A stretch of 64,000 nt of DNA, from positions 33,695 to 97,694 of the forward strand of contig JBATDG010000087.1 of NCBI GenBank assembly GCA_049663345.1, in the 5' to 3' direction. This DNA is from Bacteroidota bacterium. Its GTDB lineage: Bacteria > Bacteroidota > Ignavibacteria > SZUA-365. Shown piece after piece: positions 1-64,000 of this stretch. Position 1 is the stretch's first letter, and each line of letters begins with the position of its first letter. The position numbers were made by a program, and so were the translations under genes. The notes beneath the pieces were generated by a model. The model had not been told where the DNA came from. It did no database searches and saw only the letters and a list, made by a program, of their open reading frames with translations.

Positions 1-890
1 GCCAAGTTATAGATGCTATGTATTTGGTCGAATTCTTCTACGGCGGTCAAATCGCCTGGATAGATCCGCCAGCGGATTTTTATCTGGCATGGAGAGTTCG
101 TGGTCCGGCAGGCGACTATGCTCGTATCCTCATGATGAAGCCCGCATTGGAACCTTTGCGCTCCGTTATTATCAATGCGAACAATACAACGACGCTTGCA
201 ACGGATTTTATGAGGTCGCAGCTGCAGCTGGGTTCAACAGATTCCGTGGATTTCAAAGCCACGGTTCATGCCTGCTGGCCTTATGGGGTTCCTGTTGAAC
301 TTACAGCATTCACGGCACGCTATGCAGACAACGCTGCATTGTTGGAGTGGCACACTGCCACAGAGGAAAATAATCGCGGGTTTATCATTGAACGCCTGGC
401 CGCTACTTCGGACATTGGAATGATGAATCTATGGCAGCGAATCGGTTTCGTAGAGGGGAATGGGACTACGAATCTTCCTCAATCATATTTCTTCGTAGAT
501 CCGTATCCTACGGACGCGATTGACAAGAACGGAGTTGCACACTACCGGCTGCGTCAGATGGACTACAATGGCCGCTTCGATGTATCTCCAGCAGTAGAAC
601 TAGCCATACCGCATGATTACAGCTTTGCTCTTGAACAGACATATCCGAACCCGGCGAACCTATCCGCAGCCAGCGCAACGGTCTCGTTCACTCTCCCTGA
701 AGAGCAATCTGCAAGACTAGAACTCTTTGATGCACTTGGCCGGTCTGTTCGCATCATCGCTGAGCAAGATTATACAGCCGGCATCCACCGGACTGATATC
801 TCGCTCAACGGTCTTCACTCCGGCGTGTATTTTTATCGTCTCACGTCCGGCGGAGCTATGTTAACCCGCCGTATGACGGTGATCGACTAA
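1..890 (+). CDS. Secreted protein with a T9SS (Por) C-terminal sorting domain. It is 5'-partial, because the reading frame is open to the window edge. It carries the conserved pre-CTD module (LEWHTATEENNRGFIIER...YRLRQMDYNG) also present at 32476..34263 and 35524..36891
   Basis: The C-terminus reads YPNPANLSAASATVSFTL...GVYFYRL, typical of the Por_Secre_tail. There is no in-frame stop upstream of position 18, and M18 is not followed by a signal peptide. Confidence 0.7.
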   Translation, partial: QVIDAMYLVEFFYGGQIAWIDPPADFYLAWRVRGPAGDYARILMMKPALEPLRSVIINANNTTTLATDFMRSQLQLGSTDSVDFKATVHACWPYGVPVELTAFTARYADNAALLEWHTATEENNRGFIIERLAATSDIGMMNLWQRIGFVEGNGTTNLPQSYFFVDPYPTDAIDKNGVAHYRLRQMDYNGRFDVSPAVELAIPHDYSFALEQTYPNPANLSAASATVSFTLPEEQSARLELFDALGRSVRIIAEQDYTAGIHRTDISLNGLHSGVYFYRLTSGGAMLTRRMTVID

Positions 891-900
891 CAGCACTTTA

Positions 901-2754
901 ATGAAGCGGCAGCCTGCGCATTCGAAAGCGCCTGGCGGTAAGCAGTTGTTCGGCACAGCCAAAATGGATGTGCTTATCCCTGCTGTAATCGCGTTGGCGG
1001 CTATCAGTCTTCGTCTTGCATTCATTTCCTCACTTCGCGAAACACCCTTTTTTCTGCAGCATTTTTCAGACACAAAGCTCTACATGCAGCTTGCGTCGCA
1101 GATTCTGGGCGATGGAATTCCGCAGGCATACTTCATGTCTCCGCTGTATCCATACATGATCGCGCTCATCTGGAAAGCTACCGGGAATCCGGAGTTGTGG
1201 GTCCGAATACTTCAGGCCCTGTTCGGGGGAGGTACAGCGTTGTTGACGTATTTTATTGGGAAAATGTACTTCAGCCGAAGCACCGGGATAGTCGCCGGGG
1301 CGATCGTGGCGTTGTACGCTCCGCTGATTTATTATGACGGCCTCCTTCTGACTGAATCGCTTCAGACATTGCTGTTCACCGGACATCTTCTCATACTTCT
1401 GGCTGCATTGGAGAAAAGGGAGATCAAATACTGGATCGGCGCTGGTGTCTTGCTTGGTCTGTCCGTTATCACTCGCGCGAACATCATTGTATTCCTCCCG
1501 GCCTTTCTGGTTATCTGGATGTTCTTGAAGAAGGAATCGAAACCGTCTCCTCGAAGCCTTCTCGCCTATGCGTTCGCAACGATCATGGTTATTGTGCCAA
1601 TTACTCTGCACAACGCGGCAGCGGAGGGAGTGCTCATCCCGACAACGTCTTCGCTTGGGTACAACCTCTACGCAGGAAACAATTCGGAAGCGACGGGACT
1701 GTACACCATGCCTGACGGAGTAGATCTCTCAGAGGATCTCAACGGCACACATTGGGTAGAAAAACAGACCGGTCGTAACATGAATTCGGCACAGGTTTCC
1801 GACTTCTGGCGCGATCGGGCACTCGGTTGGATGGGAACGCATCCCGGTGACGCGGCAATTCTCTTCGCCCGAAAAATTCTGCTGTTCTTTCATCCCGGCG
1901 AAATTGATCAGCTGGGACTCAGCATGCGGTTTTACACAAACGAATACGGTTGGGTGATCGGCCTTCCTCCCGGTGCCTTCCCGGTGCTGCTGATTCTCTC
2001 CGCAATCGGGCTTCTGCTGGCATTCAGAGATGGAACGGCGACCTGGGTACCGCCGCTCTTCCTTCTCGTTTACGTGCTCTCCACGGCTGTATTCTTTATC
2101 AGTGGTCGCCTGCGTTTGCCTGTTCTGCCTATTCTTATTCTCTACGCGGCGAGCGCATTGGTTGTGCTGGTGCAGCGCAGTAAGGAAGGCCGCTTTGCTT
2201 CTCTGCGCATCCCGGTTGCAGCAGGGGCAGTCGCGGCTCTCGCGTTAATATTTCTGCAGCCGGAAGTGCGCCAGGGTTTTGAACAGGAGTATCTGAAGAT
2301 CGGGCAGGCGTCCTTCAACACAGGCGCGTATCCTGAAGCAGAGCGCCGATTCAGAGCTTCGCTGAATGAGCAGGTTACTGTCGATGCGCTGGTAAATTTG
2401 GGGAATGCGCTTGCGGCGCAGAAACGTGTGGAGGAGGCGGCGGAACAGTATAGGGAAGCACTCAATATGGATTCAACCGCAGCGCTCGCCTGGTTCAACT
2501 ATGGCAATTTGCGCATGCAGACCGGGTCTCCTCAATATGCCTACGGGTACTGGAAGAAGGCCATCGAATGCGATCCTTTTCTTGGGGATGCGAGAAGGAA
2601 TCTAGGCTTACTGCTGATGCAGGCCGGGCGTCTGCCTGAAGCGAGAGAACAGCTGACGAAATATCTTGAACTTGAGCCCGATCCTAAGCGGCGCTCCGAG
2701 ATCAACCGTGATTTGGAGCGCATTCGTCAGATCCTGGAAAAGGATGGACGCTGA
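901..2754 (+). CDS. Polytopic membrane glycosyltransferase-like protein (GT39/ArnT/PMT-like) with C-terminal TPR repeats. The true start may be M22, at about 964
   Basis: The N-terminal half has multiple hydrophobic helices. The C-terminal part shows TPR-like repeats (ALVNLGNALAAQKRVEEAAEQYREAL..., AWFNYGNLRMQTG...). Confidence 0.55.
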   Translation: MKRQPAHSKAPGGKQLFGTAKMDVLIPAVIALAAISLRLAFISSLRETPFFLQHFSDTKLYMQLASQILGDGIPQAYFMSPLYPYMIALIWKATGNPELWVRILQALFGGGTALLTYFIGKMYFSRSTGIVAGAIVALYAPLIYYDGLLLTESLQTLLFTGHLLILLAALEKREIKYWIGAGVLLGLSVITRANIIVFLPAFLVIWMFLKKESKPSPRSLLAYAFATIMVIVPITLHNAAAEGVLIPTTSSLGYNLYAGNNSEATGLYTMPDGVDLSEDLNGTHWVEKQTGRNMNSAQVSDFWRDRALGWMGTHPGDAAILFARKILLFFHPGEIDQLGLSMRFYTNEYGWVIGLPPGAFPVLLILSAIGLLLAFRDGTATWVPPLFLLVYVLSTAVFFISGRLRLPVLPILILYAASALVVLVQRSKEGRFASLRIPVAAGAVAALALIFLQPEVRQGFEQEYLKIGQASFNTGAYPEAERRFRASLNEQVTVDALVNLGNALAAQKRVEEAAEQYREALNMDSTAALAWFNYGNLRMQTGSPQYAYGYWKKAIECDPFLGDARRNLGLLLMQAGRLPEAREQLTKYLELEPDPKRRSEINRDLERIRQILEKDGR

Positions 2755-2761
2755 AAACAAA

Positions 2762-2786
2762 AACGCCCCCTGATTGAGGGGGCGTT
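2762..2786. terminator. Bidirectional rho-independent terminator between the convergent genes
   Basis: The sequence AACGCCCCC-TGATTGA-GGGGGCGTT forms a perfect 9-bp stem. Confidence 0.7.
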
Positions 2787-2789
2787 GAG

Positions 2790-3362
2790 TTATTGTTCGT
2801 CATCTGCAAGAAGATCAGGCTCATCGGAAAGCGGAAATTCTTCCTCCTCCGCCTTGGAAAGCGGGTGTGGAGGCAGATTAAGCACCTCATCGGCGAAATG
2901 CTGCACCAGGTAGGCAATGATATCTTTGACGGAAACAAGTCCCAGAGGCTCGAACGCATCGTTCACGATGGGAATGTGGCGATAGCCGCCGAGATCCATG
3001 AAATTGAGCGCATAGGCGATCGTATCGTCATCGTTAAGCGCCTGGGGATGAATGGTCATCACCTCAGTTATCGGCGACGAACGGAGGTCGAACGATGATC
3101 CGACAATTTTTTTCAGCACATCGCGTTCAGTGAATATGCCGAGCAGTTTCTGATGGCTTGTGACCAGTACGCATCCGATGCGTTTGGTCTGCATCAGGTG
3201 AATCGCGTCACGTATCGGTGTGTCGATGTCAACCGTGATCGCAGGCTTCATGAGACTGCGCAGTGATCGGCGCAAATCTTCCACTTCCAGTGCAGGAATA
3301 TAGGGGTCGGCATCCTGACTGAGGTCTAACTCCGGATCGTCCTTCCTGTTCATCACTACCAC
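2790..3362 (-). CDS. CBS-domain pair protein
   Basis: Two CBS-like motifs are present (ITVDIDTPIRDAIHLMQTKRIGCVLVT..., VMTIHPQALNDDDTIAYALNFMDLGGYRHIPIV). Confidence 0.7.
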   Translation of the reverse strand: MVVMNRKDDPELDLSQDADPYIPALEVEDLRRSLRSLMKPAITVDIDTPIRDAIHLMQTKRIGCVLVTSHQKLLGIFTERDVLKKIVGSSFDLRSSPITEVMTIHPQALNDDDTIAYALNFMDLGGYRHIPIVNDAFEPLGLVSVKDIIAYLVQHFADEVLNLPPHPLSKAEEEEFPLSDEPDLLADDEQ

Positions 3363-3379
3363 TTTCGCTGGTGAAAAAA

Positions 3380-4915
3380 CTATTCAAGATTTCCGATGGT
3401 ACTTTCTACGTTTTCCAAGATAGTATTTTTTTGCACTAGTTCAGCGGTGCGGCGAAGATCTTCAAACATCAAACGGTCTGCATCGAGGTGAGGTACAGAC
3501 TGTCGGATAATGTTATGCGCGACGCGCGTGCCGCGGCCGAGTCCCATTGGCAAATGGAAATCAAGAGCCTGAGCCGCGGTCATAAATTCCACCGCCAGCA
3601 CGTTCTCTACATTGCGCATGATCTGCCAGGCCTTTCGTGCGCCAATGGATCCCATGCTGTTGTGATCCTCCTGATTCGCAGAAGTAGGAATTGAATCCAC
3701 GCTCGCCGGATGCGAGAGAACCTTGTTTTCCGAAACCAGAGAGGCCGCAGTATACTGCGCGATCATAAGGCCGCTGTTGAGTCCTCCCTTTGCGGTGAGA
3801 AAGCGGGGGAGTCCGCTCAGTTTTCCATTCACCATCCGTTCAGTGCGGCGCTCGGAAATACTGGCGAACTCTGACAAGGCTATGCCGAGGAAATCCGCTG
3901 CAAGGGCCACCGGCTGTCCGTGAAAATTCCCACCTTCGACGAGAGATCGGGTCTCCGCGAATATGAGGGGATTATCCGTTGCCGAGTTGATTTCACAGAG
4001 CAATACATTTTCAACGTAACCGATCGCATCGCGCGAGGCCCCGTGAACCTGCGGCATGCAGCGCAAAGAGTACGCATCTTGCACCGCGTCATGTCCGTCC
4101 CGATGCGACTCGCGAATTTCACTCTCATCCAAAAGACGCAGGATATTGCGCGCGACCGCCTGCTGTCCGGGATGCGGCCGCACCGCATGCAGGATCGGGT
4201 TGCAGGCATTTGTGGTGCCGAGCAATCCTTCGAGCGTCATGGATCCCGCGATATCGAACTGCCGCGCAAGCGCTTTTGCCCTTGCGGTCGTCCAGCTCAA
4301 ATATGCCGTCATCATCTGCGTACCGTTGATCAAGGCCAGACCTTCCTTCGCAGCAAGCACCACGGGTTGTAGTCCATGTGCCTGCAGTGCCTCGGCTGCG
4401 GGACGCGGAGTCCCGGTCGCACTCCACACTGTTTCGAGTCCCATCATCCCGCAAACCAGGTGCGCGAGCTGCACCAGATCGCCGCTTGAGCCGACGGATC
4501 CTTGAGAAGGAATCACCGGAATGATATCGGCATTGAGCATCGCAAGCAGCAACTCGACGGTACTCACCCGTATCCCGGAATATCCTTTCGCAAGCGCGTT
4601 GGCGCGCAGCAGCATGAGGATGCGGGTGATATGTTTCGGCATGGGATCGCCGCAGCCGACTGCGTGGCTGATGATAAGGTTGCGCTGCAGCTGCTCGAGC
4701 TGATCGCTTCCGATATGCACATTGCTGAATTCACCAAAGCCCGTAGTGATGCCATACATGACCTTGTTGTCGCGCACCCATTCATCAACCAATGCACGCG
4801 ATGCCTGCATGCGCGGAAGGGCCTCGGCGGATAGCTCCACCGTGCAGTCCCCGGCCGCCGCAATGAGTACATCTTCCAGTGTGAGAGAATTGCCGTCAAT
4901 CGTGAGCGTTTTCAT
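3380..4915 (-). CDS. Aromatic amino-acid ammonia-lyase of the HAL/TAL/PAL family (MIO cofactor type). At 511 aa it is HAL-sized, and its substrate is not resolved
   Basis: Family signature GSVGSSGDLVQLAH (the MIO-forming triad reads Ser-Ser-Gly rather than Ala-Ser-Gly), plus the N-terminal GITTGFGEF motif. Confidence 0.8.
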   Translation of the reverse strand: MKTLTIDGNSLTLEDVLIAAAGDCTVELSAEALPRMQASRALVDEWVRDNKVMYGITTGFGEFSNVHIGSDQLEQLQRNLIISHAVGCGDPMPKHITRILMLLRANALAKGYSGIRVSTVELLLAMLNADIIPVIPSQGSVGSSGDLVQLAHLVCGMMGLETVWSATGTPRPAAEALQAHGLQPVVLAAKEGLALINGTQMMTAYLSWTTARAKALARQFDIAGSMTLEGLLGTTNACNPILHAVRPHPGQQAVARNILRLLDESEIRESHRDGHDAVQDAYSLRCMPQVHGASRDAIGYVENVLLCEINSATDNPLIFAETRSLVEGGNFHGQPVALAADFLGIALSEFASISERRTERMVNGKLSGLPRFLTAKGGLNSGLMIAQYTAASLVSENKVLSHPASVDSIPTSANQEDHNSMGSIGARKAWQIMRNVENVLAVEFMTAAQALDFHLPMGLGRGTRVAHNIIRQSVPHLDADRLMFEDLRRTAELVQKNTILENVESTIGNLE

Positions 4916-5023
4916 AATCCTGTAGTACAGTTGGACTCAAAAAAAGTACATCAACAAAAATACACAGATGGCGCGAGAGGGGAAAGGGCGGAAATCCTCG
5001 GCCCTAACACACAAACTTTGTTT

Positions 5024-5215
5024 CCTGCGTGTGCCTTTTCCTGCGTGTGCCTTTTCCTGCGTGTGCCTTTGCCTCCGTGGGCCGTTGCCTGCGTGTGCCG
5101 TTGCCTGCGTGCGCCGTTACCTGCGTGCGCCGTTACCTGCGTGCGCCGTTACCTGCGTGTGCCGTTGCCTGCGTGCGCCGTTGCCTGCGTGCGCCGTTGC
5201 CTGCGTGCGCCTTTG
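5024..5215. repeat. Tandem direct repeat of 12 x 16 bp (consensus CCTGCGTGYGCCKTTG), located between the divergent lyase gene and the regulator gene
   Basis: The period is read directly from the sequence. The six-frame ORFs 4931..5343 inside it are artefacts of the repeat. Confidence 0.9.
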
Positions 5216-5335
5216 CCGGGCGCGGTGAACGCTCGCCTACGCCGTTTTTCGGCTTTGCCAAGCGCTTGACTTTGAAAGTATTTGCGTTTATGTTGTTCCT
5301 AACGTTTGAAAAATACCAAACATTAAGGCCGCTAC

Positions 5336-5827
5336 ATGGATAGTCGTCCTGCACTGCTCCAGAAGGAATTTGTCGAAGCATTCGGCAATCTGTATGCGGC
5401 CTATGGCTGGAAGCGTCTCGATGGACTGATCATCGGCCTGCTACTCGCGAAGGCCGAGACACTCTCTCTCGATGAAATTTGTACATCGCTTGGCCGGAGC
5501 AAAGGTCCGATCTCCGAAAGCGTTCGTCAGCTCGCTGCACGGGGATTGCTGCGTAAAATGGCGGGCCGTGAGAATCGTCGCGATTACTACGCAATCGAGC
5601 CGGATCTGTTTTTCCACAATCATCAGCTCAACATGCGGGCTGTGCGGAAGAACAGAGCCATTGCGGAGGAGTATCTCGCGCAGGAAGCGGGTTCTGCAGA
5701 ACTCGAAGGCATGCGGAAAAATCTTCGCATCATGCACGCCTTCTATACGTTGATGGAGAGTTTCTATAGTGATTTTTCCATGAGATGGAACGCAGAGAAA
5801 CAGCGGCTCATCGAATTGGAGAAATGA
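5336..5827 (+). CDS. GbsR/MarR-type winged-helix transcriptional regulator
   Basis: N-terminal wHTH region (LSLDEICTSLGRSKGPISESVRQLAARGLLRK) and size typical of the GbsR family. Confidence 0.6.
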   Translation: MDSRPALLQKEFVEAFGNLYAAYGWKRLDGLIIGLLLAKAETLSLDEICTSLGRSKGPISESVRQLAARGLLRKMAGRENRRDYYAIEPDLFFHNHQLNMRAVRKNRAIAEEYLAQEAGSAELEGMRKNLRIMHAFYTLMESFYSDFSMRWNAEKQRLIELEK

Positions 5828-5882
5828 TCGGTCTGCGATGTAGTTTTCTGATCACAGGTACACGCTGCAAAAGGATAGGACT

Positions 5883-6905
5883 ATGAGAACGGCTGTTATC
5901 ACCGGTACCGGACTGTACGCGCCAGGGGAACCGATTCCGAACTCGGTTTTCAACGAGCGGCATCAGCAGGATATCGATAGCTTCCTTCGGGAGAACCGCA
6001 ACATTCTTCAGCGCTATTACATGGCGGAGGACCAGGCTACATCCGATTTGATCGTGCCGGCGGCAAAGGATGCACTCGCTGAGGCGGGAATCACTGCCAA
6101 GGACCTCGATCTGATCATCGTGTCCACAGACACACCAGACTATATTTCTCCCAGCACGGCTGCTGTGGTTCAGTATCGCCTTGGCGCAGGCAACGCGGGG
6201 GTCTTTGATGTGAACACGGCCTGTGCGGGATTCGTGACTGCCCTCGACATTGCCTGGAAGTACATTCGTTCGGATGAACAATACCGGCACATCCTCGTTG
6301 TCGGGGCATACGGGATGAGCAAATATCTGGATCAGGACGATTACAAAATCGCGACGCTTTTCGCGGACGGGGCCGGTGCCGTCGTGCTCTCCGCTGCAGA
6401 CAGCATGCCGGATGCCGCCGGGCGGTCTTCCGTGGGAGTCCTCGCCTCGACGCTGTACGCGGACGGCAGCTTCCATGACTACATGGGAATTTTCAGCGGG
6501 GGGACGCGCATCCCGGCCTCGCACCAGAGTATTGATGCAAAGGATACTTTACTCCGATTTGCGAAGAAAATTCCTCCCGAAACCAATTCGCAGAACTGGC
6601 CGCGGCTGGTACGGACGGTGCTTGACCGCATCGGCAAAACGCCGCAGGATGTGAAGAAGTATTTTTTCACGCAGATCAACATCAACAGCATTCAACAGAC
6701 GCTCGATTTTCTCGATGTGCCGCATGAACGCTCACATAACGTCATGGATAAATTTGCCTATACCGGCAGTGCCTGCATCCCGATGGCCATCGCCGACGCC
6801 GTCGATGCGCATCGGCTGGACAATGGCGACCTGGTCATGCTCGTAGGTTCAGGCGGCGGCATCTCCATGGCGGCCCTCGCGCTCGAATGGTCCTACACCA
6901 CCTGA
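5883..6905 (+). CDS. 3-oxoacyl-ACP synthase III (FabH-like KAS III)
   Basis: Active-site region NTACAGFVTALDIAW with Cys, 340 aa, and a C-terminal GSGGG motif. Confidence 0.8.
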   Translation: MRTAVITGTGLYAPGEPIPNSVFNERHQQDIDSFLRENRNILQRYYMAEDQATSDLIVPAAKDALAEAGITAKDLDLIIVSTDTPDYISPSTAAVVQYRLGAGNAGVFDVNTACAGFVTALDIAWKYIRSDEQYRHILVVGAYGMSKYLDQDDYKIATLFADGAGAVVLSAADSMPDAAGRSSVGVLASTLYADGSFHDYMGIFSGGTRIPASHQSIDAKDTLLRFAKKIPPETNSQNWPRLVRTVLDRIGKTPQDVKKYFFTQININSIQQTLDFLDVPHERSHNVMDKFAYTGSACIPMAIADAVDAHRLDNGDLVMLVGSGGGISMAALALEWSYTT

Positions 6906-6914
6906 GTACTGCAA

Positions 6915-8414
6915 ATGAACAGTGAGACGTATTATTCCTGGATAGCATTTTCGGCCTACGCGATCATCATTGCGGGCATCGCGCTATGGTCGCGAAGCCG
7001 GGCGCGTTCGATGGAATCGTTTTCGGTCGGGACGCGGACCGTCAGTCCGTATTTCGTCGGACTGTCCCTCGCGGCCAACATGGCCAGCGCGGCGACTTTC
7101 GTCATCAATCCCGGTCTGATGTATCTTTACGGCTGGGCGGGAATTCTCGGCTACGCCGTCGCTACGCCGCTTGGGATTTTCCTGGCCCTCATCATCCTCA
7201 GCAAGAAGTTTCGCAGCATCGGAGATCGCACACGTGTGATCACAGTGCCGCAGTGGATTGGCGACCGCTTCGGCGCACGCTTTCTTACAGTGTATTTCTC
7301 GGTTCTCTCGCTTCTGCAGATCACCTTTCTCGTGCTGATCGTTGTGGGGCTCTCGGTCGTTTTGCGCAGTACTCTTGGCATCTCCATCGAGACGGCGCTG
7401 CTCGTGGTCGTGGGCTTCACCTTCGGCTACATCCTGCTTGGCGGAGCGAGCGCGCATATTCTCACGAATACAATTCAGGCGACGATAATGATCGTCGTGG
7501 CTCTGCTCCTTATCACATCGGGATTTGAATATTTCAGCGACGGCATTGGAGGGTTCTTTACCCGCCTCAGCGAAGTGTCGCCAAATTTTGCTTCGGCAAC
7601 GAATCCCGATAGCCAGCTGTTCCGTGACTGGTTTGAAGTGTTCGCCGCGAATTTTATCATCGGCATTGCCATTATTCTCCAGCCGCATATTATTTCGAAG
7701 TCGCTTTATCTGCGCACAGAAGCCGATGTCAACCGATATCTCGCAACGGCCATGATAGTCGCGACGCTGTTCTTTGCCGTACTTCTGACCGGTCTGTTCG
7801 CCAGACTTACCCTCGGCGGCGAATTGCTGAAACCCGACACAGTGATCGCGACCTATATCGTACAGGAGTTCTCTCCGCCCATCCGTGCCATTATCGGACT
7901 CGGTATACTCTCCGCTGGATTCTCCACGCTCGAAGGAATTCTCCTCGCGCTCTCATCGATATTCGCCAACGATTTTCTCAAGGGCGTGCTGCCCCGCCGC
8001 ATGACGGATGGGGATGCATGGAAAAAGCGTTCGCTGCGCTACGCGAAAATATTCCTTATTGCCCTCGCGCCTGTGACGCTTCTGCTCTCGCGGGATCAGC
8101 TTCTCCATCCCTCGCTGTCCGTCGCGCTCTTCGCGCAGAACGGCGTGTATGGACTGTTCGCCGCGACATTTGTCCCTGTGCTCTTCGGCGTGTTCACCCA
8201 GCGGGCGACAAAGGGGATGGTGTTCACTGCCTCGCTCGTCGCACTGGCCGTGCACTTCGGCATGTATTATGGGAAATTGACCGTCTACCACAATAATCCC
8301 GCCGTGACCGCAGCTATTGCGCTTATTGCAAGCGTCGCCATCATGCTTGCAATGATGGCAGTTTCACGCTCCACAGAGACTGCACGCTCGGTAGAAAAGG
8401 AGGCGGTCCGATGA
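6915..8414 (+). CDS. Sodium:solute symporter family (SSF) transporter
   Basis: About 13 TM helices with an SSF-like N-terminal pattern. The start overlaps the previous gene's stop region. Confidence 0.6.
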   Translation: MNSETYYSWIAFSAYAIIIAGIALWSRSRARSMESFSVGTRTVSPYFVGLSLAANMASAATFVINPGLMYLYGWAGILGYAVATPLGIFLALIILSKKFRSIGDRTRVITVPQWIGDRFGARFLTVYFSVLSLLQITFLVLIVVGLSVVLRSTLGISIETALLVVVGFTFGYILLGGASAHILTNTIQATIMIVVALLLITSGFEYFSDGIGGFFTRLSEVSPNFASATNPDSQLFRDWFEVFAANFIIGIAIILQPHIISKSLYLRTEADVNRYLATAMIVATLFFAVLLTGLFARLTLGGELLKPDTVIATYIVQEFSPPIRAIIGLGILSAGFSTLEGILLALSSIFANDFLKGVLPRRMTDGDAWKKRSLRYAKIFLIALAPVTLLLSRDQLLHPSLSVALFAQNGVYGLFAATFVPVLFGVFTQRATKGMVFTASLVALAVHFGMYYGKLTVYHNNPAVTAAIALIASVAIMLAMMAVSRSTETARSVEKEAVR

Positions 8415-9943
8415 ATGGCTCCGAAAGCATCCGCACGGACTGGTTCGATCGATGGGCGCTCTATTCCCCGGATCGACTCGCCCTGACGGACGAAGAATCG
8501 GGACGAACCTTCACCTACGCGCAATGCAGCCGCATCATCAACCGGCTCGCGCTTGTACTTCGCGATGAATATAAGGTGACGCACGGTGATCGGATTGCCG
8601 TCCTGGCCACGAATGAAATCGAGTACGTATTCCTTTTCTTCGCAGCTCAGAAAATCAGCGCGATTCTCGTCCCGATCAACTATCGGCTGGCGCCTCGTGA
8701 AATCGGACATATTCTTTCTGATTGCACGCCGGTGCTCTTTTCCTACCAGCGGCAGTTCACGGCAGAAATTGAAGCGCTGCCGAATGGAGTGGCGGATGGA
8801 ATACAGACAACTTCGTTCGATGGTCCCGACAGTCTGACCGCGCGCATGTTCAATGAAGAGCTGCCAGCGAATACTGTGCAGCAGCAAGCCGATTTCGAGA
8901 CACCGGTCATGGTGCTGTATACTTCCGGAACGACGGGGACTCCAAAGGGTGCTGTGATTACACACGGCATGCTGTTCTGGAATTCGGTCAACACGAGCAT
9001 GCGGCTCAATCTCGTTCAGCAGGACGTCACGCTGACGTTCGCTCCGTTTTTCCATACCGGTGGATGGAATGTGCTGACCACCCCGTTTCTGCATCGTGGT
9101 GCGCATATCATTCTTCTGAAGAAATTCGATCCCGAACAGGTGCTGCATCTTTGCGACAGCGCCGGCGTGTCGATACTTTTCGGCGTGCCGACCATGATGG
9201 ATATGATGCATCGCTGCAGCGCGTTCTCCACCGTGTCGCTCGCGACGGTGCGCTATGCCATTGTTGGCGGAGAGCCGATGCCCGCCGATTTGATACGCGC
9301 GTGGCAGGCAAAGGGCGTGCCTATAAGGCTTGGCTACGGATTGACTGAGTTTGGTCCCAACGTGTTTTCCCTTAATGAAGAGGATGCGATACGGAAAATC
9401 GGTTCCATCGGCTTTCCAAATTTCTATGTAGACACGCGTGTGGTTGACGACAGCGGCGAGGACGCTGCTGATGGTGCGGTTGGTGAACTACTGCTTCGCG
9501 GACCCGTGTGTACGCCCGGATACTGGAACAATCCCGAGGCAACGGCCGCCGCTATTCAGGATGGCTGGCTTCGGACAGGCGACCTTGTACGGCGGGACGA
9601 AGACGGCTATTTTTATGTAGTTGACCGCAAGAAGGATATGTTTATCAGCGGTGCAGAGAATGTGTATCCCGCGGAAATCGAACACTTTCTCCGCACACAT
9701 CCTGCAGTCGAAGCTGTTGCCGTTGTGGGTGTCCCTGATGAGAGGTGGGGTGAAGCAGGGAAAGCCTTCGTGGTGCTGCGCAAGGACGCCGTGACGACAG
9801 CGGAAGATCTGCTCGATTTCTGCAAAGGAAATCTGGCGAAATACAAAATTCCGAAGTATGTTGTCTTATTAGATGCTCTTCCGCTGAGCGACAGTGGAAA
9901 GATTCTCAAAAAGAAACTCAGGGCAATAGAAAATGGAAGGTAA
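8411..9943 (+). CDS. AMP-dependent synthetase/ligase (acyl- or aryl-CoA ligase)
   Basis: AMP-binding motif YTSGTTGTPKGAVITH, a GYGLTE motif and a C-terminal KYKIPKYV lysine. The start overlaps the upstream stop by 4 nt. Confidence 0.85.
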   Translation: MNGSESIRTDWFDRWALYSPDRLALTDEESGRTFTYAQCSRIINRLALVLRDEYKVTHGDRIAVLATNEIEYVFLFFAAQKISAILVPINYRLAPREIGHILSDCTPVLFSYQRQFTAEIEALPNGVADGIQTTSFDGPDSLTARMFNEELPANTVQQQADFETPVMVLYTSGTTGTPKGAVITHGMLFWNSVNTSMRLNLVQQDVTLTFAPFFHTGGWNVLTTPFLHRGAHIILLKKFDPEQVLHLCDSAGVSILFGVPTMMDMMHRCSAFSTVSLATVRYAIVGGEPMPADLIRAWQAKGVPIRLGYGLTEFGPNVFSLNEEDAIRKIGSIGFPNFYVDTRVVDDSGEDAADGAVGELLLRGPVCTPGYWNNPEATAAAIQDGWLRTGDLVRRDEDGYFYVVDRKKDMFISGAENVYPAEIEHFLRTHPAVEAVAVVGVPDERWGEAGKAFVVLRKDAVTTAEDLLDFCKGNLAKYKIPKYVVLLDALPLSDSGKILKKKLRAIENGR

Positions 9944-10352
9944 GCGAATGCAGGACATGCAGGTGGGCGACCGCGCGTCGTTTGCCAAAACGGTGAGCGA
10001 ATCTGATGTGTACGGATTCGCCGGCATCACCGGTGACTTTAATCCGGTGCATGTCAACGCGGTGTACGCGGCGGAAAGCATGTTCGAACGCCGCATCGCG
10101 CACGGGATGCTTTATGCCAGCTTTATTTCGACCGTGCTCGGGATGCAGCTGCCCGGTCCGGGTGTGATCTATCTCTCGCAGTCGCTGCGCTTTCTCAAGC
10201 CTGTTTTTATAGGCGATACCGTGACCGCAGAAGTTGAGGTCGCCGAAATGTTTGCGGAGAAAAACCGTGTCCGCTTCCTCACTCGCTGCTTCAACCAGGA
10301 TGCACAGCTCGTGGCGGAAGGGGAATCACTGCTCATGCCCCGAAAAGATTGA
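9933..10352 (+). CDS. MaoC-like (R)-specific enoyl-CoA hydratase/dehydratase (hotdog fold)
   Basis: GITGDFNPVHVNAVYA...RIAHGM motif. The gene overlaps the ligase stop. Confidence 0.8.
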   Translation: MEGKRMQDMQVGDRASFAKTVSESDVYGFAGITGDFNPVHVNAVYAAESMFERRIAHGMLYASFISTVLGMQLPGPGVIYLSQSLRFLKPVFIGDTVTAEVEVAEMFAEKNRVRFLTRCFNQDAQLVAEGESLLMPRKD

Positions 10353-10421
10353 GCGGAATGCCGATGAAATTCTGATCTATACACTGTCATTCACACACCA
10401 CACTCACGAAGGAGTACTGTT

Positions 10422-11201
10422 ATGAAGTTCCGCCTTCTTCCGCTTGTTCTGGCAGCTGCCATGTTCGTTTTCGCCGCATGTTCGAGTGACGACGACGGCA
10501 CGCCTGTAACCCCGAGCAACAAGATCGCCGTGACCAACATCTCGCCGATCGCTGGTCCCATCGGCACCACGGTGACGATCACGGGTACCAATTTCGGCAC
10601 CGATGCTGCCGCACTCACAATTACCTTCGGCGGCGTCGCCGTCACACCGGTAACGCTCACCGATACCAAAATCACCATAACGGTTCCAGGCAGTCTTGAT
10701 GTCGGAGCGACCAGCGTCAAACTGAAGCGCGGTACCGGTGCGGAAGTGACCGTGCCCTTCACAGTGCAGGATCCGATTGTCGGTACCTGGACCTCAGAAG
10801 GCTCCAACGTTGCATTGCTGCTCTACGGAGCTCCCTTCAACGTCCGCAAGATCGTCGCGACGTTCAAGGCCGATGGCTCCTATATCGTCGTGCAGACTGA
10901 TTCGTCCCAGACCAACCTGACACTAACCGGCGTCTATGTCGTAGCTCCGGGCAACGCCGCAGCGCCTAACGACAAGATTCGCACCGTCACCGTGAATCAG
11001 GGACAGCCGACTTCGGTCACAGCCGAGGGCATTTACGAAGTCACCGTCGCCCCGGCCGGAATCACGATGAAGTATGAAATCGCACAGACAGAGCCGCCCC
11101 TCGCAGGCGTGACCAAACCGACTCCCGCACTCGGGTTCGGCAGCACGGCCGGTGGGCTTTTCGGCACGATCAACATCCAGACATACGTCAAGAACAACTA
11201 A
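10422..11201 (+). CDS. Lipoprotein with an IPT/TIG domain
   Basis: Signal peptide plus lipobox (MKFRLLPLVLAAAMFVFAAC). TIG-like segment ITPIAGPIGTTVTITGTNFG...VTPVTLTDTKITITVP. Confidence 0.65.
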   Translation: MKFRLLPLVLAAAMFVFAACSSDDDGTPVTPSNKIAVTNISPIAGPIGTTVTITGTNFGTDAAALTITFGGVAVTPVTLTDTKITITVPGSLDVGATSVKLKRGTGAEVTVPFTVQDPIVGTWTSEGSNVALLLYGAPFNVRKIVATFKADGSYIVVQTDSSQTNLTLTGVYVVAPGNAAAPNDKIRTVTVNQGQPTSVTAEGIYEVTVAPAGITMKYEIAQTEPPLAGVTKPTPALGFGSTAGGLFGTINIQTYVKNN

Positions 11202-11208
11202 TCCCTGC

Positions 11209-11240
11209 GGGGAGGGGCTTCGGCCCCTCCCATCTGTTTT
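11209..11240 (+). terminator. Rho-independent terminator
   Basis: GGGAGGGGC-TTCG-GCCCCTCCC stem followed by a T-rich run. Confidence 0.7.
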
Positions 11241-11262
11241 GTTTATGTACCGAGGTGGAACG

Positions 11263-12822
11263 ATGCTTCGCATTCTCCTGCTCCTGCTGATCGCCGCTCC
11301 CTTATATGCTCAGATGCCGGATTATCCGGTAGAGGATGACCGCGGCCGCGGCGTGCCCGACAAACCTGCACCCGAGCTGCAGTTTATCGGCTACATGTTT
11401 AACCGCTTCACAACAACCAACATTGCACCGACGAACGAACTGCTCCGCGGACAGATCATAGGCCGCCTTTTCGGCGCCAATACGACGACGACCCTGCCGC
11501 AGACTTCGGTGTACGGCGAGACGCGATTCGTGCCGCTGTTCGTTTATCGTCCCTCCATCCTTGACGGTTCCGCTGTATTCCGCGGATTGTTCAAAGTGGA
11601 TATGACTTGGGGCGATGCCAGCTATGGTGTTGGAAACAATACAGGCGGCGCGATCAGCGGCGGAACGGTGAATATTCAAACGCTCATGGCAAACATCGAA
11701 CTGCGGCCCGCAAAGGAATGGAACGTGATAGTCGGCTTGCAGCGCATTTTTGACAACGTGCGCGATCCGAATATCAATACGCTGTGGACGAATCAGACCA
11801 GCGGAAACCGCCTGATGTACTGGGGGACCCAAGGCGTCGGTGTGAGCAGTTATTCACAGCTTTCTCCTGTGACCGATCTCCGACTGGCCTATTATCAGCT
11901 CTACGAAAATCAGATTCAGTACGACGATGACGTTGTGCTCTGGATGGCGGATGCTGAAACGCAGGTTGATCCTCTTCTGGAAGTCGGTGCGAGCGCATGG
12001 TACGTCCGTGATCGCGGCGCCGGCAACGGCGGCGTCTCGGTATTGGGACAGGGTTTTAATTCATCGCTGGTTAATTACAATGGCGGAGCAAGGCTTCAGC
12101 TCGACAATCCCAGGTACACTGCCGATGTGTTCTGGCTGGGCACAAATACTTCGTGGAACCGGGAGTTCATCAACGGACGCTGGTGGGCGAGCGCCATGGC
12201 GATGGCGAATCTGGGCAGCATCGACACCGTCGCCCTCAATGGCAGTACTGGACACCGTGCGGATATTTTCGGTGTCACCGGCCACGGCTCGCTCTACTAC
12301 AAATTCGGCCAGACCCTGAATGATCGCGTCGGCGTGGAAGGACTCTACACGACAGGCGACAAGGATGGAGCTGCTGACGGAACATATTCCGGCGTCGTTA
12401 CGGGTAATACCTGGGGTTCACCGGTAGGCATCTACAGTTCACATCGCGCCTTTCTGCTTTTCCCGGATGCGCAGGTCATCAATCGCTATTACTCTGCTGT
12501 TCACGATATTTCGAACCTCGGCTACGGCACGAGCGCGCTGTTCTTCAACTATTTCAACGACCTGATTCCCAACAAACTGGGCATGAAACTCGGAGCAGCG
12601 GCTGCGCTGGCCAACGAAAAACCCGATCTCGGCGGTAATTTCATGGGCTACGAAGTGAACGCCGAATTCAAGTACAACTACGGGGTCTTCCTGAACTTCG
12701 GGCTGCACATGGCATACATGGTACCCGGCGATTTCTACGATAGTCCGTTTGTTCGCAACACCGAGCAAAAACCCGCCGATCCATGGGTGCTTTTCCTAAG
12801 CATCGCCTGGCTGATGTTCTGA
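11263..12822 (+). CDS. Putative outer-membrane beta-barrel protein (porin-like)
   Basis: Signal peptide MLRILLLLLIAAPLYAQ after a GAGGTGG ribosome-binding site. The sequence has an alternating amphipathic pattern and a C-terminal aromatic ...WLMF. The ORF start was trimmed from 11152. Confidence 0.5.
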   Translation: MLRILLLLLIAAPLYAQMPDYPVEDDRGRGVPDKPAPELQFIGYMFNRFTTTNIAPTNELLRGQIIGRLFGANTTTTLPQTSVYGETRFVPLFVYRPSILDGSAVFRGLFKVDMTWGDASYGVGNNTGGAISGGTVNIQTLMANIELRPAKEWNVIVGLQRIFDNVRDPNINTLWTNQTSGNRLMYWGTQGVGVSSYSQLSPVTDLRLAYYQLYENQIQYDDDVVLWMADAETQVDPLLEVGASAWYVRDRGAGNGGVSVLGQGFNSSLVNYNGGARLQLDNPRYTADVFWLGTNTSWNREFINGRWWASAMAMANLGSIDTVALNGSTGHRADIFGVTGHGSLYYKFGQTLNDRVGVEGLYTTGDKDGAADGTYSGVVTGNTWGSPVGIYSSHRAFLLFPDAQVINRYYSAVHDISNLGYGTSALFFNYFNDLIPNKLGMKLGAAAALANEKPDLGGNFMGYEVNAEFKYNYGVFLNFGLHMAYMVPGDFYDSPFVRNTEQKPADPWVLFLSIAWLMF

Positions 12823-12860
12823 TAATCGCCTTTGGAACTCCATCATCAATGGCACGCGCT

Positions 12861-13820
12861 ATGAAAATTTCCCTGTTCCCCATATTTCTCATCATCCTCA
12901 TGATTACTGGCTGCAGTTCCGCAAAATTCTATTACGATGCACCGCCTCTTGCCTTCGAGGACATCGACTATGGATTCCCCATGACGACGGGAACCATCAA
13001 TGGTGTGCAGATGGCCTGGTATGACAGCGGCGGCAGCGGCGCCGTCGTTGTGCTTGTGCACGGACTCGCGAGCAATGCCGGCTTCTGGCGCTACAATGTT
13101 TCCGCCTTGGTTTCCGCCGGTTTCCGTGTGATCGCCGTCGACCTTCCCGGTTACGGGAAGTCTGCAAAAGCTTACGCTACGCCCTATGGAATGGCCTTCT
13201 ACGCAAAAACGCTCGATGCCCTGCTGCAAAAGCTCTCGATTGAAAAGGCCACAATTGCCGGACATTCGATGGGCGGACAGATCGCCATGACCATGGTCCT
13301 GCAGGGGAGTGCGCGCGCAGAGCGGCTGTTACTGCTGTCGCCAGCGGGGATCGAGCGCTTCAAGGACGGCGAAGGCCGCTGGCTGAAGGACGCCGTGTCT
13401 CCCGCTTTCGTCATCAATACTCCCGAAGACCGCATACGCGCGAATCTCGCATCGAATTTCTATTGCTGGCGCGATGACCTGGAATGGATGGTGGAGGAAC
13501 GCGTGCGAATGGCGAAGGACCCCGCGTTCGAGCGGTTCGCCTACGTCGTCTCGCGCTGCGTCGCCGCTATGGTCGAGGAACCGGTTTGGCAAAGTCTGGA
13601 CAAGCTCAACGTGCCTATTCTCGTGCTCGCCGGTGAAAAGGATAATCTGATCCCTAATCCATATCTGCATGGAGGGACTACGCAGGGAGTGATGGAGAAT
13701 GGCGTCGCGCAGCTGCCTTCGGCACGGCTGCAGATGATTCCCAGTGCAGGACACATGATTCAGATCGAGAAACCCGAGCTGATCAACGAGGCTATGATTG
13801 CTTTTCTCAAGGGATCGTAA
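12861..13820 (+). CDS. Alpha/beta-hydrolase fold lipoprotein
   Basis: Lipoprotein signal MKISLFPIFLIILMITGCSS. Motifs VLVHGLASNAGFW and GHSMGG (nucleophile elbow). Confidence 0.75.
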   Translation: MKISLFPIFLIILMITGCSSAKFYYDAPPLAFEDIDYGFPMTTGTINGVQMAWYDSGGSGAVVVLVHGLASNAGFWRYNVSALVSAGFRVIAVDLPGYGKSAKAYATPYGMAFYAKTLDALLQKLSIEKATIAGHSMGGQIAMTMVLQGSARAERLLLLSPAGIERFKDGEGRWLKDAVSPAFVINTPEDRIRANLASNFYCWRDDLEWMVEERVRMAKDPAFERFAYVVSRCVAAMVEEPVWQSLDKLNVPILVLAGEKDNLIPNPYLHGGTTQGVMENGVAQLPSARLQMIPSAGHMIQIEKPELINEAMIAFLKGS

Positions 13821-13821
13821 T

Positions 13822-13862
13822 CCGGATCAACTCGTAACCCGGATCAACTCGTAACCCGGATC
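13822..13862. repeat. Short tandem repeat, about 2.4 copies of a 17-bp unit (CCGGATCAACTCGTAAC)
   Basis: Read directly from the sequence. Confidence 0.85.
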
Positions 13863-13923
13863 GGGGAGATCAGGCACTACCCGGACATGACTGCAGGTTC
13901 GGCGACAGGCGGCTATGCCTTCG

Positions 13924-14520
13924 TCAGGCTTGCGTAGAAGATTTCCAGCTTTCGGAACAGGGGAGGATGCGGCAGGCTAGCGGGGAGATGAGCAGCAAGG
14001 CGATCGTAGTGAGAATGCCGCATTGAAGCAGAACTATTGGGAGTGGGAGCGTAGAGGCGAACATTCCAAGCGGAGTGAACCAGAGCCAGTTCCAATCCGC
14101 AGGGAGATGACGGAAGGTCGCCGCGAAATACAGCAGATCGCAGGCTCCGCCCATCCAAACAAGATTTCCTGCCAGCATCGCGCGCCAGCCGGCCGCGAAC
14201 AGTACCGCAGCGCTCAGGATGACCTGAAACGTGACCTGCACAATCCGGTATGCGTTGAGGCTGACAGCATAGGCTGATCGCAGCTCAGGATGCTGCGCCA
14301 TACTGTTTGCCGCCGTCGAGTTCGTCATCACAATGAAATCATACCCGAACACGTCGTACAGACTGAACGCGGCTGCAAAAAGCAGCAGGGCGCTGATGCG
14401 TCGATGGAAGGGATTCTTGAGAAACAGCAGGGAAAACAGAGCGAACGCTCCGATGATCACCAATCCGCCTGCAGCGGTCTGTTTGAAAAGAAGGGAGAAT
14501 ATGTGTTCGCTGGAAAGCAA
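13924..14520 (-). CDS. Hypothetical integral membrane protein
   Basis: About 6 hydrophobic helices. No recognisable catalytic motif. Confidence 0.4.
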   Translation of the reverse strand: MLSSEHIFSLLFKQTAAGGLVIIGAFALFSLLFLKNPFHRRISALLLFAAAFSLYDVFGYDFIVMTNSTAANSMAQHPELRSAYAVSLNAYRIVQVTFQVILSAAVLFAAGWRAMLAGNLVWMGGACDLLYFAATFRHLPADWNWLWFTPLGMFASTLPLPIVLLQCGILTTIALLLISPLACRILPCSESWKSSTQA

Positions 14521-14523
14521 CTT

Positions 14524-15114
14524 TCAGCGATCGCGGCGAAATAGCCAGAAAGAGAACGCCCGTGTCATGAGCGGCATGACTGCATAAGTCATGAGAAGAA
14601 CCATAACCGCGGCGACGACCATGATCTGTCCCCACGAGGGAATTGCGCCAAGGAATTGGACGATAATCGGAGGAACTATGATAACGATTGGAAACAACGC
14701 CAGCCAGGTAACGAAGGCCATCTTGTAGCGCGGCGGTGGAGTGATGCCGGGGTGCTCAGGCAGGGTGAACCAGTACTCAAGCCCTGTCATGCGCTGAACA
14801 CTCATTTCTCCCGTAATCAATGGCTGAACGCGCATCACCCAGCCGCGGCGGACATCCGAGGTTTCCCATGCGATAAGATTTTCGTAAGTGTCGAAGCGAA
14901 ATACGATGACGTATTCGGGACGCGACTTGCTCGAAGGACGGATGATTCCAGCTCCGAGGTGTCCCTCGAAAGCCATCGCATCGCGCATGATTCCCTTCAG
15001 CCATTCTTCAAAATCCTGTTCCTTGCCCGGCTTGACCGTACGGCGAACGACAGTTGTGAAAGGGCCTTCTGATTTTTCCGGAGGATTGGCGATCAGGGGA
15101 TCAGTATGCTGCAT
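14524..15114 (-). CDS. ABM (antibiotic biosynthesis monooxygenase-like) domain fused to a C-terminal two-helix membrane anchor
   Basis: N-terminal ferredoxin-like ABM pattern (TTVVRRTVKPGKEQDFEEWL...YVIVFRFDTYENLIAWETS), followed by the hydrophobic segments FVTWLALFPIVIIVPPIIV and IMVVAAVMVLLMTYAVM. Confidence 0.5.
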   Translation of the reverse strand: MQHTDPLIANPPEKSEGPFTTVVRRTVKPGKEQDFEEWLKGIMRDAMAFEGHLGAGIIRPSSKSRPEYVIVFRFDTYENLIAWETSDVRRGWVMRVQPLITGEMSVQRMTGLEYWFTLPEHPGITPPPRYKMAFVTWLALFPIVIIVPPIIVQFLGAIPSWGQIMVVAAVMVLLMTYAVMPLMTRAFSFWLFRRDR

Positions 15115-15273
15115 TCTTCTTCGTCATTTAATGGAGGGCTCATTCTTGAATAACATCGTTCGGGTACGGAACAATTCCAAAACCGGGAGTGAACATCCAT
15201 TCAGCCGGTCGTGGGATAGCTCACCTGTTCCATACCAGAGGGAGAACGTCTATTCAGCCCGCGGCAGGAACGC

Positions 15274-17214
15274 TCATCGGATGACGCTCAGCATCCTTGC
15301 CTGAACTGCCTCAGCTGTGCTCAGCGTCAGAATATACACACCTGCGGGCAGGACACGTCCAGCCGCGTCGCGGCCATCCCAGGCCAGCAGTGCATGATCT
15401 TTTCCCGGTCCCTTATACACGCTGCGCAAGCTCCGGCCGAGAAGGTCGCGCACCTCTACCCGCACATTCTGCACGGGAGAAGCGTCGAACATTATCTGAA
15501 GACTGCTGCCCTGAGTGAAGGGCTGCGGCCACATCGCGGAGATCCGCAGCGCACCGGATTCCGGAGGCAGCTGACTGAGTCCCGTCGTCTCCTCCGTCTC
15601 GAGAATAAGAGCGGAGGGATATTCCGGCGTGTGATATATCTGGTTATGCGCGACAAGCGAATCGCCATCCGCATACATCACCCCGCCGTTGTTCAGATTC
15701 ACATCGAAACGCGGATAATCGGCTCCGCCGACAACGACGCGCACGCTATGTCCTTTGAGAAATGTATGCGCCAGCTCCTGCAGAGTGATTTCGACCTGAT
15801 AGATGGAATCGGGCTGCAGCAGCGCTTCACGATCGGTGCCCTCGTGGAAACGTGCACGGACGATTCCGTCGGTGAGAATCATTGATCGTCCATCCGGAAA
15901 AACGTCACACAGCCGGATACTGAAATCAGTGTCCGGCCTGTCGGAACGAATGAACAGCTGAACCTTCCCTCCGCCTGCGACCACAAGATTGTTCTCAAGA
16001 GGGTCCGTCGTAAAGAGAAGGACATCATCGCGGTTTTCCACGACATCGCGGATGTCAAGAGGTCCGGGAATGACGGTGTTGTCAAAGGGATTGAATCGCG
16101 CACCGCCATATGAAGGACTCGGGTCACGTGGGTCAGCGGAGAAGCTATCCGCAGCAATGCTGCCCCGCTCCACTTCGGTAAGAAGTTTGCCCTGATCGGA
16201 TAAATACAAAGCATGCTCGGTGCTGCCCTTCGCCGGCCAGCTGTCGCAGGATCGCCATTCATTCTCACCCATCTGATAATAGCGCATAACCGGCGTGAGC
16301 GGCCAACCGTTTTTTGCACCGTAGAGGTAGTAATCGAAGAAAGCGAAGGCGGCATCACGCGCAGTATTCACGGCATTGGGAAAGCTGAGTTCGCCCTGAT
16401 CAGCCATGTCCACAGACGAATGCAGCCACGGACCCATGATGAGCCGATGCTGCAGCCGGACTTTCTCATTGCTCTTTTCCCGCAGATCCTGAAATGCGCG
16501 GAGCACATCGTTCGGATAATGATCGAACCAGCCGCTGACCATCAGCAGAGGCACTTCGATTTCCTCGGGATAATCATTCCTGCTGGAGAGGAGCCGCCAG
16601 TAGGCATTCTCCACCGGCTGGGAGGTGACAAGACTGACGGTGATAAACCCGAGCTTCTCGAGGGTTTCGACGTGTTCGCGCCGCAGATCGCCGCCGTAAT
16701 AATAATCGGAGTATTCAGTCTTGTAATCGATGATCATGGGTGCGGCGCAGACAAGATGGGGCGGATGCTGTCTTGCAGTCTGGAATTGAATCAATCCGAG
16801 GGCGGATCCGCCGTAGGTGGCCACCTTCCCGTTGCACCATGACTGCTCAGCGATCCACTCGACGACGTCGTAGCCGTCCAGCCCTCTATCGTATCCCGCG
16901 ATCGCGGCGTCCTTGGATGCATAAAAGCCGCGCCAGTCGACGATGACGTATTGGTACCTGGAGGAATCAAGCGGGAACCCTGTTTCGCGGTACAAGCCGA
17001 AACTCAACCGGTAGAGCGACTTGTTGTACGGGGTTTGCACAAGGATCACCGGCTTGGGCCGGCTGCCGTCATTCACGTACACGTCAGCTTTCAATACATT
17101 GCCGTCGCGCACGGGAATATCGGTTTCTGCGTAGCGCAGCTGTGCGGAAAGCGGTGCTGCAGCAAAGGTGATCAGGAATGCGATCGAGAGAGCACTGTAT
17201 TTCATAGGCGCCAC
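15274..17214 (-). CDS. CocE/NonD-family (S15, X-Pro dipeptidyl-peptidase-like) hydrolase with a T9SS C-terminal sorting domain
   Basis: GGSALG nucleophile region, a long alpha/beta plus jelly-roll architecture, and a C-terminal ...VRVEVRDLLGRSL...GVYILTL Por-tail. Confidence 0.75.
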   Translation of the reverse strand: MAPMKYSALSIAFLITFAAAPLSAQLRYAETDIPVRDGNVLKADVYVNDGSRPKPVILVQTPYNKSLYRLSFGLYRETGFPLDSSRYQYVIVDWRGFYASKDAAIAGYDRGLDGYDVVEWIAEQSWCNGKVATYGGSALGLIQFQTARQHPPHLVCAAPMIIDYKTEYSDYYYGGDLRREHVETLEKLGFITVSLVTSQPVENAYWRLLSSRNDYPEEIEVPLLMVSGWFDHYPNDVLRAFQDLREKSNEKVRLQHRLIMGPWLHSSVDMADQGELSFPNAVNTARDAAFAFFDYYLYGAKNGWPLTPVMRYYQMGENEWRSCDSWPAKGSTEHALYLSDQGKLLTEVERGSIAADSFSADPRDPSPSYGGARFNPFDNTVIPGPLDIRDVVENRDDVLLFTTDPLENNLVVAGGGKVQLFIRSDRPDTDFSIRLCDVFPDGRSMILTDGIVRARFHEGTDREALLQPDSIYQVEITLQELAHTFLKGHSVRVVVGGADYPRFDVNLNNGGVMYADGDSLVAHNQIYHTPEYPSALILETEETTGLSQLPPESGALRISAMWPQPFTQGSSLQIMFDASPVQNVRVEVRDLLGRSLRSVYKGPGKDHALLAWDGRDAAGRVLPAGVYILTLSTAEAVQARMLSVIR

Positions 17215-17242
17215 CAGTATCGTTCATTTTGAGAATGTGATC

Positions 17243-17268
17243 AAAGGCCGAAGCGATTACCGGCCTTT
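17243..17268 (-). terminator. Rho-independent terminator after the lipoprotein gene
   Basis: AAAGGCCG...CGGCCTTT hairpin with flanking A and T runs. Confidence 0.55.
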
Positions 17269-17307
17269 GACAAGAATATACGCAACGAGGTTTATTTCCT
17301 TGGAGTG

Positions 17308-18174
17308 TCAGCTGGGAACAACCCGCAGGCGTCCGCCCTCTCTCAGAAACGGGTAAAAAACATAGGAAGTGCCGAGCGCGCTGATATCGGCGCCCAGGCT
17401 GTTGAGAAGCCCAATCGGAATATTTTGACCCCGGGGAAGCAGATACGGAATGACTTCGTATTCCCCGGCCCGCAGCTTGTATTTGGGAATGTTGAGGATC
17501 ATCGAACGCGTGTACGCAACAGGACCCACCGACACGTAATCGTTAACTTCAACGCCGGTGACAGTCGTGCGATAGATTTCGACTTCCCCGGTGCCGAGAT
17601 TGTGCAGCAGTACCGGACCCTCGATCGAGCCCATCATGCGCGGGTAAAACACTTCCACCGGCGGAATCGACGATCGCAGCGTCACCTCCATTGTAATTAC
17701 CCTTGGTGAGTCAGCCTCAATATTGGTAAGACTGAGACTGGTGTTGATTGAAAACATCTCCTGCAGAAAGAATTCCTCAATCATGTTGCCGGTGACGTCG
17801 ACATCCGTGCTGGGAAAAACGAAGGACCCGTTATGAACGGCCGTCTTGACCGTCTGCATTCGGTAATTGCCGAGGAAGGCATACACGCGAAATACGCCCT
17901 CGTTTCCACCCGGTGTGGTCTGCGCTTCGGGCAATGGAAGCGTCAGCGAAAAATTTCCATCGCTGTGCGAAACCGTACCAAGATTGAAGCCTTCCATCCA
18001 GATATAAGCGCCGCTGTGATCCTGGCGGTCGGACAAACGTACGACACCGTGAATCCGGCGCTTGGTGGATGCGATGGTGGGATCGCTTTCGAAAGGATTA
18101 TCCGTGCATGCTGCTGCGATCAGCAGGACAGAGAATAAGCACAAAGGAAATAGATATCTGTTGGTAGTCTTCAT
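17308..18174 (-). CDS. Hypothetical lipoprotein, co-transcribed with the TonB-dependent receptor gene (1-nt overlap)
   Basis: MKTTNRYLFPLCLFSVLLIAAAC lipobox. Confidence 0.5.
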   Translation of the reverse strand: MKTTNRYLFPLCLFSVLLIAAACTDNPFESDPTIASTKRRIHGVVRLSDRQDHSGAYIWMEGFNLGTVSHSDGNFSLTLPLPEAQTTPGGNEGVFRVYAFLGNYRMQTVKTAVHNGSFVFPSTDVDVTGNMIEEFFLQEMFSINTSLSLTNIEADSPRVITMEVTLRSSIPPVEVFYPRMMGSIEGPVLLHNLGTGEVEIYRTTVTGVEVNDYVSVGPVAYTRSMILNIPKYKLRAGEYEVIPYLLPRGQNIPIGLLNSLGADISALGTSYVFYPFLREGGRLRVVPS

Positions 18175-20438
18175 TAGTACTGTATCCCCACTGTCACATA
18201 ATAGCGCCGATCCCGCAGGGCGAGTCCGGAAAGCAAGACGTTATCCGTTCGCAGCAGATTGCGCAGGCTGAGATTAATGAACAGCTGCAGTTTGCCGATC
18301 GCGAAATACTTACTGGCGTGGATATCGAGGTTGCTGAAGGAAGGGAGTTCGACTTCCGAGTACGTTCCGTCGGGCTGACGCAGCAATCCGATTTGAGAAC
18401 CCTCAGCGAAATGGAAGATCTGCAGCGAATAACCCGCATGATTCAGTACAAAATTGATCGTGCGTTTGCTGTCGGATTTGAAAGGGAAGGCGGACTGTTC
18501 CGAGATATAATAGCGTGATAGTCCGAATTCCACGAGAATTTTTTTCTCCCAGAAGAAAAGCCCCGCTTTGCCTTCCAGTCCGGAAATCTGCGCATTGTCG
18601 ACATTATCATAAAGCGTCAGAGGAATTCCAGGTGTGCTGATGCTGCGGAATTTATTGTCGTAATTATTCTGAAAAAAGCTGCCATGCAGTTCCCACCCGT
18701 TCACCGCGCCTTCTGTCAGGCTTCGGGTGAGAGCGGCTCCGACCTCAACGCTTCGGTTCGTCTCCACCTCAAGCGGCTCGTTGGCGCGGGAGGGATCGAC
18801 CAACGCGGGTGAGTTGACTTGCTGGAACAGGGTGGGATAGCGAACATTGTTGCCGTAGCTGAGAAAAATATCGATCAGAAAATTCTCCTTCATTCCCTTC
18901 AGGTCGATCGCGAACTTGAATATCGGGTGGCTCCAACTGCGCTCGGTGAAAGCCCCTTCTGCGAAGCTCTGTTCCCGAAGGACAACGTTGTCTTGCGCGT
19001 CGTTGACGAAATCCTGCCGCAGGCTGATATCGAAATCGAAATTGCGGAAGAACGAGGACCCGGTCTCTCCGTGCAGCTTCCCTATAGCCACAAACCCATG
19101 CTGCGTCCGCCGCAGCTCGCTCGATGCGATACCCAGCGGCTGCTCACGCTGATTGCGCCGCAGATCCTCCACGTCGAGGCTGGAGTGTGCGAACTGGTAC
19201 GAAAAGAGAAAGTCGAAGAGGCCTGGCTTCCAGCGTTTTTCGATGCTGCCCTGTCCGCCATTTTCGTGAATGCCTCTCGCGATGGAAGCGTCGCTGGATT
19301 GCAGCGTAAGGTCCTGCCGCAGGCCGTTGTATGCGGCTTTGAGCGCGATTTCACCCAACAGAGGAAGGCTGCCGCCGTAGTGAACACCTGCGAATTGATT
19401 CTGATCGTCAAGCTGCTCGCCATCCCGTTCGTTGACGTACTCGAGAGACGTCACCCTCCAATGCAGCGCGAGAGCATCCGGCTTCTGCGATTCGTCTGAA
19501 AGCTGACAGGAGAAACTTCCGCTGTGGTGAATGCTGCTGTTTGTCAGCTTGTCCTCGGGCAGGTCTTCGAATGCCCTGGTCATTCCGCCGTTGCGTACGC
19601 TGTAGCTTCCGGCGAAGCGGCCGAAGCGCTGAAACAGCTGCAGGCCCCAGATTCCCGAATCATACGACCCGATCTGCTGATGCGCGCGGATCGAGTATTC
19701 GCGATCCGTCTTGGGAACGATGTTGATGACTCCGGAAAATGCTTCGGGTCCGTACAACGTGGTGTTGCTGCCCTTAATGATCTCGAAGCGCTGGATGTCT
19801 GAAAGCTCGATCATCGAAAGATCGAACTCGCTGGTGTAGCTGCCGTTGAGTTTGATGCCGTCATAAAGCACGATGACCTCATCCGGATTTCCTCCGCGGA
19901 TGGATACCAGCTTTCTCCCCGTAAATTCCTCGTCGACCTGAATGCTGTGGTCGGTTCGAAGCAGATCGCCGGCATCAACGTAGCCGCGCACCTCGAATTC
20001 CCTGGACTCAATCGTCGAGACAGTCTGCGGTAAGTCCAGGGCAGCGGCTCCTTCGCGGCGGGTCCCTGTGATTTCCGTGGATTCGAAAGGAATAACCCGC
20101 GGTGTCAGATAAATGTCGCCTGAACGCTGCGCCGCCGAAATGCTGAGGATCCGGTTTTCATATGAAATATGACGGAATACGATCTCTGTCTTCTCGTTGG
20201 GATCTGGGATGCGCAAGGAATAGGAACCTGCGGCGCCGGTGGTGCTCCCAAGATTCGTACCGGCAACGGTGATACTGACGTCCTGAAGGGGACGGTACGT
20301 ATTGCCATCTCTAACGGTGCCGGTGATAGTTACCGTCTGTGCTCCGGCACTGAATTGAAGCAGGAAAAAAAACATCAACACCACGATGGCCGGAGATGCG
20401 AGGCTTTGATCTGGTGGCGAATTGGAATGCTGAATCAT
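18174..20438 (-). CDS. TonB-dependent receptor with an N-terminal carboxypeptidase-regulatory-like domain
   Basis: CarbopepD_reg-like segment TVTITGTVRDGNTYRPLQDVSITV, a plug region and a long beta-barrel. The start is either M1 (20453) or M6 (20438). Confidence 0.75.
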   Translation of the reverse strand: MIQHSNSPPDQSLASPAIVVLMFFFLLQFSAGAQTVTITGTVRDGNTYRPLQDVSITVAGTNLGSTTGAAGSYSLRIPDPNEKTEIVFRHISYENRILSISAAQRSGDIYLTPRVIPFESTEITGTRREGAAALDLPQTVSTIESREFEVRGYVDAGDLLRTDHSIQVDEEFTGRKLVSIRGGNPDEVIVLYDGIKLNGSYTSEFDLSMIELSDIQRFEIIKGSNTTLYGPEAFSGVINIVPKTDREYSIRAHQQIGSYDSGIWGLQLFQRFGRFAGSYSVRNGGMTRAFEDLPEDKLTNSSIHHSGSFSCQLSDESQKPDALALHWRVTSLEYVNERDGEQLDDQNQFAGVHYGGSLPLLGEIALKAAYNGLRQDLTLQSSDASIARGIHENGGQGSIEKRWKPGLFDFLFSYQFAHSSLDVEDLRRNQREQPLGIASSELRRTQHGFVAIGKLHGETGSSFFRNFDFDISLRQDFVNDAQDNVVLREQSFAEGAFTERSWSHPIFKFAIDLKGMKENFLIDIFLSYGNNVRYPTLFQQVNSPALVDPSRANEPLEVETNRSVEVGAALTRSLTEGAVNGWELHGSFFQNNYDNKFRSISTPGIPLTLYDNVDNAQISGLEGKAGLFFWEKKILVEFGLSRYYISEQSAFPFKSDSKRTINFVLNHAGYSLQIFHFAEGSQIGLLRQPDGTYSEVELPSFSNLDIHASKYFAIGKLQLFINLSLRNLLRTDNVLLSGLALRDRRYYVTVGIQY

Positions 20439-20499
20439 ATCATCTAGACACATAAGATGATATTCGGTTGCCGGAAATTGCGATTATCTGCGCAGCAGC

Positions 20500-22470
20500 T
20501 CAACGTACGACGCTTATACGAATGGCCTGACGTGTCGAGTTGGCCTCCAGTATGCAGTGGTATGTGCCGCTCAGCTGTTCGTCCGGCTGCCAGATGATAG
20601 TATGCGAACCTGCGTCGAACACCTCGTTTGCCAGATCTGCGACCAACCGCCCCAATGCATCAAACACCCGAAGGCGCACTGGCATGCGTGAAGGAAGGGT
20701 GAATGGAATCGCAGTGACGGAGGAGGTGGGATTCGGATAATTTTTTCCGAGCTGCACAGATGCTGCGAGGGAAGGAAGATCGTCCGCAGCGTTGATCTGA
20801 AGTACGACGACGGTGCGGCGGAGCGTTGTGCTGCAGCTGCCATTGGATACGGTTACCGAAACCGAGAACGTGCCGGAGCTTGCGTAAGTATGCTGCACGC
20901 TTTGATCGACAGCTGTGGAGCCGTCGCCGAAAGACCAGTCCCAAGTCGTCGCACCTGCGGCGATCGCGGAGAACTGCACCGTGGCTCCGTCGCTGAGGTA
21001 CACCGTATCCGCGGAAACGGTAAGCTGGACAGCAGGAGCGGCAATGACGTCGACACTCGCCTGAATCAGCGCTCTGCCGACGAAGTTTTCGTTTAGGAAT
21101 GAATAGGTGATCCTTCCCGCAGAATCCGCCTGAACAAAGGCCGAGGGCCCAACAGCGAGCCACAGGGGATGGGTTTCATCGAGTACTCTGCCCGCATTCA
21201 AAACCGTAGTTGTGTCGCCTTCAAACCAGAACATATTTCCGACCTTCGCGCTGTCCGCTTTCAGCAGGATGCTTCCGCCGACGCATGCTGTGGCCGGAAG
21301 CTTCGCGATCGGCTGCGGAGTCGTGGGCATTTCAGTAATGATAGAACTCTTGGGATCTCCCACTACGATTGCCATCCAGGAGAATGTCGGGTTCGACATG
21401 TAATAGCTTTCAGCGAGATTGTATCCATTGGAGTAGCGGTCTGCAAGCAGGTTGACCCAGGTCAGTGCGACCGTATATGGTTCGAAAACGTAGCCGCTGG
21501 CTCCGGTGCAGCCTTCGGCGATCAGATCAGCAATGCGCGATTGGCCAGCCTCTGCACCGGGAATGAAATTTCTGGCGGATGTAGACACATAGGTCTCGGC
21601 CACAGACCCCGGCAGCCAGTGGTTGTGCGTGCGGGCGTAGCTCGTATACAGATGGTCGTAATGATCGTTCGATCCCCAGCTCCCGTAACCAATAACGTTT
21701 CGCTGATCGGTGATGAACACAGAGTCCTCATTCAGCAGCACATTCCATCCTTCGTTGGCAAGGTAGTGCCCGGCATTGGCAAGATTTGAGTCGTATGGAT
21801 CCAGTTGAATCGGCTTGGGATCGCGGTCAAACACCCACAACGCACTGTCCTTGTTCACAAACGTGAACGGACCAGATCGATCGATAAGCTGGAAGACATC
21901 TTCCTTGGTCAGTCCTGTGAGCCTCGTCGTGAGAAACAGGTCGTATGCTGTCGGCGGGGAAGAGCCCGGTACAATTTTTCTTCGTCGGTATTTTTCGTCC
22001 TTCCCGAAATATGCATGCACACGAACACTGCTCGGGGAGCTGAAAAGAGTATTCTGATGAATGTGGCTTGCGTAAGCCCCGAGTATGAGCATCAGCTCCG
22101 CATCGACAGAGGCGTTTGACCAATCTCCACCGTCGTTGTTGTGCAGTACCCGCAGCGGTACGCCTTTCGTAGTCACGAAGTAGTTCAGCGAGTCCACTAA
22201 CCCGGTTTCGGATGTGAGGTACATTTCGATCTGCAGCCGCATTGCATCGAATTCTTCGGGAGTGATCGTTTCCTTCGCCGGCGCGGTGACGTGTATAACG
22301 TTGCGCTGAGGAATATTTCTTTTCTGAATGAAATAGGACCCAATAGCAACGGAGTTCGTATCGTTGTCGTTGATAATCAGTCCCACGTCGCGGTAATCCG
22401 CTGGCGCTTGCCCACTGGCTGAAAACGCCAGAATTGTGAGAAAGGAAATGACGGTGGCTGCTAACCGCAT
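20500..22470 (-). CDS. Secreted protein with a PKD domain and a T9SS C-terminal sorting domain
   Basis: Signal peptide MRLAATVISFLTILAFSASG. PKD-like WDWSFGDGS...HTYASSGTFSVSVTVSNG. C-terminal YPNPTSSVTAIPFTL...GTYHCIL Por-tail. The start was trimmed from 22617 to M50. Confidence 0.7.
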   Translation of the reverse strand: MRLAATVISFLTILAFSASGQAPADYRDVGLIINDNDTNSVAIGSYFIQKRNIPQRNVIHVTAPAKETITPEEFDAMRLQIEMYLTSETGLVDSLNYFVTTKGVPLRVLHNNDGGDWSNASVDAELMLILGAYASHIHQNTLFSSPSSVRVHAYFGKDEKYRRRKIVPGSSPPTAYDLFLTTRLTGLTKEDVFQLIDRSGPFTFVNKDSALWVFDRDPKPIQLDPYDSNLANAGHYLANEGWNVLLNEDSVFITDQRNVIGYGSWGSNDHYDHLYTSYARTHNHWLPGSVAETYVSTSARNFIPGAEAGQSRIADLIAEGCTGASGYVFEPYTVALTWVNLLADRYSNGYNLAESYYMSNPTFSWMAIVVGDPKSSIITEMPTTPQPIAKLPATACVGGSILLKADSAKVGNMFWFEGDTTTVLNAGRVLDETHPLWLAVGPSAFVQADSAGRITYSFLNENFVGRALIQASVDVIAAPAVQLTVSADTVYLSDGATVQFSAIAAGATTWDWSFGDGSTAVDQSVQHTYASSGTFSVSVTVSNGSCSTTLRRTVVVLQINAADDLPSLAASVQLGKNYPNPTSSVTAIPFTLPSRMPVRLRVFDALGRLVADLANEVFDAGSHTIIWQPDEQLSGTYHCILEANSTRQAIRISVVR

Positions 22471-22678
22471 GGCATACTCCGGAATTCGGGGGGACAGTGA
22501 AGGCGGGACCCGTGTGCCTGAATGGGCTGAACAAAGGATAACGAGGTCCGACAAGGTAGACAACTGGAAATCTATCCAATTTATCTCTATGCAGCAAGAG
22601 TCGGACAGCGTTTTCACCCCTATATTCTCATGAATAATTTGTAACGTAAATGTTGCAATGTTATCCGAAAGGTTGTTT

Positions 22679-23929
22679 ATGCTGCGATATATTCTGTCGA
22701 TTTTTCTCCTGTCGGTTTCCCTGAAGTTGGCTGCTCAGGACCGGACAGCAATCGATTCACCCAACCCGTCACTGCCTGCTCATGCCATACAGGCGGAAGA
22801 TGACCCTTGCGGCTTCCTGCTCCGCAAGCCAGGGGATATACAAGTCTGGGCTTACGGCCGCGATGCACTGCTGTCGGACATGCAGGGCTGGGCGCTGCAC
22901 CCGATGACCGCAATCGATGTCATTGGAAGCTCCGTGCAGGGAAGGCCGCTGTATCACATGGTATTTACGAACCCGGCCTCGCAGCATCCGAAAAAAAGGA
23001 TCTGGATCCATGCCCGCACACATCCAATAGAGTCGGAGTCGTCTTTTGTTGCACGTGCGGTAGTGGAGGAACTTCTCAGCGGTTCCGCACTCGGAAACCT
23101 CTTACTCGATAATGCGATTATTCACGTGCTTCCGATGCTGAACCCGGATGGAGTGGAATTGCAGTGGGCGCGGGAAAATGCGAACGGTGTCGATCTCGAA
23201 AGCAATTGGGGAGCGGCCGCGCCCGAGCCGGAGGTCGAAGCCCTGCGCCGTCACCTTACGGCGCTTATGAATAGCCATTCCCCTGTGGAAGTCGCGCTGA
23301 ATCTGCATTCCGCCTACAACTGTAAGCGCTATTTCGTCTATCATGCCGTCGAAGGCACCTCGGAAGTCTTTTCGCAGCTAGAACAGCGATTTATCAATTA
23401 TGCACGCGCACGCTTCCCCGGAGGAATCGAACCCTACAATTATTTTGTAAGCTGGACTACGGGAACCCCCGACCGGTACCCTGAGAGCTGGTTCTGGCGC
23501 AGCTACGGCCAACAGGTTATGGCGCTGACGTATGAGGACATGAACTGCGCAACGGCGGGCGAATATCAGCGTACTGCACGCGCTTTGCTGGGCGCAGCAG
23601 GGGACTATCTCGGACTAACCGGCGTCGTTTCGGCGCCTCCCCCTGCCGTCGGCAGTGGTCAGGCACTGCTTGCGGATCTCTATCCCAATCCTGTGCAAAC
23701 CGATGGAAGCGTAAGTATCCGCCTGCAATCGCTGAATCCTGCACTGCGCATTCGTGTTGCCTTGTTTGACTATCTGGGACGTCAGGTCGCAGCCATCTAC
23801 GAAGGAAGCGGGTTTGACGCAGGACATACGCTGGTTATCCCGACCGGGTCGCTTCCGTCAGGGACGTATTACCTCCGCGCGTCTGCCGGTGCTATCATGG
23901 AAACCCGCACTCTTCTGATTCTGCGCTGA
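22679..23929 (+). CDS. M14-family zinc carboxypeptidase with a T9SS C-terminal sorting domain
   Basis: M14 motifs (HARTHPIESESS..., MLNPDG) and a C-terminal LYPNPVQTDGSVSIRL...GTYYLRA tail. Confidence 0.75.
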   Translation: MLRYILSIFLLSVSLKLAAQDRTAIDSPNPSLPAHAIQAEDDPCGFLLRKPGDIQVWAYGRDALLSDMQGWALHPMTAIDVIGSSVQGRPLYHMVFTNPASQHPKKRIWIHARTHPIESESSFVARAVVEELLSGSALGNLLLDNAIIHVLPMLNPDGVELQWARENANGVDLESNWGAAAPEPEVEALRRHLTALMNSHSPVEVALNLHSAYNCKRYFVYHAVEGTSEVFSQLEQRFINYARARFPGGIEPYNYFVSWTTGTPDRYPESWFWRSYGQQVMALTYEDMNCATAGEYQRTARALLGAAGDYLGLTGVVSAPPPAVGSGQALLADLYPNPVQTDGSVSIRLQSLNPALRIRVALFDYLGRQVAAIYEGSGFDAGHTLVIPTGSLPSGTYYLRASAGAIMETRTLLILR

Positions 23930-23941
23930 TCCACCGCAACC

Positions 23942-24643
23942 TTACGCGAAGATCGCATCGAGCAGGCGGTCCGTATCTGTAAGATCTGTGAAGAGATGGT
24001 CGGGCCGTGCTTCTGCAAGCGCTTCCTGGCTGTATCCCCCGGTGGCAACACCGATGCTGCGCACGTTGAGGTGGCGTCCGCAGTCGATATCATGCGGGGT
24101 ATCGCCGATAATGACGATGTCTTTTGCCCTGAATGTTGCCCCCGTGCGATCATAAGCACGGGACACGGCGATTTCCGGCAGATCGTGTCGAAACGGTGCA
24201 TCGTTGCCGAACGCCCCGAAAGAAAAATATTCGAGAAGGGCGGGAGGCGTGAGCTTGATGCGGGCGCCCTGCAGCATGTTGCCGGTCAGCAGCGCAAGCG
24301 TCGCGGCCTCCTCCTGACGAAGCGCCTCGAGCAGCTGTCTCACACCAGGGAAAACGGTGACATTTCCTTCGTGAAGCCGCTCTTCCAGTTTTTTGAAAAA
24401 GATAGCGAACACGGCGTTTTGATGCTTCGCGGCCAATGCTTCCGGAATTTTCGAAGCGCTCATTACTTCAGTATAAATCTGCTGATCTGTCTTTCCGGCA
24501 AAATCATGCTCACGCGCAATCGTTGTGCTGCCTACTACCTCCTCAACTGCCTCTGAAAATGCCTCCTTCGCGATGCCGTTGGTCGTCACCAGCGTACCGT
24601 CAATGTCGAATAGAATCAGGCGAAGAAACTGCTTTGTAATCAT
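23942..24643 (-). CDS. HAD-superfamily hydrolase (phosphoglycolate-phosphatase-like)
   Basis: Motif I LILFDIDGTLV plus C-terminal GDTPHDI. Confidence 0.75.
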   Translation of the reverse strand: MITKQFLRLILFDIDGTLVTTNGIAKEAFSEAVEEVVGSTTIAREHDFAGKTDQQIYTEVMSASKIPEALAAKHQNAVFAIFFKKLEERLHEGNVTVFPGVRQLLEALRQEEAATLALLTGNMLQGARIKLTPPALLEYFSFGAFGNDAPFRHDLPEIAVSRAYDRTGATFRAKDIVIIGDTPHDIDCGRHLNVRSIGVATGGYSQEALAEARPDHLFTDLTDTDRLLDAIFA

Positions 24644-25434
24644 GCGTCGTCCGGTCGGGGAACATTGTGAAACAAAAGATAATCAGTAAGACGTGGAAAA
24701 TGATAGCCCACGAAGGCGAACAGCTTGCCCGGAACGCTCACAACCACCTCGCGTCTGCGGAGGCGAATGCACCGATAAATCGCACTCGCGACCAGTTCAG
24801 GTGAATTCGTGGGAATCTCCCGCCTCTTAGTTTGCGGTACCGCGTATGTCATGCTATCGAAGAACGGGGTCGCGGTGCGGGCGGGACAAACAACTCCCAC
24901 GTGCACGCCGTGCGCTTTCAGCTCGAGGCGCAGGGCATCGGCAAAGCCCAGCAGTCCCTGCTTTGTTGCACAATACACCGCATTATACGGGATGGCGCGC
25001 TTGCCGATAGTGGAAGAAATGAGAATCAGGCTTCCGCGTCGCTGCTCTTGCAGAGTCGGGAGCGCCGCGCGAGCCGATGCCATCGCACCTTCGAGATTGG
25101 TCCGCAGTACGCGCTCGATGTCGCCCCATTCGGTTCCAGCGAAAGGACCGTAGAGTCCGATACCTGCATTCACTATCGCGGCAGCGAGTGATTTGCCCGC
25201 CAGGGCTGTCCTGATTTTCTCAAGCAGTCCCTCGCTGTCCTGAACGTCTGCTTGAATCGTCGTGCATTCGATGCCGAAGCGCGTGGAGAGCGAGGAAGCA
25301 AGTTCCTCCAGACGATCCTTCCCGCGTGCGAGCAGAAGGAGGTCGAATCCCTTCGCAGCGAAGAGATTCGCGGTAGCGCGCCCGATGCCTTCAGAGGCCC
25401 CGGTGATGAAAATTATGCCGTCGTTTGGCTTCAT
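24640..25434 (-). CDS. Short-chain dehydrogenase/reductase (SDR)
   Basis: The Rossmann motif TGASEGIG, expected YxxxK region. The start was set at MKPNDGIIF. Confidence 0.75.
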   Translation of the reverse strand: MKPNDGIIFITGASEGIGRATANLFAAKGFDLLLLARGKDRLEELASSLSTRFGIECTTIQADVQDSEGLLEKIRTALAGKSLAAAIVNAGIGLYGPFAGTEWGDIERVLRTNLEGAMASARAALPTLQEQRRGSLILISSTIGKRAIPYNAVYCATKQGLLGFADALRLELKAHGVHVGVVCPARTATPFFDSMTYAVPQTKRREIPTNSPELVASAIYRCIRLRRREVVVSVPGKLFAFVGYHFPRLTDYLLFHNVPRPDDA

Positions 25435-25573
25435 GGAATCATTGAGAAGTTCACGAGAAAACACTATTATACAAAGTCTAAACTTGCAATTCACCATTGA
25501 AATCAATAAACTCGACCGATACGATTGATCAATAATTCACGTTTCTTGAGCTACCATTACAGAGGAACACAAG

Positions 25574-26989
25574 TTGGGAAACCTGTCCGACGCAGGTGAC
25601 ATCCTGATCGTTGACGATGAGGAAATGATGGGCATCGTGCTGTCCGGCGTATTCGAGGATGCCGGGTTTTCAGTGCGAACCGCCACTAATGGCGAGGCGG
25701 CAATCAAGCTTATCGGTGAACGTTTGCCCGATGCGATGCTGCTTGACATCATCATGCCGGGACTGAGCGGCATGGAAGTGCTCAAACGGATCAAATCCGT
25801 TGATGAGAGCATCCCTGTCATTCTTATGACTGCTATGGCTGGCGTCAGCGGGGCTGTTGAAGCGATGCGCGCCGGTGCCTACGATTACATCGCCAAACCA
25901 TTCCACAATGAGGAACTCCTGCGCATCGTATCCGCCGCCGTTCGGCAGCGTCTCTCGCGCAGCGATTTTATTGCCACCCGGGACGGAGATAACGAACAGC
26001 GTGACCCCATACTCTTTAATATGGGCACCAGTGAGGTTATCATGGAATTGTCCGCGCGCACGCGCCGCGTGGCGAAAAGCAATTTCGATGTTCTTATCAC
26101 AGGGGAAACCGGGACCGGGAAAGAACTCATCGCGCGTTCGATACACGAGATGAGCAGCAGGGGCAATAAGCCCTTCATCGCTATCGACACGGGTGCGATA
26201 CCGGAAGCCCTTCTCGAAAGTGATCTGTTTGGTCATGAGGAGGGCGCGTTTACTGATGCGCGGAATCAGAAGAAGGGGAAGTTTGAACTAGCGCAAGGCG
26301 GCACGATTTTCCTCGATGAAGTCCCCAACATGTCCTGGCAATCTCAGGCCAAACTGCTGCGTGCTCTGCAGGATCGGGCGATTTCCCGTGTCGGTGGAAG
26401 CAAGTCTATTAGCATCGATGTCCGCGTTATCGCGGCGAGCAATTCTGATTTTCAGGATATGATTGATGAAAAGCGATTTCGCGCCGATCTGTTTTACCGC
26501 CTGCGCGAATTCTCTATCCACGTTCCTGCACTGCGCGAGCGCAAAGCCGACATCCCGTTCCTTGTTGACAAATTCGTGCGCATGACAAATCAGGAATTGG
26601 GGAAGAATATCGGGGGCTGCAGCGCCTCAGCGATGGACGCCTTGATGATGTATGATTGGCCCGGAAATGTACGGCAGCTTCGTTCGACAGTTCGCAGCGC
26701 AGTGCTTCAGGCAACCCACATCATTGAGATCGAGCAGCTCGAATTCATGGAGATGTCTGCTGTTGACGGACAAGTACGCTCCGGCGGCGAACTCCCCGAA
26801 CTCGAGAACGGCATGCCGCTGAAGGAGCATGTGAAAAAACATATCGCTCAGATCGAACGGCAAATAATCTATGAAACACTGAAGTCAACCAAGTGGAATA
26901 AGGCAAAGACGGCGCGCGTGCTGCAGATTGCCTACAATACGCTGTTGACGAAGATCGGCGAATACGATCTTCAGAATCCTCACGGTTGA
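25574..26989 (+). CDS. Sigma-54-interaction-domain response regulator (NtrC/Fis family: REC-AAA+-HTH). The sigma-54 contact loop reads GAFTDA
   Basis: REC domain with DIIMPG, Walker A GETGTGKE, ESDLFGHEEGAFTDA and a C-terminal Fis-type HTH. Confidence 0.85.
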   Translation: MGNLSDAGDILIVDDEEMMGIVLSGVFEDAGFSVRTATNGEAAIKLIGERLPDAMLLDIIMPGLSGMEVLKRIKSVDESIPVILMTAMAGVSGAVEAMRAGAYDYIAKPFHNEELLRIVSAAVRQRLSRSDFIATRDGDNEQRDPILFNMGTSEVIMELSARTRRVAKSNFDVLITGETGTGKELIARSIHEMSSRGNKPFIAIDTGAIPEALLESDLFGHEEGAFTDARNQKKGKFELAQGGTIFLDEVPNMSWQSQAKLLRALQDRAISRVGGSKSISIDVRVIAASNSDFQDMIDEKRFRADLFYRLREFSIHVPALRERKADIPFLVDKFVRMTNQELGKNIGGCSASAMDALMMYDWPGNVRQLRSTVRSAVLQATHIIEIEQLEFMEMSAVDGQVRSGGELPELENGMPLKEHVKKHIAQIERQIIYETLKSTKWNKAKTARVLQIAYNTLLTKIGEYDLQNPHG

Positions 26990-27047
26990 CCAGGTCCCGG
27001 CGGTTAACTTTTTTTACACCTCCCCAAATGCAGACAGATCCAGCCGC

Positions 27048-30000
27048 ATGATGACTTCGGACGCCCCGCTACATATTTTTCTGATCGAGGATGATCCCGA
27101 ACAGGTTGCGTTTCTGAAAGTGACCTTGCGTACGGAGCAGAATTCAGCGTATTCGTTGACCCATGCCGCGAGTCTGGGTGAGGCCAAAGTACTGCTGGCC
27201 GAATTGAAGCCGGATGTGATTCTTCTTGATCTGCATCTTCCCGACAGTGAGGGGCTTAACACTCCGCGCGAAATTCTCGCCCTCGCTCCGCAAATCCCAA
27301 TCATTATCTATAGCGGCAACACCGATGTAGAGCTCGCGATCGAGGCAGTGCGGCTCGGAGCGCAGGACTACCTCCTCAAGGGCGAGGCGCGCGAACCTCT
27401 GCTGTCCCGCGCCATGCGATATGCGATTGAGCGGAAACACACCGCTCTCGAACTCGAGCAGGCGCACACAATTCTCGAAGAACGCAATGCAGCTTTGGAG
27501 ATTGCGCGCAGCGAACTCCGGTCGGAACGAGACATGTTCGTTTCCGGACCGACAATCCTGTTCAGACGCGATTTCACGACGGGCTTCCCGATCACCTTCG
27601 TTTCGCGCAATGTCTCACAATTCGGTTTTCTGCAGCGCGATCTCATGGTGGAAGGATTCCGATATGATTCGCTGGTATTCAGCGATGATCGCGAGGGGTT
27701 TCGCAATCTGCTCACCGTGCGCCTTAGCGAGGGTATCGAGAATGTCGAACAGGAATACCGGATTCTTGACGCGAGAGGCGAAATCGTCTGGCTTCACGAA
27801 GTGGCGCGGATACAGCGCGGCGCAGACGGAGAGCCCATCGCTCAGCTCGCCTATGTTGTCGACATAACCCGGCGGCGTCAGGCTGAAAAAAGCCTTTCTT
27901 CCACACGAAGGCGCTTCGATACTATCCTCGGCAGTATCAATGAGATTGTCTACGAAATCGATATTCACGGCCGGCTTCTGTATATCAGTCCCGCCATCGA
28001 ACGCATTCTCGGCTGGGAAGCAGATGGATTAATCGGTCAGCCATTTGCGGAACTAGTCGTTGAGGAGCAGCGCGAGGGCTGGGAAGAAAGCTTCGCACGT
28101 ATCGTCAGCGGAACGGTCCTTGCCTGCGAATTCCCATTGAACGCGGCCGACGGTCACGAACATGTGTTCCAGATCTCCGCACGCCGGCAAACCGATGGGA
28201 CTCAGGTCCGCTCTATTGCCGGGGTGCTCACCGATATAACCGACCGCAGGGAAATGGAACATGCCATCCGGAATGTTCGCACTCAGACGCAGCAATATCT
28301 TGACATCGCCGAGGTGGTGTTCCTTTCGCTTGATCTGAGCGGGAGCATCACGCTCATCAATAAAAAGGGTTGTCAGGTTCTGGGCTATAATGAACATGAG
28401 CTCGTGGGGCGGGACTGGTTTGACCTCTGTATTCCTGAGCATATACGGGAGGAGACTCGTGCATTTTTCTTCCGCATCGTCGGTGGGGGTGAGACCCAAA
28501 CAGATGTACACGAAAATGACGTGCGTACCAAATCGGGTGAAGAGCGGCTCCTTCGCTGGCACAATTCGTTGATGCACGATAGCCGCGGCGCTGTGATCGG
28601 GATGCTGAGCAGCGGTGAGGATATTACTGATCGGCGCAGAATCGAACTCGAGGCCAAAGGGTCGCAGGAACTGATCGACCTTGCACTTTGGGGGGCGGAT
28701 CTCGGTGCGTGGGAATGGGATATTCACAACGATAGCATCACACTGAATTCTCGTGCCCTGTCGATGTTGGGCTACGAAGCAGGGCAGCTCCCATTGTTCA
28801 CTCAGCTGCGGGAAGAAACTCTTCCGATAGAAGATGTGAGCCGATTGCAGGAAATGATGAATGCTCATCTCGAAGGGCGTTCACCCTTCTATCAGGCTGA
28901 GACCTGGATAATTTGCCGGAGTGGTGAATGGAAGTGGGTCCTCGAACGCGGGAAAGTCGTGGAATATGATACTGCGGGAGCGCCTCTGAGGGTTGCAGGC
29001 ACCTACCTTGATCTGACCGTGAGAAAATATGCTGAGATCGCACTTGAGGATAGTGAAAAGAAATTCCGTCTTCTTGCGGAAAACTCATCCGATATCATCT
29101 GGACGGTAAATGCCGATTTCGAGCTGACCTTCGTCAGCCCGTCAATCGAATTCGTACTTGGCTTTACGCCTGAAGAAATGATGGATACGGACTTCTTTGA
29201 CGCCATCGATGAAGACTTTTTGAGGGATAAAAAAGAGCAATTTATCACAGCCCTACGGAACTCTGCCGCCCGCCCTCCGCACGATCGTACGCTTCGCATA
29301 GAAGCCCCGTTCGTGAAAAAAGATGGAAGCATCCTTTGGGTCGAGGTCGTTGCAACTCCGATCCTCGACCATGGCGGAAATCTCGTGAGCGTTCACGGCA
29401 ATTCCCGCGACATTCATTATCGCAGAATCGCACAGCAGGGACTTGCCGACAGCGAAGGGAAGTACCGTCTGCTTGTGCAGAACCAGACAGATCTTGTCAT
29501 CAAGATGGATCTTGACGGAAAGTTCCTCTTCGTAAGCCCTTCGTACTGCAGGATGTTTGGCAAGACGGAAAACGAACTCCTGCTGCAGCCGTTTTTCCCG
29601 ATGGTGCATGAGGATGACCGTGCGGCCGCACTCGACGCTATGAAGAAATTGTTCGAGGCGCCTTTCACCAGCTATGTCGAACAGCGTGCCCTGACCCAGG
29701 ATGGCTGGCGATGGCTCGGCTGGCAGGACACTGCTGTCCTGAACGACAATGATGAAGTGGTTGCGATCATTGGAGTAGGGCGCGACGTGACCGAGCGCCG
29801 TATGGCAGAACGAGCGCTTATTGATAGCGAGAAGCGCCTCCGTACAGTAATCTCCAACCTTCCAGTCATCATGTTCACGCTGAATAAGGATGGGAAATTC
29901 ACCATGTCGGAGGGTATGGGACTCGAATCCCTCGGACTGACATCAGGGCAGGTCGTGGGTCTTTCGGCATTTGATGTTTATGCTAATAATCCCGACGTAG

Positions 30001-32021
30001 TCGCGGGTCTCCGCCGTGCCATCGGAGGTGAGGCTTTTGTCGCCGCGGTGGAAGTCGAAGGGAAGTCGTTCGAGACATGGTATTCGCCGGTGTTCGGCGA
30101 CGGCGGGGAGGTCGAACACGTCATTGGTGTCGCTGTCGACATCACAAGCCGGAAGAAGACTGAACAGGAGCTCGCCCAGTACCGCGATCATCTTGAAGAA
30201 TTGGTCGAGGCGCGGACACTGGAACTCGAGCGTGCTAATGAGCGGCTGAAGCGATTCCGCTTTGCACTTGACAGCGCGGCCGACAACATCTACATCATCG
30301 ATCCGGAAACGATGAAGTATGTGGATCTCAACGAAAGCGCCGTCGAGGCTCTTGGATATGAACGTGAAGAATTGCTGACCATGGGTCCGTACGACGTGCA
30401 GGTGCATTCCGAAAAACAGGAGCATATGGAAACCTATGCTAAGGTGCGCGGGGGCACTCTCGAGGTCGGGATTTTTGAGACAGAGCATATGAAGAAAGAC
30501 GGCAGCCGCTTCCCTGTCGAGGTGTTTGTCCGCGCCTTCGAATCCGGTGATGCCCGGCTCCTCATCGCAACTGCTCGCGATGTCTCTCGCCGCCGCGCCG
30601 CTGAGCTGGCGCTGAAGGAATCCGAGGCGAAGTATCGCAACGTGTTGGAAAACGCGAATGAAGCCATCATCGTGCTTCAGGATAATCTGCTGCGTTTCTA
30701 CAATTACAAAGTCCTAGAGCTGACAGGTCTCTCTGATGCCGCTCTCAAGGATCTCCCCATCTTCGAATTTGTGCATCCTGATGATCACGCGCTACTTCGC
30801 CGCCAATATCAGGAGAGAGTCCGCGGCGGACTTCTGCCCGAGAGCTACGACGTAAGGATGTACGACAGCAACGGCACGATCAAGTGGATGGAAGTGCGCG
30901 ATGTGCTCATCACGTGGGACGGCAAGCCCGCGACACTGAATTTCTTCAACGACATCACAGCCAGGAAATATGCGGAGGATTACATCCGCTTCCAGGCTTC
31001 ACTGCTGAGCATCGTTCGCAACTCGGTTGTGGCACTTGACCAATCGGGCCGCGTTACCTATTGGAATTCCTTCGCGGAGACACTTTTCGGGTGGACCGCA
31101 CAGGAAGTCCAGGGCAGGAAGCTGAATGAATTCCCTACCTTCGGTCCCGAGTTCGAAACCGAGCTGCTTCCCTCAGTGAGAGCTCGCGGTCATTGGGAAG
31201 GCGAAGGCGAACTGCAGCGCAGCGATGGCACAATGCTCTCCGTGTATTCGATGTGGACCGTCATTATTCAGGACGATCAGCTGCGCGGCTACGTGGGAAT
31301 CGGTATGGATCTGTCGGAGAGGAAAAAGCTCGAGAAGGAATTGCTGCAATCCCAGAAGCTCGCCTCGCTCGGCATTCTATCCGAAGGCATTGCGCATGAA
31401 TTGAGGAATCCGCTAGGTTATGCCAGTTCCGCCGCCCAGCTCCTGATATCAAAAAAGGATCTGACCGAGGAGCAGCGGAAGAAATACAGCACAGTGATCC
31501 ACACAGGCGTTGACCGGGCGAATAAAATCGTCGAAAACCTGCTTCTCATCGGCAAGCCCAAGGGGCAGCTGATGAAAAAATCGCTCAATCTGATTGACAC
31601 TGTTCGTGAAGCGCTTTCCCTGATCTCCTCGCATCACAACGCCGCTGGCGTTCACATCGAGAAGCAATTCGAAGCAAAGGAACTCCTCGTGCTGGGAAAC
31701 AGGGAGATTCTCATACAACTCTTTTACAACCTGTTCACCAACGCTCTCGATGCCATGGCTGGCAGCGGAACGCTGCGGATTTGCGGTGAGCAGAAGAAAG
31801 GGCATGTCTATATCCGCGTCAGCGATACTGGTCCCGGTGTTCCCGAGCATATCGTAGAAAACATTTTCGATCCCTTCTTTACGACCTCCAAAACCGACAA
31901 AGGCGTCGGGCTTGGCCTCACGCTCTGCTATTTCATCATGGACGACCATGAAGGCCGTATCGAGCTGGATACCACAGCAGAAACAGGTGCAGCGTTCATT
32001 TTAATCTTCCCGGCCGTGTGA
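27048..32021 (+). CDS. Giant hybrid sensor histidine kinase (1657 aa): N-terminal receiver, at least 8 PAS/PAC repeats, HisKA and HATPase_c
   Basis: REC (LLDLHLPD), repeated PAS-like blocks, H-box LASLGILSEGIAHELRNPL, and N/G boxes near the C-terminus. Confidence 0.85.
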   Translation: MMTSDAPLHIFLIEDDPEQVAFLKVTLRTEQNSAYSLTHAASLGEAKVLLAELKPDVILLDLHLPDSEGLNTPREILALAPQIPIIIYSGNTDVELAIEAVRLGAQDYLLKGEAREPLLSRAMRYAIERKHTALELEQAHTILEERNAALEIARSELRSERDMFVSGPTILFRRDFTTGFPITFVSRNVSQFGFLQRDLMVEGFRYDSLVFSDDREGFRNLLTVRLSEGIENVEQEYRILDARGEIVWLHEVARIQRGADGEPIAQLAYVVDITRRRQAEKSLSSTRRRFDTILGSINEIVYEIDIHGRLLYISPAIERILGWEADGLIGQPFAELVVEEQREGWEESFARIVSGTVLACEFPLNAADGHEHVFQISARRQTDGTQVRSIAGVLTDITDRREMEHAIRNVRTQTQQYLDIAEVVFLSLDLSGSITLINKKGCQVLGYNEHELVGRDWFDLCIPEHIREETRAFFFRIVGGGETQTDVHENDVRTKSGEERLLRWHNSLMHDSRGAVIGMLSSGEDITDRRRIELEAKGSQELIDLALWGADLGAWEWDIHNDSITLNSRALSMLGYEAGQLPLFTQLREETLPIEDVSRLQEMMNAHLEGRSPFYQAETWIICRSGEWKWVLERGKVVEYDTAGAPLRVAGTYLDLTVRKYAEIALEDSEKKFRLLAENSSDIIWTVNADFELTFVSPSIEFVLGFTPEEMMDTDFFDAIDEDFLRDKKEQFITALRNSAARPPHDRTLRIEAPFVKKDGSILWVEVVATPILDHGGNLVSVHGNSRDIHYRRIAQQGLADSEGKYRLLVQNQTDLVIKMDLDGKFLFVSPSYCRMFGKTENELLLQPFFPMVHEDDRAAALDAMKKLFEAPFTSYVEQRALTQDGWRWLGWQDTAVLNDNDEVVAIIGVGRDVTERRMAERALIDSEKRLRTVISNLPVIMFTLNKDGKFTMSEGMGLESLGLTSGQVVGLSAFDVYANNPDVVAGLRRAIGGEAFVAAVEVEGKSFETWYSPVFGDGGEVEHVIGVAVDITSRKKTEQELAQYRDHLEELVEARTLELERANERLKRFRFALDSAADNIYIIDPETMKYVDLNESAVEALGYEREELLTMGPYDVQVHSEKQEHMETYAKVRGGTLEVGIFETEHMKKDGSRFPVEVFVRAFESGDARLLIATARDVSRRRAAELALKESEAKYRNVLENANEAIIVLQDNLLRFYNYKVLELTGLSDAALKDLPIFEFVHPDDHALLRRQYQERVRGGLLPESYDVRMYDSNGTIKWMEVRDVLITWDGKPATLNFFNDITARKYAEDYIRFQASLLSIVRNSVVALDQSGRVTYWNSFAETLFGWTAQEVQGRKLNEFPTFGPEFETELLPSVRARGHWEGEGELQRSDGTMLSVYSMWTVIIQDDQLRGYVGIGMDLSERKKLEKELLQSQKLASLGILSEGIAHELRNPLGYASSAAQLLISKKDLTEEQRKKYSTVIHTGVDRANKIVENLLLIGKPKGQLMKKSLNLIDTVREALSLISSHHNAAGVHIEKQFEAKELLVLGNREILIQLFYNLFTNALDAMAGSGTLRICGEQKKGHVYIRVSDTGPGVPEHIVENIFDPFFTTSKTDKGVGLGLTLCYFIMDDHEGRIELDTTAETGAAFILIFPAV

Positions 32022-32087
32022 CCTGCCGTAGTTAAACCGATCTAGCACACATAGCCCCTCCCGCCCCGGTCGGAGTGAGAAACAAGG

Positions 32088-32113
32088 AAAAAGTCCGCAT
32101 TTGCGGGCTTTTT
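32088..32113. terminator. Bidirectional rho-independent terminator (AAAAAG-hairpin-CTTTTT)
   Basis: CCGCA-TT-TGCGG stem flanked by an A-run and a T-run. Confidence 0.6.
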
Positions 32114-32175
32114 CCGTATGCATCGGTAGCAGAGAGACGACCGGGCTAGTCCGAAAGCACTATTCAATTCATTCC

Positions 32176-32195
32176 CTATGCAGATCCCTGCATAG
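32176..32195. promoter_or_regulatory. Perfect 8-bp inverted repeat CTATGCAG-ATCC-CTGCATAG inside a motif (CAATTCATTCCCTATGCAG) shared with the paralogous site at 34788..34835. It is a candidate operator
   Basis: Read directly. The paralogous intergenic region carries an expanded 16-bp palindrome built on the same TGCAG core. Confidence 0.5.
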
Positions 32196-32403
32196 TTTTT
32201 CAGTGCGCTGCATACTGCGAAGATTAACATTTTGTAAGATTCGTGCAGCATCATCATATGGATAACTGCTCCGATTTCCTTTCAGTTTTCAACCGTTGCT
32301 TTAGTGTTCGGCTCCTATCCTGTTGATTGACAACAGATCCGCATCACGGCAAGCAGGTCTAAATCCCCTATTTCAGGGGCAATTCCCCCCACATTGTGAA
32401 TTA

Positions 32404-32419
32404 TGGCACGATTTGTGAA
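32404..32419 (+). promoter_or_regulatory. Sigma-54-like -24/-12 promoter candidate (TGGCACGATTTGTGAA). The -24 box is perfect and the -12 box is degenerate
   Basis: TGGCACG sits about 55 nt upstream of the start codon at 32476. The paralogous position at 35014 has a full consensus. Confidence 0.4.
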
Positions 32420-32475
32420 CAAATAAGGGAGAATCGAAGACTAAGCTCATGATGTTTTATGAGGAAAGTGCTGTG

Positions 32476-34263
32476 ATGAAAAATCAGATACCGATTGGTA
32501 AAACAATTATCCTTGCAATTACACTATGCATGTTCGGATTCGGGACGCAGGCGAGTGCAGCAACACGGACTTGGTCCGCTTTTGCGGCTACCACTTCATG
32601 GGGGACTGCCTCAAATTGGGTTGAGAATGCAGTCCCAGCTTCTGGTGATGACGTTGTTTTCCTTAATTCCGCTACTGTGGTACTCGAGAGTGCGACTCAA
32701 ATCGGTACATTGACACTTTCCGCTGGTGCGGACGTCGGCTTCACCGCGAACGGCCTGCTAACCATCACAGGAACGCTTACCTTGGGTGCGGGATCAGAGA
32801 TCAATCTTGGGAATGGAACAGCCTCCTACCCGCTGCAATTAAATGGAAATATCCTTTTTGCTGATGGCAACAGTGCATCGGATCCTACTAGAATCTACTC
32901 TTCAGTCATCCCTTGGAAGCTTATCAAAATCAGCAGTGCTTCTCACATCTCCATGGGAGGAATTGCGAACGCTTACTTTGGTGATCATACGACGACGTTG
33001 ATCCAGCTAAATGCACAGCCATTCACTTCGGATGTTCGATTTGAGGGTAATCTTCAATTCACTACGACAAACAACATTCTGCTTGGGGCGAATAACTTAT
33101 ATCTGGGCAAGTCTTGCGAACTCACAGTTACTGCGGTATTCCCTAGTGGTGATGGATTTATTGCGACTGACGGTACCGCAGCAACTCCGCAAGGGACTGT
33201 GCGCCGTCAGTTTGATGCTGTAGCCGATTCATTTTATTTCCCTGTTGGCCCTGTCGGTGGACGAATGTCGCCGATCCGCATCAAAATTATTCCACCATCA
33301 ACTAGTGCTATCTTTACATCCGCTTCACCCTGGCCGTATATCTCTGTCCGCTGTTTGTTAAATTCGAGCGGATCGACAGGCGGACATCCGATGAATTTTG
33401 ATAATTCAAGAATCTGGGTGTATTGGCCTGTGAAGGGCGTCGGGATTTCGGAGCCTGCTTATCTTTCAGGCCGAATGTACCTCCATACGAATTATCGTAG
33501 CGGAGATCCTAAAATCTATTCTGCTCGTTGGACTCCGAACTACGAAGACCTCGGTTCGCTTGGAATATGGGATTTGACTGGCTCCTTACCCGGAACGACA
33601 ACAGGGAATACTCGGGAGGTGCCCTTTTCTGGATGCCCGGGTTTCGGAGACTTTAATATTGGAACAGGAATTGCCGGCGATCCTCTTCCCGTCGAACTCA
33701 CTTCCTTCAGCGCCCGCTACATTGATCGTTCGGTGCGGTTGAACTGGAACACAGCGACGGAGCTGAATAACTACGGCTTCTCGATCGAGCGTTCGCAGGA
33801 CAATGAGACATGGGAAGAAGTCGGCTTTGTGGAAGGCTACGGCACTTCGCTTAGTCCTAAGAGCTACACTCATACGGACATGCTGACGGATGACCTCGCG
33901 AAGGTTCCGCAGCTGGCCTATCGTCTGCGTCAGATCGATCGTGACGGCACCACGGATTACTCGAATATCGTGTTTGTGAAGACGGGCACATTGCCCGCGG
34001 GCGTAGAAATGTACGCTGCATATCCGAATCCCTTCAACCCCTCCACGACGCTGAGCTTTACGATTCAGGACCCTGCGACTGTGAATCTGAAGGTGTACAA
34101 TACCTTCGGTCAGGAAGTCGCAACCCTGCTGAGCAGCAGTGCGATGGATGCGGGCCTGCACACGGTCTCCTTTAATGGAGAGCAGCTCCCGAGCGGCGTG
34201 TACATGGCAGTGCTGGAGGCGAACGGTACGCTGCAGCAGCAAAAGTTTGTGCTCAACAAGTGA
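32476..34263 (+). CDS. Adhesin-like secreted protein: signal peptide, beta-helix-like N-terminal repeats, conserved pre-CTD module and a T9SS C-terminal sorting domain
   Basis: Signal peptide MKNQIPIGKTIILAITLCMFGFGTQASA. N-terminal TRTWSAFAATTSWGTASNWVENAVPASGDDVVF (autotransporter-passenger-like repeat). LNWNTATELNNYGFSIERS module. C-terminal YPNPFNPSTTLSFTI...GVYMAVL tail. Confidence 0.75.
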   Translation: MKNQIPIGKTIILAITLCMFGFGTQASAATRTWSAFAATTSWGTASNWVENAVPASGDDVVFLNSATVVLESATQIGTLTLSAGADVGFTANGLLTITGTLTLGAGSEINLGNGTASYPLQLNGNILFADGNSASDPTRIYSSVIPWKLIKISSASHISMGGIANAYFGDHTTTLIQLNAQPFTSDVRFEGNLQFTTTNNILLGANNLYLGKSCELTVTAVFPSGDGFIATDGTAATPQGTVRRQFDAVADSFYFPVGPVGGRMSPIRIKIIPPSTSAIFTSASPWPYISVRCLLNSSGSTGGHPMNFDNSRIWVYWPVKGVGISEPAYLSGRMYLHTNYRSGDPKIYSARWTPNYEDLGSLGIWDLTGSLPGTTTGNTREVPFSGCPGFGDFNIGTGIAGDPLPVELTSFSARYIDRSVRLNWNTATELNNYGFSIERSQDNETWEEVGFVEGYGTSLSPKSYTHTDMLTDDLAKVPQLAYRLRQIDRDGTTDYSNIVFVKTGTLPAGVEMYAAYPNPFNPSTTLSFTIQDPATVNLKVYNTFGQEVATLLSSSAMDAGLHTVSFNGEQLPSGVYMAVLEANGTLQQQKFVLNK

Positions 34264-34302
34264 GAGTGGAAAGAGAGAGAGCACATTAGCCGAAGACGTG
34301 AA

Positions 34303-34326
34303 GGCGGGGTTTTGAGAGGCCCCGCC
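34303..34326 (+). ncRNA. Conserved stem-loop in the cargo 3' region (GGCGGGG-TTTTGAGAGG-CCCCGCC) with no downstream U-tract
   Basis: The paralogous hairpin at 36927..36960 keeps the loop (TTGTGAGAGG) while both stem arms change in a compensatory way. Confidence 0.5.
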
Positions 34327-34376
34327 TCTCACGCATTCTCTGAAGAATTTGGAAGGAAACAGGTTGGAAACAGTGA

Positions 34377-34691
34377 ATGCAAATGGGAATCGATCAGCGG
34401 AGCAGAGTTATAATGGAGATACCGTTTTCGTTTTCGCAGTATGCGTATCCGTTGAACCCAAGTGCGACCGTGAGCTTTACCCTGGAAGAACAACAGGAAG
34501 TCTCCTTGAGGATTTATAACACGTTCGGACAGGTAGTGCACACGCTCTACGAAAACGTTCAGATGAAAGCCGGATACCATGAATTGAGGCTCTACGGCGA
34601 AACCTTCCCCTCAGGTGGATGCTACGCCAGGCTTCATACAAAAAATGGAGTTCAGCAGCGCACATTGGTGCTGAGCACCGACAACAACTGA
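34377..34691 (+). CDS. CTD-only minigene: a free-standing T9SS C-terminal sorting domain (104 aa) with no signal peptide and no cargo domain
   Basis: The whole ORF matches the Por-tail (YAYPLNPSATVSFTL...GGCYARL). It is about 80% identical to the second minigene at 37051..37365, and both ORFs are intact. Alternative start M13 (34413). Confidence 0.55.
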   Translation: MQMGIDQRSRVIMEIPFSFSQYAYPLNPSATVSFTLEEQQEVSLRIYNTFGQVVHTLYENVQMKAGYHELRLYGETFPSGGCYARLHTKNGVQQRTLVLSTDNN

Positions 34692-34736
34692 CCCCTGAGG
34701 CTACAACCAAGGTAGGTTGATAAAGATTGAGAGGAG

Positions 34737-34766
34737 AAAAAAGTCCGCCGCAAGCGGGCTTTTTTC
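34737..34766. terminator. Bidirectional rho-independent terminator
   Basis: A-run, stem AGUCCGC/GCGGGCU with loop CGCAA, then a T-run. Confidence 0.6.
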
Positions 34767-34801
34767 TTGTTACAGGGTGGAGGTATGCAATTCATTCCCT
34801 A

Positions 34802-34835
34802 TGCAGTGGATTGCATATCTATGCAATCCACTGCA
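34802..34835. promoter_or_regulatory. Perfect 16-bp inverted repeat TGCAGTGGATTGCATA-TC-TATGCAATCCACTGCA, preceded by the shared CAATTCATTCCCTATGCAG motif. It is a candidate operator
   Basis: Read directly. Confidence 0.5.
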
Positions 34836-35013
34836 TGCTATTTTCATTAAGATCACATATAAATAATCACGGGTGCGATTTAGGAAAAAGATGCTATATC
34901 TTAAATTACCAGTTGGAGGAAGCTGGCTATCTCGTTGTTTAGCTTTATCTAGCCGCTCATCTCATGAGGGCGTCAATGAGGACAAAGCATATCTTCAATA
35001 GAACGGATACTTT

Positions 35014-35029
35014 TGGCACGTTTTATGCA
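35014..35029 (+). promoter_or_regulatory. Sigma-54 -24/-12 promoter (TGGCACGTTTTATGCA), with the GG and GC dinucleotides at consensus spacing
   Basis: Matches TGGCAC-N5-TTGCA at every position except one. It lies 60 nt upstream of the start at 35090. Confidence 0.6.
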
Positions 35030-35089
35030 TTTGTTAAGATCAAATACGAATAGACGTGATGCATTTCAGTAAGGCAAGAAATACTAACC

Positions 35090-36891
35090 ATGCAGAAATA
35101 TAGACTGTTTGTGAAAATCGGCCTGCTGGCGGCAATCCTTTTCTATATGGGACTCGGATCTGACGCCTTCGCTGTCACCCGGACCTGGGTAGGTGTCGGA
35201 CTTGGCAATTGGAACACTGCTCTCAACTGGAGGCCTAGCAGCGTCTCGGGTATTACCGGAAACACCGGTGATGCCGTGATTATTAACACCGTCTCGACGA
35301 TTACCATGAATGCTTCTTCAAACATCACGATCGCATCATTGCCCATTTCTGCGTCGAGTGTTGGACTCATTTCGGATAAAAAGATAACCACAGGGTCATT
35401 GACGGTTTCAGGTTCACTTGTTCTCAGCTATGTGAGTGCTGGAGGTGCGGCGAACAATATTTTTGATATCACCGGTGCAATGAGCCTTACTGCTCCGGTA
35501 TTATCTCTCGCTCGGGTTCCTGGGTGAGTACGGATGTCAAGATAAATATCGGCAGGAGAGGTACAGGCACAATAACCATGGCGGCGATTGCGAATAATTA
35601 CATCGCCTACCATGTCAACACTAGTATTGCTCGCAAACCTGTCCTGCTTTCCGATGTGAGATTTGAAGGAGACATTAATCTGCCTTCAGGAATTTCTCTT
35701 GGCACTGATGACCTGTATCTAGGGATCAACGCAGACGTGCTTACTCCGAATGCTGAAATCGGTGACCCAGGGAACTGCATCGAAGTTTCCGGCGGGAATA
35801 CAACTCCCTCCGGTGTTGTACGCAAACAGTATACTGCCGTAAATGACGCGTTCACCTTTAATGTGAGTCCCGGTACCGGCCGGTTGTCGCCCATCACGAT
35901 CAAGGTCATCAGCCCGACGCCATCCTCCTCATTTACAAGTGCTGTTCCCTGGCCGCATATCTTTGTCCGCGTCGTTCTCAATAATGGTGGAAACGGCGGA
36001 CACCCCGCGAATCAGCAGTCGCAAAAAGTCGGGGTTCACTGGCCGGTTAAAGGCTACGGAATCAACACTCCGGTATATTTCTCCGGTGTAATGACTTCCC
36101 ATAACAACTACAGGAACGGATCAGCTAACGATCTGTATTCAGCCCGCTACGCTCCAAGCTACGAAGATAACCTTTTTAATAGCGGTTGGGACCTCACCGG
36201 AACACAGCAAGTCACGACTACGAGCGGTGACCTTCGAAGCGTCCCGTTTAACGGCTTCCCCGGCTTTGGTGATTTCACCATCGGTTTTGGAGATCCCTTT
36301 GGCGGCGACCCTGTACCCGTCGAGCTCACTTCCTTCAGCGCACGCTATATCGATGGTTCGGTTCGCTTGAACTGGAATACCGCGACCGAGCTTAATAACT
36401 TCGGCTTCGCCATCGAGCGTTCGCAGGATTCGAAGAACTGGGAAGAAGTCGGCTTCGTGCAGGGCTACGGAACTTCCAGCAGCCCGAAGAGCTATTCGCA
36501 TACCGATGTGCTTACGGACGACCTTGCACGCACTCCGCAGCTCGCTTACCGTCTGCGTCAGATGGATCGCGACGGCACAATTGATTACTCGAACATCGTT
36601 TTTGTCAAAACGGGCGAACTGCCCGCCGGCGTCGAACTTTACGCTGCCTATCCGAATCCCTTCAACCCCGCAACTACGATCAGCTTTACTGTCAAGGAGT
36701 CTGCGAACGTAAACCTGAAGGTGTACAACACCTTCGGTCAGGTAGTCGCGACCCTGCTCAGCAACAGCTCAATGGATGCCGGCCTGCACACGATGTCGTT
36801 CAACGGAAATGACCTTCCGAGCGGCGTGTACATGGCAGTGCTTGAGGCGAGCGGTGAACTGCAGCAGCAGAAGCTTGTGCTCAACAAGTGA
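35090..36891 (+). pseudogene. Paralogue of cargo gene 32476..34263. It is split by a frameshift near 35520 into ORFs 35090..35527 (signal peptide plus N-terminus) and 35524..36891 (beta-helix, pre-CTD module, T9SS CTD)
   Basis: The two ORFs jointly align along the full length of the 604-aa paralogue (145+455 aa). The frame changes from phase 2 to phase 1. This could be a genuine pseudogene, a sequencing error or programmed slippage. Confidence 0.55.
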
Positions 36892-36926
36892 GAGTGGAAG
36901 AGGTGAGTGAGCACAATTAATCGATA

Positions 36927-36960
36927 CGCGAGGCGGAGTTGTGAGAGGCTCCGCCTCGCG
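36927..36960 (+). ncRNA. Conserved stem-loop (CGCGAGGCGGAG-TTGTGAGAGG-CTCCGCCTCGCG), paralogue of 34303..34326
   Basis: Same loop sequence with covarying stems. Confidence 0.5.
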
Positions 36961-37050
36961 TAAGATTTAAAGTGAAAGACGGACTGGGGAATTAGGAATT
37001 ACGAATTAAGAATTACGAATTACGAACTTTGAAGAAGCAGGAAAGAGTTA

Positions 37051-37365
37051 ATGGAGCTGGGAATGGAATCGCGGAACAGAGAAAAGATGGATATTCCGTT
37101 TACATTTTCGCAGTATGCGTATCCGTTGAACCCGAGCGCAACTCTGAGTTTCACCCTTGACGAAGCACAGGAAGTGTCGCTGAAAATTTACAACATGTTC
37201 GGACAGGTGGTGCGTACGCTCTACGAAAGGGTTCAGATGAAAGCCGGGTACCATGAATTGAGGCTCTATGGAGAGACCTTTCCGGCCGGAGGTTGTTACG
37301 CGCGGCTCCACACAACAAAGGGAGTTCAGCAGCGCACGTTGATGCTGAGCACCGAGAATTCCTGA
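37051..37365 (+). CDS. CTD-only minigene 2 (104 aa, free-standing T9SS C-terminal sorting domain)
   Basis: AGGAAAG ribosome-binding site 7 nt upstream of the ATG. The sequence FSQYAYPLNPSATLSFTL...GGCYARL is about 80% identical to 34377..34691. Confidence 0.55.
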   Translation: MELGMESRNREKMDIPFTFSQYAYPLNPSATLSFTLDEAQEVSLKIYNMFGQVVRTLYERVQMKAGYHELRLYGETFPAGGCYARLHTTKGVQQRTLMLSTENS

Positions 37366-37412
37366 CCCTTGATGGTCGGCCGGGTGAGTTGACGAAGAGA
37401 GAGATTGAAGTG

Positions 37413-37456
37413 AAAAAAAGTCCGCCGTACGCAGTTTGCCGTAGGCGGACTTTTTT
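37413..37456. terminator. Bidirectional rho-independent terminator
   Basis: A7-GTCCGCC...GGCGGAC-T6. Confidence 0.7.
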
Positions 37457-37529
37457 CTTACGGTTGCTGATGTGAATTCGGAGTTCCCTATATTATGTAC
37501 GGAGTACCTAACGGAAGCAGCGCCGCAAC

Positions 37530-38912
37530 ATGCCGGAAAAAGAGAAAATTGATGTCCTGATTGTCGATGATGAGGAGCAGATCTGTTTCGTGCTCACTCA
37601 TCTGCTTAAAGTGCATGGCTATGGCTCACGCATAGCGCCCCGCGGAGACCGTGCACTGCGGATGATTGAGGATCAGCGCCCGGATCTCATTATCATGGAT
37701 ATTCGGATGCCGGGAATGAGCGGCTTTGATGTGCTCGAACGTATCCGGGAGTTTGATACAGATGTTCCTGTAATCCTGATGACAGCCCTGCCGGGGGTGC
37801 GTGATGCAGTCCACGCAATGAAGGCGACGGCTTTCGACTACATTGCAAAACCATTCGACAATAACCACATGGTCGGAACAGTTGAACGCGCACTTAGTGT
37901 TGCAGCAGACCTGCGCCGGAATGAAAAATATACAGACCGGTCGCCGGAGCCGCTTCACCCGCTGTTCGCGGCTATGGGCAGCAGCCTGGCCGTACGAAGA
38001 CTTGCGCGTGAAAGCGGACGAATCGCGAATTCTGCTAATCCGGTAATGATCATTGGAGAAATCGGAACAGGCAAGCGCCACCTCGGAAAAATTCTTCATA
38101 CACTCAGTGAACGCCAGGGATCCTTTCTCAACATCGATTGCACAGGCGCTAGCGAATTGATCCTGCGGCAGGAACTGTTCGGTTCCGCTATCGGAACCGG
38201 GCACCGAGGGAAGCTTGAACTGGCGGATCAGGGCACGCTTCTTCTTGATGAGGTTTCAGAGATTCCGTGGACGTTCCAGGAAATCCTCTCCGAAGCCCTG
38301 CATCAAAAGGAATTCTCCGCACCAGCCAGCGAAGAGATGATCCCGATTGCATGCCGACTTCTTTTCGCTTCGAGTATTGCACCGGATAGAGGTATCGATG
38401 GCAACTTCCTGACGCCTCGTTTCCGTGAGCTTTTCGGAGAAGCGATCATCGAAGTGCCGCCGCTCCGGGAACGGCATGAGGACATCCCCATCCTCGCTCT
38501 GGAATTTCTCCAGGATGCGAACAGGGAGCTGGGGCGAAATATGGTAGTGATCTCGGATGCCGCACTCGAAAAGTTGGTTTCCTATCATTGGCCTGGAAAT
38601 GTGCATCAGCTTAAATCCACGATTCGGCGAGCCACTCTGACCTCCAAGGATACTATCGGGATCGATGACATCGATCTCCCGATTTCTCACCACGATGCAA
38701 CGATGGATGACGGTATTGCTGCAAGCGTCGCTGTCGCCGGCGCTCCGCTGAAGGAACAAGTGAAGCGGCATATTGCCGAGGTCGAAAGGCAGCTCGTCTT
38801 TGAAACACTGCGGCAAACTGGCTGGAATAAAGCCCAGGCCTCAAGACTTCTGGGAGTTACGTATAAAACATTATTGAAAAAAGTCAGCGATTATGGCCTC
38901 GAACGACAATAA
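37530..38912 (+). CDS. Sigma-54-interaction-domain response regulator homologue (REC-AAA+-HTH) whose GAFTGA loop is deleted or degenerate
   Basis: REC (DLIIMDIRMPG), Walker A GEIGTGKR and a Fis-type HTH. The segment equivalent to ESELFGHEKGAFTGA reads QELFGSAIGTGHRG. Confidence 0.8.
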   Translation: MPEKEKIDVLIVDDEEQICFVLTHLLKVHGYGSRIAPRGDRALRMIEDQRPDLIIMDIRMPGMSGFDVLERIREFDTDVPVILMTALPGVRDAVHAMKATAFDYIAKPFDNNHMVGTVERALSVAADLRRNEKYTDRSPEPLHPLFAAMGSSLAVRRLARESGRIANSANPVMIIGEIGTGKRHLGKILHTLSERQGSFLNIDCTGASELILRQELFGSAIGTGHRGKLELADQGTLLLDEVSEIPWTFQEILSEALHQKEFSAPASEEMIPIACRLLFASSIAPDRGIDGNFLTPRFRELFGEAIIEVPPLRERHEDIPILALEFLQDANRELGRNMVVISDAALEKLVSYHWPGNVHQLKSTIRRATLTSKDTIGIDDIDLPISHHDATMDDGIAASVAVAGAPLKEQVKRHIAEVERQLVFETLRQTGWNKAQASRLLGVTYKTLLKKVSDYGLERQ

Positions 38913-38948
38913 GCTGCCCTTCCACAGTACTCTGATGGAGGCTTCATT

Positions 38949-40016
38949 GTGAAAAAGAAAATTCCACAAATTCCCGTGCAGCTCGAACAGCTGCTTCAAA
39001 TCCTTCCTGACGCCGCGTACATTCTCGATGGCGCGGGAATTATTCTCTATGCAAATCCAGCCGTCCACAGGCATACCGGATGGGAATCAGCCCAGCTGGT
39101 CGGTCAGTGCGTCGCTGATTCGCTGCTTTTTGCGCTCCCGTTTCGTTCGTCACTCATGGGCAGCCTCCTCGAGCAAGGAGTGTGGGAGGGTGAATCCGAG
39201 CGGATCCGCCCCGATGGCAGTCTCAACACAGTCCAGGCGCTTTGGCAGGGTCTCCCGGATCCGGATGGGGCCGCAAGATTCATCGGCATAGATCGGGACA
39301 TCTCGGAACTCCGCACACAGGAGCTTGAACTACAGCAGTGCCGCAAACTCGCAAAGATCGGCATCCTCTCTGAAGGTATCGCACACGAATTGCGGAATCC
39401 GCTGAGCTACGCGCTTTCCGCCGCACAGCTTCTCAACGAAGATACGCTGCCGGAGGAAGTGCGCCAGAAATGTGTTCAAACCATCACAATGGGTGTAAAA
39501 AAAGCTGGACTGATTGTCGAAAACATGCTTTCGCTCGGTAGGCCACAAACACAGATTACACGGCAGCGAGTCAACATCGTGCTCGTTCTCGCAGAGGCTA
39601 TTGAAGCGGCCTCATCGCATGCGAACTATTCCGCTGTCCGTATTTTTCAGCGTCTTCCCGGCGAAACATTATTCGTCTCTGGTAATCACGATATGCTTGT
39701 TCAGGTTTTTCATAACGTCATCACCAATGCCCTGAATGAAATGCCGAACGGCGGCAGCATTACGGTGAGCGGGGAAAATAGCACTGATAGTATTCGGATA
39801 TCTGTGTCTGATACGGGCCCCGGCATACCTGAGGAGCATATCGACAAGCTCTTCGATCCGTTTTATTCAGCGTCTTCGTCCGGTACAGGCACCGGTCTGG
39901 GACTGACGCTCAGCTACTTTATCATGAAAGAGCATGCGGGAAGTATCGAAGTGGAAGCGCACCCGGGTTCGGGTGCAACATTTGTACTGACTTTCCCCGG
40001 GTTCAACGAATCGTAA
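38949..40016 (+). CDS. Cytoplasmic PAS sensor histidine kinase
   Basis: A PAS-like N-terminus, H-box LAKIGILSEGIAHELRNPL and HATPase_c motifs (DTGPGIPEEHIDKLFDPFY..GTGLGL). Confidence 0.85.
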   Translation: MKKKIPQIPVQLEQLLQILPDAAYILDGAGIILYANPAVHRHTGWESAQLVGQCVADSLLFALPFRSSLMGSLLEQGVWEGESERIRPDGSLNTVQALWQGLPDPDGAARFIGIDRDISELRTQELELQQCRKLAKIGILSEGIAHELRNPLSYALSAAQLLNEDTLPEEVRQKCVQTITMGVKKAGLIVENMLSLGRPQTQITRQRVNIVLVLAEAIEAASSHANYSAVRIFQRLPGETLFVSGNHDMLVQVFHNVITNALNEMPNGGSITVSGENSTDSIRISVSDTGPGIPEEHIDKLFDPFYSASSSGTGTGLGLTLSYFIMKEHAGSIEVEAHPGSGATFVLTFPGFNES

Positions 40017-40174
40017 CCCGGCAGCCTGTCCCGCCTGAGCAAATCAAGAACAGGGCTGATCGATCTGAACCAGATGCTCCGGCAGGTTGTTCTTCCTATA
40101 TTGCATTGTTTGCATGCATTCCTACCTGAAGCGTGCATCGAATTTTTCCGTTCACGAGTTTTTTAGGAGTATTC

Positions 40175-41281
40175 ATGGCAGTCGTCGCCAACTTTAATCA
40201 ACAGGATGTTCTCAATGCCCTGCGCGTTGTGCAGGCTCCCTATATGAGTATCGATGTGGCAGCAGCGGATATGGTCCGCGATATCGTCATTACCGATGCG
40301 GATGTGCGTTTCACCCTTGATATGAAAATTCCTCCCGCCTTCGTCCAGTCGAATCTTGAGGTTCAGCTGCGAAAGGCACTGCAGGACCACCTTCCAGGTC
40401 TGGGAGAAATAACGATCGATCTAACCGTCAGCATCCCTTCGGCGGGTGAAGCGATGAAAAAGAGCGTCGTACCAGGCGTGCGGAACACCATCGCGATATC
40501 GAGCGGAAAGGGCGGGGTAGGAAAGTCTACCGTGGCAGTCAATCTGGCTGTTGCGCTTGCTCAGTCCGGCGCCCGCGTAGGATTGATCGATGCCGATATT
40601 TATGGCCCCAGTATTCCACTGATGATGAACGTGCAAACTCAGCCGCGCGCCTATTCCGAAGGCGGAAAGACACGCATGCTGCCGGTGGAAAGCTATGGCG
40701 TGCAGCTGATGTCGATCGGATTTCTCGTGCGACCTGAGGACGCCCTCATTTGGCGCGGCCCGATGGCCAGCGGTGCACTCAAGCAATTTCTCTCCGATGT
40801 TGACTGGGACGAACTAGACTACCTGCTGTTCGACATGCCGCCGGGAACCGGAGATATTCAGCTTACACTTTCTCAGTCCCTTCCACTCAGCGGAGCAGTC
40901 ATTGTGACGACACCTCAGGACATTGCGCTGGCCGATGCACGAAAGGGCGTAGCGATGTTCGAGAAGGTGTCGGTACCCATACTCGGCCTGATTGAAAACA
41001 TGTCGTACTACATTTGTTCGCATTGCGGAGAACGCGATGAGATTTTTGATTATGGCGGCGGAAGACGTACGGCGGAAGAATTAGGCGCTCCGTTTCTGGG
41101 CGAAATTCCAATCACGACGCGTGTGCGCGTCGGTGGCGACAAGGGTGTGCCCATCGTGGAGATGGAACCGGAGAGCCCTGTCTCACAGAGTTTCCGTGAA
41201 GCGGCGATGCATCTTGCCGGAAGGATCTCTGAAAGCAATATGCGTCAACCGTCCGCACCTGACATCGATATTTCACTCTGA
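40175..41281 (+). CDS. mrp: Mrp/NBP35-family iron-sulfur cluster carrier ATPase (ApbC)
   Basis: N-terminal DUF59-like domain, P-loop SGKGGVGKST and a CxxC motif (CSHCGE). Confidence 0.85.
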   Translation: MAVVANFNQQDVLNALRVVQAPYMSIDVAAADMVRDIVITDADVRFTLDMKIPPAFVQSNLEVQLRKALQDHLPGLGEITIDLTVSIPSAGEAMKKSVVPGVRNTIAISSGKGGVGKSTVAVNLAVALAQSGARVGLIDADIYGPSIPLMMNVQTQPRAYSEGGKTRMLPVESYGVQLMSIGFLVRPEDALIWRGPMASGALKQFLSDVDWDELDYLLFDMPPGTGDIQLTLSQSLPLSGAVIVTTPQDIALADARKGVAMFEKVSVPILGLIENMSYYICSHCGERDEIFDYGGGRRTAEELGAPFLGEIPITTRVRVGGDKGVPIVEMEPESPVSQSFREAAMHLAGRISESNMRQPSAPDIDISL

Positions 41282-41294
41282 GGGAGGCATCCTC

Positions 41295-41543
41295 ATGCAT
41301 TGCGAGAATCTTGTTGAGACACGGAGCATCCTCATCGCGGCCCTTGATACGGTTCGTCCCTTTCTCAAGAAGGATGGCGGCGATGTCGAACTCGTTTCTG
41401 TTTCCCTGGACGGGATTGTAGAAGTGCGCTTTCTTGGAGAATGTGCAACGTGCTCGCTCTCAATTATGACGCTGCGTGCCGGTATCGAACGAACGCTCAT
41501 GCTCGCATGCCCGGGTGTGCGGCGCATCGAAATGGTAGCGTAA
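41295..41543 (+). CDS. NifU-like (Nfu) Fe-S cluster assembly domain protein
   Basis: DGGDVELVSV...GECATCSLS CxxC motif and an AGGGAGG ribosome-binding site. The listed ORF 41121..41543 was trimmed to ATG 41295. Confidence 0.7.
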   Translation: MHCENLVETRSILIAALDTVRPFLKKDGGDVELVSVSLDGIVEVRFLGECATCSLSIMTLRAGIERTLMLACPGVRRIEMVA

Positions 41544-41621
41544 TGCACTTGCCGCGTATGCCGTTTTTTAGGCAAATTTTTCTAATGTACTTTTCCAGGT
41601 TCATTTTCGCCGGTCTGCAGC

Positions 41622-42545
41622 ATGTCATCTCCAACCCCTGAAAATGTGATTTTCGGAATATTCGGAAATATCGAAAAGCCGGCGGCGCTTGAGGCCGTGC
41701 GTCTGACGCTCGAGTTCATGGAGAAACGCGGCATCAGCTTCATTGTTGAAAAAGAAGTTGCGGATCTTTTCGAGACTCCCGGAGGAGCCGAACGTGACCG
41801 GGCGTCGCGTTCGGAAATTGCCCGACGCGCTGATGTGGTCATTGTCTTTGGCGGTGACGGCACATTGCTTGCCGGAATCCAGCATACGCTATCGCACAGC
41901 ACGCCCCTGTTGGGCGTCAATCTCGGAAAACTCGGCTTCCTCGCGGATGTCGGCGTGGATGAAGTGTTTTGGGCGATCGATGAAATTCTTGCCTCCCGGT
42001 ATACTGTCGAGGAGCGTATGACGCTCTCCGGCCGCAGAGCAGGTGAGGAACACATGTATTCCGCGCTCAATGACATCGTGCTCGCCAAAAGCGGCAAGGC
42101 CAAGGTGATCAGCATTGATGCTTATGTGGACGATGAATTTCTTGCATCGTTTCATGCGGATGGCATCATCATTTCCACTCCCACCGGTTCGACTGCGTAC
42201 TCTCTCGCGACCGGCGGACCTGTAGTCGTGCCGTCCAGCAATGTGATCGTGATAAGTCCGATCAGTGCGCATACCTTGACCGCCCGTCCGGTCATTGTGG
42301 ACGGAGACAGTGTCATCACCGTTTGTGCCAGTACGGAAGAAGGATCGGTCATGGCGATGGCTGATGGTGTGACGATATTGCAGGATCAGACTAGCATTGA
42401 AATTGAGATCTCGCGTGGAATCCACAACGTGGTGCTGGTCAAGGGGCTTGGTCCAAAATACTTTGAAACACTTCGCACGAAGCTCAGCTGGGCACAGGAT
42501 AACCGATTTCGTGCAGAAACCCAGACTCCGCGGAGAACCTACTAA
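41622..42545 (+). CDS. nadK: NAD+ kinase
   Basis: GGDGTLL and NDIV motifs. Confidence 0.85.
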   Translation: MSSPTPENVIFGIFGNIEKPAALEAVRLTLEFMEKRGISFIVEKEVADLFETPGGAERDRASRSEIARRADVVIVFGGDGTLLAGIQHTLSHSTPLLGVNLGKLGFLADVGVDEVFWAIDEILASRYTVEERMTLSGRRAGEEHMYSALNDIVLAKSGKAKVISIDAYVDDEFLASFHADGIIISTPTGSTAYSLATGGPVVVPSSNVIVISPISAHTLTARPVIVDGDSVITVCASTEEGSVMAMADGVTILQDQTSIEIEISRGIHNVVLVKGLGPKYFETLRTKLSWAQDNRFRAETQTPRRTY

Positions 42546-42575
42546 CCGGATATTTTTCCATTCGAGGATACAGTC

Positions 42576-43217
42576 ATGAAAAAGTTTTTAACCATCACTG
42601 CAGTTCTTTTGCTTGCTTCCGCGTCATCGCTGCGCGCGCAGGAGGAAAAAATACTTACAGGTCCCGTTACCGTTGCCGACCTGATTGATCTTCCCGGATG
42701 GTTCGGTGAAGACTATCTCGGATACAAACCGGTGAGCCATTACATAGACCGGATCCCTGATTTGATTAAAGACGTCGACATCGTTTGCGTGCTCGGCACC
42801 TGGTGCTCGGATAGCAAGCGTGATGTCCCTCGAATGATCAGAATATTTCAGACCAAGAATATTCCACCAGAGAAGCTGCAGATGATCGGCGTCGATCGGG
42901 ACAAACGCAGTCCTAACGGCGAGGCCTCGCAATACAACGTGGACCGCGTCCCTACTTTTATTTTCATTCGCAACGGAAGAGAAATCGGCCGCATTGTCGA
43001 AGCTCCGCTTGCGTCACTTGAGAAGGATATGCTCGGAATCATTGACCCGGAAGCAGGGAAAGCGGAAGCAGCGCCTGTCCCTGCCGCCACAAGCGATGAT
43101 GGCTCACAAGTGCTCGACGGCTCTGATCGCGATCCTGAAGAGGTGCGTATGCAGGACGAGAAGAAGCGTCTTGAGCAGGAACGCCAACGGCATGAAGCAG
43201 AGATGCAGAAGAAATAG
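42576..43217 (+). CDS. Secreted thioredoxin-fold protein (monothiol CxxS) with a charged, coiled C-terminal tail
   Basis: Signal peptide, then WCSDS in place of WCxxC, and a C-terminal EEVRMQDEKKRLEQERQRHEAEMQKK. Confidence 0.5.
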   Translation: MKKFLTITAVLLLASASSLRAQEEKILTGPVTVADLIDLPGWFGEDYLGYKPVSHYIDRIPDLIKDVDIVCVLGTWCSDSKRDVPRMIRIFQTKNIPPEKLQMIGVDRDKRSPNGEASQYNVDRVPTFIFIRNGREIGRIVEAPLASLEKDMLGIIDPEAGKAEAAPVPAATSDDGSQVLDGSDRDPEEVRMQDEKKRLEQERQRHEAEMQKK

Positions 43218-43416
43218 TGAAAATGGAAAAGTAACAGTGCATCGGCACGTGTGACAAGAAGAGCGACTTCCCGGTCGCTCTTCTTGTGTTTGTAGGCCTT
43301 CCGCCGTAACTTTCACACTTGCGTCTGGCAAGCAGACAACAATCCTCATCAGAGCCCTTACAAGATTATTCCTATCGTTTTTACATCATCAACGTTTCTT
43401 TACTCAGGAGAATTGT

Positions 43417-45504
43417 ATGGCTGAGACGAAACATGTTCCGTTCGTCCCTGCGGACTCGGATATGAAGGAGTTCACGCTTCGCGCGTTGCTCATCGGTCTC
43501 GTTCTCGCTGTCGTGCTTGGTGCGGCGAATGCATACCTTGGCCTCAAGGCCGGTATGACTATCGCTGCGACCTATCCGGCCGCGGTTATCGGCATGGCCT
43601 TGCTCAAGGCCTTGAAGGGAACGATTCTGGAAGAGAACATGGCGCGAACCGTCGGCTCCATCGGCGAATCCGTCGCAGCAGGCGCGATTTTTACGCTGCC
43701 CGCATTCTTCGTCGCCGGCATCTGGCCGGAGTTCTTTACGACGTCGAATTACATCACCTCAACATTGATCCTGATTTCCGGCGGTGTGCTGGGAATCATG
43801 TTCGTCGCACTTCTGCGGCGAGTGATGGTTGAGGATCCGGAACTCCCGTATCCGGAATCCGTTGCAGCAGCGGAAATTCATAAGGCCGGTCGCGGCGGCG
43901 GCGGCGGATCAAAGTACCTTTTTGGTGCGATGCTCGGCGGCGCCCTCGTCAAAGCACTTGGAGAATTCAATGTTTTCCTTCCGCTGTGGGAACGCTTTAT
44001 TACGTTCTCAAAGACGACGATCACCGGCTTGGAAAAAATTCCTCTGGCTTCGGGCGGCGAAGGTGTCGCAGGAACCGGCGGTATGGTGCTGACCTCTTTC
44101 AAGATCAGTCCTGCCTATGTCGGCGTCGGCTACATTATCGGCCCGAAACTCGCGTCGCTGAACTTCTCCGGCGGTATTATCGCCTGGGGACTTCTCACGC
44201 CCATCATTCTTTATTTCATCGCTCCGTATTTGAACATCGACGGGATGGTGGCTGCCATCATGGCAGCGGATCCTGGCACCACGCTGACCGGTGCGACGGA
44301 GAAGGCATGGATTGACTCCGCGTATGCAGTCTGGAAATTTATCGTACGGCCGATTGCAATCGGTGGTATGCTCGTCGGCGCATCGTTCACGCTGTTCCGT
44401 ATGCGAAACAGTCTTACGGCGGGTATCGCGCGTTCGATCAGCGATGTGAAGAAAGCCGCCTCAGGCAACGCAGCCGATATTGATCGCACGGAGAAGGATA
44501 TCCCCTTCACCTGGACGCTGACCGGTATCTTCGGTGTTGCCGTAGCGACCTTCCTGATCACATTCTACCTTTTCAACACGACGTTCCTGGTCGCCTTTGT
44601 TGCCTCGACGGTAATGATTATCCTGGCGTTTTTCTTCGCTGCGGTATCCGGCTACCTCGTTGGAATCATGGGCTCGAGCAACAACCCGATCAGCGGACTG
44701 ACACTGACCGCCCTGGTCGTAACGGCCCTTATCATGGTGGTGCTCGGTGTTGAAGAAACACAGGGAGTCGCAGCGGTTCTCGGCGTTGCAGCAATTGTAT
44801 GCGTTGCTGCGGCTGTCGCAGGCGAAATGCTGCAGGATCTGAAGGCCGGACATATCCTCGGCGGTACGCCATGGAAAATGGAAATCGGCGACATCATTGG
44901 CGTCGTCCTTGCCGGCATCGTCATGTTTATGGTGCTGGTCTTCCTGAATGACGGTGATATCGCCGCCGGTAAAGTTGCAGGCTATGTCGGCGGTTTCGGC
45001 AGCCGCGAGCTTCCGGCACCGCAGGCGAGTCTCATGGCCATCCTCTCGCGCGGCATCGTCGAACAGCAGATGGCCTGGCCTCTGATTATCGTTGGTATGC
45101 TCATGGGTGCATCGTTCATCTTTATGCAGGTCAAGAGCCCGATGCTCGTCAGCGTCGGTATGTACCTGCCGCTGGAGACAACCTTTGCCATCTTCATCGG
45201 TGGCCTGATGAAAGGCGCAGTTGATATGTACAAGGCAAAGCGCAAGGTTAATGCTGCGCAGGATGCAAGAATCGAGAACACCGGTGTTTTACTTGCCTCC
45301 GGTCTTATTGCCGGAGAGGCGCTTGTGGGGCTTGTATTCGCGGGCTTTGCCGCGTTTGAGATGTTCCCTGGCAAGGTGTTCGAGAATCCGTCCTTCATCG
45401 TCAGTCTTGCCGTTATGGCAGTTATCGGCTGGGTGCTCATCCGCCTTCCGATGAACAATGCCGGCAGTCCCGACGAACCCGCACCGCCCACCGCGGCGCA
45501 CTAA
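43417..45504 (+). CDS. OPT-family oligopeptide transporter
   Basis: 695 aa with about 16 TM helices and a GGGGGS loop. The architecture is typical of the OPT family. Confidence 0.65.
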   Translation: MAETKHVPFVPADSDMKEFTLRALLIGLVLAVVLGAANAYLGLKAGMTIAATYPAAVIGMALLKALKGTILEENMARTVGSIGESVAAGAIFTLPAFFVAGIWPEFFTTSNYITSTLILISGGVLGIMFVALLRRVMVEDPELPYPESVAAAEIHKAGRGGGGGSKYLFGAMLGGALVKALGEFNVFLPLWERFITFSKTTITGLEKIPLASGGEGVAGTGGMVLTSFKISPAYVGVGYIIGPKLASLNFSGGIIAWGLLTPIILYFIAPYLNIDGMVAAIMAADPGTTLTGATEKAWIDSAYAVWKFIVRPIAIGGMLVGASFTLFRMRNSLTAGIARSISDVKKAASGNAADIDRTEKDIPFTWTLTGIFGVAVATFLITFYLFNTTFLVAFVASTVMIILAFFFAAVSGYLVGIMGSSNNPISGLTLTALVVTALIMVVLGVEETQGVAAVLGVAAIVCVAAAVAGEMLQDLKAGHILGGTPWKMEIGDIIGVVLAGIVMFMVLVFLNDGDIAAGKVAGYVGGFGSRELPAPQASLMAILSRGIVEQQMAWPLIIVGMLMGASFIFMQVKSPMLVSVGMYLPLETTFAIFIGGLMKGAVDMYKAKRKVNAAQDARIENTGVLLASGLIAGEALVGLVFAGFAAFEMFPGKVFENPSFIVSLAVMAVIGWVLIRLPMNNAGSPDEPAPPTAAH

Positions 45505-45633
45505 GGTTCACCAACAGTAGTTCACGAAGAATCTCCCGGATGTCCGGGAGATTCTTCGTTTTATCCCGCTCGATCAGTAGATTTCAGAGAAATCCTCCTT
45601 CACCTAGCAAATTACAACGGCATCAGGAAAGTC

Positions 45634-46017
45634 ATGTTCGGTAAAAAGAAAGCAGAAGAAGAAGCACTCAACCTTCTTGAATTGGTGCCTCGCCGCAAGC
45701 GGGAGTTTGAAGTAGACGAAAACAATGTCGTTACGGTCATGATGCCGCGCTTTGAGAACCCCTGGATGCTGAAGAGCTTTGTCCCACGGTGGAAAAGTCC
45801 CTATGTGCGAACGAAACTCGATGACGTCGGCTCGTTTGTCTGGCTGCAATGCGATGGGGAGACGCCCGTCGAAATTATTGCCGAGCGCATGCGCGAACAT
45901 TTCGGTGAAAAAATTGAACCGGCGCATGAACGGCTGAAATTCTTCTTCCAGATGCTCACGCGCCGCACCTGGCTGACGCTGCATCACGCCGACGGCACCG
46001 AGATTTTCAAATCCTGA
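45634..46017 (+). CDS. Standalone PqqD-like (RiPP recognition element, RRE) family protein
   Basis: LDDVGSFVWLQCDGETPVEIIAERMREHFG...RLKFFFQML matches the PqqD winged-helix pattern. Confidence 0.55.
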   Translation: MFGKKKAEEEALNLLELVPRRKREFEVDENNVVTVMMPRFENPWMLKSFVPRWKSPYVRTKLDDVGSFVWLQCDGETPVEIIAERMREHFGEKIEPAHERLKFFFQMLTRRTWLTLHHADGTEIFKS

Positions 46018-46020
46018 TAA

Positions 46021-46162
46021 GATTTTACCGCAGAGGCGCATGAGGCGCACAGAGGATTTTTTAGACGGTCACATCTCGGATGGCTATCATCTAGACCCAT
46101 CACGAGCTCGAAGTGACTATTAAAAACTCTCTGTGCGCCTCAGCGCGCCTCTGCGGTAAAAT
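46021..46162. repeat. Long imperfect inverted repeat (about 34-nt arms, 73-nt spacer) between convergent genes. Each arm also carries the direct repeat GAGGCGC
   Basis: Arm GATTTTACCGCAGAGGCGCATGAGGCGCACAGAG. Its partner is the reverse complement with a 1-nt indel. Confidence 0.8.
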
Positions 46163-46187
46163 CCTCTCCTGCGCCTCTCTTCTCCTC

Positions 46188-47516
46188 TCAGGCGACTCCG
46201 GTTTTTGTCGTTATCGTCTCGAGTCCGTGTCCGTTGGGTCCAAGTTCGCGGCGGCGCAGCCTCCAGGCAACGAGGAACCCGATAAAGCCGAGGATGCTGA
46301 AAATCCACATACCCAGCGTATAGCCGTCGGGATTAGCGGCGCTGGCTCCGGAATAATCGTTCGCCCAACCGATGGCAATATTGAAACCGGCGAGTCCGAT
46401 ATTCTGGATCATCGTCATCAGGCCATACGCAGTTCCCAGCCGTGAACCGTCCACCAGATACGTTACGGAAGGCCACATAACGGCGGGAACCAGCGAGAAG
46501 GCAATTCCCATCATCGCCATGGGGATATAGAGGGAGATATCGAGGTAGGCCATCATGAGATAGACCGGAATGATGAGCACGGAACCGAACATCATCATTA
46601 ATGAGCGCTTGCCGACTTTGTCAGCCAGAAGTCCGAATAACGGAGTAGCAATCATTGCGAACAGCGTCAGCATGCTGGAAAGGAAGCCGCCTGTCTCACG
46701 CGATACACCATGTGTGTGCTGGAAAAACTTGATTGCAAAAGTCTGGAACGGGAACATGGCGGAATAGAAAGTGATGCAGAGTGCGACGACCAACCAGTAG
46801 GAGGTACTGAATTTGAAAATGTCTTTCAGCGCTACCTTGTCGGTATCTCCGGTACTCCCGAGGTTGTAGCGCTTTGTGGCATAATTGTCCTGCGCAAAAT
46901 ACAGCAGCGCTGCAGCGACGCAGATGACGCCCGCACCCACGGAAAGCAGCAGCGGTGATTGCCAATCTGCATACATCGGTTTCGCCCAGGAGGGAGAATT
47001 CAATGCGGCGAAAGATCCAAGTCTGGCAATGGTGAGATTCAATCCAAAAGCAAAACTGAGCTCCTTGCCTTTAAACCAACGAGCAAGCGAAGTCGTCACG
47101 GCGACAATCAGAGATTCAGCTCCCAATCCGAAAATCAGTCGACCAGCAGCCATCATCGTCAGCTCTCCCGAGGAAGCGGTCACTGCCGCGCCGACGAAAC
47201 AGAGCACGGCGAATATGAGAATCGATTTTTTCGTGCCGATTCTGTCAATGATGATGCCGCCGATCAGTACCATGAGAATATTCGGAATACTGTAAATGGC
47301 ATTCAGCATGCCGATGTTTGAATCGGAGAAGCCGAGCTGCGTCGAGAGGACATCAGCGAGCGGGCTGATGCTGTCGTAGATATAGTAATTGCCGAACATC
47401 GCCAGACTGATCACCACCAGCACCATCCAACGGAACGCAGGAGGAGGTGCAGGCAGCGTTGACGAACTGTTTGCAGGAATTTGGCTCATCGTTGTGTTTC
47501 TCCTTGTTGCGGTCAA
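46188..47516 (-). CDS. MFS transporter
   Basis: 12 TM helices and MFS-type loop motifs. Confidence 0.7.
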   Translation of the reverse strand: MTATRRNTTMSQIPANSSSTLPAPPPAFRWMVLVVISLAMFGNYYIYDSISPLADVLSTQLGFSDSNIGMLNAIYSIPNILMVLIGGIIIDRIGTKKSILIFAVLCFVGAAVTASSGELTMMAAGRLIFGLGAESLIVAVTTSLARWFKGKELSFAFGLNLTIARLGSFAALNSPSWAKPMYADWQSPLLLSVGAGVICVAAALLYFAQDNYATKRYNLGSTGDTDKVALKDIFKFSTSYWLVVALCITFYSAMFPFQTFAIKFFQHTHGVSRETGGFLSSMLTLFAMIATPLFGLLADKVGKRSLMMMFGSVLIIPVYLMMAYLDISLYIPMAMMGIAFSLVPAVMWPSVTYLVDGSRLGTAYGLMTMIQNIGLAGFNIAIGWANDYSGASAANPDGYTLGMWIFSILGFIGFLVAWRLRRRELGPNGHGLETITTKTGVA

Positions 47517-47612
47517 TAGACGTACGCTACTATTGCGGCTGCGTACATTTCATATCAGTCCGGGGAATGGATTCCTGCGCACAAGCGCGCAAGATGGGCG
47601 TCAATGGAGTGG

Positions 47613-49373
47613 TCAGGAACAGCGCCGGACGATCAGCATCGTGATGTCATCCGACTGATTCGCACCCACTGTAAATGCTACGATTTCATCGCGAATATAC
47701 TTGAGGAGAGCATCTGCCGAGAGATCTCTCTGATCGGTAAGGAGCTGCTGCAGACGTTCATCACTGAATTCCTCCATCTCCTCCGACATGGCCTCATTTA
47801 CACCGTCGGTGTAGCAGACAATCATATCATCCGGCGCCAGCTGCACAGTCTCGAGACTGTAGGGGGGCGTATCCTTCATAATGCCGAGTATCAGACCTCC
47901 GGCATCAAGTGCGCGCATACTGCCGTCGGCATGCAGCAAGTAGGGAGGGTTGTGTCCGGCGTTTACATACGAAAATGTGTTATCCTGTGTGTTCAGGATT
48001 CCCCAGAAAAAGGTGATGAACTTGTCGGCGGAAGTATTGCCATGAATGATGGTGTTGATTCGGGCCGTGGCATCGGGCATGGGAAGACGGAGGGGAGCGA
48101 TGGTCCGCAAGGCGGCCTGCACGTTTGCCATAAGCAATGAAGCCGGCACTCCCTTCCCTGCAACATCTCCAATGGCGAGCACAAACTCGTGGTCGGAAAG
48201 TGAAATCACGTCGTAGTAATCGCCGCCCACCTGCTGCGACGAATCGTTTATCGCAGCGATCTCGTAGCCATTCAGCGATGGAATTGATTTCGGAAGAAGA
48301 CCCTTTTGTATTGTTTTCGCGACGCTCAGTTCCTGTTCCATCCGCTGCTTATCGATAGTCTCAATTACCAGTCGCGCATTCTCGAGTGCGGAAATAGTAA
48401 TGTTGGCAAGCGCGTGGAGGTATTCGAGCTCCGTGCGATCGAAGTTTGCTCCGCCGACTCGCTGACCCAGGCAGAGCATGCCGCGCACACGATGCTGCGA
48501 CATCATAGGGATCAATGTCGTGATGCCCATATCGAAAAGCCACTGTTCGTGCGGGTGCTCCGGTTGGCGCTGCGCGGAAAAAAGCACGGTCTCGTGCAGA
48601 TTTTCAAGCGCTTGCTGATGTCCTGCATCTGCTTCGAATTCGGGAAGCTTCACCGCTACAGGCTGCAAATTGCTTCCGTCATGCGTGAACACGGCATAAC
48701 GGAGAACGCGCAGCTGTCCCATAAGCGCATAGCTCAGAATTCGAAGAATGTCATCGGGTGCGAACGTCGTATTCATTTCCCGGCTGATCTCAAATAGGGT
48801 GTTCATCTCCTGAATCTTGGTATCAAGCCGTCGATTTACCTGGCGGAGATTTTCAATGGCCAACGCGTTCTTCACTGCCGTGGCTGCTACGGCGGCAACC
48901 GATTCCAGAAATGTCAGATCCGCCGTCTCGAAGGGCTTGCCGGTGATCTTTCGTCCCAGACCGATTATGCCGACCATGTGATCCTTAAGCAGCATCGGAA
49001 CAATTATTTCCAGGCCGCATTCGAGGGAACACGCCCCAAATTGCTTCAGCGACGGATCCTCGGTTTCGTTGAGGGAGGCGACAGAAATGACATGATCCCA
49101 ACCAATGGGAATGGTGAAATCGGAATCAATATTCTCAAGGGAAAACCCCTTTACCGAGCGGACCCGATAAGTTTGATCGCCCCTTTCCAGAAGTACAACT
49201 CCCCGCGTAACCATCAACTTTCCCATCGAGGAAAGCAGAATATTTCCCAGAATGAAATCGAAGTCCGTAGAGGCATTCAGCACGTTGCTTAGCTCCAACA
49301 GCGCGGCGCTGTCGGAAATGATGTCATACGCGGAATGAGAATAATCTGCCGGCATTTCTGAGAATAAGTTCAA
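47613..49373 (-). CDS. GAF-domain PP2C (SpoIIE/RsbU-type) serine phosphatase
   Basis: GDVAGKGVPASLLMA and YTDGVNEA PP2C motifs, with GAF-like domains N-terminal. Confidence 0.8.
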   Translation of the reverse strand: MNLFSEMPADYSHSAYDIISDSAALLELSNVLNASTDFDFILGNILLSSMGKLMVTRGVVLLERGDQTYRVRSVKGFSLENIDSDFTIPIGWDHVISVASLNETEDPSLKQFGACSLECGLEIIVPMLLKDHMVGIIGLGRKITGKPFETADLTFLESVAAVAATAVKNALAIENLRQVNRRLDTKIQEMNTLFEISREMNTTFAPDDILRILSYALMGQLRVLRYAVFTHDGSNLQPVAVKLPEFEADAGHQQALENLHETVLFSAQRQPEHPHEQWLFDMGITTLIPMMSQHRVRGMLCLGQRVGGANFDRTELEYLHALANITISALENARLVIETIDKQRMEQELSVAKTIQKGLLPKSIPSLNGYEIAAINDSSQQVGGDYYDVISLSDHEFVLAIGDVAGKGVPASLLMANVQAALRTIAPLRLPMPDATARINTIIHGNTSADKFITFFWGILNTQDNTFSYVNAGHNPPYLLHADGSMRALDAGGLILGIMKDTPPYSLETVQLAPDDMIVCYTDGVNEAMSEEMEEFSDERLQQLLTDQRDLSADALLKYIRDEIVAFTVGANQSDDITMLIVRRCS

Positions 49374-49443
49374 ATTGATTGACGTGAATCGTAAAATATA
49401 CGCATTCGTCAGGTGGGGAGAAAGGTTGTGTTTTATTGCACAC

Positions 49444-49660
49444 GGAGGAGGTGGAAAGGTTAAAAGGTTAAAAAGTTAAAAGGTTAAAAAGTTAAAAGGT
49501 TAAAAGGTTAAAAGGTCAAAGGGTGAAGAGGGAAATAAGGGGAATGAGGGAAATAAGGGAAATGAGGGAAATAAGGGGAATGAGGGGAAGAGGGGGAAGA
49601 TGGGGAAGAGGAGGAAGAGGAGGGAGAGGAGAAGAGGGGAAGGGGAGGTAAAAGGATAGT
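49444..49660. repeat. A ~215-bp homopurine tract with essentially no cytosine (pyrimidine-rich on the coding strand) inside the partner-switching operon. It is built from nested microsatellites
   Basis: One C in about 215 nt on the + strand. Three sub-arrays: GGTTAAAA(A) x ~8, GGGAAATAAGGGGAATGAG x 3 and GGAAGAGG-like x ~8. Flanked by the RsbW-like gene end (49660) and the PP2C gene start (49373). Confidence 0.9.
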
Positions 49661-50112
49661 CAGGCCGGAAGGTATTTGATCATGCGAATGGTGTTGCGGT
49701 CGCTGACGGAGGGGCCGTATTCGACTTCGTCCATGAGTTTTTTCATCAACACGATGCCGAGGCCGCCGTGGCGGAGTTTCTTGAAGTACTCAGTCATGTC
49801 GGGGGCAGTGTATTTGCTGCTATCAAAGGAGACTCCGCTGTCCAGAATCTCGACAATGAATTTCCTGGTTTTCTCGCTTCCCTGCTGAACACTAAGGCGG
49901 ATTTCGATGATGCCGTCGGGATTATATCGGTAGGCGTGCTTGATAATGTTGGTGCAGGCTTCGTCGATTGCGAGTTCGATTTTCCCAACATCACCTTCGC
50001 CGAACCCAAATTGCCGCGCTGCGTCTGAAACGAAGGTCCTCATGTCAGCCAGAAGTTCGGTTTTACTCTGGATCTGCAGGGTCTGGATGGTATGTTTATT
50101 CTGACTTGTCAA
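49660..50112 (-). CDS. Anti-sigma regulatory factor (RsbW/SpoIIAB-like serine kinase, HATPase_c)
   Basis: ELAIDEACTNIIKHAY and GGLGIVLMKKLMDEV motifs. Confidence 0.8.
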   Translation of the reverse strand: MTSQNKHTIQTLQIQSKTELLADMRTFVSDAARQFGFGEGDVGKIELAIDEACTNIIKHAYRYNPDGIIEIRLSVQQGSEKTRKFIVEILDSGVSFDSSKYTAPDMTEYFKKLRHGGLGIVLMKKLMDEVEYGPSVSDRNTIRMIKYLPA

Positions 50113-50152
50113 GGGTGATTGCAGTATCGGTACTGAAATACCTACGGCTTGT

Positions 50153-50518
50153 TTACGAAGGATTTTCGGATTTGTTCAGGAATTTGTTCACTGCTTCCGC
50201 TTCATCCTTGAAAATCTCGTACAGCATCGGGAAACCGAGCAAATCAAAGACGTTGTACACCCTGGTGGACATGTTGCTTAATTTGATGTCCCCCTCATTA
50301 TTACGGACATCCTCAATGAATTGCATCAGTACTCCAAGTCCTGCACTGCTGATGTAGGAGAGGTCGCTGAAGTTGACAACAATATTATACCTGGCCTCGC
50401 TCAGATGCTTCTGAAAGGCTCTTTCCAGTTCAGGCGCTGTATGGGCATCTAAATAGCCCTTCAACTCAAGAATGGAAACGGTATCCTGTTGTCGGATACC
50501 TACCGAAAATTCACTCAT
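50153..50518 (-). CDS. STAS-domain anti-sigma-factor antagonist (RsbV/SpoIIAA-like)
   Basis: The phosphorylatable-serine motif DLSYISSAGLGVL. 121 aa. Confidence 0.8.
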   Translation of the reverse strand: MSEFSVGIRQQDTVSILELKGYLDAHTAPELERAFQKHLSEARYNIVVNFSDLSYISSAGLGVLMQFIEDVRNNEGDIKLSNMSTRVYNVFDLLGFPMLYEIFKDEAEAVNKFLNKSENPS

Positions 50519-50577
50519 ACCTGACTCCTCAGTTCCGGATTACTTCGCAGTTCAAATTAATCGATTCTTGGTGACAA

Positions 50578-52701
50578 TCAAACTACTCCATTCCAGCGCA
50601 GTACCAGAACGGTGATGTCATCTTCCGCTTCTGCACGTTCACTGTAGATTTTTACGTTGTGCAGAATGGCATTCAGAATATTCTCCGACGGTTCCGCTAC
50701 AGCACTGGCCACTGTTTCACCAAGGCGCGAGTATTGGAATTCTTCGTCCTGCGGGTTCCTCGCTTCGGTAACGCCATCGGTGTACATCACAATTATGTCG
50801 TCCGCTTCAAGCACCAGCGACTCCTCACGCAGTGAATTCGCAAATCGCTCGGTTCCGTCCAGCCCAAGCGCCATGCCTTCCGGCTGAAGGAAGTTGCTCA
50901 CGCCCCGGCGCACATGCAGCAGCGGACAATGCCCGGCGCGTGAAAAAGATAAGGTACCTGTCTCAATATTCAGCACGGCATAGAGCAGGCTGATGAAGGA
51001 TTTTCGCTCCATGCTGTGGCATAGCGGCGTGTTCATGCGGATCAGGATGTCGCGGGTAGAAGCGCCATTCCCGCTCAGCGATTGGAAAATTCCCTTCACC
51101 TGTGCCATGTACAACGCGGCTGACACGCCTTTGCCGGATACGTCGCCGACTACGAATCCGATATGAGCGGCATCGAGCGGCAGCACGTCATAATAGTCAC
51201 CGCCCACCTCGTAAGCAGGAATGGATCGCGCGGCGATTTCAAAAAATGGAGAGGCGGGGAGTACCTGCGGCAGCAGGCTGCGCTGCATCTGCTGGGCAAC
51301 AAGCAGTTCCTGCTCCATGCGTTCTTTAACGATGGACTCCCTGATGAGCGTGCTGTTTTCGATTGCGACTGACACCATATCAGCGAACGCCGCGAGGACA
51401 TTGACAACATCCTTATCGAAGGCGTATGATTCACGCTTCGTCACAGACAGCAATCCGATAATTTCACCATGACTACTGAGTGGAACCATCACCAGCGTGC
51501 CGATTTCTCCGATGCTGCGCGTCGCATTATCAAGTCGACGGTCTGAAGTGAAATCCTGAATCAGAACCGGCCCGGCAGAGTGGAATGCCAGCTGCTGCAG
51601 TGCCTGACCGTCCATGGTCCGCATATTCTCGATACGGCTAATGCTGATATTCTTCACCGAATTCTGCACAATTGCGATATCTTCGGGATTGCGGTCTCCG
51701 CGCTTCGTTTTTCCGTTATCGGGAATCAGCTCCAGCCAGGCGGCATGCCCTTCGCTTACTTCCAGGGCGAGATGCGTCGTTGTTGCGATGAGTTCATCGA
51801 AATCAAATACCTGGGTGATCAGCCGGCTCATATTCTGCAGCGTCGAGATCTCCATTTTTTTTCGGTCGAATTCCTTCGCCGTCGGCAGATGCAGGAGAGT
51901 ACTGGCGAAGCCGATGCCCATGTAGGCAGTGCCGAAATGGAAGGCGAGTGTCATGAAGGCGTATAGCATCGGGTGATATGCCCGCAGTGCATTCTGGAGA
52001 ACCTCCCCTCCGCTCGCATGGATGGAGAGGATGAAGAAAAACGCAAAACCGAAAAGTGAGAGCAGTAGATTCACCATTTTCTCTCGCCGGGTGAGAACCA
52101 GGATCCATGAGAAATGGAATGCGTTGACGAGGATTCCGACGAAAGTAAGTCCGTATGCAATGGCGGTGAAGACTTCAAGCGATTTTAACCCAAAACCGTT
52201 CGGACCCGTGAGGTATTCGAGCAGAATGAAGCAGCCACCCGTCCCCACGAAAAAGATGTAGTTGCGGCGGGTGTTTTTTCTCCGCTTAATGAAAACAAGG
52301 CGGGAGAGGGAAGTGAAGACCACGATGGCACTGATCCCGCCCAGCGCTGCGATGAGGATAGTCGTTACGAGCGTAGAGAAGGATGCCGCAGCGATGAGCC
52401 CGCCCTTGTCCACATATCTGGTAGTGACCGAGAGTTGAATGATTCCGATGAGAAGCAGGTAGATGGTCGAAAAAATGACCGTGCGCCCGATAAGCTGTAT
52501 CGGCGGCTGATCGTTGTCCATCGTGCTGCGGAAATAGTAAAGTCCGCCGCCTCCGAATGCGATGAGGACAAGGAGGGTATGAAACAAATCGCCCTCAAGT
52601 GCTCCGGATGTCGTCAATGCACGTTGAATGAACACGTACACGAAGTCCAGCACGAGTGCAGCGACAGCGGCTATGAGAAGTATTCGTTTGCGAAGATTCA
52701 T
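50578..52701 (-). CDS. Membrane-anchored sensor with a GAF domain and a PP2C (SpoIIE-type) phosphatase domain
   Basis: About 8 N-terminal TM helices. PP2C motifs VGDVSGKGVSAALYMA and YTDGVTEA. The start was set at MNLRKRILLIAAV (M35). Confidence 0.75.
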   Translation of the reverse strand: MNLRKRILLIAAVAALVLDFVYVFIQRALTTSGALEGDLFHTLLVLIAFGGGGLYYFRSTMDNDQPPIQLIGRTVIFSTIYLLLIGIIQLSVTTRYVDKGGLIAAASFSTLVTTILIAALGGISAIVVFTSLSRLVFIKRRKNTRRNYIFFVGTGGCFILLEYLTGPNGFGLKSLEVFTAIAYGLTFVGILVNAFHFSWILVLTRREKMVNLLLSLFGFAFFFILSIHASGGEVLQNALRAYHPMLYAFMTLAFHFGTAYMGIGFASTLLHLPTAKEFDRKKMEISTLQNMSRLITQVFDFDELIATTTHLALEVSEGHAAWLELIPDNGKTKRGDRNPEDIAIVQNSVKNISISRIENMRTMDGQALQQLAFHSAGPVLIQDFTSDRRLDNATRSIGEIGTLVMVPLSSHGEIIGLLSVTKRESYAFDKDVVNVLAAFADMVSVAIENSTLIRESIVKERMEQELLVAQQMQRSLLPQVLPASPFFEIAARSIPAYEVGGDYYDVLPLDAAHIGFVVGDVSGKGVSAALYMAQVKGIFQSLSGNGASTRDILIRMNTPLCHSMERKSFISLLYAVLNIETGTLSFSRAGHCPLLHVRRGVSNFLQPEGMALGLDGTERFANSLREESLVLEADDIIVMYTDGVTEARNPQDEEFQYSRLGETVASAVAEPSENILNAILHNVKIYSERAEAEDDITVLVLRWNGVV

Positions 52702-52845
52702 AGTTAATGGATTACCGGGAACCTGGCACAAGCCGGCAACAGGCACATTATCCGATATACGGGATGAATAGGCGCGGGTTGCACCGATAATATAGACAAT
52801 CACCGGCTGTTTACGAAGGAGGGAGTTGCCTGCGCAACCGGATGT

Positions 52846-53922
52846 TTGCTATTTTACCTGATTAGAAAAAACGGGCTTCCAGTGACAAGCGCTCTTCTCG
52901 AAGTCGAAAATCTCAAGAAATGGTTCCCGGTCCGCACCGGGCTGCTGCGGGGCACGCGCCATCTTGTTCGTGCCGTCGACGGAGTCAGTTTCAAAATCAA
53001 CAAGGGCGAGGTGCTCGGTCTTGTTGGCGAGTCCGGATGCGGCAAAAGTACGCTCGGACGCGTACTGCTTCAGCTCCTCCCCCCGACTGATGGCCGGGTC
53101 TATTTTCAGCAGCAGGATATCACGCGCATCAGCAAACAGGAAATGCGGATACTGCGAAAGAAAATGCAGATCGTGTTTCAGGATCCGTATTCATCGCTGA
53201 ACCCACGCATGACGGTAGGTTCCGCGCTTCATGAAGTACTGCATGTGCATAAACTGCTGCCTCCCGCGGAGGAGGCAGAGAGGATCAGCAGCTTGCTGAA
53301 CATGGTGGGGCTCAATGATTTCCACGCCCGACGTTATCCGCATGAATTCAGCAGCGGGCAGAGGCAGCGCATCGGCATTGCAAGAGCATTGGCGGTGGAG
53401 CCGTTGTTCTTGGTCTGCGATGAGCCGGTATCTGCACTCGATGTCTCCATTCAGGCGCAGATTCTGAATCTTCTCGCGGATATTCGCGAAGCGCTGGACC
53501 TGACCTATCTATTCATTTCGCATGACCTCTCGGTTGTACGCCATATTTCCGATCGGATCGCGGTCATGTATCTGGGACGATTGGTAGAGCTCGGTCCGGT
53601 TGAGGATGTGGTCGCTTCGCCTATGCATCCGTACTCAAAAGCGCTGATGGCTTCTGCTCCGGTTGCCGACCCGGATTTTGTGCGCAACAGACCGCCTTTG
53701 AACTCCGATGTCCCCAGCCCGGTGAATATTCCCGATGGCTGCGCTTTCCACACGAGATGCTCTGAGGCATTCGCAGATTGCCGGCATGTGATTCCGCGCA
53801 TGGCTTCTGACGCCAACGGCCATCAGGTAAGTTGCCTGAAATATGACGCGTCATGGCCGCCCGAGACTTCACGGCCGATTTCTCACAGATCCTTCCCATA
53901 TACAGAGAGTGGAGATGAGTGA
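52846..53922 (+). CDS. ABC transporter ATP-binding protein, oligopeptide/dipeptide (OppF/DppF) type
   Basis: Walker A GESGCGKST, signature LSGGQRQRIGIARAL and a C-terminal extension typical of Opp/Dpp ATPases. The start is uncertain. Confidence 0.8.
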   Translation: MLFYLIRKNGLPVTSALLEVENLKKWFPVRTGLLRGTRHLVRAVDGVSFKINKGEVLGLVGESGCGKSTLGRVLLQLLPPTDGRVYFQQQDITRISKQEMRILRKKMQIVFQDPYSSLNPRMTVGSALHEVLHVHKLLPPAEEAERISSLLNMVGLNDFHARRYPHEFSSGQRQRIGIARALAVEPLFLVCDEPVSALDVSIQAQILNLLADIREALDLTYLFISHDLSVVRHISDRIAVMYLGRLVELGPVEDVVASPMHPYSKALMASAPVADPDFVRNRPPLNSDVPSPVNIPDGCAFHTRCSEAFADCRHVIPRMASDANGHQVSCLKYDASWPPETSRPISHRSFPYTESGDE

Positions 53923-55162
53923 ATTGTTTGATACGATGACCGAGGCGATTCCTACCCTCCGGCCGGATCTGGAACTCCTTCCGATCAGGGAAGACGGCGA
54001 AGATCTGCTCCTGCTCCGGGATCCTTCCGGATATTCGGATGAGATGCTCGTGTTCAGGCCCGCAGCGATGGCGCTGCTGCAGCTGTTCGACGGCAAGAGG
54101 AGTGTGAACGCACTGCTGGACGAAATTCAGTCAGGCACCGGGGTTCGTATTGACGGCGAACAGATTCTTGGAATCGTTCAATCGCTCGACCGCTTCTATT
54201 TTCTGCACAACCAGCGCAGCAGGGACAAACAGGAGGAGATGGATGCGGTCTGGATTGCACAGGATTATCGTCCCGCGGCGCACGCGGGAAATTCCTACCC
54301 GGATGATCCAGAGGAACTGAAGGATTTTCTGCAGGAGCTCTTTGATGCGGACGGAACCGCCATCGAAAGCGGTGAGCTGCTCGGCATCCTGACGCCGCAC
54401 ATCGATTTGCAGATCGGACCGCAGGTGTACGTTCCGGCATTTCGCCAGCTTTTGGACACCGATGTCGATACGGTGGTGATTCTCGGGACGAGCCATTATT
54501 CGTACGAGGATCTTTTCATCCTCACTGAAAAGGATTTCGCGACCCCGCTCGGTACGCTCCAGACGGACAAGGAGTTTGTGCGAATGCTGCGTGAGGAAAG
54601 CGGGGACCTCTTCACCCATCGGGATGTTGCCCACAAGCAGGAGCATTCCATCGAGTTCCCTGTCGTTTTTCTTCAGCATCTTTATGGAAACGAGCGTGTG
54701 CGTATTGTCCCCATTCTGTGCACATCGTTCGAGGAATTTCTCGTTGAGGGTTCCCGTGCGCTGGCGGATGAAAAATACGCGGCGTTCCTTCGAGCATTCA
54801 AAGCAACAGTCGATAAGTTGGGACGCAAAGTGCGCTTTGTGCTGAGCGTCGACTGGTCGCATGTCGGCAGGAAATTCGGTGACGATTTTGATGCCGCGGA
54901 TGTTCTTGAGACCGTTCGCGAATCCGATCACGCCCAATTCGCGGCACTCGAGGCCTGTGACTATGAGCGATTCTACGACTTGCTGCGTGATTCCAGGAAT
55001 GCATCCAAAATCGATGGCTTCGCCTGCATCACCACATTCTTTGACCTCACGCATCCGCAGCGCGGCGTGCTTCTCGATTATCAGCAATGGCATGAAGAGG
55101 AGCGGGCTTCCGCTGTGACCTTCGCCGGTATGGCTTTCTTTGGAGGCGAGGCGAACCCTTGA
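53915..55162 (+). CDS. Fusion protein: an N-terminal PqqD-like (RRE) domain joined to a Memo/AmmeMemoRadiSam-protein-B-like domain
   Basis: The N-terminal ~110 aa (FRPAAMALLQLFDGKRSVNALLDEIQ...ILGIVQSLDRFYFL) match the PqqD pattern. Memo hallmark: PAAHAGNSYP followed by ILGTSH. GAGAGTGGAG ribosome-binding site before ATG 53915. Confidence 0.6.
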   Translation: MSELFDTMTEAIPTLRPDLELLPIREDGEDLLLLRDPSGYSDEMLVFRPAAMALLQLFDGKRSVNALLDEIQSGTGVRIDGEQILGIVQSLDRFYFLHNQRSRDKQEEMDAVWIAQDYRPAAHAGNSYPDDPEELKDFLQELFDADGTAIESGELLGILTPHIDLQIGPQVYVPAFRQLLDTDVDTVVILGTSHYSYEDLFILTEKDFATPLGTLQTDKEFVRMLREESGDLFTHRDVAHKQEHSIEFPVVFLQHLYGNERVRIVPILCTSFEEFLVEGSRALADEKYAAFLRAFKATVDKLGRKVRFVLSVDWSHVGRKFGDDFDAADVLETVRESDHAQFAALEACDYERFYDLLRDSRNASKIDGFACITTFFDLTHPQRGVLLDYQQWHEEERASAVTFAGMAFFGGEANP

Positions 55163-55965
55163 GCATGCAAATGAATGAATTCATTGACACGCATTGTCAT
55201 TTGTATTGGGACGACTTCCGCCAGGATCTCCCGCAGGTCCTCGCAGCGGCACGGGCCGTCGGAGTAACGCGGATGATAATTCCAGCGACAGATTTTTCTT
55301 CGTTCCACCAGGCCTGCAGCATTGCTGATGCATTCGAGGATATCTTCATCGCTGTGGGCATTCATCCGCATGATGCAGGGAAGGCGCCGCAGGACTTTGC
55401 CGATGAATTGCGTCGGCTTGCCCGGCATCCGAAGGTTGTCGCGATTGGGGAAATCGGACTCGACTATTATTATGATTTCTGTACTCCCGCCGTGCAGCAT
55501 CGTATACTGCATTCGCAGCTGGAAGCCGCCCGTGAACTCGGTCTCCCGGTGATTCTTCATAATCGGGAGTCGGACGACGATCTCGTCGCCATAGTGAAAG
55601 AGCATCAGGATGGCAGCCTTCGCGGTCAGTTCCACTGCTTCAGCTCGGATACGCGCTACGCCCGGCGTGTGCTGGACGCTGGATTCCATATTTCTTTCAC
55701 GGGCAATGTCAGCTTCAAGAAAAGCACGCTCGATCCGGTGCTCTCGTATGTGCCTGATGACCGATTGCTGATTGAAACGGATTCCCCTTTCATGACTCCA
55801 GTGCCGTATCGCGGAAAGCGGAACGAACCCGCTTTTATCCCGCTTATAGCACAGCGCTTCGCGGCGACGCGGCATCAGTCAGTTTCGCATATCTCCCGTA
55901 TTACGACGCGCAATGCGGAGGAGCTTTTTCATCTCGAAAGGAAACACAGTAATGAACGCAGTTGA
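55159..55965 (+). CDS. tatD: TatD-family metal-dependent hydrolase
   Basis: Motifs DTHCHL..., GEIGLD and HNRES. Confidence 0.8.
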   Translation: MSMQMNEFIDTHCHLYWDDFRQDLPQVLAAARAVGVTRMIIPATDFSSFHQACSIADAFEDIFIAVGIHPHDAGKAPQDFADELRRLARHPKVVAIGEIGLDYYYDFCTPAVQHRILHSQLEAARELGLPVILHNRESDDDLVAIVKEHQDGSLRGQFHCFSSDTRYARRVLDAGFHISFTGNVSFKKSTLDPVLSYVPDDRLLIETDSPFMTPVPYRGKRNEPAFIPLIAQRFAATRHQSVSHISRITTRNAEELFHLERKHSNERS

Positions 55966-56755
55966 CCTCCCAAATTCGACGGAAGCACCGGAGCTGATTT
56001 CGTCGCTCGAGATGCATCAAGGCAGCCGCACGCTTCGTACGGAACTGCTGAAGAAAAAATATAAAAAGCGCTTTGTAGTAAAAGGCGCCACGGTCTCGGT
56101 TCGGCAGGGTGAAATCGTCGGGCTGCTCGGACCCAACGGCGCCGGTAAGACCACGACGTTTTACATGATCACCGGGATGATCCGTCCTACATCAGGCCGC
56201 GTGTACATTGATGACCGCGATATTACCCGGATGCCCATGTACAAACGCTCACGTCTGGGTATCGGTTATCTGCCTCAGGAGGCATCGGTATTCCGCCAAC
56301 TGACGGTTGAAGAGAATCTGCTCGCCACGCTCGAAGTCGTCGGCATGAACAGGAAGGATCGGAAAGCGAAAGCGGAAGAACTGCTGAATGATTTCAATAT
56401 TGCACACATCCGCGGAAGCAAAGGATACATGCTTTCGGGCGGCGAGCGTCGGCGGACGGAAATTGCGCGGGCAATGACGACGAACCCCAGCTTCATCCTT
56501 CTTGACGAGCCGTTTGCCGGCGTTGATCCCATCGCTGTGGAGGACATCATGCGCATCGTAATAAAGCTGAAGGAGCGCAATATCGGCGTCCTCATCACCG
56601 ATCATAACGTGCATGAAACACTTTCCATCGTGGACCGGGCGTATCTGCTGTTCGATGGCAGCATATTAATGGAAGGGGACAAGGAAAAGCTTGCCAACGA
56701 CGAGGAGGCGCGCAAAATGTACCTGGGTGAGAGCTTCCGCCTCGATCGATACTGA
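55952..56755 (+). CDS. lptB: LPS export ABC transporter ATP-binding protein LptB
   Basis: Walker A GPNGAGKTT, signature LSGGERRRTEIARAM, and about 240 aa. The start is 55952 or 56012. Confidence 0.7.
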   Translation: MNAVDLPNSTEAPELISSLEMHQGSRTLRTELLKKKYKKRFVVKGATVSVRQGEIVGLLGPNGAGKTTTFYMITGMIRPTSGRVYIDDRDITRMPMYKRSRLGIGYLPQEASVFRQLTVEENLLATLEVVGMNRKDRKAKAEELLNDFNIAHIRGSKGYMLSGGERRRTEIARAMTTNPSFILLDEPFAGVDPIAVEDIMRIVIKLKERNIGVLITDHNVHETLSIVDRAYLLFDGSILMEGDKEKLANDEEARKMYLGESFRLDRY

Positions 56756-56863
56756 CAATGCTGCGTTCGTAAGCCGGAGTATTTTCCGCGTGAGCTGGAG
56801 AACCAATCCCGCACGGTTCGTGTTGCTATGCTGTAACCATCTCATAACGTTTAATACTCCAGC

Positions 56864-57250
56864 ATGATGCTTGCCTATACAAAAACCACTGAGGGTCTTA
56901 CCGTCACCGTCCAGAGCTACTTTCTGGAAGAGCGGTCTGACGTGATGAAAAGCAGCTTCTTTTTCGTGTATTTCATCAGCATTCAAAACAACGGCACAGG
57001 CCCCTTGAAATTGCTCCGACGTCATTGGTTCATCCATGACGCATCGGCGCAGGATTATGAGGTAGAGGGAGAAGGTGTGGTCGGTGAGCAGCCCATGGTA
57101 AAACCGGGAATGACATACCACTACAACAGCTTTTGCGTGCTCAAATCCTTCGAAGGGTCGATGACCGGCAGCTACACGATGCAGCGGGAAGACGGCAGTT
57201 CCTTCGAGGCGGAAATCCCACGCTTTTATCTCAAGGCCCGTCTGAACTAG
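56864..57250 (+). CDS. apaG: ApaG-domain protein
   Basis: Conserved ApaG/DUF525 motifs (...GEQPMVKPGMTYHYNSFCVL...). Confidence 0.7.
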   Translation: MMLAYTKTTEGLTVTVQSYFLEERSDVMKSSFFFVYFISIQNNGTGPLKLLRRHWFIHDASAQDYEVEGEGVVGEQPMVKPGMTYHYNSFCVLKSFEGSMTGSYTMQREDGSSFEAEIPRFYLKARLN

Positions 57251-57279
57251 ATTTCGAGTTACATCTCGGCAAAAAAAAA

Positions 57280-57305
57280 GTGGCAGAATCGTCTGCCACT
57301 TTTTT
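57280..57305. terminator. Bidirectional rho-independent terminator between apaG and clpC
   Basis: A9-GTGGCAGA-ATCG-TCTGCCAC-T6. Confidence 0.8.
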
Positions 57306-57326
57306 CATATCAATCGGACAAAGTTT

Positions 57327-59882
57327 TTAGATAATATCTTCGCCTTTGTCCACAATCGTGTGCTCTTCCGTCGAATCCTTGTCGCCGGATGCTGCAGTAT
57401 CGGAGGAAGGTTCAAAGTCGAACCCATCTTTGTCTTCATTGAGGGAGACTACAATGCGGCTGCCTTCAGGGAAACGCCCCTTCAGGATTTCTTCCGCAAG
57501 CGGATCCTCAACATGATTCTGAAGCGCGCGGCGCAGCGGTCGTGCTCCGAAATTGGGGTCAAAGCCCTTGTCGGCAAGGAAATCTTTGGCGCCTTCGGAG
57601 AATTCCATCGTGAGGCCCATGTGGCCGAGACGACCGAAGAGCTTTTTTGTTGAAATATCGATAATTCTCTTGATGTCCTCTTTCGTGAGCGCATGGAAGA
57701 CGATGCTTTCATCGATACGGTTCAGGAATTCAGGATTGAACAGCTTTTTCAGCGACTCATCCAGAATTTTCTTCATATCGCGATATGCGTGTTTTTCCAG
57801 AGGCTCTTCACCGAATCCAAAGACGCCATCCCGCTTGATATCACGCGCACCGATGTTTGATGTCATGATCAGAATGGTGTTTTTGAAATCCACACGTCGA
57901 CCGAGTCCATCCGTGATAATACCATCGTCCAGAACCTGGAGGAGGATATTAAACACATCCGGGTGTGCTTTCTCGATTTCATCGAGCAGGACGACGGAAT
58001 ACGGTTTGCGGCGGATCTTTTCGGTCAGCTGGCCGCCCTCTTCGTAGCCAACGTAGCCCGGAGGCGCTCCGACAAGGCGGGAGACGGAAAATTTCTCCAT
58101 GTACTCGCTCATATCGATGCGTACCAAGGCGTCTTCGGAATCGAAGAGATACCTGGCGAGCACTTTTGCGAGTTCGGTTTTACCTACACCGGTGGGACCC
58201 AGGAAAATGAACGAACCGATGGGACGAGTGGGATCCTTGAGTCCGGCGCGGGTCCGGCGGATGGCGCGAACCAGTTTCTCAATGGCTTCGTCCTGTCCGA
58301 TGATTTCTTCTTTCAGTTCATCGCCCATCTTGAGAAGCTTTTGCGACTCGGATTGCGCGATGCGATTGACAGGAATTCCGGTCATCATGGAGACGACATC
58401 GGAAATCACATCGTCGTTGACCTCATGCACGATTGACTGTGCTTCGGTTTCCCACTGACGTTTCGCTTCGTCGAGCTCGTGCAGCAGTTTTTTCTCGATG
58501 TCGCGGAGCCTTGCGGCTTCCTCGAAATTCTGATTGCGCACGACCTGGTTTTTCTCGCTTTTGATCTTCTCGATATCCTCTTCCAGCGCCACAATGTTTT
58601 TCGGCACCACAATATTCTCAAGGTGCACGCGGGCTCCGGACTCATCGAGCACGTCGATGGCTTTGTCGGGAAGGAAGCGGTCAGTGATATAGCGGTCACT
58701 CAGACGAACGCATTCCTGAATCGCCTTGTCGGTGTAGCGTACGTTGTGATGCTCTTCGTACTTCTGCTTGATGTTGTCGAGAATTTGAATGGTTTCATCC
58801 ACGCTGGTTGGATCCACCATGATCTTCTGAAATCGGCGATCGAGCGCACCGTCTTTTTCGATGTGCTGCCGATATTCATCGAGCGTGGTAGCGCCAATGC
58901 ATTGGATGTCGCCGCGAGCGAGTGCGGGCTTGAACATGTTGGAGGCATCGAGAGAACCCGAGGCGCCGCCTGCACCCACTATCGTGTGCAATTCGTCGAT
59001 AAACAGAATGATGTCGAGCGCTTTCTCCAGTTCGTTCATCACCGCTTTCATGCGTTCTTCGAACTGTCCGCGGTACTTGGTTCCTGCAACCAAAGCAGCC
59101 AGATCAAGCGTAACGACGCGCTTGTTGTGCAGCACGCGCGAGACCTTTTTCTGAATAATGCGGAGCGCGAGTCCTTCGGCGATTGCGGTTTTACCCACGC
59201 CGGGTTCACCGATCAGCACCGGATTGTTTTTCTTTCGGCGGGAGAGCACTTGAGCGACACGCTCAATTTCCTTTTCACGACCTACAATCGGATCGAGCTT
59301 GTCTTCCATCGCCATTTTTGTGAGATCGCGTCCGAAGTTGTCGAGCACCGGCGTTTTGATCCGTTCGCTGCGCTTGTCTGCGGCAGCGCTGGCTTCACTG
59401 CGCTCAGGTCCGCGTCCCGCTTCGTTCGCCGTGGGATTAGAAGGCTTACCGCTGATGATGTTGTCGAGTTCGTTGCGCACGAGATCGTACTGCACGTTGA
59501 ACTGGTTGAGTATCTGCGCGGCGATGTTGTCGTCGTCGCGAAGAAGTGAAAGCAGAAGATGTTCCGTACCGATGACCTCGGATTTATACAGCTTTGCTTC
59601 GAGGTAGGTGATTTTCAGCACTTTCTCCGCCTGTTTGGTCAGGGGAATATTGCCAATGGTGATCGTACCTCCCGAAGAGCGGACGGTGTCTTCGATGCTT
59701 TTTTTCACCTGGTACAGATCGCAGCCGAGGTTGCGCAGGATCTTGACAGCGATCCCTTCGCCCTCGCGGATGATACCAAGGAGTAAATGCTCAGTGCCGA
59801 TGTAGTCATGGCCCAGCCGAAGAGCTTCTTCGCGGCTCAGGCGAATAACTTCCTGCACTCTGTTAGAAAAGTTGCCTTCCAT
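57327..59882 (-). CDS. clpC: ATP-dependent Clp protease ATP-binding subunit, ClpC type (Clp_N repeats, two AAA+ modules, short UVR-like linker)
   Basis: Two Walker A motifs ([16 protein letters not shown]), an N-terminal Clp_N repeat and a short middle region rather than the long ClpB coiled coil. Confidence 0.8.
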
Positions 59883-60066
59883 TGTATTTCCAGGTTGTAT
59901 CTGTCATGATTCAGACGCCTTTCGGCATTCTGTGTGTCCTGATTGGCACACATTCTAATACTACACTACAAAATTCCGCTTTGCAGCGTTCCCCTAAGAT
60001 ACCGACATGTGATTCAGCGATCAAGGCGAAGAGTAGTCCCTACAGCGAGATCCCCGATGCGAAACT

Positions 60067-60837
60067 CTAGAAAATGATGAGCCAGAGTGCATAGTCAAGA
60101 ATCAGGATCATTGCGGAGGAGAGTACGAAGGAGCGTATTGTGGAAAGCCCGACGCCTTCAGCACCGCCGCTGGTTTTGAAGCCGATATGGCAGCCGAGAA
60201 TTGATGTGACTCCCCCGAACGCGATCGATTTGATTATGCCTGAAAAGATGTCCTTACTCTGAAAAAACCGCTCAACACTGCCGAAAAACACCTGTGAGGT
60301 CAGCCCGAGAAAGAAATTCGAAACCAGGTATGCCCCGATAAGTGCGACGCTGTTGGCGAAAATCACGAGTACCGGCATCATTATTACTGCCCCGAGAAAA
60401 CGCGGCATGGCGAGGTAGCGTACCGGATCGATGGCCATGCTTTCGAGTGCGTCGATCTGTTCGGTGACCTTCATCGTGCCGAGCTCGGCTGCAATCGAGG
60501 CGCCGACGCGTCCGGCAATGACAATGGCAGTGAGCACGGGTCCCAACTCAATAAAAATTGCGCGGCTGACTGCGCCGCCGATTAGTGAAAAACTGATCAT
60601 TCCCTGAAATTGATAGGCTGCCTGCCACGCAGAGACCATGCCGGTGAATAATCCGATGATGAGCACGAGCGGCAGTGACCCGACACCGATATGTGCCATT
60701 TGCGCTATTACAAGACGTCGATCGCGGATCAGGCGATGCATGCTGCGAAACACCTTGACCTGCAGCAGAGCCACCTGACCGATCTCTGTGAAAAAGCGTA
60801 TCGTCCGGCGTCCGATAATGTCAATTCCGAATGTCAT
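60067..60837 (-). CDS. mlaE: MlaE/Ttg2B-family ABC transporter permease
   Basis: 256 aa, 5-6 TM helices and a conserved MlaE N-terminus (...QVALLQVKVF...). Confidence 0.65.
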   Translation of the reverse strand: MTFGIDIIGRRTIRFFTEIGQVALLQVKVFRSMHRLIRDRRLVIAQMAHIGVGSLPLVLIIGLFTGMVSAWQAAYQFQGMISFSLIGGAVSRAIFIELGPVLTAIVIAGRVGASIAAELGTMKVTEQIDALESMAIDPVRYLAMPRFLGAVIMMPVLVIFANSVALIGAYLVSNFFLGLTSQVFFGSVERFFQSKDIFSGIIKSIAFGGVTSILGCHIGFKTSGGAEGVGLSTIRSFVLSSAMILILDYALWLIIF

Positions 60838-60898
60838 GGGGTCAATCTACAGATAATTGTCGGGAAAACATTGGGGGCGAAAGAACGTCAGGGCGGCA

Positions 60899-61912
60899 TC
60901 ACCGGTAAATGCGGAGACCTTCCGTGCAGTTGCGGCAAATGGGAATATCGCGGCGGCCGTTGAGTACGCGGTTGCGGAAGTCATGGTATTTCTCGGATTG
61001 CCACACTTCATCGAAGCTGTTTTCCTCGAGGGAGCCCAGAGGATACTCCGCATTTTTGTCAAAACAGCAGGGCACGACAACGCCGTCCCAGGTGATGACG
61101 CTGCGCTCCCAGAGTCGGACGCAGCGATTGTGCAGGCCGCTTTTGGGCTGCAGCTCTCCGTCGACGATTCGATAACGGCTGTAGCGCTCGTCGCGCGGGA
61201 GAAAGCGCTCGGCACTTTCGATAGAATACACCTGCATGGTTTTGAGCGCGACATCGGCATCGTGCGTCTGCGCCAGCGACCGCAGCTGTGGGAGCTGCGC
61301 TTCGTTCTGTCGGGTGACAAGAAGCTGCAGCGTGAGTTCCGTGGTGGCGCTGCGGCCAAGTACGCGTCGGACGGCATCCACATGCGCGAGCGCATCATGC
61401 ACTTTCTGCAAGGAACCGCCCACGCGATATTCTTCATAGACTTCCTGTGTGAGTCCGTCGATGGATACGATAAGGCGATCGAGTCCGGCGCGCAGAAGCG
61501 CATCAACAATTTCGCGGCGGAGAAAATGCGCGTTGGTGCTGATCGATACGAAAATCCGTTTCGAACGGGCATAGGCGATCATGTCCACCAACTGGTTGTT
61601 GATGAACGGCTCTCCCTGAAAGAAAAGTTGAAGGTAGAAAACGTCCCTGGAAATTTCGTCCACAATTTGGCGGAAGTGTTCGAGGTCCATCATGCCGAGG
61701 GGACGCACCATTTCGCCGTTGCCAGAGGGACACTCCGGACATTTCAAATTGCAGCGATTCGTGGGTTCGATAGTGAGGGTGTAGGGCCGTCCCCAGACAA
61801 CGCTCCGGCCGCGGCGGACCGAAAGTTGATAGGAAAGACCGACGAGCAGCAGGTTCCAAGCGCGGCGAAAACTGAAGCAGCGTGTGAGATTGCGGAGAGT
61901 CCGCAGTGTCAT
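60899..61912 (-). CDS. Radical SAM enzyme with a C-terminal SPASM/twitch-like auxiliary-cluster domain
   Basis: CNLKCPEC (Cx3Cx2C) in the N-terminal third. C-terminal GVVVPCCFD...CRNC cysteine cluster. Confidence 0.75.
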   Translation of the reverse strand: MTLRTLRNLTRCFSFRRAWNLLLVGLSYQLSVRRGRSVVWGRPYTLTIEPTNRCNLKCPECPSGNGEMVRPLGMMDLEHFRQIVDEISRDVFYLQLFFQGEPFINNQLVDMIAYARSKRIFVSISTNAHFLRREIVDALLRAGLDRLIVSIDGLTQEVYEEYRVGGSLQKVHDALAHVDAVRRVLGRSATTELTLQLLVTRQNEAQLPQLRSLAQTHDADVALKTMQVYSIESAERFLPRDERYSRYRIVDGELQPKSGLHNRCVRLWERSVITWDGVVVPCCFDKNAEYPLGSLEENSFDEVWQSEKYHDFRNRVLNGRRDIPICRNCTEGLRIYR

Positions 61913-62772
61913 CAGTTATCCTTTCTGCAGATCAGATACCAGGTCGGATTGAACCAGGTGTTGAAGAGTCCGGGCTCATCGCTCACGAGCCGGAGGACGA
62001 AATTTTTCAGGCCGCTGCTCTTCAGCAGCGATACCATTCGGAGGTGTCCTGTACTCCAAACCAGAGCTTCCGGACGAACAAAAAGCATTTGCGCCATCTG
62101 GCGGTTGATAAACGAGGCGTGGAGGCCGCTGTGCTTCAGCAGTCCGGTGAGTTCCGGGAAGCTGAACAGCTGCGCCAGATCTTCACGATCGGCATCGGCA
62201 GGACGCTTTTTCCTGAGCAGCGGACGCAATTTCTCACGCGTCTTCAGGCTGGCAAACGGCAGTCCGAAATGCGGATCGGAAACAATGTTGGAAAGGGCTT
62301 TCCGGTTCGGCGTGCTGAGGTAGAGCAGTCCTTCCGGCGTCAGTACTCGCGTGATTTCCTCAAGCACGCGCGATGGATCAACGACATGCTCGAGCACATC
62401 CTGCAGCACGATGGCATCGAAAGACGCATCCGGATACGGCAGTTCATCCAGAGCCGTCAGATCGGTTTCGATGTCCGGCAGACTTTCATTCAGTGCAGCG
62501 ATGCGGTCGGGATCGCAATCCACGGCTATGACATCCGCGCCGCGGGCGTAGAGCGCCGCGCTGGTCCCGCCGACGCCGCATCCGGCGTCCAGCACAACAG
62601 CGCCGTCGATGGTCATGAATTCGGAGAGGGCTCCGCATACCGCATCGCCCCGAAGCCGGGCATGATCGATGGCACGCTGCCAACGATCATAGTTCGGATG
62701 CGTGTTGTCGAGAGTGTATGTCGATTCGAATGTCGTTTCTATCACGGGATTACCAACGCGGCGGTTTGACAA
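61912..62772 (-). CDS. Class I SAM-dependent methyltransferase
   Basis: Motif I VLDAGCGVGG. Its stop overlaps the radical-SAM start by 1 nt. Confidence 0.75.
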   Translation of the reverse strand: MSNRRVGNPVIETTFESTYTLDNTHPNYDRWQRAIDHARLRGDAVCGALSEFMTIDGAVVLDAGCGVGGTSAALYARGADVIAVDCDPDRIAALNESLPDIETDLTALDELPYPDASFDAIVLQDVLEHVVDPSRVLEEITRVLTPEGLLYLSTPNRKALSNIVSDPHFGLPFASLKTREKLRPLLRKKRPADADREDLAQLFSFPELTGLLKHSGLHASFINRQMAQMLFVRPEALVWSTGHLRMVSLLKSSGLKNFVLRLVSDEPGLFNTWFNPTWYLICRKDN

Positions 62773-63859
62773 AAGACGTGAAACCGGTCAATGTTGAAAA
62801 GAAAATATGGAATCCTTCCCAAAACGCAAGACGAAATCTGCCGGCCTTGCTTTCATTCCAACGAAATGCATGCTGCAGAAAGCCCACATCATACCACAAT
62901 TTCCAAAACCACAAGATGAGTGGGATCACCCGTTCCGGCCCCTGGATGAAGATAGTGAGGGCGATTACTGCGAGGGGGGTGAGTCCTTCGCTGATGACGA
63001 ACAACGCGAGCAGAATAGCGGCACGGCCTCGATAGGCGGCGGATACGCGATAGTGGCGGAGCTTCTGCCTGAAAAGATCTCTCCAGGTTTCCAGTGCTGG
63101 TGAAACAACTATGGCGTCCTGCTGCACACAGACTCCAACGCTTGCGCCATGCCGCAGCATCTGCTGCAGCAGTAAATCATCATCGCCGCCGAGGTGAGCG
63201 TAGATCGAAGGGAGGCCTCCGCATTTTTCGTACATCGTGCGCGAAAATGCCCAGCTGCGGCCGCTCGCCATATACGGAAAACCGGAAGCAGCAGCGGCGA
63301 CGGCAAGCGTGGCTGTGCGCCGTGATTCGAATGCCGCATACGCCGAGGCGCCGCCTTTTCCGGCGGAGAGCGGTGCGAGTCCAATCACAGCATCAATGCC
63401 TTCCGCAAATGCGGATACCATGCCGCGGATCCACGATGAACGGGGAATGCAATCTGCATCGGTGAATAGCAGGAGTTCATGCGACGCGGCCATGATCCCG
63501 GCATGGAGCGCATGCTTCTTGGGTGAAACTCCATCGGGTACCGCATCGATACGGAGAATGCTCAAGGGCAGAGACTCGCTATATCGGAGTGTAGAGTCCG
63601 CTGTTCCGTCATTGGAGCGATCATCCACGATGATGATTTCGAGCAGCTCGCGCGGATAGTCCTGCGCCTCGAGTGCATCGAGCAGTTTCGGCAGCGTCCC
63701 GCATTCATTGTGCGCGGCGACGATGACCGAGACCGGCCTGAGCTCAATGCGTACGGGCGGCTTTCTCAATGCCCGCATCCATCCCCGATACGTGAAGACG
63801 AAGAAGGCTGAACTGAGCACGGCGCATAATACGGCGATTATCTGGAGGACGATGATCAT
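62750..63859 (-). CDS. Family-2 glycosyltransferase (GT2) with C-terminal TM helices
   Basis: An N-terminal TM helix, the motif IIVDDRSNDGT, and DxD-like DAD. It overlaps the methyltransferase start by 23 nt. Confidence 0.75.
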   Translation of the reverse strand: MIIVLQIIAVLCAVLSSAFFVFTYRGWMRALRKPPVRIELRPVSVIVAAHNECGTLPKLLDALEAQDYPRELLEIIIVDDRSNDGTADSTLRYSESLPLSILRIDAVPDGVSPKKHALHAGIMAASHELLLFTDADCIPRSSWIRGMVSAFAEGIDAVIGLAPLSAGKGGASAYAAFESRRTATLAVAAAASGFPYMASGRSWAFSRTMYEKCGGLPSIYAHLGGDDDLLLQQMLRHGASVGVCVQQDAIVVSPALETWRDLFRQKLRHYRVSAAYRGRAAILLALFVISEGLTPLAVIALTIFIQGPERVIPLILWFWKLWYDVGFLQHAFRWNESKAGRFRLAFWEGFHIFFSTLTGFTSFVKPPRW

Positions 63860-64000
63860 GACGGAATCTCTTTCGCATCGCGGACGGCGCGCAGCATCGG
63901 CGGGGTCAGCCAGGCATTGGCGACCAGGCGTCCCGTCACGAGCGCGATGGCGGCAGCGACGGCTCCGACCGCATCGAAAACCATGATGGCGATCGCGAGC
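63856..64000 (-). CDS. 3' end of a further minus-strand membrane-protein gene in the same operon (partial)
   Basis: The minus-strand frame is open from the window edge to the TGA at 63856..63858. The protein ends ...LVANAWLTPPMLRAVRDAKEIPS. Confidence 0.35.
   Translation of the reverse strand, partial: LAIAIMVFDAVGAVAAAIALVTGRLVANAWLTPPMLRAVRDAKEIPS

Follow-up and report, generated by a model that had tools for sequence, protein, structure and literature searches.

We propose that the locus studied here, found in a 64-kb stretch of DNA (the window), probably combines two unrelated units lying back to back: a lyase-CBS gene pair on the minus strand and a repressor-controlled operon on the plus strand. 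Judged from its sequence, the lyase is a genuine histidine ammonia-lyase (HAL) of the HutH type, turning histidine into urocanate. The operon, in the reading that we favour with reasonable though not strong confidence, would serve uptake and catabolism (or salvage) of a small carboxylic acid derived from an ester. No member of this module has been characterised before, and operons of this type span several bacterial phyla.

Results

Organization of the locus

Open reading frames and Pfam domains confirmed all seven genes of the first-pass annotation, with the families assigned to them. The overlaps reported among the last three were also found: 4 nt between the symporter (SSS) and ligase genes (ATGA, the ligase start lying over the SSS stop codon), and 11 nt between the ligase and MaoC genes. 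The region delimited at that time, 3380-10352, ends just short of the CBS gene and, since three further co-conserved genes (for a lipoprotein, a barrel and a hydrolase) follow MaoC, cuts the operon on the other side. The plus-strand unit extends over about 5304-13820, from the putative operator through the regulator, KAS-like, SSS, ligase, MaoC, lipoprotein, channel and esterase genes (Table 1). Tight spacing (9 nt between the KAS-like and SSS genes), the overlaps, a conserved operator-like palindrome and co-linear conservation across phyla all argue for one unit; the order is not random, as it is the same in Bacteroidota, Ignavibacteriota and Gemmatimonadota.

Table 1. Genes and sequence elements of the lyase-CBS pair and of the operon
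Feature	Position	Strand	Basis and details
GC-rich hairpin with T-runs on both strands	2762-2786		10-bp stem, 7 GC pairs
CBS-pair protein	2790-3362	-	Pfam CBS, E = 2e-24; 190 aa
Histidine ammonia-lyase, HutH type	3380-4915	-	Pfam Lyase_aromatic, E = 6e-192; 511 aa
Tandem array of 16-bp unit GTTGCCTGCGTGCGCC, 12.4 copies	5020-5217		lyase/regulator spacer
Imperfect palindrome GTTTGAAAAATACCAAAC	5304-5321		~15 nt upstream of regulator start codon
Winged-helix regulator, MarR/GbsR-like	5336-5827	+	Pfam HTH_27, E = 9e-6; 163 aa
KAS III (FabH)-fold protein	5883-6905	+	Pfam ACP_syn_III + ACP_syn_III_C
Sodium:solute symporter (SSS), inner membrane	6915-8414	+	Pfam SSF, E = 1e-41; 499 aa
ANL-family acyl/aryl-CoA ligase	8411-9943	+	Pfam AMP-binding + AMP-binding_C; 510 aa
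Single-domain MaoC, PhaJ-type (R)-specific enoyl-CoA hydratase	9933-10352	+	Pfam MaoC_dehydratas; 139 aa
TIG-domain lipoprotein	10422-11201	+	Pfam TIG, E = 9e-13; lipobox FAAC
Strong GC hairpin (9 bp) with T-rich tail	11210-11231	+	between lipoprotein and outer-membrane genes
Predicted outer-membrane 18-strand beta-barrel, AlgE/OprD(Occ)-like channel	about 11263-12822	+	AlphaFold model + Foldseek
Lipoprotein alpha/beta-hydrolase, carboxylesterase type	about 12861-13820	+	Pfam Abhydrolase_1, E = 4e-30

On the minus strand, the CBS gene starts 17 nt downstream of the lyase gene, and the two are probably co-transcribed as a two-gene transcript, which the hairpin between the CBS gene and a convergent PMT/TPR gene likely closes as a bidirectional terminator. 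The hairpin within the operon is a possible attenuator or RNA-processing site.

The tandem array in the spacer between the units (9 matches vs 0.1 expected) is strain-specific: the orthologous spacers of L003, L008 and L010-L012 do not contain it. Two Logan contigs stop inside it, 135 nt upstream of the lyase start. Palindromes related to that in front of the regulator gene head the operon in nine other loci (L003, L006, L008, L010, L011, L012, L017, L071 and L088), and this element is a probable operator for the operon's own repressor. The regulator, encoded by the first gene, matches the CudC model weakly (39 bits, cut-off 218); in many loci the operon opens with an orthologue of it, while a TetR or MarR regulator takes its place in others.

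Identity of the lyase and its relation to the operon

In profile searches the lyase passed the cut-offs of the hutH equivalog TIGR01225 (669.7 bits, cut-off 539) and of PRK09367 (679, cut-off 524), and failed that of the FlxA tyrosine-lyase model (342.7, cut-off 700). Its best solved-structure matches are HALs (full-length E = 2e-119). When aligned with Pseudomonas putida HAL (PpHAL), Y54, S83-H84, N197, Q279, Y282, R285, F331 and E416 correspond to PpHAL Y53, H83, N195, Q277, Y280, R283, F329 and E414; all active-site residues of PpHAL are thus present, including the Ser-His selectivity switch and Glu416. The MIO triad, Ser143-Ser144-Gly145, is conserved in the clade. On these grounds we assign the lyase to HutH, and the TAL-type activity on which the first-pass annotation built its preferred reading is not supported, nor do the switch residues to which it had pointed as a check speak for it.

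That annotation had further presented the region as a compact locus that resembles a pathway, yet the adjacency of lyase and operon, real as it is in the sequence, is conserved in a single clade. The HAL-CBS pair adjoins the operon only in the closely related loci L003 and L008-L012, where the PMT/TPR and T9SS flanks are likewise shared; no such neighbourhood was present in the Gemmatimonadota, other Bacteroidota, Ignavibacteriota and Bdellovibrionota loci examined. The pair is also kept in the relative L090, whose flanks match (S15 peptidase, ABM, membrane protein and TIG lipoprotein, then HAL, CBS, PMT/TPR and T9SS), in spite of which the regulator, KAS-like gene, SSS, ligase, MaoC, outer-membrane channel and hydrolase are all missing there. 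Related genomes therefore differ in having or lacking the operon, the lyase is evolutionarily unlinked to it, and the lyase-CBS pair belongs to the chromosomal backbone of this Bacteroidota/Ignavibacteria-like lineage.

Neither hutU nor hutI was found among the scanned ORFs of the window, and this, together with the divergent orientation of lyase and operon genes and the acrylic-acid nature that urocanate shares with cinnamate, could suggest a non-canonical histidine route in which urocanate from the lyase is converted to urocanoyl-CoA and hydrated by the adjacent operon. Such a route is very improbable, as the operon lacks an adjacent lyase in every other lineage, L090 has the lyase without the operon, and a relative's lyase, 60% identical, has a urocanase about 7 kb away.

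The KAS III-like enzyme

The KAS-like gene is the most conserved of the module. Its product retains Cys114 and the Gly-rich oxyanion loop, with Thr263 and Tyr293 replacing the catalytic His and Asn. In 77/77 sequences of the family the Cys is kept and the changes H→T, N→Y, F87→S, F304→S and K214→E/D are found; the basic residues by which FabH docks ACP (R249, K214, K256) are neutral or acidic in nearly all of them, Arg at position 249 occurring once. The protein remains below both FabH cut-offs (219.9 vs 249; 187.1 vs 292), although FabH is its structural match (1e-43, OleA matching weakly at about 1e-13). It also carries a family-specific insert, HDYMG...KKxPxETN, which is not resolved in the predicted model (pLDDT 71, moderate confidence). 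Loss of both the His-Asn dyad and the basic docking residues indicates that it is not a condensing FabH; in principle, the Thr and Tyr hydroxyls could stabilise an enolate, so that condensation stays formally conceivable.

The starter role given to this protein in the first-pass annotation, which depends on the dyad for decarboxylative condensation, is accordingly not upheld. The same applies to the wider scheme of aryl polyene, flexirubin or dialkylresorcinol synthesis, in which the lyase would supply an aryl-acrylic acid, the ligase activate it and KAS III prime extension. Only the superficial company of three families (aromatic-lyase fold, ANL ligase, KAS III fold) speaks for this scheme, whereas the lyase is a HAL that is not co-inherited with the operon, FlxA, DarB (46, cut-off 550) and StlD/DarB (45, cut-off 450) scores fall far under their cut-offs, the importer, outer-membrane channel and secreted esterases indicate uptake, and a scan of the window ORFs revealed neither an ACP nor an elongating ketosynthase nor any further gene of these pathways. 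We regard it as highly unlikely.

Equally unlikely is an Ole-like or beta-lactone-like set, with thiolase-fold, AMP-ligase-fold, SDR and alpha/beta-hydrolase proteins as OleA, OleC, OleD and OleB. It would fit the cluster of Bdellovibrionota, which consists of exactly the KAS-like protein, the ligase, an SDR and two alpha/beta-hydrolases, divergent or co-linear. In OleA, however, His and Asn are retained along with a catalytic Glu, unlike in this family; OleA structures match far more weakly than FabH, the SDR is of the FabG and not the OleD type, the ligase is FadD13-like, and one of the hydrolases is either a secreted protein or a lipoprotein.

Distribution of the module

Four phyla share the core of KAS-like and ligase genes, namely Bacteroidota, Ignavibacteriota, Gemmatimonadota and Bdellovibrionota, a ligase homologue adjoining or neighbouring the KAS-like gene in 67/78 loci, and one or two alpha/beta-hydrolases accompanying it in 64. 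No transporter was found within the cluster in Bdellovibrio loci. In other forms of the module MaoC is replaced by a FabG-like SDR that passes the FabG equivalog cut-off (306-311 vs 296), and the two never occur together in one locus among those examined. Since one form lacks a dehydrogenase gene and the other a hydratase gene, the pathway would depend on housekeeping enzymes. A true thiolase adjoins the module in L088, which weakens the case for a thiolase function of the KAS-like enzyme itself.

Symporter, ligase and hydratase

The nearest NCBIfam models of the symporter, PanF and PutP, are both far under cut-off, and an MFS transporter occupies its position in L071 and L088. The ligase has 8wev/8weu (361 bits), FadD13 (316), FadD5 and MenE as best solved structures and reaches no NCBIfam cut-off (nearest PRK06187, 464.7 vs 476); by sequence it appears closest to the FadD13/feruloyl-CoA-synthetase group. 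Two groupings had been named in the first-pass annotation as telling against its reading: that of the lyase with HutH was found, as was a urocanase gene near a related lyase, whereas the ligase falls into no curated family. MaoC best matches PhaJ1 5cpg (E = 5e-36) and PhaJ 1iq6 (E = 5e-33) and contains the catalytic motif D35-FNPV-H40; its pocket residues presumably resemble those of short-chain PhaJ. Clues to chain length conflict, the pocket being short-chain-like and the nearest relatives of the ligase using long-chain or aromatic acids.

Envelope proteins

In the small lipoprotein an N-terminal IPT/TIG domain precedes a C-terminal domain (about 140 aa, no assigned fold) that is conserved in other phyla at 42-48% identity, encoded there between ligase/MaoC and the outer-membrane gene. 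The barrel protein (520 aa) starts with a signal peptide and ends in Phe; it gave no Pfam or NCBIfam match, and a few homologues carry PF13372 Alginate_exp. Its AlphaFold model (pLDDT 72, 18 strands) retrieved AlgE (E = 1e-16), then OccD, OccK, OpdK and BenF-like porins, which suggests an AlgE/Occ-like substrate channel. The hydrolase has the Ser nucleophile motif GHSMGG and the lipobox ITGC, its start codon being ambiguous (12783, 12849 or 12861), and matches generic esterase/meta-cleavage-hydrolase models and, weakly, short-chain PHA depolymerase models.

Discussion

In the mechanism that we propose, the lipoprotein esterase would cleave an ester in the cell envelope, the channel, assisted by the small lipoprotein, would pass the acid or its ester over the outer membrane, and the symporter would bring the acid over the inner one. 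This route is supported by lipoboxes and signal peptides, by the match of the barrel to AlgE and carboxylate-specific Occ channels, and by the esterase type of the hydrolases. The ligase could then convert the acid to a CoA thioester, on which the PhaJ-type hydratase, or elsewhere the FabG-type (R)-specific 3-oxoacyl reductase/dehydrogenase, would act. Such CoA chemistry is supported by the ligase, the PhaJ-type MaoC, the FabG-like alternate and the true thiolase that adjoins the module in L088. The KAS III-derived enzyme might still pass through an acyl-Cys intermediate derived from a CoA thioester and perform a thiolase-like step or acyl transfer on CoA esters, dispensing with malonyl-ACP decarboxylation and ACP docking. 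What the analysis establishes is the gene content, the identity of the lyase, the active-site substitutions, the synteny, the protein folds and the signal peptides; we infer the catabolic direction, the order of steps and the substrate, as well as this chemistry of the KAS-like enzyme. MaoC hydratase 2 and (R)-specific SDRs both make or consume (R)-3-hydroxyacyl-CoA; their alternation, with the (R)-3-hydroxyacyl thioester as common point, may point to (R)-3-hydroxy or 2-enoyl acids of short to medium chain length as the likeliest class of substrate. Polyhydroxyalkanoate oligomers and lipid-derived 3-hydroxy acids may be proposed as examples.

The catabolic alternative mentioned in the first-pass annotation (uptake, CoA activation and hydration) thus finds general support in the co-conserved channel, lipoproteins and symporter, though not specifically for an aromatic substrate. 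Catabolism of hydroxycinnamates or other aromatic acids would require a surface esterase freeing ferulate or coumarate, import by the Occ-like channel and SSS, conversion by the ligase to an aryl-acryloyl-CoA, hydration by MaoC, and thiolytic, beta-oxidative side-chain shortening by the KAS-like enzyme. MarR-type regulators are usual in hydroxycinnamate pathways (CouR, HcaR), and the regulator of the operon is MarR-like; F87→S and F304→S would widen the acyl pocket, the barrel fold retrieves OpdK (with vanillate) and a BenF-like porin, and a Bdellovibrio hydrolase weakly matches cinnamoyl and chlorogenate esterases. The best solved relative of the ligase is named feruloyl-CoA synthetase, but this PDB sequence also bears the name fatty-acyl-CoA synthase, and the score of FadD13 is nearly as high. 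As the MaoC pocket seems short-chain PhaJ-like, no ring-processing genes occur among nearby window ORFs, and predatory Bdellovibrio, for which no use of plant phenolics is known, commonly carry the module, we consider this explanation rather unlikely.

A similarly low probability is assigned to a salvage route that would feed fatty or branched short-chain acids from outside into lipid synthesis, the ligase supplying an acyl-CoA and the KAS-like enzyme transferring its acyl moiety, or an (R)-3-hydroxyacyl group from MaoC or FabG, to ACP or a lipid acceptor. The Cys and oxyanion loop retained from the acyl-loading half-reaction of FabH and the FabG-like partner SDR would suit it; besides, iso-branched and 3-hydroxy fatty acids are generally abundant in all carrier lineages, and Bdellovibrio is known to reuse prey fatty acids. 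On the other hand, the basic ACP-docking residues are lost in nearly all sequences, the channel is not FadL-like, and the cluster contains no gene for ACP or a lipid acyltransferase.

Comparison with known systems

The lyase shares with P. putida HAL (PDB 1B8F / 1GKM) the substrate-binding and catalytic residues and the selectivity pair, and differs from it in the MIO triad, which is Ala-Ser-Gly there, and in being paired with a CBS gene outside any hutHUI operon within the window. The ligase resembles the FadD13/feruloyl-CoA-synthetase ANL group (PDB 3R44, 8WEV) over its full length and in both ANL domains, while remaining under every curated family cut-off. MaoC has in common with PhaJ (Aeromonas caviae 1IQ6; P. 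aeruginosa PhaJ1 5CPG) the single hot-dog domain, the Asp/His motif and a short-chain-like pocket, but its gene belongs to an uptake operon and does not accompany a PHA synthase. The predicted monomeric 18-strand barrel matches AlgE and OprD/Occ channels (Foldseek E = 1e-16 to 1e-10) at 9-13% identity and a TM-score of about 0.5-0.6; it is larger than they are and is encoded with lipoproteins in FCB-group bacteria.

With D-specific (MFE-2 type) beta-oxidation and PHA-monomer supply (PhaJ, FabG) the module shares the MaoC and FabG-like enzyme types, which here take each other's place from locus to locus, and its thiolase-fold partner is a FabH derivative instead of a thiolase. From FabH itself (E. 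coli FabH; Aquifex 2EBD; Bacillus 8VD9) this partner is set apart by the exchanged dyad and pocket residues, the altered docking surface, the insert and the low family scores. The KAS III-like acyltransferases CerJ, ChlB3/ChlB6 and PqsBC, which we take to keep the His together with Asp or another residue, belong to antibiotic or quinolone clusters, whereas the family described here has Thr and Tyr and is encoded in an uptake-type operon.

Gene content and identity of the lyase

The genes named in the first-pass annotation were all found in the ORF list and in the Pfam/NCBIfam scans (see the table), and the translational overlap of its last three genes was borne out: ATGA is common to the symporter stop and the ligase start, and the ligase and MaoC genes overlap by 11 nt. 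The extent assigned to the locus, 3380-10352, was right as to its genes and too short at its right-hand boundary, as three co-travelling genes lie downstream of MaoC.

Features of the lyase region, the operon and their surroundings in the window
Feature	Position	Strand	Properties or source
Hairpin	2762-2786		strong, bidirectional
CBS-pair protein	2790-3362	-	ORF list, Pfam/NCBIfam
Aromatic-amino-acid-lyase family protein	3380-4915	-	ORF list, Pfam/NCBIfam
Tandem array	5020-5217		16-bp unit GTTGCCTGCGTGCGCC, 12.4 copies, 92% matches
Palindrome	5304-5321		GTTTGAAAAATACCAAAC, ~15 nt upstream of regulator start
Winged-helix regulator	5336-5827	+	ORF list, Pfam/NCBIfam
KAS III-fold protein	5883-6905	+	ORF list, Pfam/NCBIfam
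Sodium:solute symporter	6915-8414	+	ORF list, Pfam/NCBIfam
AMP-binding ligase	8411-9943	+	ORF list, Pfam/NCBIfam
MaoC dehydratase	9933-10352	+	ORF list, Pfam/NCBIfam
Lipoprotein	10422-11201	+	lipobox FAAC, TIG domain, conserved ~140-aa domain
Hairpin	11210-11231		9-bp, GC, T-rich tail
Outer-membrane protein	~11263-12822	+	signal peptide, C-terminal Phe (...WLMF), no family match
Lipoprotein alpha/beta hydrolase	~12861-13820	+	lipobox ITGC, motif GHSMGG
Backbone block	13924-17214	-	198-aa membrane protein (no family), ABM-domain protein, S15 peptidase
Long ORF	27048-32021		1657 aa
T9SS-sorted proteins near the long ORF	32449-34263, 35524-36891		C-terminal sorting domains

The lyase had been taken for a TAL, and this identification did not survive comparison with characterized families. 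The protein passes the hutH equivalog model TIGR01225 (669.7 bits, cut-off 539.15) and PRK09367 (679.3, cut-off 524), while it stays below the BagA/FevW cut-off (297 against 1000) and far under the aminomutase and PAL cut-offs of NCBIfam. Histidine ammonia-lyases take the first eight places among solved structures, with tyrosine aminomutase, RsTAL and PALs following at much lower scores, and among the 120 closest database relatives every one that bears a name is called histidine ammonia-lyase. In a gap-free alignment with the Pseudomonas putida enzyme (PpHAL), residues Y54, H84, N197, Q279, Y282, R285, F331 and E416 correspond to PpHAL Y53, H83, N195, Q277, Y280, R283, F329 and E414, the active-site residues known from the PpHAL structure papers. 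The selectivity-switch pair is Ser-His in HAL, His-Leu in TAL and Phe-Leu in PAL; here it is Ser83-His84, the HAL pair, and it is kept together with the imidazole-binding Glu (E416) in five orthologues. The MIO-forming X-Ser-Gly triad, S143-S144-G145 within GSVGSSGDL, is Ser-Ser-Gly in this lyase and in 5/5 orthologues checked, in contrast to the usual Ala-Ser-Gly of HAL. Neither urocanase (hutU) nor imidazolonepropionase (hutI) was found among the scanned ORFs of the 64-kb window; in a 60%-identical relative, a urocanase lies about 7 kb from the lyase. Judged from its sequence, the protein is a histidine ammonia-lyase (HutH), and as such already known biology.

This assignment also bears on the pigment or resorcinol starter-unit pathway that had been read from the proximity of lyase, ligase and KAS III. 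With a HutH lyase, DarB/StlD models far below cut-off and no cluster genes near the locus, such a biosynthetic pathway is unlikely. Among the window ORFs scanned with Pfam and NCBIfam, no ACP, no elongating ketosynthase, no reductase and dehydratase set and no lipid-anchor or export genes were found near the locus, so it does not have the composition of an aryl-polyene or flexirubin gene cluster. A FlxA-like reading was rejected on the NF053541 score (342.7, cut-off 700) and the Ser-His switch, and a DarB-like one on NF053539 (45.6, cut-off 550) and NF005293 (StlD/DarB; 44.5, cut-off 450). Lyase, ligase and KAS III-fold genes lying close together should not be taken for aryl-polyene logic before the selectivity switch and the catalytic triad have been checked.

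Linkage of the lyase to the operon

Comparison of related loci argues that the lyase does not belong to the neighbouring pathway, of which it had been considered a part. The alignment of the KAS III-like protein was searched against one genome per species, and the window proteins were mapped onto 87 loci, most of them from that search. The lyase and CBS genes adjoin the operon only in a close clade (loci L003 and L008-L012; KAS III-like identity of at least 72%), where the flanking genes for a PMT/TPR protein and a T9SS-sorted protein are also kept, and this adjacency is no more than the usual synteny of a lineage. Different genes adjoin the operon in Gemmatimonadota, other Bacteroidota, Ignavibacteriota and Bdellovibrionota. 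The decisive case is L090, a locus in which the lyase is 77% identical and the backbone is shared to either side, with S15 peptidase, ABM protein, membrane protein and TIG lipoprotein at one end and lyase, CBS, PMT/TPR and T9SS proteins at the other. Because this backbone persists without the regulator, KAS III-like, symporter, ligase, MaoC, outer-membrane protein and hydrolase genes, the lyase is not part of the operon. A urocanoyl-CoA route, in which the lyase would feed the operon, is likewise unlikely.

The TIG-domain lipoprotein gene of L090 (6957-7727; 56% identical to its counterpart in the window) is kept between the lyase and the downstream backbone; therefore, either the absence of the operon is not a clean single excision, or the lipoprotein has a separate role. 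The lyase and CBS genes are 17 nt apart, and the pair ends at a strong bidirectional hairpin. The backbone block is kept in L008, L012 and L090; its ABM-domain protein has C-terminal membrane helices, and its S15 peptidase is of the CocE/NonD type with a weak T9SS-like tail. T9SS C-terminal sorting domains were also found in several proteins near the 1657-aa ORF.

Regulatory region

Variants of the palindrome upstream of the regulator head the operon in at least nine other loci. In several phyla the imperfect pattern GTTTGAAA-N2-TTCCAAAC is conserved and closely precedes the regulator or the operon's first gene (at 7451 in L003, 9387 in L008, 5088 in L011, 9439 in L012, 9442 in L017, 8584 in L071 and 3788 in L088). 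It is likely to be an operator, and its position is consistent with autoregulation by a MarR-type repressor. The spacer between lyase and regulator is filled by the 16-bp tandem array, which none of five related loci has in the orthologous spacer; two short-read assemblies, independent of each other, stop inside it, 135 nt upstream of the lyase start. Rfam, applied to the whole window at gathering thresholds, returned no RNA family, and therefore no riboswitch in this 420-bp spacer. Counts in a sigma-70 promoter and terminator scan were not above those for shuffled sequence, two strong hairpins alone being notable. The hairpin between the lipoprotein and outer-membrane protein genes may act as an attenuator inside the operon, or mark a site of RNA processing.

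The KAS III-like enzyme

At the centre of the operon stands a KAS III-fold protein whose active site has been altered throughout its family. Among 77 distinct sequences, the nucleophilic Cys (Cys114) is invariant and the Gly-rich oxyanion loop is retained in all except one (76/77); the catalytic His is replaced by Thr (Thr263) and the Asn by Tyr (Tyr293) in 77/77, and so are F87 and F304 by Ser. At the ACP-docking positions, 214 is Glu or Asp in every sequence, 249 is Arg in 1/77 and 256 is mostly Asp. The positions were read against E. coli FabH, with the residue roles of the FabH literature; a tool-made alignment with B. subtilis FabH agrees as to the Thr and Tyr replacements. The protein also scores below the FabH cut-offs (219.9 against 249 for PRK09352, 187.1 against 292.1 for TIGR00747). 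Triad, family score and basic docking residues all fail to support a condensing KAS III, and the aligned residues indicate that the enzyme cannot act as FabH.

In FabH, His244 and Asn274 are required for malonyl decarboxylation and condensation and are dispensable for acyl loading. We infer from the conserved residues that the KAS III-like enzyme reacts with a CoA thioester to give an acyl-Cys intermediate, and would neither decarboxylate malonyl-ACP nor bind ACP at the usual site. Cys298 was rejected as a second catalytic residue, since 41 sequences have Cys there, 17 have Ala and 19 have Ser. No description of a KAS III family whose active site is Cys-Thr-Tyr was found in the curated family libraries (Pfam, NCBIfam). 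Full-text literature searches likewise yielded none of the family or of the operon; they covered ligase-associated KAS III-like acyltransferases, KAS III in Bdellovibrio, the structures 8WEV/8WEU, uptake of 3-hydroxybutyrate oligomers, and ACP transacylase in relation to exogenous fatty acids.

These features also make unlikely an OleABCD-like system producing olefins or beta-lactones. The structure matches of the enzyme favour FabH (1e-43) over OleA (E ~1e-13), and the His and Asn of the OleA-type Cys-His-Asn plus Glu arrangement are missing. In addition, the reductase (SDR) of related loci is FabG-type, not OleD-type, and the hydrolase is a lipoprotein or secreted, whereas OleB is cytoplasmic. 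The reading, which would also call for an OleC-type lactone synthetase, was rejected.

CoA-processing and envelope proteins

The ligase contains AMP-binding (E = 2.5e-81) and AMP-binding_C (E = 2.4e-21) domains and reaches no NCBIfam cut-off; it is predicted to be an ANL acyl/aryl-CoA ligase. The MaoC protein is a single hot-dog domain (PF01575, E = 1.5e-23) with the catalytic pair D35 and H40 within GDFNPVH. It matches PhaJ structures (E = 5e-36 and 5e-33) and is a predicted PhaJ-type (R)-specific enoyl-CoA hydratase.

The lipoprotein, outer-membrane protein and hydrolase genes 3' of MaoC accompany the operon in other phyla. Modelled by AlphaFold from 30 aligned sequences, the outer-membrane protein has 18 strands at pLDDT 72, and Foldseek placed AlgE first, followed by carboxylate-specific OprD/Occ channels; by fold, with no sequence-family match, the protein is a putative AlgE/OprD-like 18-strand channel. 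Pfam at lenient E-values gave nothing usable for this protein and the small lipoprotein; a lipocalin fold is not claimed (Lipocalin_4, E = 1.5). The hydrolases are generic carboxylesterase types; they match entries for short-chain PHA depolymerases and polyester hydrolases weakly but repeatedly. A PhaC-like role was rejected on their Ser nucleophiles and signal peptides.

Module variants across phyla

A ligase homologue is present in 67 of the 78 loci with a KAS III-like gene, adjoining or close to it wherever gene order is readable; one or two alpha/beta hydrolases occur in 64 and a 250-aa SDR in 59. The KAS III-like/ligase pair was found in Bacteroidota, Ignavibacteriota, Gemmatimonadota and Bdellovibrionota. 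For the symporter and MaoC a tblastn map was used, as greedy ORF clustering under-called both in GC-rich loci, where antisense ORFs won. The window and about 10 other loci have the order regulator, KAS III-like, symporter, ligase, MaoC, lipoprotein, outer-membrane channel and hydrolase (Form A). In Form B (L056, L071, L074 and L088) it is regulator, SDR, KAS III-like, MFS, ligase, lipoprotein, outer-membrane channel and hydrolase(s). From these gene sets, MaoC and the FabG-type enzyme are alternates, as are the symporter and the MFS transporter. The SDR of the FCB forms passes a FabG equivalog cut-off (306-311 against 296). In Bdellovibrionota, cytoplasmic hydrolase, secreted hydrolase, SDR, KAS III-like and ligase genes form two groups, divergent or co-linear. 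Cultured carriers are Bdellovibrio sp. HCB117 and B. bacteriovorus Bd16 with its region 266,895-287,887 of CP168971.

Two neighbouring genes may be recorded here. In L088, an Ignavibacteria-type locus, a canonical acetyl-CoA C-acetyltransferase (2082-3260) lies immediately upstream of the module regulator, and in L075, of Bdellovibrio bacteriovorus, a PLD-family phospholipase gene (14469-16688) lies about 2 kb downstream of the KAS III-like/ligase pair.

Proposed function

The operon joins an envelope set (esterase lipoprotein, small lipoprotein, Occ/AlgE-like channel and symporter) to a ligase, a PhaJ-type hydratase and the KAS III-like enzyme, together with a local repressor. We consider it on balance probable that the lyase is unrelated and that the operon is an uptake and CoA-processing unit, which would import a small ester-derived carboxylic acid and process it as the CoA ester. 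PhaJ-type hydratases, like FabG-type reductases, have (R)-3-hydroxyacyl thioesters as product or substrate, and the alternation of MaoC with a FabG-type enzyme therefore points to an (R)-3-hydroxyacyl-CoA intermediate. In such a scheme, the esterase would free an (R)-3-hydroxy acid or a 2-enoic acid, which the ligase would activate; the SDR would oxidise the product to 3-oxoacyl-CoA, or MaoC would interconvert it with 2-enoyl-CoA, and the KAS III-like enzyme would then carry out thiolase-like cleavage or acyl transfer. Polyhydroxyalkanoate oligomers and lipid-derived 3-hydroxy acids are candidate natural substrates. This specific (R)-3-hydroxy-acid version is put forward with considerable doubt.

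Catabolism of aromatic acids (hydroxycinnamates) is a possible alternative, as the nearest structural relative of the ligase bears the name feruloyl-CoA synthetase and aromatic acids are carried by Occ channels. Salvage of fatty acids into lipids is weakened by the loss of the ACP-docking patch from the KAS III-like enzyme and by an outer-membrane channel that is not FadL. Returning to the uptake and CoA-processing unit, we suggest, as a tentative extension, that an undescribed CoA-dependent pathway of several phyla may centre on the Cys-Thr-Tyr enzyme and the CoA ligase always adjacent to it. The FabH-fold enzyme would here have become a thiolase or acyltransferase that does not decarboxylate and is independent of ACP. 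Acting alongside secreted esterases and a hydratase or dehydrogenase of (R)-specificity, it might allow growth on esters of (R)-3-hydroxyalkanoates, for example polyhydroxyalkanoate oligomers or lipids of prey.

Thus, the original hypothesis fails, and the locus leads instead to an enzyme family that is widely distributed, misannotated and tractable by experiment. The operon is conserved in at least four phyla, cultured Bdellovibrio included, and its module is currently annotated only as 'ketoacyl-ACP synthase III' and 'long-chain fatty-acid-CoA ligase'. Knowing the reaction of the KAS III-like enzyme would put right a misannotation that is widespread and extend the KAS III fold by a new activity; it could also show how many environmental bacteria and bacterial predators import an abundant class of ester-bound acids. 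Compared with FabH, the central enzyme retains the Cys and carries Thr and Tyr for the catalytic His and Asn. The operon as a whole is a new combination of known kinds, namely an ANL ligase, PhaJ, the KAS III fold and Occ-like channels, built around this Cys-Thr-Tyr KAS III family.

Follow-up and report, generated by a model that had tools for sequence, protein, structure and literature searches.

A 16-bp tandem repeat array between divergent hutH and regulator genes of an uncultured Bacteroidota genome: a probable minisatellite beside a predicted operator

The intergenic region between the histidine ammonia-lyase gene hutH and a divergently transcribed GbsR/MarR-like regulator gene, found in the MAG of an uncultured member of the Bacteroidota, carries 12 head-to-tail units of 16 bp. 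Judged from sequence comparison, this array is most likely a young, lineage-specific and near-neutral minisatellite of the VNTR type that was born by slippage, rather than a dedicated protein-binding element, and we give this reading a probability of about 0.72. Intergenic VNTRs or minisatellites are already well known as a kind, and the present copy is new and unremarkable. The striking repeat in this divergent promoter region would thus not be the operator, and the probable real control elements are located alongside it. The features on which the argument depends are given below in coordinates of the window, i.e. the whole stretch of 64 kb of DNA that was analysed.

3380 to 4915, minus strand: hutH, histidine ammonia-lyase of 511 aa (Pfam PF00221, 638.8 bits; NCBIfam TIGR01225 hutH equivalog, 669.7 bits against a cut-off of 539.15)
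4940 to 4990, minus strand: conserved hutH-proximal block with the A-rich CAAAAAAGYACATCAAYAAAAATAC... and GAGAGGGGAAAGG (invariant columns of a nine-region alignment)
5020 to 5211, no strand assigned: 12 full head-to-tail 16-bp units, consensus GTTGCCTGCGTGCGCC (TRF, motif count against shuffles, unit table, lag identities)
5212 to 5259, no strand assigned: three decayed units in register with the array, with 7, 9 and 8 of 16 matches to the consensus
5266 to 5294, plus strand: sigma-70-type promoter of the regulator operon, -35 TTGACT, 17-nt spacer, -10 TATGTT (promoter scan)
5305 to 5320, no strand assigned: palindrome TTTGAAAAATACCAAA located past the -10 and ahead of the regulator start codon; the consensus in the family is TTTGAAA-NN-TTTCAAA
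5336 to 5827, plus strand: GbsR/MarR-like winged-helix regulator of 163 aa, first gene of the operon (Pfam HTH_27; homologues named 'GbsR (MarR family)')
5883 to 6905, plus strand: FabH-like KAS III (Pfam, NCBIfam)
6915 to 8414, plus strand: sodium:solute symporter, SSF (Pfam, NCBIfam)
8411 to 9943, plus strand: acyl-CoA ligase (Pfam, NCBIfam)
9933 to 10352, plus strand: MaoC dehydratase (Pfam, NCBIfam)

The array lies, as an earlier sequence-only reading had stated, between two divergent genes, the lyase on the minus strand ending at 4915 and the regulator starting at 5336. The hutH product has the aromatic-amino-acid-lyase fold, and its gene is followed by that of a CBS-domain protein. A role as tyrosine ammonia-lyase of a flexirubin-type cluster was considered and dismissed: the protein scores above the cut-off of the hutH equivalog and far below that of the FlxA model. 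The regulator, for its part, scores far below the cut-off of the NCBIfam CudC model. The gene order regulator-fabH-SSF-ligase is kept in most of 80 genome loci from Ignavibacteriota, Rhodothermales and related Bacteroidota.

The repeat itself is readily delimited. TRF returns a single array at 5020-5217 with a period of 16, 12.4 copies, 92% matches, no indels and a score of 277, which bears out the 12-copy, 16-bp repeat of the sequence-only reading; the frame chosen there, 5024-5215 with the unit CCTGCGTGYGCCKTTG, describes the same array with its register shifted by 4 nt. The 12-nt core CCTGCGTGYGCC has 11 exact occurrences, all of them within the array, and two further matches elsewhere in the 64-kb window, each with one mismatch, where 0.94 would be expected by chance; the resulting 13 matches were reached in none of 100 shuffles. 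One copy, unit 4, has diverged and reads CCTCCGTGGGCC. The linker variants that had been described are present too: units 1-3 have TTTT/GTTT, unit 4 has TTTG, units 5, 6 and 10-12 have GTTG, and units 7-9 have GTTA. By these variants the array falls into the blocks 1-3, 4, 5-6, 7-9 and 10-12. Self-identity is 0.93 at a lag of 16, 0.90 at 32 and 0.85 at 48, compared to ~0.25 at lags of 15 and 17. Because like variants are adjacent, because identity falls with lag and because the decayed units stand in register, a local stepwise amplification is the probable origin. Each unit contains one 9-bp alternating pyrimidine-purine tract, TGCGTGYGC, with eleven such tracts in the array. The units abut directly, in contrast to the repeats of a CRISPR array, which are separated by unique spacers.

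Beyond the last full unit, the three decayed units are each marginal when scored in register against the window background (P ~0.16, 0.02 and 0.06 among GC-rich 16-mers); for the fixed register, the joint P is ~2e-4 as the simple product of the three values. This suggests that repeat-derived DNA probably extends to 5259, 6 nt short of the regulator -35. The GC content of the array is 67%, versus 46% in the remaining intergenic region. The array does not fill the divergent promoter, as had been claimed: it occupies 198 of the 420 bp of intergenic DNA, or ~240 bp when the decayed units are included, and it contains neither the mapped core promoter of the regulator nor the conserved hutH-proximal block. 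Its end is 49 nt upstream of the regulator -35 (6 nt counting the decayed units), and its start is ~35 nt beyond the conserved hutH block.

A coding repeat was also considered and rejected. All three plus-strand frames through the array are open, so the argument that a 16-bp period cannot be coding because it is not a multiple of 3 is not decisive; the conclusion drawn from it nevertheless holds, since the array is missing from the orthologous loci and is flanked by conserved promoter modules. Structure in the single strand was likewise dismissed: the predicted fold is no better than that of shuffled sequences (z = +0.94), and no inverted repeats that could form a hairpin or cruciform are found. 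An Rfam search of the array gave a chance-level match only (E = 0.49).

The presence of the array is supported by data outside the source assembly. In the Logan short-read assemblies of SRR28060544 and SRR28060545, which are independent of each other, the flanks are identical to the window and the contigs break off within the array on either side, where they still include its first 1.9 and its last 2.3 units; the HutH and regulator proteins encoded on these contigs are identical to those of the window. Both edges of the array are thereby confirmed, and the interior count of 12 units comes from the source metagenome assembly alone. As the longest exact repeat inside the array is 40 bp, assemblies with k=31 must break within it, and those with k of at least 41 can resolve it.

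These observations bear on the reading in which the array was left behind or carried in by a mobile or replication-related element (a MITE, a REP-type element, or plasmid or phage iterons) or is an artefact of assembly. The extra ~240-275 bp do look like an insertion relative to all relatives, and iterons are direct repeats of a similar unit size. However, a search of positions 4900-5350 found no inverted repeats, and hence neither dyad symmetry nor the terminal inverted repeats of such elements, and there is no second copy within the 64 kb examined, as a MITE or REP element might have. Megablast found no plasmid match to the intergenic region, and the repeat dimer had no match in viral contigs. 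It had none in metagenome contigs either, a weak negative given that this incomplete collection likewise missed a control 25-mer from JGI contig Ga0395806_0018768 (L087). No rep, integrase or transposase gene is adjacent; where iterons would be expected next to a rep gene, DnaA boxes and an AT-rich unwinding element, this GC-rich array has hutH and the regulator/fatty-acyl operon as its neighbours. A replication origin was rejected on similar grounds, as DnaA boxes are not in excess and are absent from the intergenic region, and the cumulative GC skew makes no turn. With the edges found in two independent assemblies and the interior resolvable at a k of at least 41, we consider a mobile element or artefact extremely improbable.

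The working regulatory DNA is better sought in the blocks that flank the array. On the regulator side, the -35 (5266-5271) and -10 (5289-5294) elements have counterparts, TTGAC and TAtrTT, at the same place in 9 of 9 aligned relatives. The hutH-proximal block is a putative hutH promoter region, in which a weak -35 TTTCCC (4985-4980) and -10 TATTTT (4961-4956) are possible hexamers, although they were not called by the consensus scan. Inside the array, the promoter scan found no promoter-like site on either strand.

Comparison with related genomes separates what is conserved from what is not. The order cbs<-hutH | regulator->fabH is kept in 15 orthologous loci (L005, L006, L008-L013, L016, L086-L088, L091, L092 and L085, the last with a truncated hutH), the regulators of which are 63-88% identical to that of the window; L089, L090 and L093 have the same junction with a hutH fragment only. 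The intergenic region between hutH and the regulator measures 147-297 bp in the 15 loci compared to 420 bp in the window, and the 16-bp repeat is present in none of these syntenic regions, including those with regulators that are 82-88% identical. An alignment of nine orthologous intergenic regions shows a left and a right conserved module with a spacer of very variable length in between. The left module consists of the hutH start, the A-rich block and GAGAGGGGAAAGG (window ~4940-4990), and the right one of TTGAC (-35), 17-18 nt, TAtrTT (-10), AACGTTTGAAAwATwCCAAA and the start codon. From the hutH-side block to the regulator -35, the gap is ~5-95 nt in the relatives (6 to ~104 alignment columns) versus ~275 nt in the window, and all of the excess length of the window is inside this spacer, as array and decayed tail. 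The absence in relatives shows the array to be dispensable for the regulation that is conserved; an effect within this lineage is a separate matter.

The same spot has been duplicated independently in a sister clade. In L085, whose regulator is 88% identical, a 19-bp unit of unrelated sequence, GTTTGTCGATTCATTCATC, occupies positions 1619-1662 in 2.3 copies and ends 8 nt before the -35 of that locus, and the near-identical L092 has one copy of GTTTGTCGATTCATTCATC at the same position (reverse strand). Since L085 and L092 differ in copy number (2.3 versus 1) at the position of the array, the spacer upstream of the regulator -35 appears prone to tandem duplication. In the other loci with enough sequence upstream of the regulator, TRF found only small unrelated arrays of 1.9-3.6 copies in few lineages, and convergent repeats there are unremarkable.

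A better candidate for the operator than the array is the palindrome at 5305-5320. In 57 of 91 loci from several phyla (Ignavibacteriota, Rhodothermales and Bacteroidota MAGs; L005-L093), the regulator start is preceded at a distance of 21-61 nt by the pattern TTTG-N8-CAAA, mostly in the form TTTGAAA-NN-TTTCAAA. The pattern is retained down to 36% identity of the regulator protein and makes a strong phylogenetic footprint. Within the 64-kb window, a search allowing up to 2 mismatches gave one match only, at 5305-5320. The palindrome is therefore likely to be the operator of the GbsR/MarR-like regulator, a prediction made from sequence conservation, and its location, past the -10 but ahead of the start codon, makes it probable that the regulator represses its own operon through it. 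In this respect the locus resembles those of other MarR/GbsR-type repressors. As a by-product, the comparison provides a phylogenetically footprinted promoter and predicted operator for a widespread, uncharacterised operon of regulator, FabH-like enzyme, symporter and acyl-CoA ligase. In the Rhodothermales-like MAG of L019, 3.6 tandem copies of TCAAACGTT lie upstream of the regulator gene (1064-1095); this unit is similar to the operator half-site AACGTTTGA, and the repeat could represent a reiterated half-operator.

The palindrome also bears on the proposal that the array is an iterated binding site, on which many copies of the adjacent regulator or of another DNA-binding protein would be loaded between the promoters. 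A position between a regulator gene and its divergent target is typical of operators, and 12 phased identical sites could in principle bind a protein cooperatively. However, the footprinted site of this regulator family is the AT-rich palindrome, a different sequence that the 16-bp unit does not resemble and that is conserved in more than half of the loci, with its sole copy in the window outside the array. The unit, in contrast to MarR/GbsR operators, lacks dyad symmetry, differs in base composition and is not conserved; it does not recur elsewhere in the 64 kb, and it is missing where regulators 63-88% identical keep both the operator and the gene order. Iterated binding by the regulator, put forward in the sequence-only reading, is accordingly not supported, and we regard a binding-site array for any protein as highly improbable.

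For the minisatellite reading, the following course of events is proposed. Starting from a 16-bp seed in the unconserved spacer, directly upstream of the regulator -35, successive rounds of replication slippage or unequal recombination would have multiplied the unit and left 12 near-identical copies and about three older, decayed ones. Regulation would continue to reside in the flanking conserved blocks, i.e. the hutH-proximal block on one side and the -35, the -10 and the palindrome on the regulator side. The one predictable effect of the array would be geometric, in that it moves the hutH and regulator promoters apart. On the general knowledge of divergent promoters, a wider gap should weaken the coupling that arises from RNA polymerase crowding and from transcription-generated negative supercoiling. 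Copy number would be expected to be unstable. That the array may act as a copy-number-variable spacer, which had also been suggested, is plausible on sequence grounds; as it lies upstream of the regulator -35 and of the hutH-proximal block, a change in copy number would alter the distance between the promoters only and would leave each core promoter with its geometry unchanged.

The features of the array agree with those of minisatellites, in which head-to-tail units of high identity and a length within ~7-100 bp lie in DNA without conservation in the orthologous loci of related species. The bacterial VNTR/minisatellite loci used in MLVA typing (units of ~9-100 bp) are similar in their near-identical, intermediate-length, head-to-tail units in non-coding DNA, in their variant blocks and decaying edge, in being lineage-specific and in breaking short-read assemblies. 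They differ in that they are defined by copy-number polymorphism, whereas the present array is known from one strain; a search for HutH homologues found none more than 93% identical except from the same organism. The 12 well-kept copies (92% match) point to recent or continuing homogenisation, and a selected contingency locus would look alike.

Such a locus would be a rheostat, in which frequent changes in copy number tune the expression of hutH, of the operon or of both via the distance between the promoters, via helical phase or via the absorption of negative supercoils. Each unit adds ~1.5 helical turns, long near-identical arrays are intrinsically unstable, and the array is placed between divergent promoters with a 9-bp TGCGTGYGC tract in every unit. 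SSR contingency tracts generally have short units and lie within the core promoter or the leader. The present tract is outside the -35/-10 spacer of the regulator, outside the 5' UTR or transcribed leader, outside the reading frames of both genes and outside the conserved hutH promoter block; its unit is 16 bp compared to the typical 1-9 bp, and its single strand is unstructured. The intergenic repeat tracts of Haemophilus influenzae hmw1A and Helicobacter pylori sabA are similar in that their length can modulate an adjacent gene (PMC12721329; PMC4081817, on the repeat rheostat of sabA). In hmw1A, which can serve as a precedent, it is an upstream 7-bp ATCTTTC repeat that sets expression, and this tract is transcribed in the 5' UTR (PMC12721329). 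A second precedent is found in the promoter tandem repeats of Mycobacterium tuberculosis dop, lpdA and cysG, located immediately upstream of genes, which vary in copy number at 1e-2 to 1e-3 per chromosome within and between strains (PMC12817950). However, these units are 54-58 bp long and are treated there as promoter sequence in tandem repetition, such that copy number changes promoter dose (PMC12817950), whereas the unit of the array is promoter-free and, at 16 bp, shorter than a -35/-10 pair. Furthermore, as the spacer is unconserved in relatives, there is no conserved upstream activator site across the array. Taken together, a rheostat appears unlikely. The significance of the array is small; were promoter coupling tuned by it, the known repeat-based expression rheostats would gain a modest further example.

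The alternating tracts have also been considered as a sink for supercoiling through Z-DNA formation, a candidate that was set aside as low-probability speculation, as a tract of just 9 bp is short for that structure and alternating runs are frequent across the window, with 116 of at least 9 nt. A more elaborate proposal builds on them, in which the array is a selected, copy-number-variable insulator that uncouples hutH from the autoregulated fatty-acyl operon, the spacer having grown from a few tens of bp to ~275 bp, with the eleven TGCGTGYGC tracts absorbing negative supercoils and the strength of coupling heritably tunable by slippage. From the sequence this is very unlikely; were it true, the independent 19-bp duplication of the L085 clade would represent that strategy arising a second time.

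Other repeats were seen in the same material. TRF over 641 kb of related loci gave 29 rows (period of at least 7, at least 3 copies), some of which overlap. Intergenic minisatellites are common in this clade and break short-read assemblies. L087, whose regulator is 82% identical to that of the window, contains at 446-628 a 19-bp array of 9.5 copies, GGAGGAGCGGTAGGAGCGT, between the TPR and CBS genes and 2 kb from hutH, and the contig end of L088 (1-98) lies inside the same GGAGGAGCGGTAGGAGCGT array; the equivalent gap in the window is only ~35 bp.

The window itself has four further array regions besides 5020-5217 according to TRF. At 49455-49641, a compound purine-rich array of AAAGGTTA x 8.8 followed by GAGGGGAAT x 12.9 (alternatively an 18-mer x 4.4) is flanked by two minus-strand genes, an RsbW-like HATPase_c_2 gene at 49660-50112 and a GAF-SpoIIE phosphatase gene at 47613-49373, and this array is as striking as the one at 5020-5217. 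Two others are smaller and also intergenic: a 17-mer is repeated 2.8 times at 13815-13862, at the 3' end of an alpha/beta-hydrolase gene, and GAATTAC is repeated 5.4 times at 36989-37026, downstream of the gene of a T9SS-sorted protein. The region 32001-36000 has a GC content of 0.49 compared to a background of ~0.54-0.56 and could be foreign or atypical DNA.

Follow-up and report, generated by a model that had tools for sequence, protein, structure and literature searches.

The question raised by this locus is what a stable hairpin does between a T9SS cargo gene and the short gene behind it, here called the minigene, an arrangement found twice in the window (the whole 64,000-nucleotide stretch of DNA analyzed). 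The two copies are tandem paralogous modules that share 85% DNA identity over the C-terminal sorting domain (CTD), spacer, minigene, and terminator. Each runs in the same order, from a sigma-54-type -24/-12 match through the cargo gene, the hairpin, and the minigene to a terminator composed of an A-run, a GC stem, and a T-run. The features of the modules outside the hairpins are the following:

32404-32419, + strand: sigma-54-type -24/-12 match upstream of cargo gene 1 (TGGCACGATTTGTGAA, 2 mismatches)
32449-34263, + strand: cargo gene 1, 604 aa, with a weak G8 domain match and a T9SS CTD
34377-34691, + strand: minigene 1, 104 aa from the first ATG, with a conserved core from the ATG at 34413
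34734-34768, + strand: terminator after minigene 1, canonical A-run, GC stem, and T-run
35014-35029, + strand: sigma-54-type -24/-12 match upstream of cargo gene 2 (TGGCACGTTTTATGCA, 1 mismatch)
35090-36891, + strand: cargo gene 2, with a T9SS CTD, split in two ORFs (35090-35527 and 35524-36891)
37051-37365, + strand: minigene 2, 104 aa, with the core from 37087
37413-37456, + strand: terminator after minigene 2, canonical A-run, stem, and T-run

Both cargo genes end in a Por_Secre_tail CTD, and cargo gene lengths range from 455 to 604 aa. The module pair is flanked by sigma-54 activator genes and PAS histidine kinases, and synteny is conserved in relatives, where a sigma-54 activator, a PAS histidine kinase, Mrp/ApbC, and NifU come after one or two cargo-minigene modules. 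A second MAG (GCA_049289355.1, contig JBATLO010000176.1, annotated 'Bacteroidota bacterium') has the sequence of the window, with 100% identity across the module. The minigene always lies directly 3' of a T9SS cargo gene possessing its own CTD, and its product (92-104 aa across modules) is CTD-like with no signal peptide. With 67 homologues, all of them unannotated, and dN/dS values of 0.03-0.15, which correspond to strong purifying selection, the minigene is a real gene. Between the two window copies the minigene dS is ~0.9, and the segmental duplication is therefore old. A fusion of cargo and minigene by recoding or stop-codon read-through was rejected, as there is no relation between the stop positions and cargo and minigene are read in different frames. 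A metagenome scan with the minigene returned distant generic CTDs only, and the literature searched on T9SS, CTD, sigma-54, and Ignavibacteria contained nothing on the cargo-minigene module.

Two side observations concern the modules themselves. The halves of cargo gene 2 are a 145-aa ORF, which has a signal peptide, and a 455-aa ORF in another frame, with a 4-nt overlap between them; in L035/L036, one pair of related loci, the orthologue is a single 613-aa gene, and the split is possibly a frameshift, a pseudogene, or an assembly error. Inverted repeats that come after a repeated CAATTCATTCCCTATGCAG were noted at window positions 32164-32195 and 34787-34837 (CTATGCAG-ATCC-CTGCATAG, and a palindrome of 16-17 bp at 34800-34837), just 3' of the preceding terminators and ~200 nt before the sigma-54-type promoters. 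L037 has a similar sequence, and these repeats are plausible candidates for activator binding sites.

The original prediction, made from the two window copies, described one hairpin as GGCGGGG-TTTTGAGAGG-CCCCGCC at 34303-34326 (+) and the other as CGCGAGGCGGAG-TTGTGAGAGG-CTCCGCCTCGCG at 36927-36960 (+). Both sequences are present at exactly those coordinates, and both stems reach further outward, hairpin 1 reading CGTGAA GGCGGGG ... CCCCGCC T(C)TCACG over its full extent:

34297-34333, + strand: hairpin 1, with its 5' arm at 34297-34309 (CGTGAAGGCGGGG) and its loop at 34310-34319 (TTTTGAGAGG)
34320-34333, + strand: 3' arm of hairpin 1 (CCCCGCCTCTCACG), C34328 bulged
36925-36962, + strand: hairpin 2, with its 5' arm at 36925-36938 (TACGCGAGGCGGAG) and its loop at 36939-36948 (TTGTGAGAGG)
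36949-36962, + strand: 3' arm of hairpin 2 (CTCCGCCTCGCGTA)

Each hairpin lies 33 nt 3' of the cargo stop codon. The MFE fold of hairpin 1 contains 16 bp, with a dG of -25.5 kcal/mol when trimmed and -29.6 kcal/mol with flanks (z -5.4), and hairpin 2 consists of 14 perfect bp plus two U.G pairs, with a dG of -31.1 to -34.1 kcal/mol (z -7.9). Not one of 200 dinucleotide-preserving shuffles folded as stably as either, and the two rank among the strongest hairpins of the 64-kb window. Between them, the inner stem shows one double change from G-C to A-U and the outer stem one from U-A to C-G, and the loops differ at a single position out of 10. As the window copies are paralogues of an old duplication, these two alone are insufficient to show selection.

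We therefore turned to relatives, which were retrieved via the minigene protein from species-representative genomes and a large protein collection. This yielded ~31 readable modules from at least 14 related MAGs or metagenome contigs. A strong simple hairpin was found in ~27 of these modules, 15-65 nt after the cargo stop and upstream of the minigene, with stems of 9-20 bp (mostly 13-16) and a dG of -20 to -35 kcal/mol; the hairpin-bearing loci are W1 and W2 in the window and L001-L010, L026-L028, L030, L031, L033, and L035-L037, and the hairpins of L004a, L006b, L027b, L029a, and L032 were assigned by eye. A search with a covariance model built from eight hairpin copies, the check proposed with the original prediction, recovered three further module copies, all at cargo-minigene junctions, and nothing else convincing in the window. 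A dispersed repeat of the REP/BIME type was rejected on the same ground, the model's matches being confined to these junctions in the window and the loci. Rfam gave no relevant match, either at the gathering threshold for the window and five loci or at E values up to 5 for both modules; the best overlapping match was sX7 (E = 1.7, 18.9 bits vs a gathering score of 55).

Some modules have departed from this pattern. L027b keeps a remnant of the 5' arm only, L029a has a 5-bp stem, and in the class B modules (L008b = L034b, L028b, and three in L032) a large multi-stem fold in a 180-230-nt spacer replaces the simple hairpin. Because it has been lost or nearly lost in the first two and class B carries a different structure, the simple hairpin is not indispensable at the cargo-minigene junction. 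The class B spacers lie at:

L028:3834-3992: class B spacer
L032:867-1030: class B spacer
L032:2104-2270: class B spacer
L032:3831-3992: class B spacer
L034:6980-7140: class B spacer (= L008b)

A long stem closes their structure of ~145 nt, which has two hairpins inside it and a conserved core, GGAUGCGGGAACGAUGAGUAGCGGCAU. RNAalifold predicted 45 pairs, of which 6 show compensatory change (5 copies, 3 genomes), and Rfam contained no match to the class B spacer.

Selection on the simple hairpin was assessed in a structural alignment of 20 homologous copies, which was hand-curated, N-padded, and fitted to the structure, a source of bias, with bulged bases dropped. We chose a hand alignment because MAFFT mis-registered the divergent 3' arms and the covariance-model alignment mixed both strands. 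In the inner helix, the position-homologous core of GGCGGGG type for which the counts are conservative, 160 of 160 cells were paired and 6 of 10 pairs had changed on both sides. This result was matched by 1 of 500 column shuffles, and when partners were slid by 1-3 columns, pairing was 49-62% with 0-3 double-changed pairs. Because bulges shift the register, stacking order was used to align the outer helix, which inflates the counts for the whole stem (99.3% of cells paired, double-sided changes in 14 of 19 pairs). Individual comparisons gave the same kind of exchange, G-C to A-U, between L006a and L006b, between L009 and L010, and, with G.U intermediates as well, between W2 and L037b. Because related loci covary and the hairpin recurs in ~27 modules, the stem is, on this comparative evidence, a selected structure in which pairing has been kept rather than sequence. 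The proposal of selection first drawn from two copies thus extends to the relatives, where double changes accompany 99-100% paired cells.

For the loop, the proposal held only in part. Its 10 nt, TTKTGAGAGG, are indeed kept, and more strictly than their flanks, within the window subclade (the window MAG, L035/L036, and L037; three genomes, two paralogue lineages), but conservation ends there, since sister lineages carry GCAA, UACG, UCCG, CGCG, CATCGC, CACGU, UUGGAGA, AUAGCGG, and other loops in its place. Within the subclade the loops of L035b/L036b and L037b are TTGTGAGAGG, identical to that of W2, and the loop of L035a/L036a is TTGAGAGG. The loop, identical at 8-10 of 10 positions in every pair, is conserved better than any other part of the hairpin; the stems differ among themselves by compensatory and G.U changes, the unpaired linker is identical at 5-8 of 11-13 positions in divergent pairs, and the 30-nt tail at ~43-77%. 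In L004a, two consecutive hairpins (L004:2268-2328) occupy the junction, the first being GGCGGGAC-UACG-GUCCCGCC and the second having a loop, UUUGGAGAGG / TTTGGAGAGG, that resembles the window loop; stable stem and loop motif here appear split between two structures.

A second stem-loop, P1, lies just upstream of the hairpin:

34248-34285, + strand: P1 stem-loop copy 1, TGTGCTC / GAGCACA around a purine-rich loop
36876-36915, + strand: P1 stem-loop copy 2

The cargo stop codon (TGA at 34261-34263) and GUGAGAG both fall within the loop of copy 1. The general pattern is GTGCTCA, a purine-rich loop of 18-24 nt that includes the cargo stop, and GAGCAC, and it is present in 22 of 22 modules of the closer clades (window, L001-L007, L026, L027, L035-L037). 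As its stem is invariant, with a C to U change giving U.G in L027b as the sole exception, P1 allows no covariation test. The last ~10 cargo codons at P1 are invariant even at wobble positions, and L006a, L006b, and L027b have an intact P1 copy beyond the stop codon, where it is hence noncoding.

It could be argued that the loop UUKUGAGAGG and the P1 loop are bound by a protein or by 30S, with GAGG as a Shine-Dalgarno-like core and the stem merely presenting the loop, and that such binding would control minigene translation or mRNA fate. Within the window subclade the loop does outconserve the rest of the hairpin, and it has been kept although 60-65% of the adjacent minigene's synonymous positions differ between W2, L035b, and L037b. 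A similar loop, TTTGGAGAGG, stands on the separate hairpin of L004a, L007 has TTGGAGA, and the invariant P1 displays the same GUGAGAG heptamer. Nevertheless, we consider recognition of the loop rather unlikely. Most relatives use GNRA, UNCG, or other loops instead, the motif has no further occurrence in the 64-kb window beyond hairpins 1 and 2, and RNA targets complementary to the loop are not enriched (42 matches vs 51 expected); the sample is also small, at three genomes and two paralogue lineages, and purine-rich matches come easily in a 68%-purine spacer. A more far-reaching version, which we regard as doubtful, is that P1 and the P2 hairpin, with GUGAGAG-type purine loops, form a dedicated cis-regulatory RNA of the T9SS cargo-minigene junction that is read by a factor or the ribosome. 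It is similarly doubtful that this RNA couples expression of the cytoplasmic CTD-like minigene to cargo translation or secretion, with the 145-nt class B structure filling the slot elsewhere. If true, type IX secretion substrates would have an RNA motif and a regulatory circuit not described before.

We next asked whether the hairpin ends transcription, taking as a U-tract at least ~5 U within the 8 nt directly after the stem. Both window hairpins are GC-rich stem-loops of the kind found in canonical intrinsic terminators (roughly 5-15 bp), but their tails, CATTCTCTGAAG and AGATTTAAAGTG, have 3-4 T within the first 8 nt and no T-run, and a terminator consensus scan of the window did not list them. 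The same holds for T-runs in 23 of the 27 copies, the window pair included; the remaining four, L006a, L006b, L007, and L027a, belong to one subclade and have T-runs of 4-8. In contrast, 16 of the 17 minigenes examined, and both minigene-less cargo paralogues (L026 and L037), end in canonical terminators with A-run, stem, and T-run. Since the same genomes use T-run terminators at transcript ends, the missing U-tract at the junction is not house style. The view that the hairpin is not a canonical terminator was thus borne out for the window genome; as a general statement it was too broad, because in the four copies with a T-run the hairpin looks, from its tail, like a true terminator. An ordinary terminator at window positions 11210-11231 (GGGAGGGGC-UUCG-GCCCCUCCC, with a T-rich tail), which gave a weak covariance-model match, shows the canonical terminator style of the window genome.

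Between hairpin and minigene, the spacer contained no sigma-70-type or sigma-54-type promoter match. A sigma-54 promoter in the conserved GGTTGGAAACAGTGAATGCA before the minigene was rejected, its GG-to-GC spacing being one base too long and the scan giving no match. From what is established about rut sites, the purine-rich, C-poor spacer would also be a poor Rho loading site. The hairpin might still act as a leaky intrinsic terminator or attenuator at which some polymerases stop, so that read-through is the sole source of minigene expression and each lineage sets the leak by how long its U-tract is. Terminators typically have such a position and such a GC-rich stem, the T-runs of the four copies directly follow the stem, and even the window tails keep some T. 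L007, moreover, has no room for a promoter between T-run and minigene, so minigene expression there must come from read-through. What makes a leaky terminator unlikely is that 23 of 27 copies have no T-run while their genomes use textbook T-run terminators, and that in vitro termination is inefficient at hairpins lacking a U-tract, as demonstrated with mycobacterial RNA polymerase. There is likewise no conserved anti-terminator pairing: a TGAGAGG/CCTCTCA alternative exists in copy 1 but neither in copy 2 nor in relatives, and inspection of sequences and alignments for riboswitch or attenuator folds revealed no conserved mutually exclusive pairing. A search of the literature on U-tract-less terminators in Bacteroidetes found nothing about the cargo-minigene module.

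The position of the hairpin bears on which of the two genes it serves. The distance from the cargo stop (15-35 nt in most copies) varies far less than that to the minigene core start codon, which is 28-187 nt, or ~36 nt less when counted to the first ATG where present. This argues against a 5' stabilizer or processing signal for the minigene, whose mRNA would begin with a protective structure after a papBA-like cut upstream of the hairpin or RNase III cleavage in the stem. Processing of the papBA type is documented (PMC5927463), the hairpin does lie upstream of the minigene, and stems of 13-20 bp approach RNase III substrates. Most stems, however, fall below the roughly 20 bp (about two helical turns) of typical RNase III sites, and the T-run variants point to a role at a 3' end, making this quite improbable.

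The original prediction had assumed a structure in RNA, and the strand comparison agreed. The 21 folded copies contain 19 G.U pairs, against two non-standard cells in the structural alignment, both A.C. In 18 of the 21 copies the fold is more stable on the + than on the - strand (mean -27.8 vs -25.5 kcal/mol; Wilcoxon p = 0.0015, with copies not fully independent). Of the 8 loops in the tetraloop subclade, 7 belong to the GNRA or UNCG classes (GCAA five times, UACG, and UCCG), which are exceptionally stable in RNA; these tetraloops are a sign of selection for RNA thermodynamic stability, not sequence. Outside the hairpin, the + strand of the spacer is 68% purine and 15% C, vs 26% C for the window. 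By virtue of the G.U pairs, + strand energies, GNRA/UNCG loops, and spacer composition, the sequence evidence points to a sense-strand RNA element. A DNA palindrome (dimeric-regulator operator, recombination site, or cruciform) or a neutral duplication relic is very improbable: a near-perfect inverted repeat does adjoin genes controlled by transcription factors and the two window copies are paralogues, but complementarity alone and not half-site sequence is conserved, G.U pairs, bulges, and energy asymmetry favor one strand, RNA-specific stable tetraloops recur across related modules, and retention of the hairpin across lineages with near-saturated synonymous sites rules out the relic.

Taken together, these data lead us to rank a stability element or decay barrier first among the three roles originally proposed (processing or stability, protein binding, and attenuation), which are indistinguishable from sequence. 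We put it as an even chance that the hairpin is an internal 3'-protective structure of the decay-terminator type within a read-through bicistronic cargo-minigene mRNA. What is observed is a selected structure, with its strand and its position, the absence of a U-tract, and canonical terminators where transcripts end, and, as in decay terminators, a stable intercistronic structure lies 3' of the upstream cistron and is conserved among relatives. Read-through is suggested because the junction has no T-run, the spacer has no promoter match, and a canonical terminator follows the minigene. Transcription would start at the sigma-54-type promoter upstream of the cargo gene, polymerase would pass the hairpin, since the U-tract needed for efficient intrinsic termination is missing, and transcription would stop at the terminator after the minigene. 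In the RNA, the GC-rich stem of 13-16 bp would block 3'-to-5' exonucleases and might also be a weak pause site. Endonucleolytic cleavage in the purine-/AU-rich spacer downstream would then leave the cargo cistron with a protected 3' end and the minigene part to decay faster, and the outcome would be a high cargo-to-minigene ratio from a single promoter. Of these steps, we infer co-transcription from the promoter and terminator positions, and we likewise infer exonuclease blocking and differential decay.

Several findings stand against the protective hairpin. A pure stability element leaves unexplained both the destabilizing 10-nt loop conserved in the window subclade, which we treat as a lineage-specific add-on, and the invariant P1 just upstream. 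The T-runs of L006a, L006b, L007, and L027a, the loss or near loss in L027b and L029a, and the class B replacement also count against it.

We note some further features of the spacer. About 8 nt after the hairpin there is a conserved element, GAAGA(G)AAUUUGGAAGG / TGAAGA(G)AATTTGGAAGGA (window 34341-34357, L037 about 3395-3415), and W1 and L037b share 23 of the 30 nt of their tails. The element at 34341-34357 contains GAAUUU, which fits the RNase E motif RN|WUU. Window positions 36990-37026, in the spacer between hairpin 2 and minigene 2, hold five tandem 7-nt GAATTAC-like units, and ATTACGA repeats are common to the window, L035b, and L036b. It is speculative, from motif resemblance, that the RN|WUU-like sites in the tail element and the GAAUUAC repeats are candidate endonuclease entry points.

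If the hairpin is indeed protective, the locus would illustrate cleanly, in uncultured bacteria, how an internal RNA structure sets operon stoichiometry. The element has unusually clear phylogenetic support, with compensatory changes, replacement by GNRA/UNCG loops, and gain of a U-tract in one lineage, and the variant series illustrates how a single element can move between decay barrier and terminator. The practical value is modest, namely that these hairpins are not to be annotated as operon ends and that a covariance model is provided. The more interesting lead is the context, a T9SS cargo paired with a signal-peptide-less CTD-like minigene; as far as literature searches show, the cargo-minigene module, P1, and the class B spacer appear to be undescribed.

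Among known systems, intercistronic structures that protect a 3' end occur in malE-malF, puf, and many E. coli operons, are widespread in enterobacterial operons, and are conserved between species (PMC5927463). The closest are the E. coli malE-malF REP hairpin, the Rhodobacter capsulatus puf stem-loop, and the structures of Dar & Sorek 2018 (PMC5927463). As in malE-malF and puf, a stable stem-loop without a U-tract follows just after the first cistron, its structure is conserved, and a canonical terminator ends the operon. Unlike REP, the window hairpin is not dispersed and is tied to a module of T9SS cargo and CTD-like minigene in uncultured bacteria of the Bacteroidota group; unlike malE-malF and puf, it combines a 10-nt loop conserved within a lineage with a further, invariant stem-loop spanning the stop codon, and its protective function is putative. 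With Rho-independent terminators it shares a GC-rich hairpin 15-65 nt after a stop and, in L006a, L006b, L007, and L027a, the T-run, but 23 of 27 copies have no T-run, and a conserved gene without a detectable promoter of its own follows. The mccA-mccB intergenic region of the microcin C operon, where intercistronic termination fixes the proportion of the first gene relative to those downstream (PMC4231749), also carries a hairpin after the first gene, giving rise to an abundant short RNA as well as a longer one made by read-through. That hairpin is reported to be a real terminator dependent on the translating ribosome, and its first gene encodes a heptapeptide vs the 455-604-aa cargo here (PMC4231749). 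Intercistronic protective or attenuating hairpins are thus a known kind, and it is there that the window hairpin is best filed.

What the first reader, a model, noticed from the sequence alone, without database searches (positions are those of the whole stretch)
34377..34691. A free-standing T9SS C-terminal-domain minigene sits downstream of cargo gene 1
A 104-aa ORF encodes essentially nothing but a Por-type CTD (..YAYPLNPSATVSFTL...GGCYARLHTKNGVQQRTLVLS). It has no signal peptide and no cargo domain. It lies 114 nt after the stop of a cargo gene that already has its own CTD, and it is followed by its own terminator. T9SS CTDs are normally covalent tags on Sec-exported proteins, so a cytoplasmic CTD-only protein is unexpected. 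It could be a decoy or regulator of the sortase PorU or of the T9SS, a reservoir for gene conversion or tail swapping, or a duplicated 3' remnant.
Basis: seen in the sequence. Interest (0 to 1): 0.7.

Follow-up and report, generated by a model that had tools for sequence, protein, structure and literature searches.

The report
Leaderless T9SS-tail paralog beside cargo
The small ORF is real and belongs to a conserved, previously undescribed family of roughly 92-residue proteins that copy the type IX secretion "tail" domain but lack an export signal; each sits just downstream of a secreted cargo gene under sigma-54 control, and what it does is still unproven.

Summary
ORF 34377..34691 exists, has a paralog at 37051..37365, has no signal peptide, and is collinear with the neighbouring cargo's T9SS C-terminal domain (hhalign 99%, E 8e-18). 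The conserved start is probably ATG 34413, giving 92 aa.

It is not a remnant. It has 68 homolog clusters, all 92-153 aa and free-standing. dN/dS between the two copies is 0.10. The minis are more conserved than the cargo tails.

It is not a recombination cassette. The longest exact DNA match to a cargo tail is 10 nt or less, and a mini is no closer to its own cargo's tail than to others.

In about 35 instances from about 15 uncultured Bacteroidota/Ignavibacteria-like MAGs, the layout is the same: enhancer-like repeat, sigma-54 promoter, about 600-aa beta-helix cargo, a covarying GC hairpin, the mini, then an intrinsic terminator. This unit occurs 1-3 times, between a response regulator with a giant PAS kinase and a second pair whose regulator lacks the GAFTGA loop.

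Several genomes have lost or degraded a cargo gene but kept the mini under the same promoter.

My best inference, at about 35%, is a cytoplasmic feedback or connector subunit of the flanking two-component/sigma-54 circuit. The main rival is a cargo-specific cytoplasmic escort. This is a new variant of a known domain and of moderate to high interest.

The parts
25574..26989 (+). RR1: response regulator and sigma-54 enhancer-binding protein with a GAFTDA loop. It is the presumed activator of the cargo-mini operons.
   Evidence: Pfam Response_reg, Sigma54_activat (E 2e-66) and HTH_8; the motif was read. Its role as activator is inferred.
27048..32021 (+). Giant soluble hybrid kinase (REC, many PAS domains, HisKA, HATPase) that flanks the array upstream.
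   Evidence: ORF. Orthologs sit upstream of cargo-mini pairs in L001, L008, L010, L015, L019, L021 and L023.
32165..32215 (+). Enhancer-like repeat 1 (CAATTCATTCCCTATGCA... with TGCA half-sites).
   Evidence: The 18-mer occurs only twice in the 64-kb window, against 0.05 expected. The same motif lies 190-240 nt upstream of sigma-54-like promoters in other loci.
32404..32419 (+). Sigma-54-like promoter of cargo 1 (TGGCACGATTTGTGAA). The -12 element is imperfect.
   Evidence: 10 of 12 consensus positions.
32449..34263 (+). Cargo 1: signal peptide, beta-helix, beta-sandwich, Fn3/Ig-like domain and a T9SS type A tail.
   Evidence: PF18962 E 8e-8 and TIGR04183 E 1e-9. AF2 model with pLDDT 86. A database cluster 100% identical (P0217, 595 aa) suggests the start is 9 codons further in, at 32476.
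34296..34335 (+). Intercistronic GC-rich hairpin 1, with no T-run after it.
   Evidence: -26.6 kcal/mol. In 15 homologous intergenic regions, 11 of the 15 base pairs show compensatory double changes.
34413..34691 (+). Mini 1: leaderless tail-derived protein of 92 aa, 10.5 kDa. The longest ORF starts at 34377.
34737..34768 (+). Intrinsic terminator of operon 1 (A-run, stem, T-run).
   Evidence: An equivalent terminator follows the mini in most of the pairs examined; a few loci show only a hairpin with a weak or no T-run.
34786..34840 (+). Enhancer-like repeat 2, which includes a 17-bp inverted repeat.
35014..35029 (+). Sigma-54 promoter of cargo 2 (TGGCACGTTTTATGCA).
   Evidence: 11 of 12 positions, with GG-N10-GC spacing. 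Equivalent sites occur in 11-12 of 17 cargo upstream regions.
35090..36891 (+). Cargo 2, a paralog of cargo 1. It is split by a frameshift near 35490.
36924..36963 (+). Intercistronic hairpin 2. It carries a compensatory G-C to A-T change relative to hairpin 1.
37087..37365 (+). Mini 2, a paralog of mini 1. The longest ORF starts at 37051.
   Evidence: dN 0.089, dS 0.91.
37410..37462 (+). Intrinsic terminator of operon 2.
37530..38912 (+). RR2: NtrC-family response regulator in which the GAFTGA loop is deleted.
   Evidence: Pfam. The loop is absent in this protein and in 11 distinct orthologs.
38949..40016 (+). HK2: soluble kinase with PAS, HisKA and HATPase domains.
   Evidence: Synteny is conserved.

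Best explanation
SHOWN. The ORF encodes a real protein that is selected for. It is a roughly 92-aa beta-sandwich that descends from the type A T9SS C-terminal domain. It has lost everything upstream of that domain, including the Sec signal peptide.

It forms a narrow, conserved family. Its members sit directly downstream of one family of about 600-aa T9SS beta-helix cargo genes, on the same strand.

INFERRED: how it is expressed. The unit is an enhancer-like repeat, a sigma-54 promoter, the cargo gene, a covarying GC hairpin that usually has no T-run, the mini, then a full intrinsic terminator. No promoter is recognisable between cargo and mini. I therefore take the mini to be transcribed by read-through from the cargo's sigma-54 promoter. 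The hairpin probably sets the cargo-to-mini ratio.

INFERRED: function, my best guess. The mini stays in the cytoplasm and acts as a small regulatory subunit of the flanking circuit. That circuit is RR1 plus the giant PAS kinase upstream, and the GAFTGA-less RR2 plus the PAS kinase HK2 downstream.

Because it is made together with the cargo, the mini would report operon output back to the soluble kinases or regulators. That would make it a feedback or 'connector' protein. It would be the cytoplasmic counterpart of what the PorA tail domain does to the sensor PorY in the periplasm of Porphyromonas.
For: A real gene:
- dN/dS between mini 1 and mini 2 is 0.097, with dS 0.91.
- 68 homolog clusters, all free-standing and 92-153 aa. 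More distant members are also short.
- A conserved Shine-Dalgarno-like motif and ATG.
- Mean mini-mini identity is 66%, against 59% for the cargo tails. The mini is also more conserved than RR2 and HK2.

A tail derivative: (99%, E 8e-18). The AF2 model is a beta-sandwich with pLDDT 79.6.

Cytoplasmic: no hydrophobic N-terminus in any member, and stop codons close the frame upstream.

Operon layout:
- Sigma-54-like promoters lie 70-118 nt upstream of 11-12 of 17 cargo genes. No consistent equivalent appears in 27 cargo-to-mini spacers; L007 is the one exception, scoring 9 of 12 with correct spacing.
- The enhancer-like motif lies 190-240 nt further upstream.
- The hairpin covaries.

Link to the regulators:
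- 16 of 17 loci with enough flank carry the giant kinase or RR2-HK2 next to the pairs; L023 adds a further case, L024 shows neither in its 18 kb.
- In L021 a mini directly follows the giant kinase with no cargo between them.
- In L018 a mini sits directly behind the enhancer and sigma-54 promoter with no cargo.
- In L008 the cargo is deleted down to 41 codons, but the promoter, hairpin and mini remain.
- In L020 the cargo has decayed while the mini is 90% identical in DNA to that of L016, with dN/dS 0.14.

So the mini can outlive its neighbouring cargo but not its regulatory setting.

Precedent for a tail domain acting as a kinase ligand: PorA and PorY (PMC12152298).
Against: - No interaction has been tested, and nothing shows binding to any kinase or regulator.
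- One mini per cargo is kept even in arrays of three. Paralog lineages are old and maintained separately across species. That pattern fits cognate cargo specificity at least as well as a general regulator.
- Co-transcription is inferred. In L012 and L013 the intercistronic hairpin is followed by a T-run, so it may terminate efficiently there.
- The fold searches return only generic Ig/Fn3-like sandwiches, so structure gives no functional hint.
- The PorA precedent acts in the periplasm and on a membrane sensor.
Confidence: 0.35

Rival explanations
1. Cargo-dedicated cytoplasmic escort. Each mini binds its own cargo before Sec export, for example by pairing with the cargo's tail or capping the beta-helix. 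This would keep the cargo export-competent or protect it from degradation.
For: - Strict adjacency and roughly one-to-one numbers. Three minis and three full-length cargos are seen in the 5.2-Mb contig of GCA_027493955.
- Pairs duplicate as a unit: DNA identity is 80.5% between the minis and 83% between the cargo 3' ends.
- Paralog lineages are old and kept apart.
- The location fits.
Against: - Minis persist where the adjacent cargo is deleted, absent or decayed (L008b, L018a, L021, L020).
- A mini is no more similar to its cognate tail than to other tails.
- To my knowledge no Sec/T9SS cargo is known to need a private cytosolic chaperone.
- A hairpin ahead of the mini suggests it is made in lower amounts than the cargo.
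Confidence: 0.2
2. A co-regulated cytoplasmic effector with a job unrelated to secretion. For example, a small ligand-, metal- or redox-binding sandwich that uses the conserved His, Cys and Arg residues. It would simply ride in the sigma-54 regulon.
For: - Mini-specific invariant or nearly invariant residues include H55, C82, R85 and E41. H68 is also invariant but is shared with the cargo tails (H571).
- Mrp/ApbC and NifU genes are always downstream.
- Minis survive loss of the cargo.
Against: - The near-universal position right behind one particular cargo family would then be a coincidence.
- No metal-binding motif is recognisable.
- I had no model coordinates, so I could not test whether these residues cluster in space.
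Confidence: 0.15
3. Exported after all, by an unrecognised route. It would act outside the cytoplasm as a decoy or competitor for tail-binding T9SS parts (PorV, PorU, the translocon), or as a partner of the surface cargo.
For: It keeps the full seven-strand tail, including the glycine of the beta3-beta4 loop (G66). That loop is needed for secretion in P. gingivalis (PMC11285876).
Against: - No signal peptide, lipobox or twin-arginine motif in any of the 37 members.
- The frame is closed upstream.
- The lysines of the C-terminal motif are replaced: cargo ...QQQKFVLNK against mini ...QQRTLVLS.
- T9SS takes its substrates from the periplasm (established knowledge).
Confidence: 0.07
4. Decaying duplicate of the cargo 3' end, with no function.
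For: It looks like a copy of the last 82 codons of the neighbouring gene.
Against: dN/dS is 0.04-0.38 in the pairs inspected. The reading frame is intact in all ~35 copies examined across ~15 MAGs, and there are 68 clusters. A start codon and Shine-Dalgarno-like motif are conserved.
Confidence: 0.02
5. Silent cassette for gene conversion or tail swapping, like pilS cassettes or orphan cdiA-CT modules.
For: A truncated, promoter-less copy next to the expressed gene.
Against: - The longest exact DNA match to a cargo tail is 10 nt or less.
- Minis are about 66% identical to one another but only about 36% to any cargo tail, cognate or not.
- It has its own ribosome-binding site and start codon.
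Confidence: 0.02

Closest known systems
T9SS type A C-terminal sorting domain (Pfam PF18962 Por_Secre_tail, TIGR04183)
   Same: Homologous over the whole domain. Same length, a beta-sandwich, and it keeps the PxNP, G-x-Y and final-strand motifs.
   Different: It is free-standing with no signal peptide and no passenger. It scores below the curated thresholds. It has its own invariant residues (YPLNPSAT, HTLY, GGCYARL). The C-terminal lysines are lost. It is presumably cytoplasmic.
[quoted passage not shown]
   Same: A T9SS tail domain used as a regulatory signal to a histidine kinase. This is the only described case of a tail domain having a second, signalling role.
   Different: PorA has a signal peptide and an N-terminal FimH-like domain, is itself secreted, and meets PorY in the periplasm. 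The circuit there uses an ECF sigma factor, not sigma-54. No sequence relationship beyond the shared domain was tested.
Small co-transcribed feedback regulators of sigma-54 or secretion regulons (PspA-PspF, HrpV-HrpS, FlgM, ExsE) and two-component 'connector' proteins such as PmrD (from general knowledge)
   Same: A small cytoplasmic protein encoded inside the regulon it would control, next to enhancer-binding proteins and kinases.
   Different: There is no homology to any of these. This is an analogy of logic only and is untested.
Silent or orphan 3' cassettes (pilS, orphan cdiA-CT/cdiI)
   Same: A truncated copy of a gene's 3' end lying just downstream of the full gene.
   Different: There is no DNA homology that could support recombination. 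It has its own translation signals and is under purifying selection as a protein.

Membership tests
T9SS type A C-terminal sorting domain (PF18962 / TIGR04183) | Scores above the curated threshold of the family model | tested here: not met
   PF18962 scores 16.9 and 15.5 bits against a cut-off of 27. TIGR04183 scores 17.2 and 17.0 against 23.
T9SS type A C-terminal sorting domain (PF18962 / TIGR04183) | Homology to bona fide tail domains over the full domain | tested here: met
   hhalign gives 99% and E 8.4e-18 over 81 ungapped columns. The profile hits 17,359 proteins, and the listed matches lie mostly at C-termini.
T9SS type A C-terminal sorting domain (PF18962 / TIGR04183) | Located at the C-terminus of a protein that carries an N-terminal Sec signal peptide and a passenger | tested here: not met
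   Free-standing protein of 92-111 aa with no hydrophobic N-terminus.
T9SS type A C-terminal sorting domain (PF18962 / TIGR04183) | Seven-strand Ig-like beta-sandwich | tested here: inconclusive
T9SS type A C-terminal sorting domain (PF18962 / TIGR04183) | Directs secretion and is cleaved by PorU | not testable with these tools
   Needs fractionation or secretion assays.
PorA-like regulatory tail domain (ligand of a sensor kinase) | Binds a histidine kinase and changes signalling | not testable with these tools
   Only gene neighbourhood supports it: kinases or regulators flank the pairs in 16 of 17 loci; L023 also, L024 not within 18 kb.
PorA-like regulatory tail domain (ligand of a sensor kinase) | Is itself a Sec-exported T9SS cargo with an N-terminal domain | tested here: not met
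   No signal peptide and no extra domain.
Silent recombination cassette (pilS or orphan CT type) | DNA homology with the expressed gene sufficient for recombination, and mosaic relationships | tested here: not met
   Longest exact match is 10 nt or less. Cognate and non-cognate identities are equal.
Pseudogene or remnant | Relaxed selection and disrupted orthologs | tested here: not met
   dN/dS is 0.04-0.38 in the pairs inspected, and the frame is intact in all ~35 copies examined.

The most novel reading that the evidence does not exclude
The T9SS sorting-domain fold has been recruited as a cytoplasmic signalling module. In this reading a leaderless replica of the cargo's tail is made together with the cargo. 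It is read by soluble PAS kinases or by a GAFTGA-less enhancer-binding protein, and so tunes sigma-54 transcription of the cargo genes. That would be an intracellular counterpart of PorA-PorY signalling and the first link between T9SS cargo and sigma-54 control.
Probability: 0.3. Interest if true: 0.75.

Novelty: new variant of a known kind. Interest (0 to 1): 0.6.

Why it matters
T9SS tail domains are treated as disposable export tags on Sec-exported proteins. This family is a tail domain that has become an independent, leaderless protein under strong purifying selection. It has been kept for a long time next to one cargo family and two signalling systems.

If it is a regulator, a secretion tag can evolve into an intracellular signal. 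It would also give a handle on how cargo expression is controlled outside the Porphyromonas and Flavobacterium model organisms.

If it is a chaperone, it would be the first cargo-specific cytosolic factor for T9SS.

Either way, annotation pipelines currently call it 'hypothetical protein' with no domain. The family is confined to uncultured lineages, which limits immediate testability.

Tried and rejected
- Sequence searches of PDB with the mini profile and with the cargo found nothing.
- Foldseek of the cargo model gave only adhesin-like repeats and weak PorU matches.
- PADLOC gave no defence-system match, and Rfam gave only sub-threshold terminator look-alikes.
- I looked for a separate sigma-54 promoter in front of the minis. 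The conserved GGAAACAGTGAATGCA motif has GG..GC spacing of 11 in most copies and 10 in a few, so I rejected it as a regular sigma-54 promoter.
- I considered arguing that residues beyond the last strand would disable the tail. I dropped this, because PMC11285876 reports that C-terminal extension is tolerated.
- Three of the four literature searches were aimed at leaderless or stand-alone tails or a T9SS/sigma-54 link and found nothing relevant; the fourth retrieved the PorA papers.
- I recalled PorA as being 'tail only'. The papers show it has an N-terminal FimH-like domain.
- A first script for identity matrices timed out and was redone.
- Evolutionary-rate covariation with candidate partners was considered but not run. 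There are too few taxa and the signal would be confounded by the species tree.

Full report
WHAT IS THERE

The window contains the ORF 34377..34691 (+, 104 aa), as reported. A TGA sits immediately 5' of its first ATG. The upstream cargo gene (32449..34263) ends 113 nt before it. An A-run/GC-stem/T-run terminator follows at 34737..34768.

A paralog lies at 37051..37365. It sits behind a second cargo gene (35090..36891) and is 78% identical in protein and 80.5% in DNA.

IS IT A T9SS TAIL?

The curated models are matched only below their thresholds: PF18962 at 16.9 bits against 27, and TIGR04183 at 17.2 against 23. Homology is nevertheless secure.
- tblastn of the minis against neighbouring cargo tails gives E 1e-14 to 1e-20.
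- hhalign of the mini family against the cargo family gives 99% probability and E 8.4e-18. Mini residues 20-100 align without gaps to cargo residues 523-603.
- An HMM of the family hits 17,359 of 1.84 billion representatives. Among the 150 listed, nearly all single-stretch matches end 1-3 residues from the C-terminus of a longer protein.

IS IT A GENE?

Yes, on four lines of evidence.
- The large protein collection holds 68 homolog clusters at 54-100% identity. All are 92-123 aa except one 153-aa call and one 62-aa fragment, and none is part of a larger protein.
- More distant members (P0072, P0074, P0078) are also short and leaderless.
- dN/dS between the two copies in the window is 0.097 (dN 0.089, dS 0.91). 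The 25 least-diverged pairs listed give 0.04-0.38, apart from one artefactual pair caused by an in-frame stop in an N-terminal extension.
- Mean pairwise identity among the minis is 66%, higher than among the tails of their own cargos at 59%. It is also higher than for the neighbouring regulator and kinase.

START CODON AND LOCATION

The N-terminal 12 residues of the 104-aa ORF are not reliably coding. In L007 and L008b the same stretch contains stop codons. In other genomes a conserved DNA motif there is read in a different frame.

A conserved GCGGAGCA motif lies 4-10 nt before the ATG at 34413 (37087 in copy 2). This gives MEIPF... and 92 aa, 10.5 kDa, pI 5.8. A more distant subgroup starts about 15 residues further upstream, at a conserved 'MF' codon pair.

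No member has a hydrophobic N-terminus. The maximum Kyte-Doolittle score over 8 residues is 1.5 or less, against 2.5-3.4 (over 10 residues) for 11 of the 12 cargo signal peptides examined; the exception has a long, probably mis-called N-terminal extension. There is no lipobox and no twin-arginine signal. I therefore infer a cytoplasmic protein.

CONTEXT

I examined 14 loci from GTDB species representatives and further loci from contig look-ups. All come from uncultured 'Bacteroidota' or 'Ignavibacteria' MAGs.

Every mini with enough upstream sequence lies 66-238 nt behind, and on the same strand as, a gene ending in a T9SS tail. In nearly all cases that gene is a full-length homolog of the about 600-aa cargo. 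The exceptions are listed below under 'Natural experiments'.

Pairs occur one to three times in tandem (L019 and L024 have three).

The flanks are conserved. Upstream lies a 1657-aa soluble hybrid PAS kinase, preceded in the window by the enhancer-binding regulator RR1. Downstream lie RR2, HK2, Mrp/ApbC, NifU and NAD kinase.

In one 5.2-Mb contig the two flanks are at separate loci, each with its own pair or pairs.

The cargo model has pLDDT 86. It shows a signal peptide, a beta-helix (about residues 39-230), a beta-sandwich (240-404), an Fn3/Ig-like domain (416-511) and the tail (520-602). This is adhesin-like, and no enzyme fold was recognised.

EXPRESSION SIGNALS

Cargo 2 is preceded by TGGCACGTTTTATGCA at 35014, a near-consensus sigma-54 promoter with GG-N10-GC spacing. 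Cargo 1 is preceded by the weaker TGGCACGATTTGTGAA at 32404.

Equivalent sites scoring at least 9 of 12, with both core dinucleotides, lie 70-118 nt upstream of 11-12 of 17 cargo genes in other genomes. Among the 27 cargo-to-mini spacers only L007 has a comparable site (9 of 12, correct spacing), so there is no conserved one.

About 190-240 nt further upstream is a conserved repeat, CAATTCATTCCCTATGCA..., rich in TGCA half-sites. The 18-mer occurs only twice in the window, once before each cargo gene, against 0.05 expected. I interpret it as the enhancer for an NtrC-type activator. This is an inference.

Between each cargo stop and its mini there is a strong GC hairpin. In most genomes it lacks a T-run. 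In an alignment of 15 such spacers, 11 of its 15 base pairs show compensatory double changes.

After the mini comes a canonical terminator in most pairs. The simplest reading is a two-gene operon, with the hairpin acting as attenuator or 3'-end stabiliser so that less mini than cargo is made. In L012 and L013 the hairpin does carry a T-run, so an independent mini promoter cannot be excluded there.

NATURAL EXPERIMENTS

- L008: the second cargo is deleted down to its last 41 codons. The enhancer, a sigma-54 promoter (TGGCGCGCTTTTTGCT), the hairpin and an intact mini remain.
- L018: enhancer and promoter are followed directly by a mini, with no cargo.
- L021: a mini directly follows the giant kinase.
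- L020 compared with L016: the mini and its leader are about 90% identical in DNA, with dN/dS 0.14. The cargo falls from 75% identity to unalignable, and its tail motifs are destroyed.

I saw no case of the reverse, a full-length cargo without a mini. The mini can therefore outlive its neighbouring cargo. In three of these four cases (L008, L020, L021) it still lies next to the kinases or regulators. L018 has no kinase or regulator match within its 6.6 kb, but its upstream mini keeps the enhancer and sigma-54 promoter.

- Remnant: refuted by selection and conservation.
- Recombination reservoir: the longest exact DNA match between a mini and a cargo tail is 10 nt or less. A mini is 36.9% identical to its cognate tail and 35.4% to non-cognate tails. 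The minis are about 66% identical to one another but only about 36% to any cargo tail.
- PorU decoy: PorU acts at the cell surface, and no export route for the mini is visible.

WHAT IT MOST LIKELY DOES

This part is inference. Two readings fit.

(a) A regulatory subunit of the flanking signalling circuit.
- It is co-expressed with the cargo.
- It is small and cytoplasmic, and more conserved than the kinases.
- It is retained with the promoter or the kinase when the cargo is lost.
- Both kinases are soluble PAS proteins, which need a cytoplasmic input.
- RR2 lacks the GAFTGA loop in all 11 distinct orthologs examined. It therefore cannot itself activate sigma-54 and probably modulates RR1.
- There is one precedent for a tail domain acting as a kinase ligand: the PorA tail binds PorY and activates PorXY-SigP. 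That happens in the periplasm (PMC12152298).

(b) A cargo-specific cytoplasmic escort.
- Numbers are one to one.
- Pairs duplicate as units.
- Paralog lineages are kept separate across species.

I put (a) at about 0.35 and (b) at about 0.20. A co-regulated but unrelated cytoplasmic function gets about 0.15. Export by an unknown route gets about 0.07. The remnant and cassette ideas get about 0.02 each.

COMPARISON WITH WHAT IS KNOWN

It is homologous to type A T9SS tails. It fails two defining features of the family as used in annotation: the threshold score, and a C-terminal position on a Sec-exported protein.

The glycine of the beta3-beta4 loop, which is needed for secretion in P. gingivalis, is kept (G66). 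The lysines of the C-terminal motif are replaced (PMC11285876).

The literature searches aimed at leaderless, free-standing tail proteins or a T9SS/sigma-54 link found nothing relevant. Source databases call the family 'hypothetical protein' with no Pfam domain.

VERDICT

This is a new variant of a known domain family, in a conserved two-gene module with a clear regulatory setting. Its function is unresolved. Interest is 0.6.

Noticed in passing
window 35480-35530 (cargo 2, 35090..36891): Cargo 2 is split by a one-base frameshift near 35490. The N-terminal 145 aa are in one frame and the remaining 455 aa in another, yet both parts align collinearly with intact orthologs. This is either a sequencing or assembly error, or a young pseudogene whose mini is still intact.
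   Followed up: partly
window 37530..38912 (RR2) and orthologs in L004-L020: This NtrC-family response regulator has lost the GAFTGA loop that contacts sigma-54 (ELFGSAIGTG--HRGKLE). The loss is shared by all 11 distinct orthologs examined. The upstream paralog RR1 (25574..26989) has GAFTDA. This suggests an activator paired with a non-activating partner.
   Followed up: partly
window 34264..34286 and 36892..36914; alignment A4: A purine-rich sequence, TGAGAGTGGAGAGAGAGAGCACA, starts at the cargo stop codon and is conserved across about 9 species. It is otherwise absent from the window. Its function is unknown.
   Followed up: partly
window 34355..34385; equivalents in L008, L009, L010, L011: The DNA motif GGTTGGAAACAGTGAATGCAA lies between the hairpin and the mini's ribosome-binding site. 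It is conserved regardless of reading frame. It resembles a sigma-54 promoter, but the GG..GC spacing is 11 in most copies. It is unexplained and may be a leader RNA element.
   Followed up: partly
window 36989..37026: A tandem heptamer, GAATTAC x 5.4, is inserted between hairpin 2 and mini 2. It is absent from the copy 1 spacer.
   Followed up: no
L008 5400..6315; L018 1..623; L021 1987..2521; L020 4569..6312: These are natural cases in which the cargo gene is deleted, absent or decayed but the mini is retained. In L008 and L018 the enhancer-like repeat and sigma-54 promoter are also kept.
   Followed up: yes
window 47613..52803: A cluster resembling a partner-switching module: two GAF-SpoIIE (PP2C) phosphatases (47613..49373 and 50578..52803, minus strand) and an RsbW-like HATPase_c_2 kinase (49660..50112).
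   Followed up: no
window 15274..22617: Other probable surface or secreted proteins lie upstream: an S15 X-Pro dipeptidyl peptidase ending in a sub-threshold FlgD_ig tail-like domain, a TonB-dependent receptor, and a PKD-domain protein.
   Followed up: no
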